Below, one piece after another: positions 1 to 64,000 of a stretch of DNA of 64,000 nucleotides; positions within the stretch are counted from its first letter, which is position 1; each line of letters starts with the position of its first letter. The stretch is from the NCBI GenBank assembly GCA_965112735.1, contig OZ218951.1, positions 5,084,001 through 5,148,000 of the forward strand. The letters are read 5' to 3'. The position numbers and the translations under genes were made by a program. The stretch comes from Phaeosaccion multiseriatum (taxonomy: Eukaryota; Protista; Ochrophyta, other classes). The notes under the pieces were generated by a model that saw only the letters and a list, made by a program, of their open reading frames with translations, was not told where the DNA came from and made no database searches.

Positions 1-167
1 AGATATGGATCCCAAGTGAGGGATACGCAGAGGAATAATTGTGTGATTACGTAATTTCTGTGCGTTTCATCCATGTGTGCGTGTAGGCTTGCGCTCTCTC
101 TTAACTCCCCCTCCGTCCCACCCTTCCTCCCTCCTCCTCCTCCTCCTCCTCCTCCTCTCTTCCCCAG

Positions 168-437
168 CGTCTCGAGATTGACTTCAGTGTGAAGGAGAAA
201 TTCGACAAAGTCAACTTCCTCAACATCTTTAAGTGGATGCAGAGGAAGATCACTGGAGGAGCTGACACAGTGAAAGATGAAGCAAGCTCAGTATCAAGCT
301 CGGTTAAGGAAGGAGGAGACGGATTGAAGAACTCTCTCAAAGGAGGAGTAGACGCAGTGAAGGCAGGAACAGACTCCGTGAAGAGCGCGGCTAAGGAAGG
401 AGGAGACGCAGTGAGCGATGCAGCGAAAGACGCGTAA
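168..437 (+). CDS. Terminal exon of a gene starting upstream of the window; hydrophilic, LEA-like ~11-residue repeats
   Basis: Pyrimidine tract plus cag acceptor ending at 167. The open frame runs to TAA 437 with quasi-repeats (GGADTVKDEAS / GGDGLKNSLK / GGVDAVKAGTD / GGDAVSDAAKD). Confidence 0.5.
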   Translation, partial: RLEIDFSVKEKFDKVNFLNIFKWMQRKITGGADTVKDEASSVSSSVKEGGDGLKNSLKGGVDAVKAGTDSVKSAAKEGGDAVSDAAKDA

Positions 438-530
438 GGTGCTTAGGAAGGGAGAGAAGGCACCCACACACACACACCCACACACAGAGAGAGATAGAGG
501 GAGAGGGAGAGACGCACAGAGCTAGAGCCA

Positions 531-771
531 TCAGGGAGCGCCACATATGCCTGCTGATGGTGCGACCGTATCAACATCAACCGCTGGAAACGGTCCTCCT
601 TGGCGCATCACGCCACCGAGCGGGGGTCTTGTGTCCAGGGCTATCTCTCGCATGGTGCGAGGGGAAGGAACTGACTGGGTCGGTGGGGTGGGGTCGGTTA
701 CGTTGGCGGTTGCGTTAACGGTTGCGGCGTTGGTTTGGCCTTGGTTCATCTCTCGCCCGCCTTGGGTCTGC
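531..771 (-). CDS. Possible terminal exon of an unknown protein
   Basis: (CT)n-cag acceptor on the minus strand at ~772-790, followed by an open frame to TGA at 531. No recognisable domain and no convincing upstream exon. Confidence 0.3.
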
Positions 772-1469
772 CTGAGAGAGAGAGAGAGAGAGAGGTAGCA
801 GAAACGGAGGAGGAAGGAAGAGGACAGGAAGAAGGAGCCGACACAAGTTGATAAGGTTCCCTTGGAGGTGGAGAGAGTGAGGGAGAAGAGAGAGAGAGAG
901 GCGAGAGTGGGGAAGAGAGGGGGAGGGGTCGAGGGAGGGCCGAGTGAGTAACGAACAGATACTTAGTTATTGGTCCGTATGTGACTGTGGACGCGGCTTC
1001 CCAGGGGTGGGGGGTGGGGGAGGGGGGTAGGTCTCTGCTGGCGCAATCAGCAGCAGCAGCAGTTGGTGATACAGCGGGGCCCAAGGTAGTAAAATGGGTT
1101 TATTTACCCTTGGCAGGGCAGGGCGTCCAGGAGAGAGGACTGGAATGGCTCGCTCACGTTGTTTTCTCAGTTTTGTACTCCCATTTTATGTATTAATTTT
1201 TTTTAATTTATGTTGAAAGGCGTCACATACAGAAAAATATATACAAACATACATGTCTCCCTCTCAGAAGGAAGCTGATACGGTCCAATCAATCTCACTT
1301 GGCATTGCGTGGCACCGCTCCTCCTCCGCAGCTCCCCGACCCTTTCTCCGCGGCCTGCGGAGGGAAGGTCGAGGAAGGGAAAGGAATGGATCGATGGATG
1401 GCAGCTGACGCTCTGTGGCTGTGGCTGAATGGAATTGTCGACCCCTGACACTTGCTTATTGGCCCTTCG

Positions 1470-1665
1470 AGCCCAACAATAGCGCGCTATTGGCACACAT
1501 CAATAGAGCTGAGTGCAGGCCGGCCGCTGGCGCCCCCCCCCCCGCGTCCGCCGCCGGGGGCAATAGTCCAATACCTGTGAGGGGTGAGGGCCGGTGGGGG
1601 AATAGCTGATAGCGTACCGGCTGATGACGCCGGCAACAGTGATAGCTCAATAGCGCGCGTCAGGG
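1470..1665. repeat. ATAGC/GCTAT-rich intergenic island 1
   Basis: Contains aatagcgcgctatt, caatagagct, aatagctgatagcgtaccggctgatgacgccggc and gatagctcaatagcgcgcg. Similar to islands at 21.0, 35.6 and 62.7 kb. Confidence 0.6.
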
Positions 1666-1852
1666 CTTGATGGAATGGCTGCATGGCTGGACGCTGGGGC
1701 TGAACAGGGCCGGTTGGGTATTCGGGGCTGAATGGTTGGTTGGGTAGCTTCCACTGCCTTTCCTCCACTGCCTTTCATCCACTGCTGCTCATCCACTGCT
1801 GCTCATCCACTGCCAGCCATCCACTGCCATGGCCCCTCGCTTGCTACTAGGC

Positions 1853-2123
1853 TCACAGCGAGGAAAAGCCCGGGAGACGTCCTTGCTGAGACGGAGACGC
1901 TCCTCCCTGCCCATATGCCTGCCCTTCCTGCTGCCCGTACGCCTGCTGCTTCAGCTGGTTCAAGCTGCTGGTCGCCGCAGCAAGCGCACCACCACTCAAT
2001 CTCAGTCTGCTAGCATGGCCGGCTGGAGCGAGAGGGGCTCGAGGAGCGAGAGGGGGGTTGGCCCAAGGCGACGACGGCAGCTGTCGATTGTGCAGTGGTG
2101 TCACAAACTGCTGCCGCTGGTGG

Positions 2124-2158
<35 letters not shown>

Positions 2159-3965
2159 GTGATGGTGGACCCCTCCGTGCATGTGAAGAGGATAATCATG
2201 ATCATGGTCACCGTTGTTGACACCCGTTGGAGAACCACCATGTGAACCATCGTACCGCCTCTCAAGCTCCACCTCTCGCAAACGTTCGGCGAGCACATAG
2301 GGTGAGAAGCCACCCCGACGGGCGCTACTGAGAGGCGGAGCGGGGTGTCGCTGCGAAGGGGGCGGGGTTGGCTTTTGGCGTTGCGCTTGAACGTGAAAGG
2401 ATGCGAGTCTCTCACGGATATGGCTATCCGGGGGGGCAGGGTATGGCTGCTCACCCTCTCTCTGCTGCTGCTGCTGCTGCTGGTGGTGGTGGGGCTGCTG
2501 CTGCTGTTTTCCGCCCTCCTCCTCCCTCGGCTCCTCCTCCTGCCGCCGCCGCTGCTTCTCCTGTTGCTGCGGCTGCTGTTGCTGGGGCGCCTGTGTGTAC
2601 CGACTGTAGGCGGAGAGAGGCCTACCCACACCATCCACGCCCTTTCCCCCTCCCCCATCCTCATCCTCATCCTCATTCTGAAGAAGAGGCAGTGTTGCCA
2701 TCGACGATGCGCGGCTAACGTCGAGGCGGGGAGACAGTGACGGCTCCCCACGGGGGGGACGCTGTGCCTCCAGGGGGGCCGCATCCTCGGCATTGGCGGC
2801 GACTGAATGAGCAGTGCGTGGAGCACCACGACCATCGTCAATGTCACCATCACTGTCTGCAGTTCCCTCCTCCTCATTGCTTGTGGAGTCGGTTGTGTGT
2901 CCTCCGCTATTGGCACCGCCTCTACCGTCGCCAGGGCCGGCGGAGTTGTTGTACATGAGGTGCGGAGAACCAACTTGCATAGTAGAGGTTGCTTGGTGGG
3001 GCTGCTGTATCACCAACTGCTGCTGCTGCTGCTGGTAGACTCCATGGGGGGCCACCGTGCGGTAGTGGATGTCGTGCTCGAGCAGCACAGGCTGAGGTCC
3101 TCCTCCGCCTCCTCCTCCTCCTCCTCCTCCTCCTCCTCCTCCTCCTCCTCCTCCTCCTCCTCCTCCTTCTTGTTCTTCGTCGTCATCAAGCCGGAGCTCA
3201 TTGCTCAAGCCGCCGTGCTGCTGCCCTCTCAGATGGGGAGCATCTCCTCCCGCTGTACCACCAACTGCTGCCCTCGCCCCTTCCGGACCAGAAGGAATGA
3301 GCGCAGAGGGGGCCTCGGAAGCCCCTCGTATTGGAGGACACGCAGAAGGCGACGACCCCGACTCGGAAGACCACCCTGACGTATCGCCAACACCCCCACC
3401 ACCGGAAGAGGGTGAGGGGGCATCTTCTTCCGTCGGCGAGGATGACAAAGGACCCGGAGCAGGCGAAGGGGACCAGGAGATGGTGTACGAGGACGACGGT
3501 GCTGGCGACGACGAAACGGACGAGGTGGTGGTACGACTGCCCCCCTCCCCCGACCAAGAGGAGGAGGAGGAAGCGGAAATTGAGGAGGTGTTGGAGGCGC
3601 GGGAGGGGCTGCCGTAGGAGGGGTAGTTGGAGCTCGAGCTAGGGTAGTTGCTGCTGTTGGAGCCGCCGCGGCTGCCGACGAGAGCGTGATGGGCGTGGTG
3701 GTGATCCGAGACGTCGCCAACACTGCTGCTCAGATTACCAATACCCCTACCTGATCCCGATCCCGAGCCCGAGGAGGTGGAGTGACAGTGGCGAATAGCG
3801 GGCACGAAGACACGCTTTTGGATGGCATCCAAGGCCTCCGCCGATCTCGCCACTCCGCCTTCCTTGTCGTCCTCGGGGTCTCCTCCTCCTCCTCTTCTTT
3901 TGCCTCCTTTGCCTGTGTCTTGGCTTGTGCCTTTGCCCTGTTTGCTCGCTTTGCTGGCACCGGGC

Positions 3966-3997
<32 letters not shown>

Positions 3998-4666
3998 GCT
4001 GAGATTGTCGCCTCCGTTGTCTCTCCCGTTGTTGCTGTTCATGTTCATGTTGTACTTGTTCGTGCTGTCGCGCTCAACCGCCCGCACCTCCTCCTCCCTA
4101 ACCCAACCCGCCTTGCTTCTGCTGTTGAGACTGTCCGCTTCCACAGCCGCCGCGATGCTGGCGGAGTTGGCTTTGGCGGCGGCGATGGCAGTGGATGGCG
4201 ACGGCTTGTGTTTCGACGTGCGAGAGGAGGCGACGTATGCCTCTAGCTCGGCCTTGTAGCGCTTGCTGTCCTCAAGGGCCTGACGCATGTAGGGTGCCTT
4301 CTCCGCCTCGCTCATGCTGTGTGTGCGTGCGTGTGTGCGTGGGTGGGTGTATGTGGGTGTGTGCGTGGAGTGTGTGTTGGTGGGTGCGGTGGCGAGTCCA
4401 AGACGGCAGATGTGTGCGCGCGCGTGCGTGTGTGTGTGTGTGTTTGTGTGTTTGTGTGCATGCATATAATATATATATATATGTAATATATAGAATGGTT
4501 TGTGTTTGTGTGTGTGCGTGTGTGCGGGGCGGAGGGGTGGTACCATGAGGTAAGGCAGTGAAGGGTAAGGGTAAAGCAGTGAAGAATGACAGAGGTGCGA
4601 CGAAACTGAAATGAATGGAGTGGAGTGGGATGGTCACGAGGTCGAAACACTATCGCTCCTCCCCAA

Positions 4667-4742
<76 letters not shown>

Positions 4743-5882
4743 TCACATACACCTCACGCGTACACACACACCCACGCAAACACACACACCCCGACTTACG
4801 CGTTCCATCGCTGTCCAAGGAGCGCAGACACAACATGGTTGGAGAGCACGACAGGCTTGGCGGGAGGGGCGCTGCTGTTGGCGACGCTCGCTGAAGAACC
4901 AACAGGTGTAGATGAAGAGGATGAGGCGGCGAACTTCTTGGCGTTTCCCTCTGAGGCGGTTTCGTCGGTTTCGTTGTCGGAGTAGGAGGAGCAGGCGGGT
5001 TTGGGGCTTGCCGTACGCGCACCCGCTTGCTGCTTCTGGATAGCCCGCATGGCCTGAGTGAAGGAGTGAATGGGTGGGTGGATAGGTGGAGTGGGTGGGG
5101 TGGATGGGGTGGGTGGATGGGTGCGTATGCGGGTATGTGGGTGTGGATGGGTGGGTATGAGGGTGTGTGGGTGTGGGTGTGTGGGTGTGTGGTTGTAAGG
5201 GTGGATGGGTGGATGGGTGGGTGTGGGTCGGTGGGTAGGTGGGTGCGAAGGTGCGAGGCGCGGGAGGGAAGAAAGAGGGTGGAGTGAGGAGGGGAGCGAG
5301 GGGGAGGAGCATGAAGGCGGAAGAGAAGCAAAAGGAGTGAGGAAAGCAGTGAGTGAGAGGTTCAAGCTTGCATAGGTCCGTTATATATGTGTGTGTGCGT
5401 GTATGCATACTTTGTGTGCGGGTGCGTGTGCCCGGCGGCCCTCCCTCCACGTCCGTCCACTGCCGTCCACCTCCATACACTGCCATGCACTATCATCCAC
5501 CACCATCCACCACCATCCACTATTATCCACTGCCATCCCCCCCCATCCACTGCCATCCCCCCCCCATCCACTGCCATCCACCCCCATCCACTGCCATCCA
5601 CTGCCATCCACTGCCATCCACCCCCATCCACTGCCATCCCCCTCCTCGTACCTTGCTGTAATGCAGGAACGCGCTCGCTGCTCTCTTTGGCGCGTCGCTC
5701 TTCTTGCGGGGCCGCTTCTTGCCGGTGCCGAAGGGAGAGTCCTTTTGGTACATCGCCATCTCCACCACCCATCTGTGAGTCGGTCAGTGGGGGGGGGGGG
5801 GAGGGGCAGCCGTTGGTGATACAGCAGATAGTAGGAGCAGACGCAAGTGTATTTTTTAAGTTTTTTATTTCTTCGGCGCTTG

Positions 5883-5918
<36 letters not shown>

Positions 5919-6930
5919 GGGCATGGGCTAGGGGATCGCTCACACCGTGTACCCAACTACCGTAGACTACCGTACTACCAACTGCTGTACGTACCTGGCC
6001 TTGTCTGCCTTGGCTAGTGCTTCCCACTTGACCTTTTCCTCGGGCCCCATGTCTCGCCAGCGCTGAGCCACGATTCTCATTATCTCTTTCACAGCACTCC
6101 CGGGGGGTAGGGCGGCCTTTACCTCCTCGCGGATAGCTTGGAAGAAGCACACGTAGGGCTGAGCGGGGGGGGGGGGGATGGCAGTCGATGAGATGGAGTA
6201 GGAAGGGAAGGTGGGAGGGGCGGCAGAGGAGGTGCGGAAATATTCCGGGTAGATCGGGGGGAGGGGGGATGACCGAGACAAGTGGCGTATGACACCCATG
6301 TCTGCCGTCTGGTGTTGCTGGTACACCGCTGCGTCGATTTACGCGTCCTTCACTCACTCACTCATTCACTCACGCCCTCACTCCCTCCTACCCTCACTCA
6401 CTCACTCACTCACTCACTCACTCACTTACTCACTCACTCAACCACTCACTCACTCACTCACTCACTCACTCACTCACTCACTCACTCACTCACTCACTCA
6501 CTCACTCACTCACGCACTCACGCACTCACGCACTCGCTCACTCACTCATTTGTTGACTCATGCAAGCACCCAACCACTCCCTCCCTCCCTCGCTCCCTCC
6601 CTCCCTCCCTCCCTCCCTCCCTCCCTCCCTCCCTCCCTCCCTCCCTCCCTCCCTCCCTCCCTCCCTCCCTCCCTCCCTCCCTCCCTCCCTCCCTCCCTCC
6701 ACTCACTCATTCATTCACTTCCTCACTCACTCACCGTCTTGGCTCGCTTGGGGCAGTTCGGATGTGTAGTCTTCCTCTTCCTCCCGCTGGCCTTGATCAC
6801 CGTGGGGACCGTGCCGGCGCTGCCAGGGACAGGTGCTGACGTGTCCATCTTGATGTCGTCATCCGTGTTGGTTGTAGGGGGGGGAGATCGGTGGCGATTT
6901 CGGCAAGTGATGCTGCTACCATGCTGCTCG

Positions 6931-6962
<32 letters not shown>

Positions 6963-7478
6963 GCGACGCGGATGAAGATGATGATAATACATCTGGTACG
7001 GATGCCGATGAGCAGCAACGGTGCCGCCTTCCTCCGCGCCGTCTTCGTTTCTGTTGTACTGCTGCTGCTCCAGGCCTTCTCCTTGTTGCAAAGCGTGCAA
7101 GGCGAGCACCGGTGCAAAGGTAGTGCCACTCTTCCAGCAGAACGGTGTGGCGTGAAACGTCTTCGGCTCCTCCCGCTGGTGCTCCCACGTGCGTGCTGAC
7201 CCTCCGTATAGGCGTCGGTCCCCCTCTTGTTGCTCGTGCGGCATCGATGACGGGAAGGGCGGTGGGCCGCATGAGGCTCCGTAGTCTCCGAGCACCGGCG
7301 GCACAGAAGAGCCGCCGCCGCCATAGGAAAGCAGTGGGGGAGCGGTGCGAGAAGACGAAGTAAAGCCGGGCTCATCTGTCATGAAGGCCGCATTCCGCAG
7401 CAGCATCAAACGTTGCAGGGCGACTGGCGCCGGTGAAAAATTATGAGAGCCTGGGTGATTCACTGCTGTTGATGGGCC

Positions 7479-7535
<57 letters not shown>

Positions 7536-7970
7536 ATGCTGCTGCTGATGCTGTTGAGCCATGAGGTCACGCGGCTGCTGGTGCGCCATCGGGTCGTGGT
7601 GATAATAAAGTTGGTGAGGCTGAGGTCGCGCGTCTTGCTCCTGATGTTGCTGCGAAGGGAAGGGGAAGCCGGCCATGCCCCTTTGCTCCGCCATCGTCCC
7701 CGCAGAGGGCAGCTGCGGCAACCACCACGACAGACTGCTTCCTGACGAGGAGGCTACGGCGACAGCTCCCTCGCCGGGCTGGATATCGGTGCAGTACTCA
7801 GGAACGGCGAGTTTTGGAGTCTTGTTTACTACTACGGCAGCAGGTTGTGCAGTCGCAGTGTGGCCAATACAAGAGTAGTAGTGGTTGCGCAGCACAAAGT
7901 CCTCCCTCCTGTCGTTACAGATGTTGCTGCTGGAACTCATGGCAGTGACATTATTTTGCGCCCATCCCAT
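1853..7970 (-). CDS. Multi-exon protein with two HMG boxes and long Q/G/S-rich low-complexity regions
   Basis: Splicing across GT-AG introns gives box 1, HPNCPKRAKT|PYVCFFQAIREEVKA...IVAQRWRDMGPEEKVKWEALAKADKARY, and box 2, DAPKRAASAFLHYSK|...LLGQRWN|MSEAEKAPYMRQALEDSKRYKAELEAY. Exons approx. 7970-6735, 6158-5995, 5773-5653, 5053-4800, 4318-1853. The start codon is uncertain. Confidence 0.85.
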
Positions 7971-8544
7971 TGCCTGTCCTCTTTAATACAGCTGATGTGT
8001 GTGCCCTTGAAGCCTTTTCCCTCTCTTTACTTTTTTACTTTTTACTTTTCCGGCAGTTTCAGTTCAGCAACCCCCGCACTTGCGCGCCACGCATGTACAC
8101 GCATGTACGGAAGCACACAAAATCCCCCAACGCCAACAAAACACCTAAACTCTTCATCCTCCCCTTTTTTTGTGACCCTTTCAACTTGCATTACGGCTCT
8201 TGCTTATATCATTACGGCTCTTATCTCTTTCTGGTTCTGCCCTGTGACACATTCTACGCTACTGCCTACTGCAGAGTGGTGGCCGTGCCGCCACTACTGC
8301 TACCAATGTCAGTATTCGAGCTGTCGTCGCTGCTGCTCGGGGTCTGCTCCACCATGGAGGGAAGATTGACGTAGCCTAGAGACGAGATGCGCGGGAACAC
8401 ACACGCACACACATACACACGCACACATCTGAGCAACAACAAAGGAAGCTGCCACTCAAATACTCCAAAGGCGTCCGAAGGAGAGGGGGGCTGTGCTCGC
8501 TAGCCCTCATACAAAAAAATCACAGACTCACCACCACTCACAGA

Positions 8545-10463
8545 TCACAGCAGATTCGAGCTTGCCCCTGCCCCAGACCCCCTCCCGCTGCCCCTGCCCC
8601 TCCCCATACTGGCCATTTCAACCTCCAGTCGCCCTGCCCCCCCTCCCTTCTCCTCCTCCTCCTCCTCCTCCTCCTCCTCCTCCTCCTCCTCCCCCGCCTT
8701 CCTTCGTATGTAACCGTTGGAGGAGTCTTCCCCCTCCCCGCCCACCCCCGACTTTAGCGGGGAGTGTACCGAAGGAGAGTCTGCATACGTATCATCCTCT
8801 TCTTCTTCTAAACCATCGTCTAAGCGGTGGAACTCCCCTGCCAGCCTGCCGCTTCCCCCTCCCTCCCCTCCCTCCCCCCCCCCCCCCCTCCTCCTCCTCC
8901 TCCTCCTTCTCCAAAGCTGCCCAAGCCAGCTATACCTGAGCCAATCGCTTCCCGTCGGTGACGATAGCTGTCCACCTCGCCAGCTGCCCACTTGTACACT
9001 CGCTTGGCATCCTCCCGCACCAAATATATGCAGAAGGCAACATACACACACGAAAGAATCACCAAAAGTGACAGTTTCAAATCCGACGGCCGCCCGTCCC
9101 TCGTCACGTAGTTGGCGACTGTGTAGATGTTGACACAGATGACGAAGAGAGACACGAGCCAAGTGAAGACGAGGAGCCGTGTGCTTGAGCGGTACTCGCC
9201 CATGATACGCCGACTGCCGCAAAAGTGCAGCAGCGGGATGAGGGCGAAGGGAAGCTGCACCGACTACGTAACGGCACAGAACCCATCACGGCACGATATG
9301 GCGTTATGTTACGGCACAGAACCCATCACGGCACGATATGGCGCAGTAAGAGCGGCAAGGGTGAGCGTGCAGAGGCCGTGGATTGGGGGGGGCGGGGGAG
9401 GAAAAGATGGCAGTGGATGGGGGGGGAGGGGTGGAGAGAGGACGTGAGCTTTACTAAGGATTGCGTCGTCTGTCACCGGACAGTAGGAAACCAAATCACT
9501 ACAGTAGGAAACCAAATCACTACGGTAGGAAACCAAATCACTACAGTAGGAAACCAAATCACTACAGTAGGAAACCAATCACTACAGTAGGAAACCAAAT
9601 CACTCACTCGGCGCTTCTCCTCTCCCCCCCCCCCCCCCCCCCCCCCTCATTACTACATCCTCCAATTCCCGACCTCTTTTCTTGTCAACCGTTCATCCCT
9701 CCTTCCTCGCTACTCGTTCTCTATCCGTTGTATCTACTCACATGACAACACCCCCTTTTCACTCCTCCGACCTTTTCTGCCTGGCATCCCTCTGTCTCTC
9801 TCTCCATCACACACAAACAGAATGCATATATCCCCTCTCTGTCTCTCCCTCTACACCACACACACACACATTTACACTCTCTCTATCCCCCTCTCTCTCA
9901 CACGCTCCCTCCTTCTCTCTGTCCACGCACGCACCTGCAGTACATTGATCCACTCGCTCAGATTATCGGTCGCCGTATTGTCCCCCCTCAGGCTAATCGT
10001 CACAACCAGCGCCGGCACAAGCGCGATACACCGCGTGAGCAAGAGACGCTGCCACTGTGGAATCTGCAAGTTGAGGAAGCCCTCCATCACAAACTGACCC
10101 GCGTACGTCCCTGTCATGGTGCTAGATTGCCCAGCCGCGAGCAGCCCTACCGCCCACACGTACTTGGCGTACTGGCCTAGCGACCCTCGCAATGCATCCC
10201 CGGCATGAGTCAGTCCAATCTCCTGACAAAAGCCTGTATCCCCTCCTCCTGAGCCTGACACCACGCACTCGCCGAAGGTTTCCGCGCTGGCATCGAGCGA
10301 GTCCGGGCCCAGACAGGCGCTAATGGTGTCTGCGTGGGCGCACTCTGGGGCGTAGAACTGGACGGCGAAGGTGCACACTACGGCCATGTTGATGAGGAAG
10401 GCCACGAGGAGGGCCATACCGGAGTCAAGCGTTGTGTACTTGCACGCCTCGCGTACCTGTGGG

Positions 10464-10555
<92 letters not shown>

Positions 10556-10557
10556 AC

Positions 10558-10590
<33 letters not shown>

Positions 10591-12821
10591 GATGGCAATG
10601 GATCGGTTTGTGCGTGTTGGATGCTTGGCGTTGTTGTTCTTGTTGTTCTTGTTGGTGGTGTGTGTTGTGTGCGCCCACACACTCTCACCCACTCACACAC
10701 CCACACACAGACACCCACCCACACATGCACCGACACACACATACACACCCACACCCACGCACGCACCAACACCCACGCACGCACACACACACCGCCAACG
10801 TACCTTCATTGGGTTGGTCCTATCGATGCTCCTACTCAGCACCAGGGCAGAATGCAAGTAAATGTTGTGGGGCATAATGACAGCACCGATGAGGGCAAGG
10901 GCGGGGACGAGTGCGTACTCTTCCATGTCGGGGACGAAGCCGCGTACGACCGCGCCGGTAGGGGGGGGGTCGACGGTGCTGTTGACGAAGAAGGAGACCG
11001 TCATGACTGCGACTAGGAACACGAACAGGGCCTAGTGGGACGGAGAGAGGGGTGGGCAGGGAGGGGGAGAGGGAGGAAGGGGTGGGAGGAGGGGGGGTGG
11101 AGGGGTGGGAGGGGGGAGCGGTGCACACGGGGAGAGGGATAAAGAGGGAGAGAGGCAGGAGCGGGGGAGGGGGGGGGGGGACAAGGCGTAAGAGAGTGCA
11201 AGAGGACCGAGAGATAGAGCGAGAAGAGGAAGAGAAGATACACACATTTCAAACGAGACGGAGGGGCGAGAATGAAGAGGGAGAGAGAGAGAGGAGGAGG
11301 CGAAGGCTTGCTGTCTGTCAGACGCATTCGTGACCACGCATCTGTGAAACCTCCGTACGTACCTCCAACTTGCGCACCCCAAAGACGTGCATAAAGAGGA
11401 AGGTGAACGTGTCAAGTGCCGTGACAAGGCAGCCTGCCCACAGGGGGATGCCAAGGAGGATCTGCAGGCCGATTGCCGACCCGAGCACTTCCTGAATGTC
11501 CGATCCGATGATGGCGAGCTCAGTGGCCGCCCAGAGGAGCATGGCCGCCGGTTTCGGGTAATTGGTCCTGTCATGTAATATGGGTAAGTCAAGTAGAAGT
11601 CAAGTGGGCAAAGTAAGTACACGATTCGAGAGGAAGAGGGGGGGGGGGGTTCGAGAAGATTTTTTCGCCTCTGTTTGACTGAGTGGCAAGACAACCAACC
11701 CACACAGAGAGAAGAGGGAGGAGCGTTAAAAGAGAGTGAGAGAGACAGACGAAGAAGAAATACAGACTGACTGACTTACTGAGAGCTTCGATCTTCTATT
11801 GCTGTCGAGGCTCTGCTTCGATCTCCCCCCCCCCCTCCCCGCCCTCCACTGCCATCTCTCTCTCTCTCTACCTGCAGATGTCAGCGAGATGCGTGCCGGT
11901 GACACAACCCAGCCTCGCAGCCAAGCTCTGCAGCAGCAGGCCCAGCACATGACTCGCCAGCAGCACCCACACCAGTTGGTAGCCCGTGTATGCCCCCGTC
12001 TAATAACCGAACCAGCAGTAGAAGCAGTGGCAGCAGTAGCAGCAGAACGCCATGATGAGTTGCGTGAGTGTAAGAGTTCGAAGCGGGCAAGGGGAGGAGA
12101 GGTGTTGTCGGTGAGTGAGCGAGGGGCAGGTTGTCTGTCTCTGTGCGAGGGTCTGCCGTGCATTGGTCTCTCTCTCTCACACACACTCTGTCCCTCTCTC
12201 TCTGCCTGCCTGTTTGCCTCGTCACTTCCCCCCCCCCCCCCACATTCTGTCCCTCTCTCTCTCCCGCTCTCCCTCTCTCTCTCTCTTTCTCTCTCTTGCA
12301 CTCTCCCTCCCTCTCTCTCTCTTCCCCCTGGCCCAAGAGTCACGTGCTGTACTCATCTCATCCTGCCCGCACAGTTTGTACCCAGGGATACGAAAACGCC
12401 TTACTAAAGCGAACGAAGGGCCACAACCTAACCGAACAACACCAAAACAAAGCCGACTACGAAACCAAGCCCGCACCAACTGCCCCATCCACCAGCGCAT
12501 CTCACCCACCTGTAAGTCCGCTTCAATGTTACCCGGGTCGAGGTAGGCAATGCACACGAGGAAGCCTGGGCCCGTGTACGCCCACATGGTCCGCCAGCTA
12601 ATGAAGGTGCCGGGCCGCTCGTCCGGCACGTCGGTCACGTCTCCTTTGTTGTCCATGTGCAATTGCCTGCCCCCCCCCTCCGCCATGTGCAAGACATCGG
12701 CCCAGGATGAGCCACCGCTAGGCAGTCCACCATTGTCGTGGTGAAGGTCGATTTCCACCTCCTCGTCTTCCTCCTCTTCCGCCCCGTGGACCATTTTCTC
12801 GCTGCCAATGACCGCTGACAT
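8545..12821 (-). CDS. NRAMP: NRAMP-family divalent metal (Mn/Fe) transporter, 6 exons
   Basis: Diagnostic motifs [47 protein letters not shown] and [20 protein letters not shown] across GT-AG-bounded exons. The last exon changes frame in a C homopolymer at ~8872-8888, probably an assembly error. Confidence 0.95.
9478..9603. repeat. Intronic minisatellite, ~6 x 21 bp (CACTACAGTAGGAAACCAAAT)
   Basis: Directly visible tandem copies in the last NRAMP intron. Confidence 0.9.
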
Positions 12822-13365
12822 TCGTCTGCCGCTGCTGCGTATCTAAAGACCTGCGTCTATACGCAGGCAGGGCTTCGGCATAGAGAGAGAGATCAATAAA
12901 AAAAAAAAAAAAAAAAAAAACCCTCACGCCTGAGCGTTCCCCTAGCGCGTCTCCTTCGCGCAGTTCTCGCTACGGAACAAGGCAGAAGAAGCACCTTCTC
13001 CCGTAGCTCCTTTTTGTTGCCGCTGGTGCCACTGCTGAAGTGAGAGAGGCACTGGAGCCTTGGGGGGCAGTGGATAGAAAAAACAGAGGAGGAACGAAGT
13101 GTGGAGCCCACCCCCCTGGGTAGATGGAGGTATACGGGATGGATCGATTTGCTGAATCACTGCCTCGTGTCTCGCTCTCGATCGCAGTTCAAGATCTACG
13201 CGTGGAAAGGTCGCATAACACAACCAGTAGTGGAGACTTGAGGCGTGCACAGACAATAAGCGGAAGAAGCGAGAAGAGAGAGGGAAGACAGAGCGGAAGG
13301 CCACCATAACGCGTACGCCACCCCCCTTTTTGTTTCTCCATCAATTCGGACTAAGAAGGCAAAAC
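12822..13365. promoter_or_regulatory. Probable bidirectional promoter (NRAMP / STI1-like gene)
   Basis: ~545 bp between divergent ATGs at 12821(-) and 13366(+), including a long poly-A tract at ~12898-12920. Confidence 0.5.
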
Positions 13366-15349
13366 ATGCAGCTCTTCAGTGTACTGGTGCTGGGCCTTCT
13401 GCTCGGCTGCTTCACCACCATGTGCGCGGCCTTCGGAAACAAGAAGAAGGACAAGGAGCCCCAAATGCCCAAGGCAAGAGGGTTGTAGGGCTTGATACGT
13501 GTATCTCCCCGACTGCAACATGTGCATGCCTGTTCTCCTTCTTCCCTTCCATTTGGACAGGCTTATCTGCCCATACGTGTCCCTCCCCTCTTCCTACTGC
13601 TCTTGTCTTGCGCTTGGACTATTTCGTTCAGTCCTCCCTTCCATCACGCGCATAGGCTCCTTTTGGCATTTCCTTGTCCCCTCTCTCGTTCAATCTCCTG
13701 ACGACCTCTCCTCCCCCTCTCCTCCCCTCTCCTCTTCTCTCCTCTCCTTTATTCAATTGTGCTCTCATCAATCTCATCGCCGGCCACTACCCACTGCAGG
13801 GAGCCGATGCCGCCGCCCTTGGCATCCAGGGCCTCGCCGCCAACGTCATGAAGGGCGGGAGCGAAGACTTCTTTGGCGATCTCATGAAGGACCTCGAGGA
13901 TCCCGAGATATTGGCAGAGGTGGAGAAGCTCATGAAAGGTGTGATATGGGAGAGAGGGGGAGAGAGAGAGAGGGAGTAGGAGTAAGAGCAAGAGGACCAC
14001 CTACTGCTGCTACTCCTCCTTTATACAGTTCGCCTCACTGCAGTAACTTACCTACCCAGCTCGCTCGATCAGATCTCCCCTCTCGCTTTGCATTGATGAC
14101 TGTATTGTCTCTTGCATGACTCTGCTGATTCATCAATCTGATGCCGCGCTCTCTCTCTCTCTCTCTCTCCTTTCTCCCTCCCTCATTTCTCTCTACAGAC
14201 AAGAAGTTTGTGAAGGAGATGAAGAAGTACACCGATGTAAGCAAGTTGTGGAGATAGAGAGGGGCGTGGGTCTGTGGGTCTGTGGGTCTGTGGTGATTAT
14301 GAGAGAAAGGGGCGCGTGTGTCTGTCACCCCTACTCCCACCCCAGTGCTGCAGCTCAGGAAGACCCTAAGAGAGAGAGAGTGGGTGGGTAGGTGGGCTGA
14401 GTCTGGTGTTGCTGCTGCTGGCGTGGAAAGGGAGGGGGGAAGAGCGCAGTCCACCCTCAGCTCAGATCATCACCCGTGAGAGTTTTGCCTGCCCATATGC
14501 TATGCCTGCTTGCCTGCGTCCCTGTCTGCCCATATGCTATGCCTGCTTGCCTGCGTCCCTGCCTGCCCTTCCATACGCCTGCCTTCGCCTCTTGATCCGA
14601 TCATTTGTTGACTAAAACACACCCTTTCTCTCTCTCTCTCTCCCTGCCCCAACCCCAACCAATGCCTGCCCATATGCCTGCTGGTGTCAGGACCCCGAGT
14701 TCAAGAAGGTAATGGAGGAGGCGCAACAGATCATGCAGGACCCCGAGGCCATGGCGGAAATGTCGGTACGTACGTAAACTTACGAGAGGGAGGAGATGCC
14801 ATGTCGAGTCCACTTAAGAGATGGAGGGCGTATATGGACCGGCAGGTATATGGGCAGGGAGGGAGGAAGGTAGGCGTATGGGCAGGCATGTATAGGGAAG
14901 GAGGGAGGGAAGGCGCATATTCAGGCAGGCATATGTGCAGGCAAGCATGTAGGGAGCCGCAGCAGGCAGCAGTGAGGCGCGGTGTTGGGGGGTGATGTGC
15001 CGATGGCACCTGACGGCACCCATGTCTGCATGTGTACACCCTCCCATGGGTGTATGTACCAACCCGTGCTGTGGTGCTTCACTTCCAAAGGCGTGGTCTC
15101 TCTCTCTCCCTCCCCTCCCCTCCCCCCCCGCCCTTCCTCCCCTCCCCTCTCCCTCCCTCCAATCTAATGGACACCCTGCTTTACTCTGCCCCTGCGCTGT
15201 GTGCCCGTCCACTGCCATCCATTCACCCCCCTCCCCCCCCCCCCCAGCGTCAAGCGGCAGAGTACGCAAAGCTCCTTCAGATGGAGGATAAGCAAGATAA
15301 GCTCAACAAGGGAAATGGTCCCCGGGCATCTCGGCCAGTGCGCGCCTAA
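13366..15349 (+). CDS. Signal-peptide protein with STI1-like (DP-repeat) helical domain, 5 exons; first intron is GC-AG
   Basis: Spliced product MQLFSVLVLGLLLGCFTTMCAAFGNKKKDKEPQMPK|GADAAALG...DLEDPEILAEVEKLMK|DKKFVKEMKKYTD|DPEFKKVMEEAQQIMQDPEAMAEMS|RQAAEYAKLLQ...RA*. Exons 13366-13473, 13800-13938, 14199-14236, 14691-14765, 15248-15349, with consistent phases. Confidence 0.8.
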
Positions 15350-15564
15350 GCTGATTGGTTGATTGATTTGCCTCACTGATTGATGGATTACCTGGTCGAT
15401 TGGTGATACAGCAGCACAGCAGCTGCTCGGGTTGGTACATAGAGGAGCGCTTGGCGGACGAGGAATGAGGAATGGAACAGTTACGAGGAATGTGTCTGCG
15501 GCAAGGCAGAGATGTGATCTTTATTCAGCAGCAGTTGGTGATAGATACAGTGGCAGTTGGTGAT

Positions 15565-15599
<35 letters not shown>

Positions 15600-16394
15600 G
15601 GAAGATGGGCAGGGCGGTAGGTCACATGCGGAGGCTGACGCTGGGCGGCAGACAGGTGTAGATTAGTCAGGCAGGAGGAGCAGGTAGGCTCAAAGCGGCG
15701 CTGTGACCAGCAGGAGGCGGCTTTGGGTATATGGTACGGTATCAACCATCTACCTGTCTACCCACCTACCAACCTACCTACCCACCAGCACAGGAGGGTA
15801 GAAAGAGTAGGGTATAGCATAGGAGGGTAGCAAGAGGGGGGTATAGCACTGAGTATAGGGATGTTAGGGTATATCGGGGGGGGAACTGGGAAATTTTAAC
15901 ACCAGTACTTCGCGACGAGTATTATTATTAGCGATACAGTAACATAGAAATATAGAAATATATATATACATCCACTTGTTAGTTGGAGAGGAGAGTGGGG
16001 CCCTCACAATGTTAGTTCCGCGCCACACGGAACTCAATTTTAATACGAGGAGCTAAGGACGAGAAGGCAGTAGACGGAACGGGTCGGTTGATCGTCGGCT
16101 CCGACCTTCCTTCCTCCTTCCTTCCTACTTACCGACCTACCTACCCACCTACCTACCTACCCACCTACCTACCTACCTACCTACCTACCTACCTACCTAC
16201 CTACCTATCTATCTATCTTTCTATCTATCTTTCTATCTATCTAGGCATCCTCCGATGCACAAGTCGAGAACGAGAAGGAATCAGAGGGGAGGAGAGGCAA
16301 GGGGCTCACTACAGGGACGAGGGTCTTTTCAGAGACGCCTACGCTTCCATAAGCCGATGAAGCCCAGAACCATTGGCTTTCATGAGCATCATCG

Positions 16395-16492
<98 letters not shown>
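16395..16492. repeat. (CAT)n microsatellite immediately after the RING gene stop codon
   Basis: ~32 perfect CAT units. Confidence 0.9.
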
Positions 16493-16493
<1 letters not shown>

Positions 16494-16494
16494 A

Positions 16495-17728
16495 TCACGA
16501 GTACACGGCAAGCTTTTGCACGATACGATTCCTGCACAGTGGACAGTCCACGAGCTCCTCCCTCTCCGAACACATCTGACACAGACACAGATGGCGACAG
16601 GGTAGCAGCAACACGCTCTTGTCTCTCTCGTGACACACCACACACAGCCGCTGCTCCGTCTTGTCGAGCTGCGCTTGGAGACGGGCCTCCTTTATCTGTG
16701 CCACCTGTGATGGTGTGCGTGTTGGTGATACAGGGGTGGTGGCATGTCAATGGGTGGGGTGGATTGGTGAGTGGGTGAGTGGGTTGGTGAGTGGGTAGGT
16801 GTGTGGGTGTGTGCATGTGTGGGTGCGTGTGTGTATGGGTAGGTGGGTGTGGCGGATGTGAGTGAGTGAGTGAGTGAGTGAGTTGAGCCTGTGTGTGCGT
16901 GTTTGGGTGGGTGATTCGAGGAATCGGAGTAGACAACACCTAATCCTCCGAGAGGTTCCTCTCGAGTGGCCCCAATGCATGCCCTACACCCCTACACCCC
17001 TATACCCTATACCCTACCTCCTATCCTCTTAGTACGAATACCCCCTATAGGTGTACATAAATATAAATATATACCCCCTACCCACCTTGTCCAGTGTCCG
17101 CTTTAGATCCTCCTCAAACAGCCCTAACTCTTTAAGAGGAAGGTCTTGAAGCCCCTCCCCCCTCAAACGCGCCTCCGCAGCGGCTTGGGCAGAGCGGGCC
17201 TGGGCAGTGCGCTCACCCGCCACCCGTTGCGCCTGTGTGTGTGTGTGTGTGCGTGTGTGTGCGTGCGTGCGTACGTGCGTGCGTGTGTGTGCGTGCGTGC
17301 GTGTGTGTGCGTGCGTTTTTGTATGTGTGTGCGTGTGCATGTGTGTGTGTTCCCAGGGGGGTGAAGGAGGGGGATGGCAGTGGGATGGGTAGGATTGGGG
17401 TTGGAGTTGTTGTGGTCTCGCTGGTTAGAAGTAGTATGTATGTGTGTACAATGTCGGGTGCGGGCGCGTGCGTGAGGAAGCTAGCGTCTGTTGTACTACT
17501 AAAGTACGCACCAACCGTAAATCCTCATTCTCCTGCTCGCTGTGCATGAGCTCACTCCACAGCCTGCTGCTCTGACTGCGCATAGCCTCCAGTTTCAGTT
17601 CCATGGCCTTCATCTCCATCTCCAAGCGGGTCTTGCGCTCCGACACCAGCGCCACATCTCGTCTTGCCGATGTCGACTCGGAGTTGCCGTCGTCGCCTCG
17701 CTCCCGCTGCTGCTCCCGCTGCTGCTCC

Positions 17729-17770
<42 letters not shown>

Positions 17771-19981
17771 ACTACCAACTGCTGTGCATCGCCCATGTCA
17801 GGGAGGTGTCGCCCTCCCCCCCCTCCTCCCCGTGCCCCGCCCAGGACGACTCTCTCTCCAGCATGCTCTCCTCGCCAGTACGCTGCAACCACCCCCCCCC
17901 CTTCAGCGCCGTCTTCGACATTACTGCCTCCTCTCGTTGCTCTCCCCGCGCCCGCCACTCCTCCTCCGCTTCCTCCTTCGTCTTCTTCTTCTTCTTCGCC
18001 CCCTCCGTCACAGAGCCACTCGTGATAGCGTCGGACGGCATCCTCGACCTGATTGGCCTCTGCCGCAGTGACGCCTCCTTCTCCTCCTCCTCCTCCTCCT
18101 CCTCCTCCTCCTCCTCCTCCTCCTCCTCCTCCTCCTCCTCCTCCTCCTCCTCCTCCTCCTCCTCCTCCTCCTCCTCCTCCTCCTCCTCCTCCTCCTCCTC
18201 CTCCTCCTCCTCCTCCTCCTCCTCCTCCTCCTCCTCCTCCTCCTCCTCCTCCTCCTCCTCCTCCTCCTCCTCCTCCTCCTCCTCCTCCTCCTCCTCCTCC
18301 TCCTCCTCCTCCTCCTCCTCCTCCTCCTCCTCCTCCTCCTCCTCCTCCTCCTCCTCCTCCTCCTCCTCCTCCTCCTCCTTCTCCGTTCACAGACGACCCG
18401 TAGAGGGGGGGGTTGGGGCCGGACCCAGACCCAAAGAGCGAGAAAGTGGGCTCGGCGGCCAAAGAAGCAGCACCACCATCGATGACACAGCCACCATCGC
18501 GGTTGTAGAGAGAGGCCATCAGTGCCGACCCTACGTCATCCTCGTGGTCGGTGCTGCTGCCGCCCCCCACGTGCTGCTGCTGCCCCTCGTGATCAATCAG
18601 ACCAGCGATTCTACTCCGGCGGCCACCGGTGGCACCGCTGACACCACCTCCTCCGAGGCAGGGGCTGTCGCCGCTGCTGCTGCTGCCACTGCTGCCACTG
18701 CTGCTGCCTCCGAAAGACTCGTAGCCTCCTCCCCCACTGCTCCGCTCCCTCTCCCGTTGGGCGCGGGAAGCTCGGCCCATGGGGTCTACTGTATCACAAA
18801 CTGCTTCACCTTGACCCGAGTGCCCTCTCGAGCCTGCTGCTGCTGCTGCTGCTACTGCTCCTGTATCACCAACTCCTGCAGTTGCTGCTGCGGAATACGC
18901 GTCGAGCGTGGCAGGCGTACTGGCGCTGCTGGAGATGATTCGCCTGCGCATTCGACCCGTTCGCTCGATCTGCGGGAGAGTGCAAGACGTGTTGCTACCA
19001 ACACTGCCGCTGCTACTGTTGGGGTTGTCGTTGTTGTTGTTGGGAAGAGTACCTCTCCGGTGCTGACTGCTACTGCTGCTGCTACTGCTGCTGCTTCTTC
19101 TGCTATTGCTGTAAAAGCTCCCAGGATCCGCCTCTTCGAGCACACTCAGCACATCTGAAATCAAGAGGCGTGGATCATGGGTAAGGGGTTGAGAGGAGGA
19201 GGGGAAGAGGGACTCGGTGAGGAGGCTGCGAAAGGCATCACGGAGAGAGGGGGTAACGAGAGCAGAGAGAGAGCGTAGAGAGAGAGAGAGGAGAGAGACA
19301 GCAAGAGAGAGAGGGCGAGAGAGAGACTGGGGCATCGGGGGATGGGAGTCTAATCGCAGGAGAAGTAATTTCCGCTTTTCACTCCTCAGCAGCCGGTCAG
19401 CGAGCCAGTCAGCCAACCCACCCGCCCCACCACCTAGCACACACTTCCCTCCCCTCCCTCCCTTCTCCCCTCCACGTACCATGCTGTCCCAGTGCCCGGG
19501 CTAAATCCAGCGCCGTCAGCCCCGAGCCGTTCGGTAGGTGTGGATTGGCCCCGTTCTCCACTAGCACCCTCACCAGCACATCCATGCCCCTCTTGCATGC
19601 CAGGTGAATTGGACCGTCCATCTGTCCCTCCCTTTGTCGATGGGCGATGGTACCTACATCGTCCGCGTCCACCTGCCGCGGCGGAGCCTTGTTAGGGTCA
19701 GCCCCGTGGTTGAGCAGGAGGATGGCTGTCGCCTCGTGACCGTTCCTGCACGCTGTGAGAAGCGCCGTCTCTCCGGAAGGGCTGGCCCAGTTCAGATCAG
19801 CACCAAGCTGCACCAGCGAGAGACACTCCTCCACATTGCCCGCCGTGGCTGCGGCCCACAGAAACGATTCCTTGAACCTGTCTAGCTGCCCCATGATGCA
19901 TCTTCCATCCTGCATCTTCCTCTCTCTGTCGCTTTTTGTCTCTTCTTTGCTGTGGATCCTCTTCCGTTTGTTCACCTCCAC
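16495..19981 (-). CDS. Ankyrin-repeat, coiled-coil, C-terminal C3HC4 RING protein (probable E3 ubiquitin ligase), 4 exons
   Basis: N-terminal ankyrins ([28 protein letters not shown]; PIHLACKRG...LVENGANP) and C-terminal [38 protein letters not shown]. Exons approx. 19981-19480, 19155-17516, 17233-17086, 16704-16495. Confidence 0.88.
18082..18378 (-). repeat. ~99 perfect GGA codons (poly-Gly) inside exon 2 of the ankyrin-RING gene
   Basis: Uninterrupted (TCC)n on the + strand, in frame with flanking coding sequence. Confidence 0.85.
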
Positions 19982-20407
19982 TCTCGCTTGTGGCAGGGTT
20001 GAGTGGAGCGCCTCGCGAAAGAGGGCAAGACTTAGCCTTACCTCCCTCCTCGGGGCTGATCTCTGCGTGGACAGAGGGAAGTGGTCCTCCGGAGGGCAGG
20101 CAGGGAAGGCCGCGCAGGGACAAAATTATCGTTACGGATCCAAATACCGGCCATTGACTTACTCTACGTTCTCCCTTCTCCGATATCTTTCCCACCCCTC
20201 TTCGCTTCTTCCTGTACACCCTTGGCTCTTCACCTCTGAATATAATACCCACCCCCTCCTCCACTGTATTGCGCAACCAGACCGCTCTCTAGGCTGCTGC
20301 TCTCATCTCATCTCCCTCTCTCCGCCGTGCCCACAGCCCGTTCCGTCAGCGGGACGAAGAAGTGGGGGAAAAGCAGGAGGGTAAAACGCACAACCTCGCC
20401 AGCATCC

Positions 20408-20904
20408 ATGACAAGGATTTGTGTCGCAGGCTTCGGTTTTAGCCACAATACTGGTCGGGCTTGCGAGATCGCTGCTTCCATTGCGGCGGCGCTCCCTTCC
20501 GACTACAGCACATGGTAACAAGAAGGGAGGGAAGGGAGAAAGAGAGAGGGAAGTTAGAACTGATGCGATTCCCCCGCTCACTCTCGCTTTGCTTCTGCCT
20601 CAGGTTCTATCTGAACTCTGACTTCAGAGCACCGGGCGGTCTGATGGATACCGTCAAGGCTGAATTGTCCCCCGAGCAGAAGGCTCGGTTTGAGAAGCAT
20701 AAATCGGCGCCGTTCGTCTGGCTGGAGGCTGGCACACCGCCTACATACACCGCTATCGGAGGTTGCGATGACTTCACTGCGTACGCGGCAGACAAGTTCA
20801 AAGACATTGCTCAGATTTCCAAGGAGTGTGTGCCGCCCAGTTTGTTTAGCAAAGACATTTGGCCGGCACGATGGGGGCCCAAGGCGACGGATGATAGCAG
20901 ATAG
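20408..20904 (+). CDS. Small glutaredoxin/thioredoxin-fold-like protein lacking CxxC, 2 exons
   Basis: MTRICVAGFGFSHNTGRACEIAASIA...STW|FYLN...HKSAPFVWLE...AIGGCDDF, with a phase-consistent intron at 20515-20603. The P-x-V/I and GG-x-D-D/F pattern is typical of the glutaredoxin fold and resembles the MDH1B N-terminal domain. Confidence 0.7.
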
Positions 20905-21044
20905 AGATCTACTTGCAGACATGATGTATTGTCCATGCCACTCTTATACTGTACAAGCTTCCAGCATATACCGTCGCATAAATATACGCAAAGTATACCA
21001 AGAAGTTCTCACGTGCTGCGACCCCTGACATGCTTTCGACGCAT

Positions 21045-21160
21045 TCTCGATAGCAGATAGCACGCCCTGGCGCTCGCGCCGGCGGGGGGGGTGGCAGATG
21101 ATCGACCGTCCGTTCGGTAGCAGGTCAAGGCCGGCTGACGCCGGCGGTAGCAGATAGCAC
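21045..21160. repeat. ATAGC-rich intergenic island 2
   Basis: tcgatagcagatagcacgcc ... ccggctgacgccggcggtagcagatagcac. Confidence 0.55.
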
Positions 21161-21336
21161 ACCGAGAGAGAAAGAAAAAAATGTCAGGGGTCGAACGTGA
21201 ATTGAAATGAAATGCCCGACAATCCCTGCCCGGTCCAAACTACAGCCTACAGCCTGCCTTCCCTCCCCTCCACGTTCTTCTACCCTCTTCCACCTCCGAG
21301 TCGCTCTCGTCCACCTTCCTCCCCTTCTCGTGTGAG

Positions 21337-21890
21337 CTATACAGGATCCACGGAGGCCCCCAGACGCAGCAGCTCCTTGGCGCAAGATGGCTGGTTGTCC
21401 ACGTCTGCACGCCAGATGGAGGGCCGAGGTAGAGTCTCTGAGGAGCCCCAGGACGGGCTGGGCCACCTTCGAGCCCCTTCTGAGTCCCAGGACGGGCTGG
21501 GCCACCTTCGAGCCCCTTCTGAGTCCCAGGACGGGCTGGGCCACCTTCGAGCCCCTTCTCGACGAGGGCGGTGATGCACTATGTGCGGCCGGCGTCGGCG
21601 GCGAGGTTAAGCAAGGGCACCTCGCGCTCTGGCTTGAGGGACTGAGTGAGGGTTGGCTGGCCCCCCACTTTTGACACCGCCGACACCGTCGCCGCTGACA
21701 CCGCCCCCCCTTCCGCCACGCTACCGCTCTTCGCCTCCTTGTTCGTCGTCTCCGCGAGACCACACGTGCCCACGCCCTTCTTGTAGGAGCCACGCGATGA
21801 GAAACTTGTCCCTCCTTGGCAGCGAGGTGCAAGGCCGTGTGCCGTTGTGTGCACTGTTGTGACACATGCCCCCCTCTCAAGCAGCGAAAG
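21337..21890 (-). pseudogene. Frameshifted ankyrin-repeat gene remnant
   Basis: Ankyrin fragments fall in different frames (HTALHLAAKEGQ; PLLNLAADAGRT; STSALHLACRRGQ; AKELLRLGASVDP) and are interrupted by a tandem repeat. Confidence 0.6.
21447..21559. repeat. 3 x 39-bp tandem repeat inside the ankyrin remnant
   Basis: cccaggacgggctgggccaccttcgagccccttctgagt at 21447, 21486 and 21525. Confidence 0.9.
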
Positions 21891-22084
21891 GGAGAGGGGC
21901 AAATTTATTGAATTTTAATAGGAATTACCTAAGAGGGTGTGAGCGAGGAGAGAGGGGATTATACAAAGTTATCACCTCAGAAATTTCTGAGGGGAGGAGG
22001 GGGAAATGGTCCGGCATCTGTGATTAGAGCTCCAACACGCGAAGATTTTGTTCCCCGCTGCGCAGAGGAATTGACAGCACAGCA

Positions 22085-23223
22085 ATGGCTGCTAATAATG
22101 CTACAGAGACGGTGGAGTCGGCTACCGAAGAGGTGCTGGCTTTGCTTCGCCTCTGCAGATGTACTGGCAGCAGCAGTGGCGAAGATTTAGGTAGCCCGCT
22201 CGTGCCCGACCTCGTGCAGACTCTGCAGGAGAAGCTCGCTGCTATCAAGAAGCTCCATGTCAGCTGGTGCCTTACTGCCAAGATTCGGGACGTGGAAGGT
22301 GCTACGGCAAGCTCGCTACTCTTCCCTCTTGCGGGAGAGGCGGTGCTGGCGGGGTGGGGTATGCTTGCGGCAACACCTGGCATTGGAGGTGGAGGCGGAG
22401 GGGGAGGAGGAGGAGGAGGAGGAGGAGGAGGAGCAGGAGGAGGAGGAGGAGGTGGTGGTGGAGGAGGAGGAGGAGCAGGAGGAGGAGGAGGAGGAGGAGG
22501 AGGAGGAGAGGACGGAGCGGCGGGAGGGGCTAGACTTGGTGGGATTGGGCTGGGGGTGAGTGCCATGGGAGGGCAAGGAGGAGGGCAAGCGGACCAACAG
22601 CAGAACGAACGAATTCAGTTCCTCACCACGGCACAGCAGGTATGCGCCTACATTTGGAGGATGGAGGAAAGCCGACCCGCGCTGGGTTTGATTAAGTATC
22701 CTCCTCTGGCTAAAGAAGAAGCAGGGGAGGCACAATCAGCCTCAACAGCAACACCGGCGACAAAGGATGGCGGGGTGTCCTCACAGCCGGCAGACGAGCA
22801 GGAGGCAGCAGCAGCCCCCGCAGCAAAGGCCGTCACAAAGGTGGTGCGAATATTCGAGCGGCGGCTGTTCGAGCGTCTAGAGGTGGGCCTGGAGGAAGAG
22901 AAGGCCTTCTTGAGAGACTCCTTGTACTGGCTCTACGCCACCTGCCCGCAGGCAAGGCCCTCGCTGCGGCAGAGGATGGCTGCCTTCCTCGTGCGCTGCG
23001 AGCGGGGAAGTGCGGGTAGTAAGCGGGCCCACGTCGCGTCGCTGCTGCAGGTGTTGGTACAGGTGAGGGATGGAGAGAGGGAGGGGGGGAATGAGTAAGG
23101 GGTGGAGGGAGGGAGGGAGGGATTGGGAGGGGGAGGGAGGGAGGGAGGTATGAGTGAATGAGTGAGTCCTTTGTATGTCAATTGCTGGGGAATATAGGGA
23201 GCCAAGAAGTTTGCAAGGGGCAA

Positions 23224-23258
<35 letters not shown>

Positions 23259-25424
23259 CGAAGGGGAGAGGGAAAGGGGGAGAGGGGAAGGAAGGTGGGC
23301 TGTGAGATGCATCGGTGATCATCTTCTTCCGCGGTCGATGTCACGGGATCCCCGTGTCCCTCTCCGCCCTCTACCACGGAACCTACCCCTCTCCCCCTCT
23401 TCCACAGAGTATGCCCAAGTATGAAGCTCTTACGAACACACGCACTCAAGCACCCACACCCTACTCTCCTCCTCCTCCTCCTCCTCCTCCTCCTCCTCCT
23501 CCTCCTCCTCCTCCTCCTCCTCCTCCTCCTCCTCCTCCTCCTCTCTCCGTCCTCCTCCCAACCATCCACACCCACACTTACACCCCCCCCCACATATCCC
23601 GTCACACGCACGCGCTCTCTCTCTCACAAACACACAGGTGGTGAAGGGTTTCCGAACGCCCCTGTCCCCCGCTGCCCTGCAGCTGCTGCATTCCGTGGTG
23701 CTGCCCCTGCACGCTCCCAACGAGATGGTCGAGTGGCGAGATCAAATCCCCATCATACAGAACTATCACGAGGACCTTGTCATCCTCCTCGCTCAGGTAC
23801 GTATGTACGTACTTGCGTAAGAGTACATAGTGGTGGGTGTGGTAGTAGATTGATGTGGACTTCCTTCCTCGCTTCCATTCTTCCTTCTTGCCTTGTGCTC
23901 TCCCCTCCTCTCCTCTCCTTCACTCTCTGTCTCTCTCTCCCTCTCTCACTCACTCGCTCTCTCTCGTCGTGATTCCCCTCCTGGCATGTGCGGTGTGCCT
24001 GGTGTTGGGACTGCGATGCCTCCAACACACCCAATCCCTCCTCCCCAACAAACAACGATTCACGCCTGCACTTTCCCACACGCGCGCACACACACACAAA
24101 CACTCATATCCGCGAGAACCTAAACCCACTACACACACACGCACACACGCACACACGCACACACGCACACACACACACGCACACATACACACATTTGCTT
24201 GCCCGCAGTTCTTGGAGAAGGGCAATGCCCTTGCTCTACCCGTGATGGAGGCCATCGTCAAGCACTGGCCAAGCGGCTTCACGTCCAACACACCCAAGGT
24301 TAGCAGTTGGTGATACAGAGGCGCCTTCCCACCAACACACACTTGCGCGCTCTCTCTCATACAACACGCACACACACCTTGCTCCCTCCCTCCTTCCCTC
24401 CCCACTCCCACCCCCTACCCATCCATTGCCATCCCACCCCCAACACACCCCCCCAACAACACGAACAGGAGGTCCTCCTCCTTCACGAACTGGAGACGCT
24501 TCTTCGCTTCGTCGACACGGAAACCTTCCCCCCCATCCTCCGCCTCCTCTCCCCCAAGCTCCTCTCCTGCCTCTCTGTAGACAACTCTCGTGTGGTGGAG
24601 CGAGCCCTCCTCTTGTTCAAGAATGAGCACTTTCTCCATCTTGTGCGCCCTCACCTAGGAATCGAACCCGAACCCGCAACGGGTGCTGGAGGTGGAGGTC
24701 GAGGGGGGGGGGTTGGGAGTGGGGGTGGTTTGATGAAGCCTCTGATGGTGGCGCTGCTGAGGGGGGGAGAGCCCTTTTGGAACCCCACCGTGAATAAGGT
24801 GAGGGGGGGAGGGAGGGAGGGAGGGAGGGAGGGAGGGAGGGAGGGAGGGAGGGAGGGAAGGAAGGAGGGAGGGACGAAGGGAGGGAGGGAGTCAAGTCAA
24901 GTCAAGTCAAATCCTTAAATCGAAATGGTAAACTGCCCCTCTACCCCCCTGATTGCCCCTGTGCTGCTAATTACAGATGGCAGCCCATGTTCTGGAGACG
25001 CTAGAAAAACTCGACAGCGAGGCCTTCAGACAGAGCGCCGAGCTGCTGTGGGGGGAAGGGAATGGCCGGCAGCTGGTGAGCCAGGGGCAGGCGGAGGGGA
25101 CCCAATCAGAGGGGACCCAATCAGTGGAAGAGGGAAGAGGAGGAGAAGGAGGAGAAGGAGAGGCGCTGCATGGCATGGATGTGAGTCCACAAGTGTCGCC
25201 GACAAGGCCACCACCACGAGAAGCAACAGCAGTTGGTGATACGGCAGGAGCAGTAGCAGCAGTTGGTGGTGAAACAGGAGCTGAGGCCCTCAAGCCGTCG
25301 CCAAGCCACAGCAGCAGTCAGATGGTCCACAGTCCAGAGATGTCTGCACCCGCGGGGCTTCCTCCTGCTCGCGTCCCTCGGGGGCCCGAGGAAGGGCAAG
25401 GGAAGGGACGTGGAGGGTCGATGC

Positions 25425-25456
<32 letters not shown>

Positions 25457-28400
25457 CCCGGCATTGAAGGCTTTGGAATCCCCTCCCTCCACGCTTCTAT
25501 GGGCTCGTGGAGGCCCCCCAACCAAGGCAACAAGGGAAGGGCGGCCAAGGGGGAGGGAGAGGGACGGGCTCAGGCTCTACCCCCTGTGACAGTTACTGGG
25601 GTTGCTCCCTGGGCATTCAAGGGACCCGTTCGACCACAGAGAGGGGCGGGGGGGGTGGGTGGGGTCCTGGCCACTCACAGCGGCGGTCGTACCACCAACA
25701 GTAGCAGTAGAGGCGGTGTACCGAGGGGAGCGTTAGGTGGTGGGAGTAGGCCGAAGGGACCCCATGGACCGAGCATGTTGTCTTTGAAGCGCCCCTTGCC
25801 GGTTTCAGACGGACGGGAGGGAGAGGGGACAGTCGGCGATGGGGAGGTGGGGGGGGAAGGGGGAGCTGACAGCACAAGCGACATGTGCATAGAGGAGGGC
25901 GAGGAGGAGCCTGAACAAGAGGCGTCGAGTCGTCAAGAGAGGCCAAGTGGCGATGGAGGAGAAGGAGGAGGAGGTGGTGGTGGTGGTGGTGGTGGTGGAG
26001 GAGGAGGAGGAGGAGGAGTAAAGGATCCTTCACCAGGGCTAGCCCGTGTTCATGAATTCATGAAGAAACTGAGGCCGGAGGGAGCCGGCAAGAAGAAGAA
26101 AAAGAAGGAAAAGAAGGAGGCAGGAGAGGGGGCGGGGGATGGAGAGGAGGAGGAGGAGGAGGAGGAGGAGGAGGAGGGGCCCTCTTGGCTGGAGCTGCAG
26201 CTGCGACCCACGCCGACTCTGCTGCCGGATTTGCGTTTCCACGACCTCGTGTTCGGGAGGGAGCTTGGGACGGGCACCTTTGGGACAGTGAGGTCATGAG
26301 GGAGGGAGGGATGAGGAAGCGAGGGAGAGGGAGGGACAAAGAGAGGGTGGGAGAGAGGTAGTGCTTTCTTGCTGCGCTACTACTACTACTGCAGCTACTG
26401 TTGCTCCCTATGCTTTGCTTCCTTCAATGCTCCCCACCTAAGGATGCTGCTTCCCCTTCTGCTGCCCCTCCCTCGGCTCGAATGTCCCTCCCCCCCGTGC
26501 TGCTCCTCTACGAAGGTACGCACGTCGCATCTTGCGTGAGAAGCAGCGCTCCTTGTGGCCCGAGTACGCCGTAAAGATCATCTCCGGAGACAAGATCAAG
26601 GCTCTGCGGTGAGGGAGTGTCTGTCTGTCACCATCTGCTGCCATCTACTGCCGTCCATTGCCTTCTTCTGCCTTCCCTTATGCTGCCAGTCTTCGGCCTT
26701 CGTCTTCTGCCATCACCCTCCCTCCTTCTTACTTTCCCCCCTGGGTCGGTCCTGACCTTGTCTCCCTCTCTCCATGCCTCCCTCCCTCCCTTGCTCTATT
26801 GCTCCCTCCCTCCCTCCCTCCCTCCCTCCCTCCCTCCGCCCCCCTCCTCCCATACCCTCTCTGTATCACCAACAGCTACGGCAAGAGTATCGCCAACGAG
26901 ATGGCCATCCTCCGTCTCCTGTCCCACCCCGGCATCGCTCGCCTGATATCGGCCTTCCGCTGGAGGCATATGGGCGCGTACCTGGTGTTAGAATATGCCT
27001 CCAGGGGGGACTTGCACACACACGTCACTGAACACGGCTCTCTCGACGAGGCCTCCACGAGGTCAGGAGTGTTGCGTCGTGCAACGTGCTCTTCGTTAAT
27101 CTCAGTTATTTAGCTTTGCGTAGAGTGGTTGGTTCTGGAGCTGGCGTGGTTGTGGACGTTAGGTTTTCCCTACTACCCCACCCCATCCACCCGCCGTCTG
27201 CCCCCCCTCTCCTCCTCCTCCTCCTCCTCCTCCTCCTCCTCCTCCTCCTCCTCCTCCTCCTCCTCCTCCTCCTCCTCCTCCTCCTCCTGCTCCTCCTCCT
27301 CCTCCTCCTCCTCCTCCTCCTCCTCCTCCTCCTCCTCCTCCTCCTCCTCCTCCTCCTCCTCCTCCTCCTCCTCCTCCCCCATCTCTTCCTTTTCCTCCTC
27401 ATCCTCATCCTCCTCCCCCCCCTCCTCTGTCCTAAGATTCGTCACGGGCGAAGTGGTGGCTGCCCTCCACTCCATACACAGGGCGGGCTTCCTGTATGGA
27501 GATCTCAAGCCTGAGAACATACTCATCACGGAAACCGGACACATTAAGGTACAGTTTCAGGCCCACTCTTATCTCTCTCCTGCACGCCCATCTCCTCTCG
27601 CTCATCCACTGCCATCCATTGCCATCCCCTCCCATCCACTGCCATCCCTTCTCCTACACCCATGAAGTTGACTGACTTCGGGGCCTGCCGTCCTCACACT
27701 CCGGAGGCGGCGGCTCTTCTCGAGGACTCACTCAGCGCTCTTCGTCAATTGAGAGACGGCGATTGGAGGGCAGCGCAGGGGCTGGAACCTCACCCTGATG
27801 ATCCTGGAGAAAGGGCCTTTGGGGGGGGAGGAGGAAGGGGAGGGGGGCGACGAAGAGGAGGACGAGCAGGAGGAGGGGAGGGGGTGAGAGAGGGAGGCGT
27901 TGGTCAAGACGATAATGACGACGACGACGACGACGACGACGATGATGATGATGATGAGAACACGCAGTATGAGGAGGAGGGCACAGAGGGGGGAGAGACC
28001 AGTGGTGGTGGTGGTGGTGGACCGACTGGAGCAGGAGGAGGAGGAGGAGGAGGAGGAGGAGGAGGAGGAGGAGGAGGAGGAGGAGGAGGAGGAGGAGGAG
28101 GAGGAGGAGGAGGAGGGCGCTTGCTTGAAGGCACGGCAGCGTACCTTCCGCCCGAGGTGGCCAACGGGACGGCCTTACCTGACCAGAAGGCTGATGCATG
28201 GGCGCTGGGGTGCGTGTTGTTCTACTGCCTCAAGGGCAGACCATTTGTGTATGCGGACTCGGATCAGGAGGCACAAGCTAGTGTTGTGCGCTTCGCACAG
28301 CAGCAGCAGTTGGTGATACAGCAGCAGCAAGGGAGTGCCGCAGAAGGAGGTGGCGCTGCTGCCGCTACAATGTCGCAGCTGGAAGGAGGGAGTGGTGATG

Positions 28401-29398
28401 GTGGTGGTGGGGGTGCCTCCTTCCTACCGCAGGAGTGTTCGAAGGAAGCTCGAGGACTCATCTCGTCTCTACTTGATGCTCGACCCGAGCAGAGGCTGTC
28501 TGTGGACGAGGCCACGACGAGCGCGTTCTACATTGAGCACAAGGTGAGAGGGAGGGAGGGAAGGAAAGAAGAGAGAGGGCTCATACCAAAACACTCTTGC
28601 AAACGTACACACACTCACGCACGCACACACGCACACCCACACATGCATCTGCACCCCCCCCTGCCCCTCCCCTTTCCATCGGACCCGTTCCTCTCTTCTC
28701 CTTTCCCTCCCTCCACCCACACCACCCACCGCCTACGCCCCCCCCCCCCACTTCCTTAGGTGGACGTATTCGGTCTCCACGCAGGGGCTGCTCACGAGCT
28801 TGCCCGAGGGAGTGTCGCGCCGGCCCCTCACGCGGCATGGAGCAGGAGGCAGAATAGCATGGTGTGGGCCCCGCTGCCCCAGGAGTATAAGGTGGAGGCC
28901 TCCAAGCAGCAGGTAGGAGGCCTACGGGAGGCCTTCGGGAGGCCTACGGGAGGCCTACGAGATGCCTACGAGAGGCCTATGAGAGGCCTATGGGAGGCCT
29001 ATTGGAGGCCTATGGGAGGCATGTCGTACCGACAGGAAGAGGCTTATGGGCAGGGGCGCAGAGTGCTTGGTGGAGGCTTCCGAGCCTGTTTTTTTTTTGT
29101 ATCGTGTCTCTGTGGCTGGGCAGGAGGCAGGCAGGCAAGCGTATGGGCAGGCAGAGGCATATGGGCAGGCAAAGAGAGGCGTCTGCACCTTTCGCATCAT
29201 TTGACTGCTCAGTACTGTTTCCCTTACTTGCTCCTTCCCCTCCCCTCCCTCCCTCGCTCCCTCCCTCCCTCCTTCGCCTCCCCTCAGCTCCACGAGGCCA
29301 TTCCCGAGACCGATTTGGAGGCAAACGCCCTCTTCAAAGCGCAAGGAGGAGGGGCGGGGCGGGGTGGTGCAGGCCTCACAGGCATTTCCGAGCAGTGA
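22085..29398 (+). CDS. PP2A B56 (B')-like regulatory domain fused to a C-terminal AGC/PDK1-like Ser/Thr kinase; ~11 exons
   Basis: B56 motifs: KGFRTPL...VLPLHAP...YHEDLV, IVKHWP...NTPK|EVLLLHELE, DNSRVVERALLLFKNE, FWNPTV. Kinase motifs: ELGTGTFGTV, YAVKII, LVLEYASRGDL, YGDLKPENILI, LTDFG, EGTAAYLPPEV, DAWALGCVLF, RPEQRLS. The B56 end and kinase start share one open exon (ORF 24977-26299). Confidence 0.88.
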
Positions 29399-29914
29399 TG
29401 TTGGCGAAGGAGGATGGCAGTGGATGTACTACCCACCACGAGGGGCTTTGGTGGAGAACGGACGAAGGTGCGTTTGTGGCCTGGCTAGAGGGGGCAGTGG
29501 CAGGGCGGACGAGCTGGAACTGAAGATTTCCCCGGTAGAAGAGGAAGGGGAAGAGGAGGAGGAGGAGGAGGAGGAGGAGGAGGAGGAGGAGGAGCAGGAG
29601 CAAGACCCCCTTGCAGCAGCATGCAGTAGGAACCGAAGCAGCAAAGTAGAGCAGGAGAGAGCCTCCGAGTAGGAGTAGTAGAGTAGTAAGTAACCTGAAG
29701 CGACATGTGGAGTATGTAGCAAACAATCACTCTGATGAAGCGACACGTGGAGTGAGACACAGTTTATATATACACTGAAGGATCATCTCTTCGCTTCTAC
29801 CACACCTCGACTATCCAGTGCAAAATGATGCTCCTTCTGGGGCGTGTCGATTTTCGATATGATCGACACGATTGATCGAGAAGGTGAACCAAGAACTGAT
29901 CTTGAAACTGAAAC

Positions 29915-32684
29915 TCAATGGGTGGGTGGCAGGGTGGAGACTTCTGCCCCTTCCAAGCTCTTCCTTTTGCCCCTCGGCCGCAGTCGCACAAGCTTCTTCT
30001 TCTTCCTCCGCTTCTTCTTCTTGCCGCGTGCCCCCGCCGCTGCCTCGCCCTGTCCTTCTCCACTTTGTGGCACTGGTGCCGTCGCTCCTCCTCCTCCTCC
30101 TCCTGCCCGCCCCCCCCCCCGTCCTTCTCTCTCCCCCACCCACGCCATTTTCGCCGCCTCCATCTCCCCCTTCCTCCTCCTCTCCACTCGCACCACAAAC
30201 CCATGCGCCTTGCGGATGGTCTCAACCGGCGGCAATTTTCGTAACGGCATATTATTGGAATGGACTGCCATCCCCACTGCCCTCCTCAGTCGCCTCTGGT
30301 CACCGGGCCCCACGTGAGAGAGTGTCAGGACTCGAGAGAGTTTCCCGCCCCCCATGTTCTGCAAGGCCTGCCGGAGCCTCTGCTTCGCTTCCCTACGTGC
30401 CACGCAGCGCCCCTGAGCAAAGCCACGCCAGCAGGCCTGTAGCTTGATGGCTGCTGTATCACCACGTGCTGCTGCCGCTGCTGCTGCTGCTGCTGCTGCT
30501 TCTTCTTGGGCCCTCTCCGGAACGAGGCGTGCCGCAGCCTCGGCTTCCGCAGCCTTAGCTTCAGCCCTTGGTGATACTGCACTCCTACCACCCTCCTCCT
30601 CCTCCTCCTCCTCCTCCTCCTCCTCCTCCTCCTCCTCCTCCCCCTCTCCACATACTATATGAATGCGGCCCTCAGTATTCTCACCCTCACCGCCATTGCC
30701 ACCTCCACCGTCTGCTGCCTTCTTCTTGTCCGCCCAAGAGACGCCGCTGCAAGGCTTGTCTGTCTCTGCCTCTGTCTCTGGTCTTTCGGAGCCCTCCCCC
30801 CTCTCCCACTCCTCCTCCCCCTCCCCTTTCTTCTTCTTCTCCTCCTCCTCCTCCTCCCACCTCACTCCTCTACCATCCACTCTTACGTCCCTCCCAAGCC
30901 ACTCGCAGTCGCCATCATCATACCGGATGAGGAGTCCCCTCCCCTCCTTTTCATACCGAGTCACTGTGCCTGCATACCACATGCCACCACGCTGCTGCCC
31001 CTCGCCCCTTTCGTTGCTTCCACCACCAGTGGCACTCCTACCCTGCCCCCCGCCCCCCTCCTCCTCCTCCCCCCCCCCCCCCTTCTCCTCCTCCTTCCCC
31101 CAAAGCACCTGCACTCTTCTCCCAATCTGTACCTTGTCCCTCAACCCCCTGGACACCACAGCCTCACTGAGCACCGCCCTCAGATGGCACTGCATGGCCG
31201 CATTGGAGGCAAGGAGCGATACCCGCTGCTCCTTTGTCTCCCGCGTGCTCTCCTCGGCCTCCTTTCGCATGCTGCTCACCTCCTTATCGAGTTGTTCGTT
31301 ACCATCGTCGCCAGCTGCCAATGTGAACGCTGAACTATCAAGATCAGTGTCAGTACAATCAGTGTCAGTGCTACCGTACTCCTCTGTATCCCCGCCCCCG
31401 TCCCCTCCTCTCCTCACTTCTAGTGAAGCTCTTGCTCCTCTTTCTCCTCGATCCCCTCCTCTTCCTCCTCGATCCCCTCCTCCTCTTCCTTCTCCTCTTC
31501 TCCTTCGTCGACGTTCTCTGTGACGCTGTGTGGCTGCGGCCTGTAGAGTGGCGTAGAGATTTCGTTTGTCAACGTCCTGAGTCGCATAGTAGGCAGCAGC
31601 AGCTGCAGTCGTTGATGGTACAGCAAAAGAACGACTGGCTTTCCATCTAGGAGCCCCGTCATACTCCCCTCCCTCTCCCCCCTCCTCCTCCTCCTCCTTC
31701 GCCTCCTCCTCCTCCTCCTCCTCCTCTCCCGCGTCGCTACTATCGCCGTCGCCGAAGAAGGAGGCCTGCGAGCCCGGACTACCCGTGCTCCTACGCGACG
31801 ACGAGACCGCCATCACCCCCCGCCCCCCCCCTTTGCTACCCCTGCTACTGCTTCCCCTGCTACTGCTTCCCCTGCTGCTGCCACAGCTCCGCTCCCCCCT
31901 GCCACCCCTGCTGCTGCCCTTGCTCCTGCCCCTGCTGCTGCCCCTGCTGCTGCCCAGGCGGCGCGCACTCCGAGGGGTCTTCGTGCTATTGGACGTGCCA
32001 TACAGCTGCTGATGATGATGATCCTGGTGGTGGTGGTGGTGCTGCTGCTGCTGCTGCTGGTCCTGATGCTGCCGCACTAGACGCTGTCGACGCCGATAAG
32101 CAGGGTGCTGCCGGATATAGTCTCGGACATAGTTCGTCTCATGCACCGGAGCAATGCCATTCACTCGGCCGCAGTGGTCAAAGAGAGTGGCCTACTCTCG
32201 CAACAAGACGATCCGCGGAATAGAAGCATGAGGGGTGTTAGTGAAAGGGCGCAGAAGGAGAGAAAAGGAGCCAAGCGAGGGGGGTATTCCGTGAGAAAGA
32301 GGAAAGCTTGTTGGTTCCGACAGCTTCCCTACTACCAGCAGTTGCACTTACCCTAAGCTCCCTGTCTGTCGGTATGATATAGTCGATGCTCCTTTCTCCT
32401 TCTCCTCCTGAATCTCCTCCTCCTCCGCCCCCCCTCTTGGTGAATGTCGCTGCATCTCTTGGCCTTCTCCGTCTTCTATGCAGTCCATTCTTATGCGCAC
32501 CCGCACCCCCCGTCTCTCCTTCTCCTTGACCAACACAGGGCACCACTCGTCCCGTCGTGTCAAGCATGATACGCAAATTCGTGCCGCTGCTTGGTGCCTT
32601 GTTCCTTGTCTTTCTCCTCGTCTCCGCAGCAGAGGAGCGGTTGACTCCCCCCACCTCCGGAAACAGAGACACGGGCTTGAACAT
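29915..32684 (-). CDS. Low-complexity protein with a Tudor-like domain and an IQ calmodulin-binding motif, 2 exons
   Basis: IGRRVQVLW...WYAGTVTRY...LIRYDDGDCEWL (Tudor-like) and AAIKLQACWRGFAQGR (IQ). The upstream exon MFKPVSLF...TDRELR splices via gtaagt...tag to ATLFDHCGRVNGIAP. Confidence 0.7.
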
Positions 32685-32911
32685 GTTTGGCTGCACCACA
32701 CACACACACACAGCCCCACAAGAAAGAGGGGGGGGGGGGGCGAGAGCAAAAAACAAAAAAACTAGAAAAAACAAATAACAAAAACGCTTTTTCAGTCCAC
32801 TACGTCCTGACACCTAGTACTACCCATGCCTTCCCCTCCTCGATCTTTCTTCTCGCAAATCTCATCCCGCCTCCCTATCCTTTGCCGTGCCCACGCTCCC
32901 TTTCCGCTGCC

Positions 32912-34845
32912 ATGCCCATTATTGAGGTACGTTCGTACGCGCACTTCCTCCGCCCCGCTTCACCTCGTCACAACTCAAACGACGCGCTCACTTATTGTGT
33001 GTCCATGCATGCTTCCCCCTTACTCCCGTGCTGTTGTGATACCTCTCCGTGTGGCAGTCTTACCGCCTTGGGCAAGCCATCATAAGTGGTCAGAGCATCC
33101 AAAGGGTGCAAGCGGCTGTGAGGGATCTCGTCGCTGTAAACGGAGGGAGGAAGGCATGCTTGGACGAGCCCCTCCATATGGAGCAATGGAGGTGGCCTGC
33201 CCTGCACTTAGCTGTACTGGAAAGGAGACATGATATCATTGGTCTTCTTCTGCAAGAGGGGGCGTCGCCGAATGCTGGAGGGACTGCAGCTGGCGCGAGT
33301 GCGTTGAGGGTTGCAAGTGATTTTAAGTATGCTGCTGTCCTACAACAGCTCCTGGATGCTGGTGCTGACGTCAATACAGTGATGAGCGATGGAAGTACGG
33401 CTCTCATGGAGGCCTCCCAGGAAGGAGCCGTGGTGGTGGTGCACAAGCTGCTCTCTGCCGGTGCCAGGGTGGACTTGGCTGACGATAGTGGCGATACGGC
33501 TTTGGTCCGCGCCTCAGAGAATGGACACCATAAAGTGGTGCAGCAGCTCCTTGATGCTGGTGCTGACGTCAATAAAGAAGGGGGAGATGGAATTACGGCT
33601 CTCATGGAAGCCTCCGAGGGAGGAGACGTGGTGGTGGTGCACAAGCTGCTCTCTGCCGGTGCCAGGGTGGACTTGGTTGACGATAGGGGCGATAAAGCTT
33701 TGAACTACTCCTCCAGACTGGGACATCATGAAGTGGTGCAGCAGCTCCTTGATGCTGGTGCGAAGGTGAATTGGGCGAATGAGAAGGGGCGGACGGCGCT
33801 TACTGATGCCTCGTTTTCAGGGCATGAACAGGTAGTCCAACAGCTTATCAGAGCTGGCGCGGAGGTCGAAAAGGAAGATTCAGAAGGCTGTACGGCCTTG
33901 CTCGTGGCCTCACAGGAAGGGGATCATGCGGTGGTGCAGCTGCTGCTAGAGGCAGGCGCTGATCCCAACCACATGGAAAGACAAGCTTTCGACCGCCTGC
34001 TAGAGGCAGGCGCTGATCCCAACCACATGGAAAGACAAGCTTTCAACCGCACCCCCTTGTTCATGGCCGCACATGGCGGATACCACAGGGTCACGCAGCT
34101 GCTCCTCATCTCCGGGGCAAATGCGAATTTGGGAGGCCGCAGCGGATTTTTTCCGCTCTATGCTGCAACCGAAGGTGGACATGGTGCAACATATGGCCTT
34201 GTGGTGGAGCAGCTCATCGCTGCCGGCGCGGAACTCGAAAGCCGTACTGGTGAATGGGGGAGAACACCATTGATGGGAGCGACTATACAAGGGTCCAGAA
34301 GCATTGTGCGGAAGCTGCTCAGGGCTGGGGCAGAGGTGAATGCGATCAGTAGCGATGGATTTGGAGCGATACATTTGGCATGTGCCGAGGGCCATGCTCG
34401 TGTCGCGGAGGATTTGATCTCAGCAGGTGCTGATGTGGAAATGCTGACGGTGGTTACGCCTTTAATGATGGCTGCTGCGAACGGCCATGGGGCAGTGGTC
34501 CGTGTGCTGCTGTCTGCGGGGGCTGATACTGAAAATGAGGGCGCTGTCAACGGCGGAACGCCCTTGTTTCATGCGGCACAACAAGGCCACAGCGGGGCGG
34601 CGCTGGAGCTACTCTCAGGAGGGGCCTCACTGACAAAGGCTTTGACAAAAGCACGAGAGTATATCGATGGAGCAGCATGTATAGAATTCCTCCTGGCTGC
34701 GGAAAGACATCACTTTGCGTCACAAAGCGCGTTGGACCTGATGCGGGGCACTGACCTTCTCTTTAGCAAGGAAGGGAGGCTGAAGGTGTCGCAGAGAGAG
34801 CTTAGCCCTGAGGTGCTGCAGGAGGTGGCGGAGGAGATGGCATGA
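32912..34845 (+). CDS. Ankyrin-repeat family member ANK-1 (micro-exon MPIIE plus one long exon; ~16 repeats)
   Basis: Exon 32912-32926, intron to cag 33057, then ORF to 34845. Repeated TAL..AS..GH..VV..LL.AGA.VN, ending in the family C-terminus ...RELSPEVLQEVAEEMA. Confidence 0.92.
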
Positions 34846-35294
34846 CAAGCTCCCCTCCCCTCTCTTTTCTGAACCGAAACTCATTCATGTGAAACTCTTA
34901 CTTCGTAGTACCTAACAAATATAGAGGAGCCAGCGACTTAGGGAAGAAGAAGAAGGAATGGTTGTCATTCTCACGGCCTTTCCACCTGTGAAGTCACTGT
35001 GACCCTAGCCCTCCGCAGCGAAGGATTCTCACTCCTGTTGCCGCTTTGTCCGAGTTCGACTGCCGATGGTGTCTCAAGAGGCCGAGAAGGTCAACGCGTG
35101 TGTGCGTGCGTGCACGTCGCAGAATAAGCTAGCGTAGTGTTTCCCCCAAGAAAGCCAACGAAATGACGACAAAAACACCGGTGATTGGGTGTCCGAAAGT
35201 TGGGGTGTGGAGTAAGCGAGCGTCTGCAGCTTCTTATTCTCTCTCTCCCCCGCTCTCTCTCTCTCTCTAGCTAGGGTGTAACAATATTTGCAGG

Positions 35295-35540
35295 ACGCCT
35301 TGAATATGCTCCACACGGACGCCAGGCCTGGAGCGGCAGCAGCGGCCAGCGAGACACGCAGGGAGCAGCACTAGCTACGCCAACACCTACGGCCCCGAGG
35401 TAGTGCGCCTCATCACCTTCACCATCGAGACCCATGGACGACTCGTCGGCGCAATCCCTTCTAGCTAGGCTACACGCCCTGGTAGGCGAGCACGTCGTCT
35501 CCCGTACCGGACCCACCGTCTCTCACACCACCAATGATCA
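35295..35540 (+). mobile_element. Degraded fragment resembling the restriction-like endonuclease end of a CRE-type non-LTR retrotransposon
   Basis: Removing a 4-bp insertion gives PGAAAAASETRREQHYANTYGPEVVRLITFTIETHGRL...AQSLLARL, matching the A..AE..K...Y...PF..ET.GR pattern of RLE-clade elements. Confidence 0.5.
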
Positions 35541-35551
35541 ACCCCTGATAC

Positions 35552-35642
35552 ACTATCGCCCACATTCTCGATAGCGCGCTATCGGCCGCCGGTCGATAGC
35601 GGATAGCGCGCCGGCGATAGCTAGCGGATAGCAGATAGTGGC
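35552..35642. repeat. ATAGC-rich intergenic island 3
   Basis: cgatagcgcgctatcggccgccggtcgatagcggatagcgcgccggcgatagctagcggatagcagatag. Confidence 0.65.
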
Positions 35643-35963
35643 TGCATCAGGGGTTGAGAAACTGAAACTAAGGGCCATGTCCTCTCCAAACTTCGACGCC
35701 TCAGCAGCTGCAGCCACCATAATTCTCTCTCTCTCTTCTTCCTCTTCCTCTCCTTTTAGTCCTTTATAGCTTATAGCCGTTGCGCTCCAGCGGGCTCGAT
35801 ATGATAGATCGATTCGCCATAGGATCCTGTCCCCGGGGCGATGAGCCATTACTTTTAGACAATCATAGATGGCACTTAAGGGCCCCTTGTAATCCCGCCT
35901 CCGGGCTGCTACTCTCATCCCGCCTCCCTATCTTTGCCGTACCCACGCCCTCTTTCCGCTACC

Positions 35964-37595
35964 ATGCCAAGTATTGAGGTATGAGCATTTCCGCCTCACC
36001 TTGTCACCCTCCAACGATCCACTCACGATTCCCCCCTACTGTTGCGATACCTCTCTGTGTGACAGGCTACCCGCCTGTACCAAGCCATCCGCGGTGGCCA
36101 GAGCGTCCGAAAGGTGCAGGCGGCGGTGAGGGCCCTCGTCGCTAAGAACGGAGGGCGGAGGGCATGCTTGGACGAGCCCGTCGACGGGTCCGGGTTTCCT
36201 GCCCTACACGTCGCGATGAGTGAGAAGAGGGGCGACATCGCTGCGCTTCTGCTGCAAGAGGGGGCGTCGCCGAATGCTGCTGCAGAGACTACAAATGGCA
36301 CGAGTGCGTTGATGGCCGCATGTCATTATAAGGATGCTGCTGCCGTCCAACAGCTCCTTGATGCTGGTGCTGACGTAAATGCACAAGCGAGAGATGGATT
36401 TACTGCTCTCATGGAGGCCTCCCAGGAAGGAACCGTGGTGGTGGTGCACGAGCTGCTCTCCGCCGGTGCCAGCCTGGACTTGGTTACCACCTGTGGCGTT
36501 GCGACGGCGTTGTTCATGTCCTCCCAAAACGGGCACCATGCAGTGGCGCAGCAGCTGCTGTCGGCGGGGGCAAAGGTGGACTGGGCAAATGAGAAGGGGC
36601 GTACGGCGCTCCATCAAGCCTCACATGGAGGACACGAAAGGGTAGTCCAGCAGCTGCTCTCAGCCGTCGCGGAGGTCGACAAGGAAGATTCAGAAGGCTT
36701 TACGGCCTTGCACCTTGCCTCCCAGGAAGGGCATCATGCGGTGGTGCAACAGCTGCTGTCGGCCGGCGCTGATCCCAACCACTTGAGTCTTCATGGCCAC
36801 ACCCCCTTGCGCATTGCCGTAGAAATGGGACACGACAGGGTCACGCAGCTGCTGCTCACCTCAGGGGCAGATGCGAATTTGCCAGACCGCGACATGTGGT
36901 TTCCGCTGTATATAGCAAGCAGTGAAGGGTATGGCATTGTGGTGGATCAGCTCATCACAGCCGGTGCTGACCTTGAAAAACGTAGCGGCGAGCGGCGGCG
37001 AACTGCGTTGATGCAAGCTTCTATGGAAGGGCACCGAAGTGTTGTGCGGAAGTTGCTCAGGGCTGGGGCAGAGGTGGATGCGATTGATGGCGACAGGTGT
37101 GGAGCGATACACTTGGCAGCTGGAAAGGGCCATGCTCGTGTCGTGGAGGAGCTCATCTCAGGAGGGGCTGACGTGGAGATGCTGTCTCAAAAGGGGCCTA
37201 GTGCTGCTACGGCCTTGATCATGGCTGCTCTACAGGGCCATGGGGCAGTGATCCGTGTGCTGCTATCTGCGGGGGCTGATCCTGACAATGGGAAGGGCTT
37301 CCTTAAATACATGTCGCCCTTAGTTTGTGCAGCGTGTAAGGGCCACAGCGGGGCGGCGCTGGAGCTGCTCTCTGGAGGGGCCTCACTGGAAAAGGCTCTG
37401 ACAGCAGCACGAACGTATGGCGATGCAGTTGTTGAATTCCTCCTGGCCGCGGACAGACAGCACTTTGCGTCACAAAGCGCGTTGGACCTGATGCGGGGCA
37501 CTGACCTTCTCTTTAGCAAGGAAGGGAGGCTAAAGGTGTCGCAGAGAGAGCTTAGCCCTGAGGTGCTGCAGGAGGTGGCGGAGGAGATGGCATGA
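35964..37595 (+). CDS. Ankyrin-repeat family member ANK-2 (micro-exon MPSIE plus long exon)
   Basis: Exon 35964-35978, acceptor at 36065, ORF to 37595. Same N-cap (ATRLYQAI..GQS...VQAAVRALVAKNGGRRACLDE) and C-tail as ANK-1. Confidence 0.92.
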
Positions 37596-38124
37596 CAAGC
37601 TCACCACGCGCGGTGTCCGCTGCCGGGAAGGGGGGATGCGGGCGGTCCCGAGCCACTCACACACCGTCAGGCAGAAGCAGGAGCGGCAGGGAGTCGAGGA
37701 CGAGGGTGGGAAGCAGAGAAGAGAAAGATGGGCAGGCCTTCCATCTCCAGGCAAGTCTTGACGAAACGCAAGCAGGGTACTCGGTGGTCACCGCCCGTGA
37801 GACTTTCAGCTTTGCATGGGGGGAAGGCGCTGTGGCAGAGGTGCAGGAGGTGTGAGGGAGCGGGGAAGCAAGAGGGAGCCGTAGGAGGAGGACGAGGACG
37901 AGGAGGTGGAGGGCTGACTCGTGTTAAGGGGGAGGAAGGCACAAACGACCACATTAGCTATTGGACATCGTCTGCGGGCGCACGGTAGGGGGCTGATACC
38001 GCGACGACGTACATGAAGGCAGCACCAACCGTAGTGTCTTGGTCCAGCAGAGGGTAGATAGACAGATAGATGCAGAGTGTTGGGCTTGGATACGGTAGAT
38101 GGGTTGTAATTATTCATGTGCTAG

Positions 38125-38535
38125 TCCAGGACTCACTCCATACCCCCCCCACACCCAGTCCATACCCCCCCCACACACCCAGTCAAGCGGACATGAGTGC
38201 GTGCGTCAAGGAATGGACTCACGGGGAGGGGCTCAACAGTCGTAGAGGATTTCAAGAAAGTAAAAAAAAACCCAAAAAACTGAAGCATAAGGGGCTTAGC
38301 TTTGTGTACTTCACACACGAGTCTGTCTGTAAGGAGTAAACCGAAACCGCCCCTATAGCTTTATCACTCTCCCCTTCATATGTATAACTGGAAGTTGTGC
38401 TTGATTGAAAAAAGGGCGACTCAGATTCTGGAGTCGCAATGTCCTGAGTGGCAAGTCTCTCCCCGTGAGTCCCTTCCTTCGTCCTTGATGCACGCAACCA
38501 TATGAGCTTGACTGGGTGTGGAGTGACGCCTGGAA
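38125..38535. repeat. Imperfect inverted repeat (MITE/foldback-like) between convergent genes
   Basis: cacccagtcaagc...tgcgtgcgtcaagga...ggactcacggggag (38175-38228) is matched in reverse complement at ~38458-38520. Confidence 0.5.
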
Positions 38536-38674
38536 CGAGGTCCGATTCATACATTAATACCCATCCATCTTATCCGTCTGTCTGTCGGCCCTGACGCCCT
38601 TGCTGTACTTGAGAGAATAAGGCACGTCCTTCGGTCCTCGCCTTCCCCCTCCTTCATCGTAACTGCCTTTGCCT

Positions 38675-41600
38675 TTACTTCCCTCTCGAGGTGCAAAAGT
38701 TCTCGTGCTGTAGCCTGGCCCTCCTGTCTCGGAGCGTCTTGCCACAGTAGGCGCAGGGCTGGGCCTTGGTCTCTCCCGGCCCCTCCGGCTTCAAATTGGC
38801 GCTGTGCTTCAGGTACGCACCCTCGTTGGCGAAGGAGTAGCCACAGATGGCACAGTAGCGCCGTCCCTCCCGCCCCTCTCCCTCTCCCGTGCTACTCCTG
38901 CTGGTGAGGCTTACCCTCTCCTCCTCGGGGTGCTGCGGCTGTACCACCAACTGCTGTGGGCTCTCCCCATCGACGTCGACGTATATGCTGCCCCGCTGCT
39001 CCCCCCCCTCCTTCTCGTTGGCCCCAAACCAGTCCGGAGTGATGTCCGTGCAAGGCCCTTGGTGCTTGGCTACGATGTGCTGGACTAAGCTTCGAGCGTT
39101 TCCGAAACGGCGCTTGCAGTACTTGCATTCGAACTCATGGTTGGCCTTTCCCACGGCTTTTCTCTCTCCTTCTTGTCCTTCTTGCCCTTCTTGCCCCTCT
39201 TGCCCTTCTCTTCCTCCTCCTCCTCCTCCTCCTCCTCCTCCTCCTCCTCCTCCGCCAGCCGACGAATATGAAAGGGGCAGCGAGGAGGCCTCTCCCCCTT
39301 CTTCTCCTCCCGACGCTCTTTGGGTCTCGCCCGTCATCCCTGTGCCTGCGATTTTGAGTGGTGCGTTCCCCCCGGTGCGTTCAGTCCCACCACCACCACC
39401 ACCACGACCACCACCACCACCACCACCACCACAAGTCGCGGCAGTCGGCGATACAGCACCAGTAGGACCTGTAGCAGCAGCAGTCGCAGTCGCCTCTCCC
39501 TCTCGACGTGTACTGCCATTCCTGCTCGGCTCTCCCTCTCTCATCTGTACGAGCTTGAGCTCATGCACCTCCCGTGTGTGGCCCCTCAGCCCCTGCTCCG
39601 TCCTGAACGACCGCTCACACTGCCGGCACCTGTATGCATGCTGCTGTATCGCCAACGGCTGCTGTTGCTGCTGTTGTCGCTCCTGATTGAGGCTGACCCC
39701 ATTCGTGGATTCTGCTTCTCCTTCTCCTCCTCCCCCCCCCCCTCCTACACGCGGCTTCTCCCGTGTACATGCGCGCTTCGCGTCCTCCTCACGCCCCTTT
39801 GCGGTGACCCCTCCAATAACCTCCGCCCCTGCCGCTGCTTCCCCATCAACCACCCACGGAACAACGCAGCGTGAACGTGAACATCGTGCAGCAGTTGGTG
39901 ATACAGCAACAGCCCATCGACCGCCTCGACCCGCTCCCTCACCCCCACCCTCCGCCCCTGCCCCCCCCGCTGCTTCTCCTCCTGCAGCTGGTGCTGTACC
40001 ACCAACTGTTGCTGCTGCTGCTGCTATGACTGACCCCTCTTCATCAGCCTCGCGGCAGAGAGAGAAGGTGACACTCCTCGTTTGCCTCCTTCTGAAAGAC
40101 CCTCCGCTCTGATGCCTTTTGCACAGATAGCCGTGTCTCACGAGAGCGTGGGAGGGAAACTCCGTACTCCCAACCTTGGACACATATGGCAGACAGCAGA
40201 GAGCAAAGGTATATAACAGGGAGGAGCAGCAGCAGTACCGAGCAGGTAGGTAGGAGTTAGCAACAGAGAGGGAAGCAGGGGGGGACAGAAGAGACTAGGG
40301 AAGAGTTTGAGTGTGAGGAAAGGCGCAGCAGCGCTGTCTCTCTTCCTTTCTTCCTTCCTGCCTGCCTGTCTGCTTGCCTCAATCCGTACCACCAAGGTCC
40401 GCTCCGCAAAGACTCGCTCCTGCTGTCCTCACCATACTATGTGCCTCCAAATCCTCCTCCCCTCCCCCAATCCTCCCATATGCCTCCAACCCCCCCTCCA
40501 TCTTTCTCCTATATGCCTCCAAATTCTCTCGTCTCCCTCCCTTCGTCCCACCCTCCCTCCCACCACACCCACCTGCCGCAGCCCCTGCCGAGCGGCCTGC
40601 GCGTGTAGCCTCCACCCCTGGGGCTGCGCGTCCGCCAGACTCACGTGAACGAGCCCCCCGGGGGCCAGCAGCGGCGCCTGACTCGCACTGCACATGTACG
40701 TGTGTTTATGCGTGGACAGGGTATGGATCACCAACACGCAGAGGTAGGTATGCAGTAAGCAGAGTAAGGATGGAGACAGAGAGGGAGGGAGGGAGGGAGG
40801 GAGGGAGGGGAGGTGAGAGAGACATCCATGAGGGACGGGGGTGGGAGTGGGAGTGAGTGGGTTGGGAGTGAGGGGAGGAAGGGACAATGAGCAAGGAGCA
40901 GAGAAGTACGTGTGTGGCTTGGAGAGAGGGAAGGGCGGGGCATTCCTCGGACGATACATGCAGGGTTACACGGCGGCTGGGCATCAATGGGGCGAGAGAG
41001 GGAAGGGAGGACATACACAATGAGGAGAAGACAAGGATCAAGGCCTGTTCGCTCAGCCCCCTATCTCTCCCTGTCTGTCTCTGTCTCTGTCCCTCTCTCG
41101 CTTTTTGTTCTTCTCTGTCTGCCTCTCCCTCTCTTTCTCTCTCCCCTCCTCCCAATCTCTCTGTCTGTCCGTCTGTCTCTCTGCCTGTCTACCCCCCTTT
41201 TTTGTGTCTCTCTCTGCCTCTCACGCCTATCTCTCTGTCTCTCTCTTATGCTCTATCTTCATACCTCTGTCTCCCTTTCTCTCTCCCTCCCCCACCCACC
41301 TGTGCAGAAAGTGTGCCAGGAGAGAGCTGTGCCTGTGCACGTCTTCTGTGCCAGAGTGGGGGTGGTGAAACACAACGTGGTCGAAGGGCCTCTCCTCCCG
41401 CAGTAGCCGCAGTAGAACTTCCTCCTCCTCCTCGTTCCTGGTGCTGCTGCTACCGCTGCTGCTGCTGCCCGTCCTCTTGTCGCCTCCCCCCACCCCTCCA
41501 ACTGCTGCTTCTCCCTCTCCCTTCAGAATCTTTGGGGCTTGTCCCGTGGTGTCTTGGCCCTGCTGTAGCTGCTTCTGCTCCCCGTGTATTTTCTCCCTTC

Positions 41601-42048
41601 CGTGCTGCTGCTGCTGCTGCACCCCTCCTAATGGCGCTTCATCGCTTCGCAACGCAGCCCAGCTCAAATCGGTGGCATCCACAGAGAATCTAACGATAAC
41701 ACCAAGAGCTCGCAGCTTTGGGAGCATATGCACACACTCAGGGTACTTTTTGACCAGCTCTTCTCGGCTATCGTAACACGAGGCCACCAGCAGGACATTG
41801 CCTCCAAGGGAGGTGGACGAGGAGGAGGTGTGGTGTGGAGAGACAAGCCGACGACATAACCTCCTCCTCTTCTTTCCGGCGCTTCGGTCCACGGAGATTC
41901 CGCCTCCTCCCTTGCCTGTTGCAGCAGCGGCGTTCCGCAGTGCTTGGTCCCGTGCCTCCAAAATCATTTGCGCAAAAGCGAGAGTGAAGCTGAAGTTGCC
42001 CTCCCCCACGCAAAGGACGCGGACTAAGCCCCTCTCCCCTTGCTCCAT
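38675..42048 (-). CDS. BMT5/DUF2431-like rRNA (uridine-N3) methyltransferase domain plus multiple C2H2 zinc fingers, 3 exons
   Basis: RVLCVGEGNFSFT, SCYDSREELVKKYP, FSVDATDL, FDHVVFHHPH, LAPGGLVHVSL. Fingers include CRQCERSFRTEQGLRGHTREVH and CKYCKRRFGNARSLVQHIVAKH. Confidence 0.85.
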
Positions 42049-42469
42049 GATATTGAGGAGGTCCCAGAGGGAGAGGGGGTAGGGGGTTGCAAGAGGAAGG
42101 GGTCGGATTGACTTTTTTTTCTTTTTCTCGTTTTCTGGCTTTGAACGTGTTAGTTCTCCAATTTTTCTCGTGGCCACTTCCACAATCGCATCGATTTTCG
42201 GATCGACACCAGTTTCGATGCGATTTACGTTACAAGCTCGCCGCTACCCCTATGTTTAGGGGTATGCCGGTCACGGTCATGATCTTCCCATTCAAATCCA
42301 TGGCGGGGAAGTGGGAAATCTGGATGAGAAAACAGGGAGGACAGCGTCGATAGCGCACGGGAAGCACATCACTGGATGCAGCGTGCTTAGGGCTTTAAGA
42401 ATGCTCTCTGTGACCTTTCTCCTGCTCATCATCTTCAGGTGGCAAAACGCCCTCCAAGCGAAAATTGAA

Positions 42470-44744
42470 ATGGCCACTCCGGGGCGTCCTCACCACCTCC
42501 GGTACCTGGATCGATGTACTTTCAAGCATGCAGAAACGCCCTGCGGCAAGAAGACAAGAGTGACACTGACTGTCGCACCCAGTGGAACCAGGAAGGAGCA
42601 GAAGCGCTATGGCAGCGTGTGCTCTAAGGAGCACGTCCAGGAGACGGAGGATGAACTTCTTGCGGAACGAATGGAACAGGCCAACATCAAGACGCCGCCG
42701 GCAAAGAGGAGCGAGATACAGCATCGGTGGGCTTCGCTGGTGAAGGGGTCCAAGTATTACTTTCCCAAGGGTGTATCAGAGTCCGCAGCGAAGAAGAGGA
42801 AGCTCCGAGACGGCGATTGGGGGGAGGAGGGTCCAGCTGAGGATACGGCCGGCATGCTCTTCACAGAGGCCGCAAGAAAAGCAGAGAAGCTGCGGAGGCG
42901 AGGGAGAGGCAAGAGGCAGTAAGCAAGAAAGCAGAGGGTCTTGCGGAGAAGCGCACAGCCCTAGAAACGGCGAGGCCGAGATGCAGCCTCAGAAGCGGAG
43001 CAGGGGTCGGGTGACGCAGCAGCACAGCAGCAGGAGCAAAGCCTTTCTTCTGCGACCAGGTGGAGTACTACGAGGGCGACGCCGAGCTTGCTGCGCTTCA
43101 CTACGGGCTGTGCACCTACAAGGCGGCTTGTGTGAAGGGAGCCTGTGACGACTGCAAGCCCGGCGTGAAGGGTATCCCCCATTGTGAGTACAGCGACGGA
43201 AACTACACGCACACGGTGCAGGTGATAGAGTGGGCGCCAGTGGTGACAAAAGAAGGGAAGAAGCACGACCGGCAGAACGTGGTTGTGGAGATGACTGTGG
43301 CCGAGCTGTCTAGGAGGGCCGAGCAGTTCCTCCGGCAGAGGTACATCCAGCATCATGTCGCGACGAAGGTGCAGAGGCTTGCTGCCGAGGTGACTCTGAA
43401 GCGACTCAAGCCCCATCAGATCATAATGGGGGTGGACTTTTCGGAGAAGCATAAGCTCCGCGGTACGTCAGAGCAAGAGGGGCGCCCACTTCTCTCCCCT
43501 CCCGTCCTCCCCCCACCCTTCCTCCCTCCTCTCCCCCCCCCCCTGCTCCCTCCTTTTCCTTCCTAATGTATTCGTGTGTTTCTCTCCTGCTCTCCCTTTC
43601 ATCAGGCGCGTTCTCTGTGACCTGCGGCACATGTCCGTCCGCGACGCTCATGATTTGCTACGTGCACTGCCGCCCCAGGATGTGGGGGGGGAAGCCCGTC
43701 CATGACGTGCACGCTCAGATTTTCATCTCCGACGACTCCCTTCAAGACCAAGCCTTCCATGAGCACTGCTGCAGCCTCATGCATCAGGAGTACAAGGGAT
43801 ACTTCAAAAATCACGGCCTCAAGCTGAAGGAGTGGATCAACGTCACTGACGGGTGCGCCAAGCAGTACAAGGGCGCAAAGAACTTCGCCTTCGTTGCCTC
43901 CTGTCTCAAGTTGTGGGGGGTGAAGATGACGCACATGTTCCACACCACCTCGCATGGTAAGGGGCCCCACGATGGGCTTGGGGGTACCATCAAGGCCATG
44001 GCATCGAGGAGGACGGACATGGGGGAGAGGGTGATGAACTCGGCGAAGGACTTTGCCGCCTTCGTGACTGAGATGTTTGACACCACCGCCCAGCCAATGT
44101 CGGACGAAGACTACTTTGGAAAGGGCTGGACACCTTTCACAGCCCGGATGACCCGTGTGAGGTTTATTGCCGCCGGCAGCATTCAGCGGGAGGACGTGAA
44201 CATCAAGGGCATCCAGGGCACCCAGAGTATATACCACTACGAGGGCGATGTGGAGAAGGGTGGCTTCGTTTCGGAGGCCACGATTGGAGCGTTCCATCAA
44301 GGCCAGGACTATGATGTTGCGTACCCACTTCATGTTCGCACGATGAGCTGTAGCTGCACCCCCTGCAGCAAGGGCGAGTACGAGGACTGCTTCGCCGCGA
44401 AGAATGGGCAAGGCGACCTGTTTGGGGGGGAGCCAAAGCTTGTGTACCTGTACCAGTCTATAGTGGGAGACAAGGGCCCGCTTCTCACTCGGGCCAGTGT
44501 AGTCGCGATGAACCGGCCTACATTGGAGTCTTGCTGCGCACGGGAAGGGATTAAGTACTCGAAAGGGACCCTCAAGCAGGGGCTGGTGCAGCTCCTGTTG
44601 GCGCGCCTTGCGTCCCGCGAAGCACCCGCGGAGCAGCCTGTGACGCCCGTTGTAGAGCCTTCGGCACCCCCAACACCTCCCACCACCCCTGCTGTCCTCT
44701 CTAGCCCGCCCCCGGCCGCTCCAGACACTGCTGTCATGATATAA
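42470..44744 (+). mobile_element. Sola-superfamily (Sola2-like) DDD transposase, spliced; 5' part disrupted; SAP/HeH-like C-terminal segment
   Basis: Cys cluster CVKGACDDC and triad motifs MGVDFSEK, VTDGCAKQYK, TSHGKGPHDGLGGTIK, followed by GIQGTQSIYH and SCSCTPC. Phase-consistent intron at ~43463-43604. Stops at 42920 and 43012 separate the N-terminal ORF. Confidence 0.75.
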
Positions 44745-44864
44745 TTGACATAAATCTCACAGAAATTTTACTTTTAGTGCTTTTAATTGACATAAATATT
44801 ACTTTTAGTGTTTTCAATATTTCTCCCAACCCCCCTTTTCTCCCTCGCCCTTCGTTTCTCGGCA

Positions 44865-45399
44865 GTGCTGCGAACCGGACGACAGCTCTTCTTGTAGAGG
44901 GCATCCTTGCGCAGATTCTGACCTACCACACACCTTCGTACACCTTTCTGGCCAAGAGTTACGAGCTTTGGAAGCTGGGGCAGAGCAGCGATTGTGGAAG
45001 TGGCCTCGTGTCCTTGAAGAAGATGAAGGGAGAGCATTGGTGCCTACCTTTCCAGCCGTCGCCGAGTGGCAAGGCAGTGCTGGTGGCCAATCGGCCAGCA
45101 GGAGTCGGAAGCAGTTTCCTCTGAGGCTCAATTGGGCGTGGACGGTGTGGAAGGGGCAGGGTCAGACCATGAGGGGCAACAAGTTGAGGGCAAGGCATGA
45201 GGGGCAAGATGGTTCTCGTTCCGGGCACACAGGAGAAGACGTTTGGCCTCACCTACGTGGCTATCTCCAGAGCCACCAATATCGACAGTATTGGCATCTA
45301 AAAGAGAAGCGGCTCGGAATTGTTATGGGTGGCAAGGCGTTAGACAAACGGATCGAAGAGGAGCACGCGGCTTCGGGGGCTTCAGGAGCGGACGCTTGA
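44865..45399 (+). mobile_element. PIF1-family helicase C-terminal relic (Helitron-like), frameshifted
   Basis: RKQFPLRLNWAWTVWKGQGQTM (motif V) and, after a catgaggggcaa duplication that shifts the frame, KMVLVPGTQEKTFGLTYVAISRATNIDSIGI (motif VI). Confidence 0.75.
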
Positions 45400-45469
45400 G
45401 AGGGTCAGAGGGAGGAGGGTGGTGCAACCAGTGGTGCAACCAGGGTGGGAGGGTTATAAGTGTGAGAGG

Positions 45470-46112
45470 GAGCAGCCGCTGCTGCTGCTGCTGTTGTCAC
45501 CATCTCTTCCCCTCTTCTTTGCCGGCTCAATTTGCTGCTCAGGGCCCACATTCTCGTGCCCCGACTCCAACCCCTCCTCCTCCACATTGTCATCATCCGC
45601 CCCTTCGCCGTTGCCCCCCCCCCCCCCCCGCTGCGACTACAGCAGCCGCTGCTGCTGTTGTTGCCAGCTCTTCCCCTCTTCTTTGGGGGCTCACTTCGCT
45701 GCTCTCCCGCCCCAACCTCTTCCCTCCTCCTTTTCCTCGTGCTCCACCCCCTCACCACCTCCCAGGGGTACTCGAAATATGTATGTATGACGTCATATAT
45801 ACAAATTTCGAGTACCCTTGGGAGGTGGTGAGGAGGGGAGCACGAGGAAAAGGAGGAGGGAAGAGGCTGGGGGGAGGGAGCAGCAAAGTGAGCCACCAAA
45901 GAAGGCAGGAAGAGCGGGCGACAACAGCAGTAGCAGCAGCGGCAGCTGTAGTCGCAGCGGGGGCGGGGGCAATGGCGAAGGGGCGGATGATGACAATGGG
46001 GAGGAGGAGGGGGTGGAGTCGGGGCACGAGGATATGGGCCCTGAGCAGCAAATTGAGCCGCCGAAGAAGAGGGGAAGAGATGGTGACAACAGAGGCAGCA
46101 GTAGCGGCAGCT
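45470..46112. repeat. ~640-bp imperfect palindrome with no spacer
   Basis: Centre atgac|gtcat at 45791/45792. The ~320-bp arms are reverse-complementary (e.g. ggctcaatttgctgctcagggccca vs tgggccctgagcagcaaattgagcc). Confidence 0.9.
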
Positions 46113-46474
46113 GTAGTCGCAGCGGGGGCCGGGGTAACGGCGAAGGGAAGGATGAGGAGGAGGGGGAAGACGAACAGGCTGAAGATTTCGACCCCTTTTT
46201 TTTCGAGGTACGTGCGAATGTAAGGGACTACAGTGTGTTCGTGTGCTCTTGCTTTTTTCATCTTTTTTCTCCCTCCTCCCCTTTTCCTCCTTGTATTGCT
46301 CTCTTCCTTCCTTTCCTTCTCCTCTTTCCCTTTGGCTGACTCCTATCCATCCGCTCCTCCGATCCCTCCTTGTTGTACCGTCCTGTCTCAGCTAAGTCGC
46401 GAACCCGAGAAGCTGTTGAAGAAACTGGAGAAAACCTGCGCAGAAGTCGCAAGTCGCACCAAAAGCACAATGAT

Positions 46475-46723
46475 ACGCCCCACAGTAGGAGAACGTGGCG
46501 TCTTGCTCATCGACATGTGAGTCGCGATCCTTGTGCCGCTGGTACAAGGATATAGCCGCCTGCGCTTAAGTCAGAAAGCGACCAACTCGAATGCATTGAC
46601 GTAAGGAGGATGTTGGTCGCTCTCAGATCTATGCGCGTGCGGCTATATCCTTGTACCAGCGGCACAAGAATCGCGACTCACATGTCGATGAGCAAGACGC
46701 CACGTTCTCCTACTGTGGGGCGT
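46475..46723. repeat. Long hairpin: ~85-bp near-perfect arms extending imperfectly to ~112 bp, ~25-nt loop
   Basis: 46475-46559 is the reverse complement of 46639-46723 with one mismatch. The inner arms, ending in agcgaccaac / gttggtcgct, also pair. Confidence 0.9.
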
Positions 46724-47084
46724 TGGGCATCCCCGCTGGGGTGGTGGAGGAGCTCGTGCTGGGCAGCAGCAGCAGCCAAGGTGTGCCGTCTCATGCATTC
46801 CTGTTCCCGGGGGAGGAAGGCGCTAAGGCGAGGGAGGCGCAGCTCAGGAATGCCGAAGGAAAGGTCATTCGAGAGGCTCCTCCACAGCCACGGAGTGGGC
46901 CGGACTCCGCCACAGAAGCTGCTCTACACAAGCTCCACCGCGACGTAGAGGAGGAGGAGGAGGGGAAGGAGAAGCTCCTGGATTGGCGGAACATTTCTCC
47001 GGAATCCAAGGCCAGCACGCGAGCGCTCTTTCAGCAAGCGGCCGCCCTAGTGGGGGGGGCTGCAGCGCCGGGACAGTATGAGTC

Positions 47085-47280
47085 CCCCCCCAAGCAGCTT
47101 AGTACTTACTGTACCCCCCCACTCACTCACGAAACAGCCTTACCTCTGGAGACTTGTTCCTTCTCACCAAGTGCAGAATGAGCCACCCCTCAACGGATGC
47201 AAAAAGGATTATGTCTCCAGAGGTAAGGCTGTTTCGTGAGTGAGTGGGGGGTAAAGCAAGTACTAAGCTGCTTGGGGGGG
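47085..47280. repeat. Hairpin: ~68-bp arms, ~59-nt loop
   Basis: 47085-47153 is reverse-complementary to 47213-47280 with few mismatches. Confidence 0.9.
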
Positions 47281-48196
47281 AAGGGGGGGGGGGGGGAAGC
47301 GGGGGCGTGGCGTGGCGTGGCGTGGCGGGGAATCCAAGTTCAAAGTAGTTTGTTACGAGCAAGGTATCACGTCACATTTGTTATTTGCTCACTGGCCCTC
47401 GCTTTCAGGGCTGCCAAACGCCGCACGTGTCTAGATGTAAGGCTGCATATCTTAGTATGTGTGTTAAAAATTAAAAAAAAATCGTAACAAGTCATAATGA
47501 CGATCTCTTGTTACTGCTCGTCTTGTCTCTGTGTGTGTCGTGTAGGTGGAGGGCTAGCTTGGGGCTTGCTTGGCGGCCCACTCCATGCGAGGTTAGTTTT
47601 TTACTGGTATTACAAAGGGGAGGAGGGAGGGCAGAGGGCGGAGGCACACACCGAGAGACAAGAGAGACAGAGAAGGCACCCCAGGGACTGCACTGACAGT
47701 GAAAGGGCGCGGCCTATATTACGTCAAGGCCGCTCTTCGCACACAGCCAAGGCATTCAAGGGAAGAGGGCCTCGGGGAATTTCGTTGTGTTGAAGCTCCA
47801 CGTGTGTGAGGCGTCAGAGGAGAGGAGGAGGGAGGGGCGGGCGGAGCCTCAAAGGGAACCGAAAGGACTCAGCCTCAAAGGGAGGCAGAAAACCGGCAGA
47901 GAAGGCCCTCGCCCAGTGTGTTGTTGCTCCTTTCCCTGTTTGACGTTGCGTTTTTCTTCGAGAACAATCCCCTCGAAGCTCTTTATTGGCGTTCAAAGAC
48001 GAGCACGCGAGCTCTCCCAAAGCTCCTACCACTCACACCAGCCTTCCTCGAGCGTCCCTTTCCCCTTGGTCCTCCTGCCCACCCCACAGCCCCTCACGCT
48101 GGCGTCCCATTCTTCGTGAGCACATCGCTCTCTACGTCATCCACACCGCCGGTGAGATACGCCCCTTCCATCATGCCATGAGAGGCGCCCCTTCCA

Positions 48197-49934
48197 TCAT
48201 GCCATCTCCTCCGCCACCTCCTGCAGCACCTCAGGGCTGACCTCTCTCTGCGACACCTTCAGCCTCCCTTCCTTGCCAAAGAGAAGGTCAGTGCCTCGCA
48301 TCAGGTCCAACGCGCTCTGTGACGCAAAGTGCTGCCTGTCCGCGGCCAGAAGGAACTCGATCGCTCCTACATCGCTATCAGCCCGCGCTTGAGTCAGAGC
48401 CTTTGAAAGTGAGGCCCCTCCTGACAGCAGCCCCAGCGCCGCCCCGCTGTGGCCCCGCTGTGCTGCACACGAGACAGGCGTTCCACCGTTGTGAGTGCCC
48501 TCATTGTCAGGATCAGCCCCCGCAGACAGCAGCACACGGATCACTGCCTCATCGTCCTTCGCAGCAGCACACATCAAAGCTGTGTACCCCTGAGTAGACA
48601 GCATCTCCACATCGGCACCTCCTGAGATGAGTTCCTCCACGACATGAGCACGGCCATCTAAAGCTGCCAAGTGTATCGCCCCCCACCCGTCGCCACCAAT
48701 CGCATTCACCTCTGCCCCAGCCCTCACCAGCTTCCGCACAATGCTTCTGTGTCCTTTCATAGACGCTGCCATCAACGCTGTTCTCCCACACTCATCGCTA
48801 CGGCTGTCGAGGTCAGCACCGGCTGCGATGAGCTGCTCCACCACAAGCCCATGCCCGTATTGGCTCGCGATAAAGAGCGGAAGAAGGGACCACTTGCGGG
48901 TTGCCAAATTAGCATTTGACCCCGAGGTGAGCAGCAGCTGTGTGACCCTGTGGTGTCCTGCCATTGCGGCCACCATCAAGGGAGTTTTGCCGTCAACATT
49001 TCTGTCATCCATGTGGTCAGGATCAGCGCCGGCCGACAACAGCTGCTGGACCACCGCATCATGCCCGTTCTGGGAGGCAATGAACAAGGCTGTTAAGCCT
49101 TCCGACTCTGCTTTGTCGACCTCCGCGCCGGCGGAGAGCAGCTGCTGGACTACCCTTTCATATCCTCTAAGTGAGGCTTGATGGAGCGCCGTCATCGCCC
49201 TCATATCTACCCGGTCCACCTCTGCACCGGCCGACAGAAGCTGCTGCACCACTGCATGATGGTCCTTCGCGGAGGCGAGCAGCAATGCCGTAGCGCCAGC
49301 ACCGTCAGCCATGTCCACGGCGGCGCCCGCAGAGAGCAGCTTGTGCACCAGCACAACGGCCCCTTCCGAGGAGGCCCCCATGAGAGCCGTATAGCCATCT
49401 CTCATTACTGCATTGACGTCAGCACCAGCAGAGAGGAGCTGCTGTACGACAGCAGCATCCTCATACAAGCATGCAACAATCAACGCACTCGCGCCACGTG
49501 CAGGCTCTGCAGCATTCGGCGACGCCCCCTCTTGCAGCAGAAGAGCAACGATATCACCCCTCTTCTCTCTCACCGAGAGGTGTAGGGCAAGACACCCTAT
49601 CCCGATAATGGACTCGTCCAAGCATGACCTCCTCCCGCCGTTCTTAGCCACGAGGGCCCCCACCGCCGCTTGCACCCTTTGGATGCTCTGGCCACTGGTG
49701 ATGGCTTGATAGAGGCGGGTGGCCTGCCACAAAGAGAAGGAACGAGAGAGGAAGAGGGAGAAATGGGGAAGGGGGGTGGGGGCCTCTTTGAGTGAGCCGT
49801 TCCGGTCGATGGAAGGAGGTTCATGAGTATATTGAGGAGATGGGAGGAAGAGAAGAGAAAGGGGGAGAATGCGTCTTTCCCCTCCCTCCCCTCATCCTCC
49901 TTTCCCCTACCTCGCTGCTGCACGCTCGTTGCAT
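48197..49934 (-). CDS. Ankyrin-repeat family member ANK-3 (micro-exon MQRACSSE plus long exon)
   Basis: Exon 49934-49911 with donor gtaggg, acceptor cag before 49723, ORF to 48197. Family N-cap and C-tail present. Confidence 0.92.
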
Positions 49935-50261
49935 GGATAAAGTGGTGCTGTAGACGCTTGTAGCAGGGGAGGGAGGAGGCCTGGGAAAAGGAGTAGGATC
50001 GGAGTAGCTAGGGGAAGGATACTGGGGAAGAGAAGAGAAAGTCCCACCCTATCCATAAGGCAATGAACCATTTACCATTTTTTATTTTTTTGTTTTTTGT
50101 CTCCTTCCCTTTCCTTTGCTCACAAACACTACTATCCTCTCCTTGTATGGTGGGAGAAGAAGCAGCAGCTGCTCGCAACAGCGAAGTCCGCAACCAGTCT
50201 CTGTGCTCCCTTCCAAGGGAGATCCAGTTAAGGAGAGCAAAGAGGCTCCAGCGTGGGATTT

Positions 50262-50385
50262 GGAAAGGACAGCGCAAGAAGGAGATCAAGAAGAACAAAG
50301 ACCGATCGCAAGAAGGTCCGCGAGATCAGCGCGATGATCAAGAACCCAGAGCTAATGGCTGAAGAGGTACGGAACACGGAGCACC
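50262..50385 (+). pseudogene. Truncated, frameshifted duplicate of WBP11 exon 1 plus donor site
   Basis: Near-identical to 54626-54748, but lacks the ATG region and has an extra base (aacaaagaccgatc vs aacaaggccgatc). Confidence 0.85.
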
Positions 50386-50439
50386 CGACGGAGAGGGGTG
50401 TAAGGAACGGTACGACAAGGAGGGGTCGGAGGGCTGACA

Positions 50440-51416
50440 CCATCACATCATCGACCTTGCCATAGCGTGGGGTCGAATGAGGGAAAGGGGCTACTTCACC
50501 ATACGAGTGGAGTCCGTTGACCTCATGAGGATGTTGGTCTCTCTCAGACCTACGCGTGTGTGGCTCTATGTTTGTACCAGCGGCACAAGGATCGCGACTC
50601 ACATGTCGATGAGCAAGACGCCACGTTCTCCTACTGTGAGGCGTTGGACATCCCCGCTGGGGTGGTGGACTGGGCAGCAGCAGCAGCAGCAGCAGCAGCC
50701 AAGGTGTGCCGTCTCATGCATTCCTGTTCCCGGGGGAGGAAGGCGCTAAGGCGAGGGAGGCGCAGCTCAGGAATGCCGAAGGAAAGGTCGTTCGAGAGGC
50801 TCCTCCACAGCCACCGAGTGGGCCGGACTCCGCCACAGAAGCTGCTCTACACACGCTCCACCGCGACGTAGAGGAGGAGGAGGAGGGGAAGGAGAAGCTC
50901 CTGGATTGGCGGAACATTTCTCCGGAATCCAAGGCCAGCACGCGAGCGCTCTTTCAGCAAGCGGCCGCCCTAGGGGGGGGGCTGCAGCGCCGGGACAGTA
51001 TGAGATTGACACAAAGACGCTGGCGGGCAGTGCTCACGGAAGGGATGCTGGTATCGGGGAGGCACACGCTGCTTTTTTCCCAGTACCGCGGGGACACAGA
51101 TGGAGTTGTCGGGCGGGTGCTCAACGACGAAGGACTCCTGCACATTAAGGAGAACAAAGGGTTCCTGCCAGCCGAGCAGCTCCTTGTGGCAGGCACACAG
51201 TCCACAGGCCCTGCTTCCACCCTCAACCTCGCCCCAGGAGGGCAAACGGGATGGTTTTGGCGGGTGTCAAAGGGTCAGGTGCTCTCGCTGGTGGTCCGTA
51301 CGAAAACGCCCATATGGGATGTGCCCTTGCCTTGCCCTTTCAAGCCGACTGTGAGCGGCTGGGGCTCGCATCTCTCGGAGCCGCCCTGTACATCTACTCA
51401 CCGCCGGAGGAACTGA
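50440..51416 (+). pseudogene. Frameshifted fragment of an unknown gene (shorter copy at ~46605-47080)
   Basis: Coding-like sequence (LYQRHK.RDSHVDEQDATFSYC...KLLDWRNISPESK) present in both duplication units, with no start codon, and truncated by palindromes. Confidence 0.5.
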
Positions 51417-51534
51417 CTAGTTTGTGCAGCACACCAAGAGATGCGATCCACCATTTATTTGGTGGATCGCATCTCTTGGTGTGCTGCACAAACTAGTCAG
51501 CTCCTCCGGCGGTGAGTAGATGTACAGGGCGGCT
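51379..51534. repeat. Near-perfect palindrome: 75-bp arms, 6-nt loop (tttatt)
   Basis: 51379-51453 vs 51460-51534, one mismatch. Confidence 0.95.
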
Positions 51535-51748
51535 GTTCGGTTTCGTGAGTGAGTGGGGAATGGAAGCTGCGCGTGGGTAGTGGGGGAAAGCGGGGGCTTG
51601 ACGGGGATTCAAGTTCTAAGCGCAGGTCATTACGAGCAACAGGTACCACGTCACATTGGCTCACTGGCCTTCACTTTCTGTGCTGCCAAATGCCGCACGT
51701 GTCTAGATGTAAGGCTGCATATCTTAGTATGTGTGTTACATAGAAAAA

Positions 51749-51786
<38 letters not shown>

Positions 51787-52469
51787 TAAGTCATAATGAC
51801 GATCTCTTGTTACTGCTCGTCTTGTCTCTGTGTGTGTCGTGTAGGTGGAGGGCTAGCTTGGGGCTTGCTTGGCGGCCCACTCCATGCGAGGTTAGTTTTT
51901 TACTGGTATTACAAAGGGGAGGAGGGAGGGCAGAGGGCGGAGGCACACACCGAGAGACAAGAGAGACAGAGAAGGCACCCCAGGGACTGCACTGACAGTG
52001 AAAGGGCGCGGCCTATATTACGTCAAGGCCGCTCTTCGCACACAGCCAAGGCATTCAAGGGAAGAGGGCCTCGGGGAATTTCGTTGTGTTGAAGCTCCAC
52101 GTGTGTGAGGCGTCAGAGGAGAGGAGGAGGGAGGGGCGGGCGGAGCCTCAAAGGGAACCGAAAGGACTCAGCCTCAAAGGGAGGCAGAAAACCGGCAGAG
52201 AAGGCCCTCGCCCAGTGTGTTGTTGCTCCTTTCCCTGTTTGACGTTGCGTTTTTCTTCGAGAACAATCCCCTCGAAGCTCTTTATTGGCGTTCAAAGACG
52301 AGCACGCGAGCTCTCCCAAAGCTCCTACCACTCACACCAGCCTTCCTCGAGCGTCCCTTTCCCCTTGGTCCTCCTGCCCACCCCACAGCCCCTCACGCTG
52401 GCGTCCCATTCTTCGTGAGCACATCGCTCTCTACGTCATCCACACCGCCGGTAAGATACGCCCCTTCCA

Positions 52470-54214
52470 TCATGCCATCTCCTCCGCCACCTCCTGCAGC
52501 ACCTCAGGGCAAAGCTCTCTCTGCGACACCTTCAGCCTCCCTTCCTTGCCAAAGAGACGGTCAGTGCCTCGCATCAGGTCCAACGCGCTCTGTGACGCAA
52601 AGTGCTGTCTTTCCGCGGCCAGAAGGAACTGAACACAGACTCCTGCATCGTTTGTCTCTCGGGCCAGAGTCAGAGCCTTTGGCAGTGAGGCCCCACCTGA
52701 CAGCAGCTCCAGCACTGCCCCGCTGTGGCCCTCCATGGCTGCACAATACAAGGGCGTTCCACCGTTGTGAGTGCCCTCACTGTCAGGATCAGCCCCCGCA
52801 GACAGGAGCACACGGACCACTGCCTCATCGCCCTGCGTAGCAGCAAGGAGCAAAGCTTTCATCCCATGACCATCGAGTATCTCTACGTCAGCACCTCCTG
52901 AGACGAGTTCCTCCACGACATGAGCATGGCCGTCTGCAGCTGCCAAGTGTATCGCTCCACACCCGTCGCCACTCAGTATATTCACCTCTGCCCCAGCCCT
53001 CACCAGCTTCCGCACAATGCTTCTGTGCCCTTCCGTAGAAGCTTGCATCAACGCACTTCTCCCCTTCACACCGCTACGGCTGTCGAGGTCAGCGCCGGCT
53101 GCGATGAGCTGCTCCACCACAATGCCATGCCCGTAGAGGCTCGCGATAAAGAGCGGAAGAAGGGACCAGTTGCGGGTTGCCAAATTAGCGTTTGACCCCG
53201 AGGTGAGCAGCAGCTGTGTGACCCTGTGGTGTCCTGCCTTTGCGGCCATCATCAAGGGAGTTTTGCCGTCAACATTTCTGTCATCCATGTGGTCAGGATC
53301 AGCGCCGGCCGACAACAGCTGCTGCACCACCGCATCATGCCCGTTCTGGGAGGCAATGAACAAGGCTGTTAAGCCTTCCGACTCTGTTTTGTCGACCTCC
53401 GCGCCGGCTGAGAGCAGCTGCTGGACTACCCTTTCATGTCCGTTAGATGAGGCGCGAAGGAGCGCCGTCACCGACGTCATATCTACCCGATTCACCTCTG
53501 CACCGGCCGACAGAAGCTGCTGCACCACTGCATGATGGCCATTCCAGGAGGCGGGAAACAATGCCGTAGCGCCATCACCGTCCGCAATGTCCACGCCGGC
53601 GCCCGCAGAGAGCAGCTTGTGCACCAGCACAACGGCCCCTTCCGAGGAGGCCACCATGAGAGCCGTAGATCCGTCGCTGGTTACTGCATTGACGTCAGCA
53701 CCAGCAGAGAGGAGCTGCTGTACGACAGCAGCATCCTTACATATACATGCGTTCACCAACGGAGTCGCACCATTTGGAGGCTCTGTAGCATTCGGCGACG
53801 CCCCCTCTTGCAGCAGAAGACCAACGATATCACTCCTCCTCTCTACCACAGCTGAGTGCAGGGCAAGACACCCTATCCCGATAATGGACTCGTCCAAGCA
53901 TGACCTCCTCCCGCCGTTCTTAGCCACGAAGGCCCTCACCGCCGCTTTCACCCTTTTGATGCTCTGACCACTGGTGATGGCTTGATGGAGGCGGGTAGCC
54001 TGCCACAAAGAGAAGGAACGAAAGAGGAACAGGGAGAGTTGGGGAAGGGGGATGGGGGCCTCCTTGAGTGAGCAGTTCCGGTCGATGGAAGGAGGTTCAC
54101 GAGTAAAGTGAGGGGATGGGGGCCCACAGGAGATGATCACGGGGGAGATTGCGCCTTTCCCCTCCCCCCCCTCATCCTCCTTTCCCCTACCTCGATGCTG
54201 TACGCTTGTTGCAT
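52470..54214 (-). CDS. Ankyrin-repeat family member ANK-4 (micro-exon MQQAYSIE plus long exon)
   Basis: Exon 54214-54191, acceptor before 53999, ORF to 52470. Family N-cap and C-tail present. Confidence 0.92.
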
Positions 54215-54582
54215 GGATAAAGTGGCGCTGTAGACGCTTGTAGCAGGGGAGGGAGGAGGCCTGGGAAAAGGAGGGACGAAGTCCACCCATAAAAAAATAA
54301 CTCGAAAATCACTCCATAAGTCAATGAGACCTGTGGACGCCGCCCCGCAGATGAGACTCTCGGCTTGTCTCTTTGCCTCCTGGCTCTATTCAGCCATTTC
54401 CTGCAGCTCGCAAAAGCTAGTATTATCCTCTCCTGTGTATGGTGGGAGAAGAAGCAGCAGCTGTTCGCAACAGCGAAGTCCGGAAGTCCGCAACCAGTCT
54501 CTGTGCTCCCTTCCAAGGGAGATCCAGTTGAGAAGAGCAAAGAGGCTAGCTAGGCTACTCTTCCCCCAGCGGGCGTGTCAAG

Positions 54583-56168
54583 ATGGCGAAGGGAAAGGGA
54601 ACTATAAACCCGGCTGATGTGCACCGGAAAGCACAGCGTAAGAAGGAGATCAAGAAGAACAAGGCCGATCGCAAGAAGGTCCGCGAGATCAGCGCGATGA
54701 TCAAGAACCCAGAGCTAATGGCTGAAGAGGTACGGAACACGGAGCACACGACAGGAAAGGGGTGTCAGGAATGGAGGGAGGGGCTGGAAGGAAGGAGGGA
54801 AGGAAGGGACAGGTGCAGGGAGGAGGGAAGTTACGGCCTTTTGCCGAGGTGTTTGCCTCCATCTCCCCCCCCCTCTCTCTCTGTCCTCCCACATGTCGCG
54901 CTCCACCCCTCGCACCAAGGAAGAGAGACCAAAAGGGGGTAAAAAGAGTAGGGGGGGGGGGGTGATTGTGCCTTTCTTGTAGAGGGAAGAGGGCGACCCA
55001 TCATGTATCTCATGTATCTCTCTCCCCCCCTCACGTGCTTTGTTGTCCTCTTTCCTGTCCGTCCGTCCACTGCTATGGATCAGATTGAACGTATGAGCAA
55101 GGAGGCGGAGGAAAATAAGCTTTCGGAGTACGAAAAGGAGAGGATGGAGAGCTTGCAAGTGACGCACAAGGCCCTTCTCAAGAAGCAGCAGAGGAAGGAG
55201 AAGGAAGAGGAGGAGAGGGAGGCCGAGGAGGAGGCTAGACAGAAGCGCATTGCCCACGCCAGAGAGGCGAGAGAAGCAAAAAAGAGAGAAGCGAGGGAAG
55301 CAGAGGAGGCCGCGGCGTCAGGAGTAGCACCGGCAACAGCAGCAGGGACTCCTAAGTACGGCTTACAGCTGGCCCCTCCTCCGTTTCTTCCTCCGCCAGG
55401 GGTGAGGGGTGGTGATTTCCCCCCTCCCTCGCAACTTGCTGCACAGCTTGGGCAGCTGGGGGGGGCGAGGGGTCCCTCTGGGCGGCCACCCTTATCTCCG
55501 GCCATCACGGCTGCCATCGCCGCGGCTACTGCCGCCGCGACTAAAGCCGCCGCTACGGCTACAGCTGGCGCTGCTAGTTCCTCTTCGGGGGCGGCTGCGA
55601 CTGTAGCACCAAGTACTGCAGCTGTGATACCTTACCGCCCTGTGGTGTATTTCCCGGGCATGCCTGGGGTGCCTCCACCCCCCCCCCCCACGGGCAGGAC
55701 CTCCAACCCTCCCTGCGGCAGTCGCAACAACAGCAGCAGCAGGAGGAGCCCAGCGCCCCCCCACCTTACCCGCAGCAGTGGCGGCAGGCATGCCACCAGC
55801 AGCAGGAGGGGGAGGAGGAGGCTTGGCCGGACCACACCGTATGCATATACCACCGCCGGGGCAGCACCACTCAGAAGCAGCGCCTCCTCTACCCCTGCCT
55901 CAACAGGCCCGGCGGCGCCAACACGCACTGGGACCCGCCGCAGACCCGCTCGACCCCTCTGCCACGGGCTACACAGAGCGGCCCAAGAACATGACCGCAC
56001 CCCGGGAACTGCGCCAGCAAGAGCAACAGCAGCGGCAGCTGCAACAACAGCAGCAGCAGCAGCAGCAGCAGGGACCAGCAGCAAGGCCAGCAGCAGGGCC
56101 AGCAGCAGGGCCACCAGCAGGGCCAGCAGCAGGGCCACCAGCAGGGCCAGCAGCAGGGCCACCAGCAG

Positions 56169-56213
<45 letters not shown>

Positions 56214-56971
56214 CAGGGCCAGTAGCAGGACCGGCCGCGACGGGGCCGTACCCAGGGGTGGGGGGTGAGGGCGATGACTTCTCCGCCGTGGGGCCCTACC
56301 CAGGGGGGCAGGAGGACTACTCCGCAATAGGACCGTACCCGGGGGGGGACGACTCTGCCATCGGACCCTACCCAGGGGGGGCAGACGACTCAGCCATTGG
56401 CCCGTATCCAGGTGGAGACGCTTCGCTAATAGGAGGAGGTGGTGGTGGGGCTCCAGTGGCTCCCAAGCTAAAGAAGGCGGAGGTTGCAAAAGATCTGGTG
56501 GCGATGAGGCCGGCCCACCTGCGAGTCAAACGAGCGGGCCCTCCTATCAGCCGGCCTCGCATTCAGCCAGGAGGAGGAGGAGGAGGAGGAGGAGGAGGAG
56601 CAGGAGTGAAGCGTATGCGACCAGGCCTGCCCAGCGCGCCTCTCCCCAACAGCAGCAGCAGCGTGGCAGAGTCAGGGGAAGGAGCAGGCGTGAAGGGTCT
56701 GTGGTCCTCGACTGTGACGACAGTTACGACAGTTACATCGCGCACGGGCGGCGCTGGGGCGGGGGCTGGTGGGGCGAGTGTGAGGAAGGCTGGTACAGGA
56801 GCAACAGCAGCAGCAGTAGTAACAGCAGCAGGAGGAGGAGGACGAGGAGGACGAGGAGGAGGAGGAGGAGGAGGAGGAGGAGGAGGAGGAGGTGCCAAGA
56901 AGCAGAAGAAGTCGGCGGCAGAGGACTACGATGCATTTATGAAAGAGATGGCCGGCATGGGGGCACTCTGA
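54583..56971 (+). CDS. WBP11: WW domain-binding protein 11-like splicing factor, 2 exons
   Basis: N-terminal INPADVHRKAQRKKEIKKNKADRKKVRE, Pro-rich middle, AMRPAHLRVKR and C-terminal DYDAFMKEM. Intron 54730-55083. A frame change in the C-run at ~55678-55689 is probably an assembly error. Confidence 0.85.
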
Positions 56972-58603
56972 GTGAGGGGCTGAGGATGAGGATGGACCTA
57001 CTTCATTGCCTTCACGTAATCACCTGTTCCCAGGGCTGGGGGAGGGGGGAGGGGGGGGGGAGGGAGCGCTTTGAGTGGGAGTTGAGTGCCATCCAATCCA
57101 GGGGGGGAGCGGTAGTGCAGTGCACAACAAGAAAAATCGAGTAGAGCTCGCCTCCTGAGCTGCAGCTGTTTTAAGTTATTAATTTAAAGCAGGAAAGGCA
57201 TCTCCTCCTGCTGCTGCTGCTGCTGCTGCTCGTCGTCGTAACGACGTCATCATCGTCGTCGTCGTCGTCGTCCACCTCCTCCTCGTCCTCCCTGTTGCAT
57301 GTGTTTCTCACCCTCTCATCCACGCCCCGTCGGCGGCGCCTTCTCTTTCTCTCGCCTCAGCGCACACCGCCCTGACCTCCTCCAGAAGGGGCTCTCTTCC
57401 TCCAAGCACAGGCACACACCTTCTCTTTTGTAACTGTCACATCATCACCTCACCTCAGTCTTTCGTTCCTTGCCCCTCCAAGCGTTTGCGCGTGGCTGTG
57501 GGACACCCATCGGTTGGCACCACACCACATCTCTCCTCTCTCTCTGTCTGTCTCTCTCTCTCTCTGTGTGTGTATGTGTGTCTCTCTGTCCGTCTCTCCA
57601 CTTCTATCCTCTTTCGACTGATCGCTGCCCACGCGCCCATTCTGCCATCGAGTGATGGTAACGGACCTCATATCAACACTCGACACCTGCATTTCGTCAA
57701 CCGCAGAAGCGCCGCCGCAGTTGTACGCCGGAGCCCCACCCACACAGGTCAGCGCCCCATCTTCTCCTCCCTTCGCTCCCGCCCTCCTGAGGCGGACATA
57801 TGACGAGTCCCCCTTTGCAGCTCGCAGACAAGAGATGCCTCTGTCTTTGACGCCCCTCTCTTGTCCTTCCCTTCATCTCAAGTGCGCAAGCCCCTCTCCT
57901 GAGCAGAGCAGTCGAACGTGCTCCTGCACAGGATGGATCAGCACAGAGGAGGACTCCCTCTCCCCCCCTTGTCCACACCCACACCCACACCCCAACACAC
58001 GCCCCATGCCAGAGGTAGGTGGCAGGTTACCTCGGGGAGTGTGTCCAGGTGTGTGGGTGTGGGTATGCATGTGGGTGAGGAAGCGGCGAAGGAGCAGCCC
58101 CCCTCCTCTCACTCTCACTCCCTCATCACGTCTGTCTTCCTCTCCTCCACCCTCGTAGGTAGGGGCCTCGTAGGTACGGTTGCAGCGCGAGTGTAACCGT
58201 CGGCCCATGTGCATACCCATAACCATGTGCCTCTCACTGCATGAGTCAGACCGCCGGGCATGCCCTGCCTCCTTCTCTTCGTCTCCTTCCAAGCCAAGCT
58301 CGCTAGAGAGGGGCCACATCCAGACCCACCCACTGCTGGCATACAAGGATAGGTCCTCTTGCGTCTCCGACATGAGCCAGGGAAGGGTGATGGGGGGGGG
58401 GGGGCGCAGCGGCTCTCAAACTCAAACTCAAAGTCAAGCTCACCAAACAACGCCAGTATCGTCTTGATGCCCAAATCAGGGCCCCACGCAGTTCCCTCAG
58501 CTCTGCCCCCCAACCACCTGTATTGGTTGGTCAGTCCGTGTGCAGCTCACTCCTTCTCAAACAAAGCACCACAACGCACCAACTTGGACCTCTTCCCTTC
58601 GTT

Positions 58604-58961
58604 TCATCCATCTTCCATCGCAGAAGCGGCCTGCCCCTGCCCCTCCCCCTCCTCCGCTCCCTCCTCCTCCTCGTCGTCATCGCCCCCACTGCTATCCTCC
58701 CACCAGCACACCAGCCCTAGGCCTTCCTCGTTGATGCCTCCCCTGATGGTCATGGCGGAGGGAGCCTCCTCCACACTCGTCAGATCGACGCTGGTGCTTC
58801 GCTTACGCATGGGAGGTCGGTCTAAACCCTCCAGGGGCGCAGAAGACCCTCCGCCGCCCCCCGGCGCTTGCACCCCCCCACTCACGGCAAGCAGGGCCGG
58901 GGACTTGTGGCTCTGTGTCTCCGCTTGGCCGGTAGACACCGTTGTGGCCTTGGGTGTGTGT

Positions 58962-59044
<83 letters not shown>

Positions 59045-60341
59045 ATATATATATATGTGTGTGTGTGTGTCGTGTATGTATGTGTGTGTATGTGTGTTTC
59101 AAATTTAAAGTTGTGGACGGAAACGGGGCGAGGGGTGAAGGGAGAGGGGCGAGCATGTCAAAAAGTGGGTGTGGGGGAACGGCATGTGCGCGAGTGGAGA
59201 TGAGTCTTCTTTCGGGTGCTGTGCGTAATACCGTAGAGGAGAGGCACTCGCCAGGGGGCTGGGGAAGCGGACACACAGAGGAAATCGAAAGCCGTAACGA
59301 AAGGAAAGTGTCTTCTCCACTCTCTTTAGTCCCTCCCCTTTTTACAAGCTTACCTGAAGCCCCTTCTCTGTGGCTGTCACTTGTGTGAAGTTCAGGGTGC
59401 GTACCCGAAAGCGAATGGTCTCATTCAAGCTGATGTGAAACGTGCTCGCGCCTTCGTCATCCGCCTTCGCTCCGTCTTCTTCTCCACCACCCACCCAGCC
59501 ACTCGCCGAAACGGTTTCGACTTTCTTGTCCACCTTCTTGGCCTCAGCTCCTCCTTCCCCACCACCCTTCCCCTCCCCCTCCTCCCCCTCTTCTCCCGCC
59601 TCGTCGTCGTACTTCCACAGCCATAGCTTCTCCTTCTCGTCATAGACGGACGGAGCCTGCAGCAGGTAGGAGGGTATGTGCACGTCTTCGAAGAACCCCA
59701 GGGACACCCTCACTCCATCGGGGTTGCAGCTCAACACTTTCCCCACCAGGATCTCGCCGACGAAGGGCCGAAATACGACCAGCCGAAAGCGCACCTAAGG
59801 AGATGGACAGGAACGGCATGTGAGCAGCAAGGAGGTGTTTGTGAATGTTTTTTATATTTCATGTTGCCGCGCCGTAGGTATGCTAAAGAGCAGCCTCCTC
59901 ACTCAGAGTAAGAGCGAGAAGAGGGGTGGCGAGTCAGATGGCTAGTGACCAAGCAGGGGCCTCTTGTCCCATATCGTGAGGAGCATAGGACACGAATCCT
60001 GGCCCAAGAAAGAGTCCGACTAATCCCTGTAGTTTCTCTCTCTCCCCCCTTACGTATCTCTCTCCTCTCCCTCCCGCCCTTCCCCTCTCTCCCTTCCCCA
60101 GCAACCCAACCAGCAGCCTCGCCCCTACACACACCTTGTAGTTCGCAGAGCCATCGCTGGGCAGGATGAAGGCCTCGCCGATGTCTTCAAAGTCGTAGAG
60201 GCAGATGCAGAGCCCGACCTCCAGCAGCACGCGGTTGGCGTACTTGCGGTCCACCACTTCGGTCAGCACCTCGTTGATATCCCGCCCGAACAGCTCTGGC
60301 TCCAGTCGGAGGTTGTCTCGCAGAGTTGCCAAGACGAACAT
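58604..60341 (-). CDS. RPC25: RNA polymerase III subunit RPC25/RPC8, 3 exons
   Basis: MFVLATLRDNLRLEP...KYANRVLLEVGLCICLYD...DGS|VRFRLVVFRPFVGEILVGKV...GVRVSLGFFEDVHIP...IRFRV|...GGINEEGLGLVCWW. Confidence 0.93.
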
Positions 60342-60833
60342 GACCACCACGGATCCACACCAGCGCTTGTCCTGTGACAGGCCCCTCCCCTCAAATTTGT
60401 CGTGTATCTTGACAAGGCAAACGCCTCCTTTGCGCAGTAGACAAACTTCCCCCCCCCCCCTCTTACTTCTACTACTCTGTTGGAGTTTATTTGGCTGGTT
60501 TGTTACTAGCCTCTTTGATGTTTGATCTCCTCCGCTCGCGATCTGATCTGAAGCTAATGGCCCAGTCTCATGCAAGCAATAGGAAGGGCACTCACACATC
60601 TGCCCCTCTGAGAGCAATCAACGCTAACAACAAACAAGGTACATCCCAGTGCGAGTGTGTTCAACAGAGGCAGCGGCAGTACCAGCAGCAAAGCTCTGGA
60701 AGGTCACGTTGTGGTGGATTTTTCGACCATTTCTCCTCGTGGGCGGGAAAGAGCCGTGCTTGAGCCAGCTTAGTAAGACGGCCGAGGAAGAGAGAGAAGA
60801 GCAGGGTGGGGGAAGAAAGAAGAGCGTCCGACG
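60342..60833. promoter_or_regulatory. Probable bidirectional promoter (RPC25 / EIF1AD)
   Basis: ~490 bp between divergent ATGs of two housekeeping genes. Confidence 0.5.
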
Positions 60834-62295
60834 ATGTCGGGGAGCGGGCGGCGGACGCACTACCGTAAGAGTGTAACAGATGACTACCTCAACAACTTCC
60901 CGGAGCCTGGGCCTGGGGAGGAGATAGCTCGGGTGGTGGCGAGTCGGGGCTCGAACATCTTGGACATTGCGTGCTTAGACATGAGCAGGTTTACTCGCGG
61001 TCCGCAGGAGGAGGAGGAGGAGGAGGAGGGGGAAGAGGGCATCCAAGAGAAGTCGCCTATGGAAGGTGGAGAGGGGGATGCGGAAGTAGCGGCACTGGCA
61101 ACGAAAGTAGCAGGAGTAAGGGCTGGGGAGGATGGGGATGGGGTGGCAGTTAATTTAGATAGCGCGGTCAGTGCCGTCAGTAGCATAGATATGTCCGAGG
61201 AGAGAAGAGCAAAGGGTGAAGGTGGTGATGCCCTACACCACCCAGGGGCGTCAGCAGCAGGTTCCACTAGAGTAGATACTATCGGAGACGCAGCCACACG
61301 GACCACCGAGGACGGGGACGACGATGTGGATGGGTGTACCCATGAGCAACAGCAGAGCGAGGATGGGGCGCCTAAGGCGGAGGAAGAGGAGGAGGAGGAG
61401 GAGGGAGAGGGAGGGGGAGAAGGCTTGGTCCGCTGCTTGGCCATCTTGCCAACGCGCTTCCGCAAGCTCATCTGGGTGAAGCGCGGGGACTTCCTTATTG
61501 TGTCCACCGCCACGGACGACTATGAGAACAACACCGGAGAACGGGGAAAGGTGAGGATCAAGGCCTGTGGGCTGTTTTGTTGGACGTGTCCGTGGCGTCT
61601 TCCTCGATTGACCAATGGAGTGCCTATACGACCTGTTTGTGTGCGTGTTTTCACACCCTTTCTTATCCGTGTCATGACCCGGCGTTTTGCGGCACTGCGG
61701 CAACAAAGCATTGCGATCGGCGATCGGAGAGCGTCAAGAGACTGACATAAACTCACACTGACACGCCCCCTCATACGTAATTCTTAGATGATTCCTGTAA
61801 GTCAATGACCCCTCCTACCCACACGCACCCGCCCCCTCCTCCTACCCCACACAGGTGCGGCATCGTGTGGAGCACATCCTCAACAAGGACCAAGTTAAGC
61901 ACTTACGTAAGACTAAGCACTGGCCAGACGCCTTTCGGACGGCGCCCTTGGGAGCGGAGGAGGGGGGGGAGAGGCAGCTCCAGCAGCAGAAGGAGGAGCA
62001 ACACAGACAGCAGCAGGAGGACTTGATGGCTGGTGGAGGCGCGGCCGAGCGGCGGAAGGAGCAGCAGCAGCAGCAGCAACAGGAGCAATTGGTGGTACAG
62101 CAGCTCGCGGCGGACTGTGAAGACGGCCTTGGCAATGGTGGTGAAGTGTATGAGGATGACGGTTACAGTGACGACGATGGAAGCATAGACAGCCTCGGGG
62201 CGGAGTTCGGTAGGAACACGAATCGGGCGGCGCAGGCGAGGCTGAGGAATGAAGACTCCGGATCAGACGGCGACGAGGAGGACGGGGAAGGGTGA
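60834..62295 (+). CDS. EIF1AD: eIF1A-domain RNA-binding protein, 2 exons, with a large acidic insertion
   Basis: IARVVASRGSNILDI...LAILPTRFRKLIWVKRGDFLIV...GK|VRHRVEHILNKDQVKHLRKTKHWPDAF...NTNR. Intron ~61551-61854. Confidence 0.9.
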
Positions 62296-62619
62296 GCAAC
62301 CAATGGAGCAGGCGTAGTCATTTTGATAGCTTCTGTGGCACACACACACGATCTCATCGTGTCATCATGTGTATTCGGGAGGGCACGTAGTCTATACGTC
62401 TATACCTGCCAAGGCACGGTCGATGTCGGAAGGAGGGGTCACTATCATCTGTGTTCTTTTGATCGGCCCTTCATCAGTCTATTGTACACCGGTGGAAAGC
62501 AACCAATTCGTGTTGCTCGTTTTTGACGTTTTAATTGTAGACCTTCCTGCTTGAGGAGCTATGTTCGCACCCGTCCCGTTCCATCACTAGGGAACTTTGA
62601 ATCGACCCCGGATGCGATC

Positions 62620-62820
62620 TCTACTGCCGGCCAGCCGGCATGCCATCAGCTATTACCCCAAACCACCCCCCCTCAGCTATTGCGCCTCTGACCACCAGAC
62701 ATGACTGAGCTAGCCCCCCAGCTAGTGTATTACCGGCACGCTACCAGCTATTGATGCGTGCCAGCCCATAACGAGCTATCTTTGGGCCCGAAGGGACAAT
62801 TGCGCAGCTATCGGCAATGC
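62620..62820. repeat. GCTAT-rich intergenic island 4 (reverse orientation)
   Basis: The reverse complement contains ggggtaatagctgatggcatgccggctggccggcag and caatagctggtagcgtgccgg, matching island 1. Confidence 0.6.
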
Positions 62821-63179
62821 TCGACGAACCAACCCTGGCCACAGTACGAAGTACCGTGCTCTGCCAAAGAGAGTTTTGGGTGGATTACCAACGCGTGATG
62901 TAACACCATCCGCCATAATCCCATAGTCCTGTGCACAAGGACCTCGCTCGAGTAGAGTGAGTGATCTTTGAGGGCCAGGCCACCGCCATTGTGAGGGCCA
63001 GGCCACCGCCAAGCGCCTTGTGCTGGAAGCGCACACGTGCGAGGAAGGAAGCCCTTCCTGCTGCTGAGTGCGTGAGGGACATTCTTTGACTCCTTTTTTT
63101 CAAAAGAAATTAGCTAAAACCATAAGAAAGACGTGGAATTGAAAGAGGGTTGAGCCAAAGCAAACCTGAATTCCATCCC

Positions 63180-64000
63180 TTACTGCCCTCCTCCACCGAC
63201 CCGCATCACCACCCTCCCCGGGTTGTGCTCGTCTTCCCATACTTCGACGCCCGGCCTCTCCTGCAAGTAGGCCAGCACCGCGGGCTTGAGAACGCTGACG
63301 CCGTCCTCACTGCCTCGGCCTCGGCCTGTGATAACTTCGATCTCGCCCTCCACCTTCTCCACTGAGAGCATGTGACGAAGCGCTGCCTTGCTCGTTCCCC
63401 TGGTGAAGTCGTGCAAGTCCACCTCCTGCCCCCCTTTCTTCCAGTGATTCAAGACCCCCTGCGATACGGCCTCTGCGTACAGCCCGTCAGCAGCCTCCTC
63501 GTCGCCACCGTCCTGCAGAGCATCGATGGTGGAGCTGTAGCTGATTTTATCTGGAGCGGGTCCTTCCGCCTTCATCTCCCTCAGTAAGCCCATTGCCTCC
63601 ACGTGTTGGCTGGCTCTGGCGCATGCACTAATGGTGGCATTGTAGCTGATTTCATCTGGAGCGAGTCCTTGTGCCTTCATCTCCCTCAGTAAGCCCATTG
63701 CCTGCACGTTTTGGTTGGCTCTGGCGCATGCACTAATGGTGGCATTGTAGCTGATTTCATCCGGAGCGAGTCCTTCCGCCTCCATCTCCCTCAGTAAACC
63801 CAATGCCTCCACATGTTGGTTGGCTCTGGCGCATGCATTAATGGTGGCATTGTAGCTGATTTCATCCGGAGCGGGTCCTTTCGCCTCCATCTCCCTCAAT
63901 AAACCCAATGCCTCCACATATTGGTTGGCTCTGGCGCATGCATTAATGGTGGCATTGTAGCTGACTCCATCCGGAGCGAGTCCTTGTGCCTTCCTCTCTC
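63180..64000 (-). CDS. PPR-Smr protein, 3' part (continues beyond the window)
   Basis: 35-aa repeats EISYNATINACARANQHVEALGLLREMEAEGLAPD followed by an Smr domain VDLHD...IEVITGRG...LKPAVLAYL...NPGRV. Confidence 0.93.
   Translation of the reverse strand, partial: ERKAQGLAPDGVSYNATINACARANQYVEALGLLREMEAKGPAPDEISYNATINACARANQHVEALGLLREMEAEGLAPDEISYNATISACARANQNVQAMGLLREMKAQGLAPDEISYNATISACARASQHVEAMGLLREMKAEGPAPDKISYSSTIDALQDGGDEEAADGLYAEAVSQGVLNHWKKGGQEVDLHDFTRGTSKAALRHMLSVEKVEGEIEVITGRGRGSEDGVSVLKPAVLAYLQERPGVEVWEDEHNPGRVVMRVGGGGQ

What the first reader, a model, noticed from the sequence alone, without database searches (positions are those of the whole stretch)
32912..54214. Four-gene ankyrin family with fixed framework and hypervariable binding surface (natural DARPin-like receptor array)
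Seen: ANK-1 to ANK-4 share one architecture, a 5-8 codon micro-exon plus a single intron-free exon, with a constant N-cap and a near-invariant C-tail. Framework segments (VVQQLLSAGA, LLLQEGASPNA, IVRKL.RAGAEV) are almost unchanged, while the loop and helix-1 residues differ in most repeats. Even in the closest pair (ANK-3/ANK-4): LHLSVREKRGD/LHSAVVERRSD, ARGASALIVACLYED/PNGATPLVNACICKD, LLLASAKD/LFPASWNG, RAMTALHQASLRGY/TSVTALLRASSNGH, TQGYTALMCAAAKD/GHGMKALLLAATQG. Yet ~620 bp of their 3' non-coding flank appears identical. Known: these positions form the concave target-binding face and are the ones randomised in DARPin libraries. Inference: a diversifying recognition repertoire, e.g. anti-virus or anti-parasite, shaped by positive selection and/or patchwise gene conversion. 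Caveat: the ANK-3/4 introns are visibly diverged, so the identical flank may reflect recent conversion rather than a very young duplication.
Basis: partly seen in the sequence, partly recalled or inferred. Interest (0 to 1): 0.88.

Follow-up and report, generated by a model that had tools for sequence, protein, structure and literature searches.

The report
Positively selected ankyrin binding-protein family
A microbial eukaryote carries many copies of an ankyrin-repeat gene whose gripping surface changes 2-5 times faster than neutral DNA while a short tail found nowhere else stays fixed, the signature of a recognition repertoire in an arms race, though its targets and expression are unknown.

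Summary
Observation confirmed. Four intact paralogues (ANK-1/2 on +, ANK-3/4 on -) encode 12-14 ankyrin repeats plus a 52-aa orphan tail. Positive selection is shown: dN/dS 2.2-4.8 at the concave-face positions in every model and every pair, 0.27-0.36 on the convex face. In ANK-3/4, 33% of first/second codon positions on the face differ, against 11% in the intron and 10% at silent sites. Silent sites beside the variable codons are not elevated, so hypermutation or patch conversion does not explain it. Conversion acts as well: a 665-bp flank is identical, and silent sites of the tail are homogenised, so tail invariance is not pure protein constraint. Read depth points to tens to over 100 copies. 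The tail has no homologue in any library. Its last 13 residues resemble F-box helix 1 but lack the canonical Leu-Pro, so Skp1 docking is only a guess. No RNA evidence, no target. The scan noted this or a like family on other DNA of this genome (s1-348044, s1-345950). Verdict: new variant of a known kind (diversifying repeat receptors, as in fungal ANK-NLRs), lacking any NOD domain.

The parts
32912..32926 (+). ANK-1 predicted first micro-exon (5 codons)
   Evidence: ATG...GAG|GT; homologous position
33058..34845 (+). ANK-1 exon 2, 595 codons, about 14 ankyrin repeats + C-cap + tail
33343..33738 (+). 198-nt (two-repeat) internal duplication in ANK-1; copies diverged at face codons (10 of 24 first/second positions) but hardly at 4-fold sites (2 of 34)
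   Evidence: p=0.002
33943..34050 (+). 54-nt tandem duplication in an ANK-1 loop
   Evidence: read from sequence
34687..34845 (+). ANK-1 constant 52-codon tail and stop
35964..35978 (+). ANK-2 predicted first micro-exon (5 codons)
36066..37595 (+). ANK-2 exon 2, 509 codons
37437..37595 (+). ANK-2 tail; homology with ANK-1 ends about 7 nt after the stop
47489..48153 (.). 665-bp 3' flank of ANK-3, 100% identical to 51788-52452
48197..49723 (-). ANK-3 exon 2, 508 codons, 12 repeats + C-cap + tail (tail 48197-48355)
49911..49934 (-). ANK-3 predicted first micro-exon (8 codons)
50130..50410 (+). Copy of the 5' end of the neighbouring Wbp11 gene, carried along in the ANK-3/ANK-4 tandem duplication
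   Evidence: (about 95% identical to 54421-54774)
51788..52452 (.). 665-bp 3' flank of ANK-4
52470..53999 (-). ANK-4 exon 2, 509 codons (tail 52470-52628)
54191..54214 (-). ANK-4 predicted first micro-exon (8 codons)

Best explanation
A lineage-specific, multi-copy family of intracellular recognition proteins in a biotic arms race. Each protein is an ankyrin solenoid whose concave face binds a target protein, most likely foreign (virus or other intracellular parasite), and a constant C-terminal tail that couples every binder to one shared host partner or response. Diversity arises in the germ line by gene duplication (ANK-3/4 tandem), internal repeat duplication (ANK-1) and point substitutions fixed by selection; gene conversion homogenises tail and flanks. 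SHOWN: architecture, positive selection on the face, purifying selection on the convex side, duplications, uneven homogenisation, no transmembrane or signal segment. INFERRED: expression, foreign target, defence role, docking role of the tail. My leading named guess for the tail is a one-helix F-box that docks on Skp1 and sends bound targets to ubiquitination (about 0.2).
For: Codon models: omega 4.3 at face positions (LRT 128), 3.2 with doublet mutations allowed, 2.2 when the class also has its own silent rate (p=0.009); M2a beats M1a (LRT 126; 63 with doublets), and 21 of 29 high-posterior sites fall on the six face positions. Omega 2.4-3.3 with the original DARPin position set, 0.27-0.36 on the convex helix, 3.4-4.8 in all six pairs. 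Face codon positions 1+2 differ at 47/144 against intron 21/187 (p=2e-6) and 4-fold sites 20/206. Confident ankyrin fold, pLDDT 88.5. No hydrophobic segment (max KD19 1.54). Depth over the tail more than 100 times single-copy contigs. All four frames intact. Same selection pattern in fungal NLR ankyrins (PMC4986451) and nematode F-box genes (PMC8120010).
Against: No RNA run holds the locus. No target, no partner, no homologue of tail or N-cap. Only four sequences were analysed, and recombination is present. Positive selection does not say who the opponent is. Tail constancy is partly DNA homogenisation, which weakens the argument for a conserved docking function.
Confidence: 0.55

Rival explanations
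1. Same selection, internal opponent: the proteins track transposon proteins, selfish drivers, or self/non-self and mating determinants rather than pathogens (logic of KRAB zinc fingers or fungal incompatibility genes; from my own knowledge).
For: Fits all selection results equally; a DNA transposon and several long palindromes lie among the genes.
Against: No linkage to a toxin, driver or mating locus in the window; neighbours are housekeeping genes. The nearby transposon may be a passenger of a dynamic region.
Confidence: 0.22
2. Specific form of the best explanation: ANK/F-box substrate adaptors of an SCF ubiquitin ligase, a host-encoded mirror of poxviral ANK/PRANC proteins (not exclusive of the best explanation).
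For: Layout repeats - long helix - loop - terminal amphipathic 13-residue helix. The last residues match the hydrophobic pattern of F-box helix 1 as I recall it. Cowpox CP77 binds Skp1 with only the first F-box helix (PMC4353913).
Against: No Pfam F-box, PRANC or SOCS hit even at E 10; no PDB sequence or fold match. The canonical Leu-Pro reads Leu-Ser-Pro, which is also a generic helix-capping box. The tail model is weak (pTM 0.41).
Confidence: 0.2
3. No adaptation: the face positions are merely unconstrained, and conversion or local hypermutation makes them look fast.
For: These positions vary in all ankyrin proteins (established knowledge). Conversion is present (clustered discordant sites p=0.0045). 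Third positions of face codons are somewhat raised (15/72 against 20/206, p=0.02). Omega falls to 2.2 in the most cautious model.
Against: Relaxation caps omega at 1, which is rejected in every model. 4-fold sites within one codon of a face position are not elevated (0.095 against 0.080 in ANK-3/4; Fisher p 0.14-1.0 in six pairs). Intron divergence equals the silent rate. No A-to-N or C-to-T bias.
Confidence: 0.07
4. The genes are cargo of a transposon or relics of an integrated giant virus.
For: Transposase-like frames at 43060-44744; other ankyrin families of this genome are noted by the scan to have giant-virus-like relatives (unchecked).
Against: The element's ends (42172-45005, 18-bp TIR, 4-bp TSD) enclose no ankyrin gene. 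No viral relative of tail or N-cap. Conserved spliceosomal-type intron, host-like GC, host neighbours.
Confidence: 0.05
5. A programmed somatic diversification system (cassette assembly or templated mutagenesis).
For: Mosaic tracts between copies; relative depth of paralogue contigs differs between samples.
Against: No cassette or template pseudogenes in the window, one exon for all repeats, no mutational bias, ANK-3 stretches identical in both samples (table 8).
Confidence: 0.03

Closest known systems
Fungal NLR-like proteins with ankyrin sensor domains (Podospora anserina Pa_3_8560; PMC4986451)
   Same: Positive selection on inner helices and hairpin loops of the concave ankyrin face; repeat-number variation; recombination
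   Different: No NACHT/NB-ARC or N-terminal effector domain here; repeats within one gene are not highly homogenised; diversity lies between many stand-alone paralogues
Ectocarpus LRR-ROCO and NB-ARC-TPR candidate receptors (PMC3341825)
   Same: Birth-and-death family with diversifying selection on a repeat binding surface, proposed defence role; possibly a related lineage (scan notes call this genome a stramenopile alga; not verified by me)
   Different: Ankyrin rather than LRR/TPR; all repeats in one exon, so no exon shuffling; no GTPase or NB-ARC
Nematode F-box adaptor families (Thomas 2006 as cited in PMC8120010)
   Same: Constant small module plus positively selected binding domain in a large tandem-duplicating family
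   Different: There the constant module is a proven Skp1-binding F-box at the N-terminus; here it is an orphan C-terminal tail
Poxviral and Orientia ANK/F-box (PRANC) proteins, cowpox CP77 (PMC4353913, PMC9414399)
   Same: N-terminal ankyrin run, non-ankyrin linker, short C-terminal helix; multi-copy; 400-800 aa
   Different: No PRANC or F-box profile hit; canonical Leu-Pro absent; host-encoded with an intron
DARPins (engineered)
   Same: Fixed framework with variable hairpin and helix-1 residues; best structural hit is an extended DARPin
   Different: Natural, 12-14 repeats, extra variable positions (7, 8, 13, 30, 32), framework only 80-92% identical between copies

Membership tests
Ankyrin repeat proteins (Pfam clan) | Tandem 33-aa helix-turn-helix-hairpin repeats | tested here: met
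Diversifying repeat-domain recognition families | dN/dS above 1 on the binding face, below 1 on the framework | tested here: met
Diversifying repeat-domain recognition families | Multi-copy, birth-and-death evolution, repeat-number variation | tested here: met
   four copies, tandem and internal duplications; depth over the tail (rough)
Diversifying repeat-domain recognition families | Expression and binding of non-self ligands | not testable with these tools
   no RNA run on record
NLR/STAND receptors | NACHT or NB-ARC domain | tested here: not met
   only ankyrin profiles hit; repeats fill the protein
ANK/F-box (PRANC) | C-terminal F-box/PRANC profile match | tested here: not met
ANK/F-box (PRANC) | Terminal amphipathic helix equivalent to F-box helix 1 | tested here: inconclusive
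   helix 497-507 predicted at low confidence; pattern fits except Leu-Pro; no fold match
ANK/F-box (PRANC) | Binds Skp1/Cul1 | not testable with these tools
   needs pull-down or multimer prediction
ASB / ANK-BC-box proteins | SOCS or BC box with Leu-x-x-x-Cys | tested here: not met
   no profile hit; no conserved Cys in the tail
ANK-BTB adaptors | BTB domain | tested here: not met
   tail is 52 aa, no BTB hit by sequence or fold
Plant ANK-TM proteins (ACD6 type; from my own knowledge) | C-terminal transmembrane helices | tested here: not met
   max 19-residue hydropathy 1.54
Somatic diversifiers (VLR, DGR) | Cassettes or template repeat, biased mutagenesis | tested here: not met
   (window only)

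The most novel reading that the evidence does not exclude
A genome-wide natural DARPin-like repertoire of tens to over 100 stand-alone ankyrin binders that all plug into one host machine through a new tail module, possibly a one-helix F-box into SCF: a variable intracellular immune system of a microbial eukaryote that mirrors poxviral ANK/F-box effectors.
Probability: 0.2. Interest if true: 0.85.

Novelty: new variant of a known kind. Interest (0 to 1): 0.6.

Why it matters
Immune recognition in algae and other microbial eukaryotes is largely unknown. A large NOD-less ankyrin family under strong positive selection with one shared tail gives a direct test: find the tail's partner and one learns the output of the whole repertoire. 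It is also a natural counterpart of DARPin libraries, showing which positions evolution varies on a 12-repeat scaffold.

Tried and rejected
Tail homologues: none among 5.8 billion proteins, 1.84 billion representatives, metagenome, viral and prokaryotic contigs, Pfam, PDB sequences (35; only a chance E 0.38 match to a retroviral envelope peptide), ESM Atlas, PDB and viral folds (60, 61; best Z 5.2, generic helices). N-cap in viral contigs: none. Whole protein: only generic ankyrin proteins, at most 43% identical, none with this cap or tail. RNA structure in the tail: none (z +1.29). Nearby hairpins as small-RNA sources against the genes: best 14-18 of 21 matches, which I take as chance level without a shuffle control. 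Transposon cargo: rejected. Assembly artefact for the identical flank: rejected by double depth. Organism identification through the Rpc25 exon failed. My first thought, a BACK-like tail left from an ANK-BTB gene, found no support: the matching helix is the ankyrin C-cap. M7/M8 and FUBAR were not run; the GENECONV-like test was my own permutation version.
Full report
The window is eukaryotic: intron-rich genes with simple-repeat introns, among them Nramp, a C2H2 zinc-finger gene, a BMT5-like methyltransferase, Wbp11, Rpc25 and a PPR-Smr gene. I could not name the organism; other notes of the scan call it a stramenopile alga, which I did not verify.

Anatomy. Four long open frames encode ankyrin-repeat proteins. 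Each has a predicted 5- or 8-codon first exon, a phase-0 GT-AG intron of 87-191 nt and one large exon; 5' flank and intron position are homologous in all four. The proteins have an N-cap of about 40 residues, 12 repeats (about 14 in ANK-1), a C-cap repeat and a 52-residue tail. The ANK-3 model is a confident ankyrin solenoid (pLDDT 88.5) with a low-confidence tail of long helix, loop and short helix. No signal or membrane segment is present. ANK-3 and ANK-4 are a tandem duplication of about 4.3 kb that also copied the 5' end of Wbp11. ANK-1 has a 198-nt two-repeat duplication and a 54-nt loop duplication.

Selection. The positions in question vary in all ankyrin proteins, so the test is whether they exceed the neutral rate. 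I numbered repeats with TPLH as 4-7 and fixed the face class beforehand as 33, 1, 3, 8, 11, 12. In ANK-3/4, dN on the face is 0.43, framework dN 0.045 and overall dS 0.13; the intron gives 0.12. First and second codon positions on the face differ at 47/144, against 21/187 in the intron (p=2e-6) and 20/206 at 4-fold sites (p=2e-7). Maximum-likelihood codon models give omega 4.3 (LRT 128), 3.2 with doublet mutations, and 2.2 when the class also gets its own silent rate (p=0.009). M2a beats M1a (LRT 126, or 63 with doublets), and 21 of 29 sites with posterior above 0.9 lie on the six positions; a few others lie in the caps. With the original DARPin set as I recall it (31, 33, 1, 3, 11, 12) omega is 2.4-3.3; helix 1 alone 3.5-4.9; a control set on the convex helix 0.27-0.36; all six pairs give 3.4-4.8 without a tree. 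The internal duplication in ANK-1 repeats the pattern (10/24 against 2/34, p=0.002). Simple NG86 counts in the deep pairs give only 0.6-1.3; there the face is near saturation and has few silent sites, so the closest pair and the ML fits carry the result.

Conversion. Silent sites next to face codons are no more diverged than distant ones, and there is no directed mutation spectrum, so patch conversion or hypermutation does not create the variable face. Homogenisation is nonetheless real: the 665-bp 3' flank is identical while sequence beyond it and the intron differ by 11-13%; discordant informative sites cluster (p=0.0045); ANK-3/4 share a near-identical tract around repeats 6-7. The tail has silent divergence 0.06-0.15 against 0.26-0.37 in the repeats for the distant pairs (ANK-1/2 p=0.0016, ANK-1/3 p=0.04, ANK-1/4 p=0.015, ANK-2 against 3/4 not significant), and its last 39 nt are identical in all four. 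It forms no stable RNA structure. The tail's invariance is therefore partly a DNA-level effect, a caution for any claim that it is a conserved docking site.

Family size. Contigs of three public runs (two samples) pile up on the tail: summed depth about 14,000 at 48296 in X1 against about 105 for unique contigs, and it drops sharply past the stop codon. The tool warns that summed depth is not copy number, and overlapping contigs inflate it; I read it as tens to over 100 copies. Scan notes describe 3, 7, 8 and 14 copies in other windows (unchecked, and not all need be this family). Depth ratios of paralogue contigs between samples range from about 0.3 to 4.7, which may be copy-number variation or library bias. 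No RNA run was found.

The tail. It has no homologue by sequence, profile, language-model features or fold. A scan note suggested an F-box or SOCS box. SOCS/BC and BTB fail. The last 13 residues form an amphipathic helix whose hydrophobic spacing fits F-box helix 1, and cowpox CP77 binds Skp1 with that helix alone (PMC4353913), but the Leu-Pro is Leu-Ser-Pro here and no profile supports it. I leave it at about 0.2.

Mechanism. Most likely these are intracellular binders in an arms race: variable concave face for the target, constant tail for a shared partner, with diversity made by duplication and selected point changes. Selection I put at about 0.9; the whole defence model at 0.55; an internal opponent at 0.22.

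Comparison. The selection pattern is known from fungal NLR ankyrins (PMC4986451), brown algal LRR/TPR genes (PMC3341825) and nematode F-box genes (PMC8120010). This family belongs to none: no NOD domain, no exon-per-repeat structure, no proven F-box. My paper searches found no description of a stand-alone ankyrin repertoire of this kind, within a library that lacks most subscription papers. It is a new variant of a known kind, noted before by this scan on other DNA of the same genome. Interest 0.6.

Noticed in passing
window 42172-45005: DNA transposon with perfect 18-bp terminal inverted repeats and a 4-bp target duplication (TCGT); transposase-like frames at 43060-43566 and 43566-44744 with three Asp motifs (Sola- or CMC-like from memory); no Pfam, NCBIfam or PDB hit.
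   Followed up: partly
window 45471-46112, 46475-46723, 47085-47280, 51379-51534: Four long imperfect palindromes packed beside the ANK-3/4 duplication; the two duplication units carry different palindromes at about the same junction. No clear complementarity to the ankyrin genes.
   Followed up: partly
window 35538-35657: Small MITE-like fold-back element with short inverted ends between ANK-1 and ANK-2.
   Followed up: no
window 46724-47082 and 50645-51004: Duplicated 97%-identical segment with an open frame (46651-47181, 50706-51416) of unknown nature; its depth is relatively high in sample S2.
   Followed up: no
window 49692-51681: Run X5 (second sample) has low or zero depth over the spacer between ANK-3 and ANK-4, while some paralogue contigs are 4-5 times deeper than in X1: possible copy-number difference or library bias.
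   Followed up: no
window 34687-34845 (tail): Weak resemblance of the tail's middle to a retroviral envelope peptide (E 0.38), taken as chance.
   Followed up: no
window 63180-63917 (-): Intronless-looking PPR-Smr gene with near-identical 105-nt repeats; scan note s1-343247 describes a tandem family of such genes elsewhere.
   Followed up: no
window 19409-19981 (-): An unrelated, intron-containing ankyrin gene, 27-44% identical in pieces, without cap or tail.
   Followed up: partly
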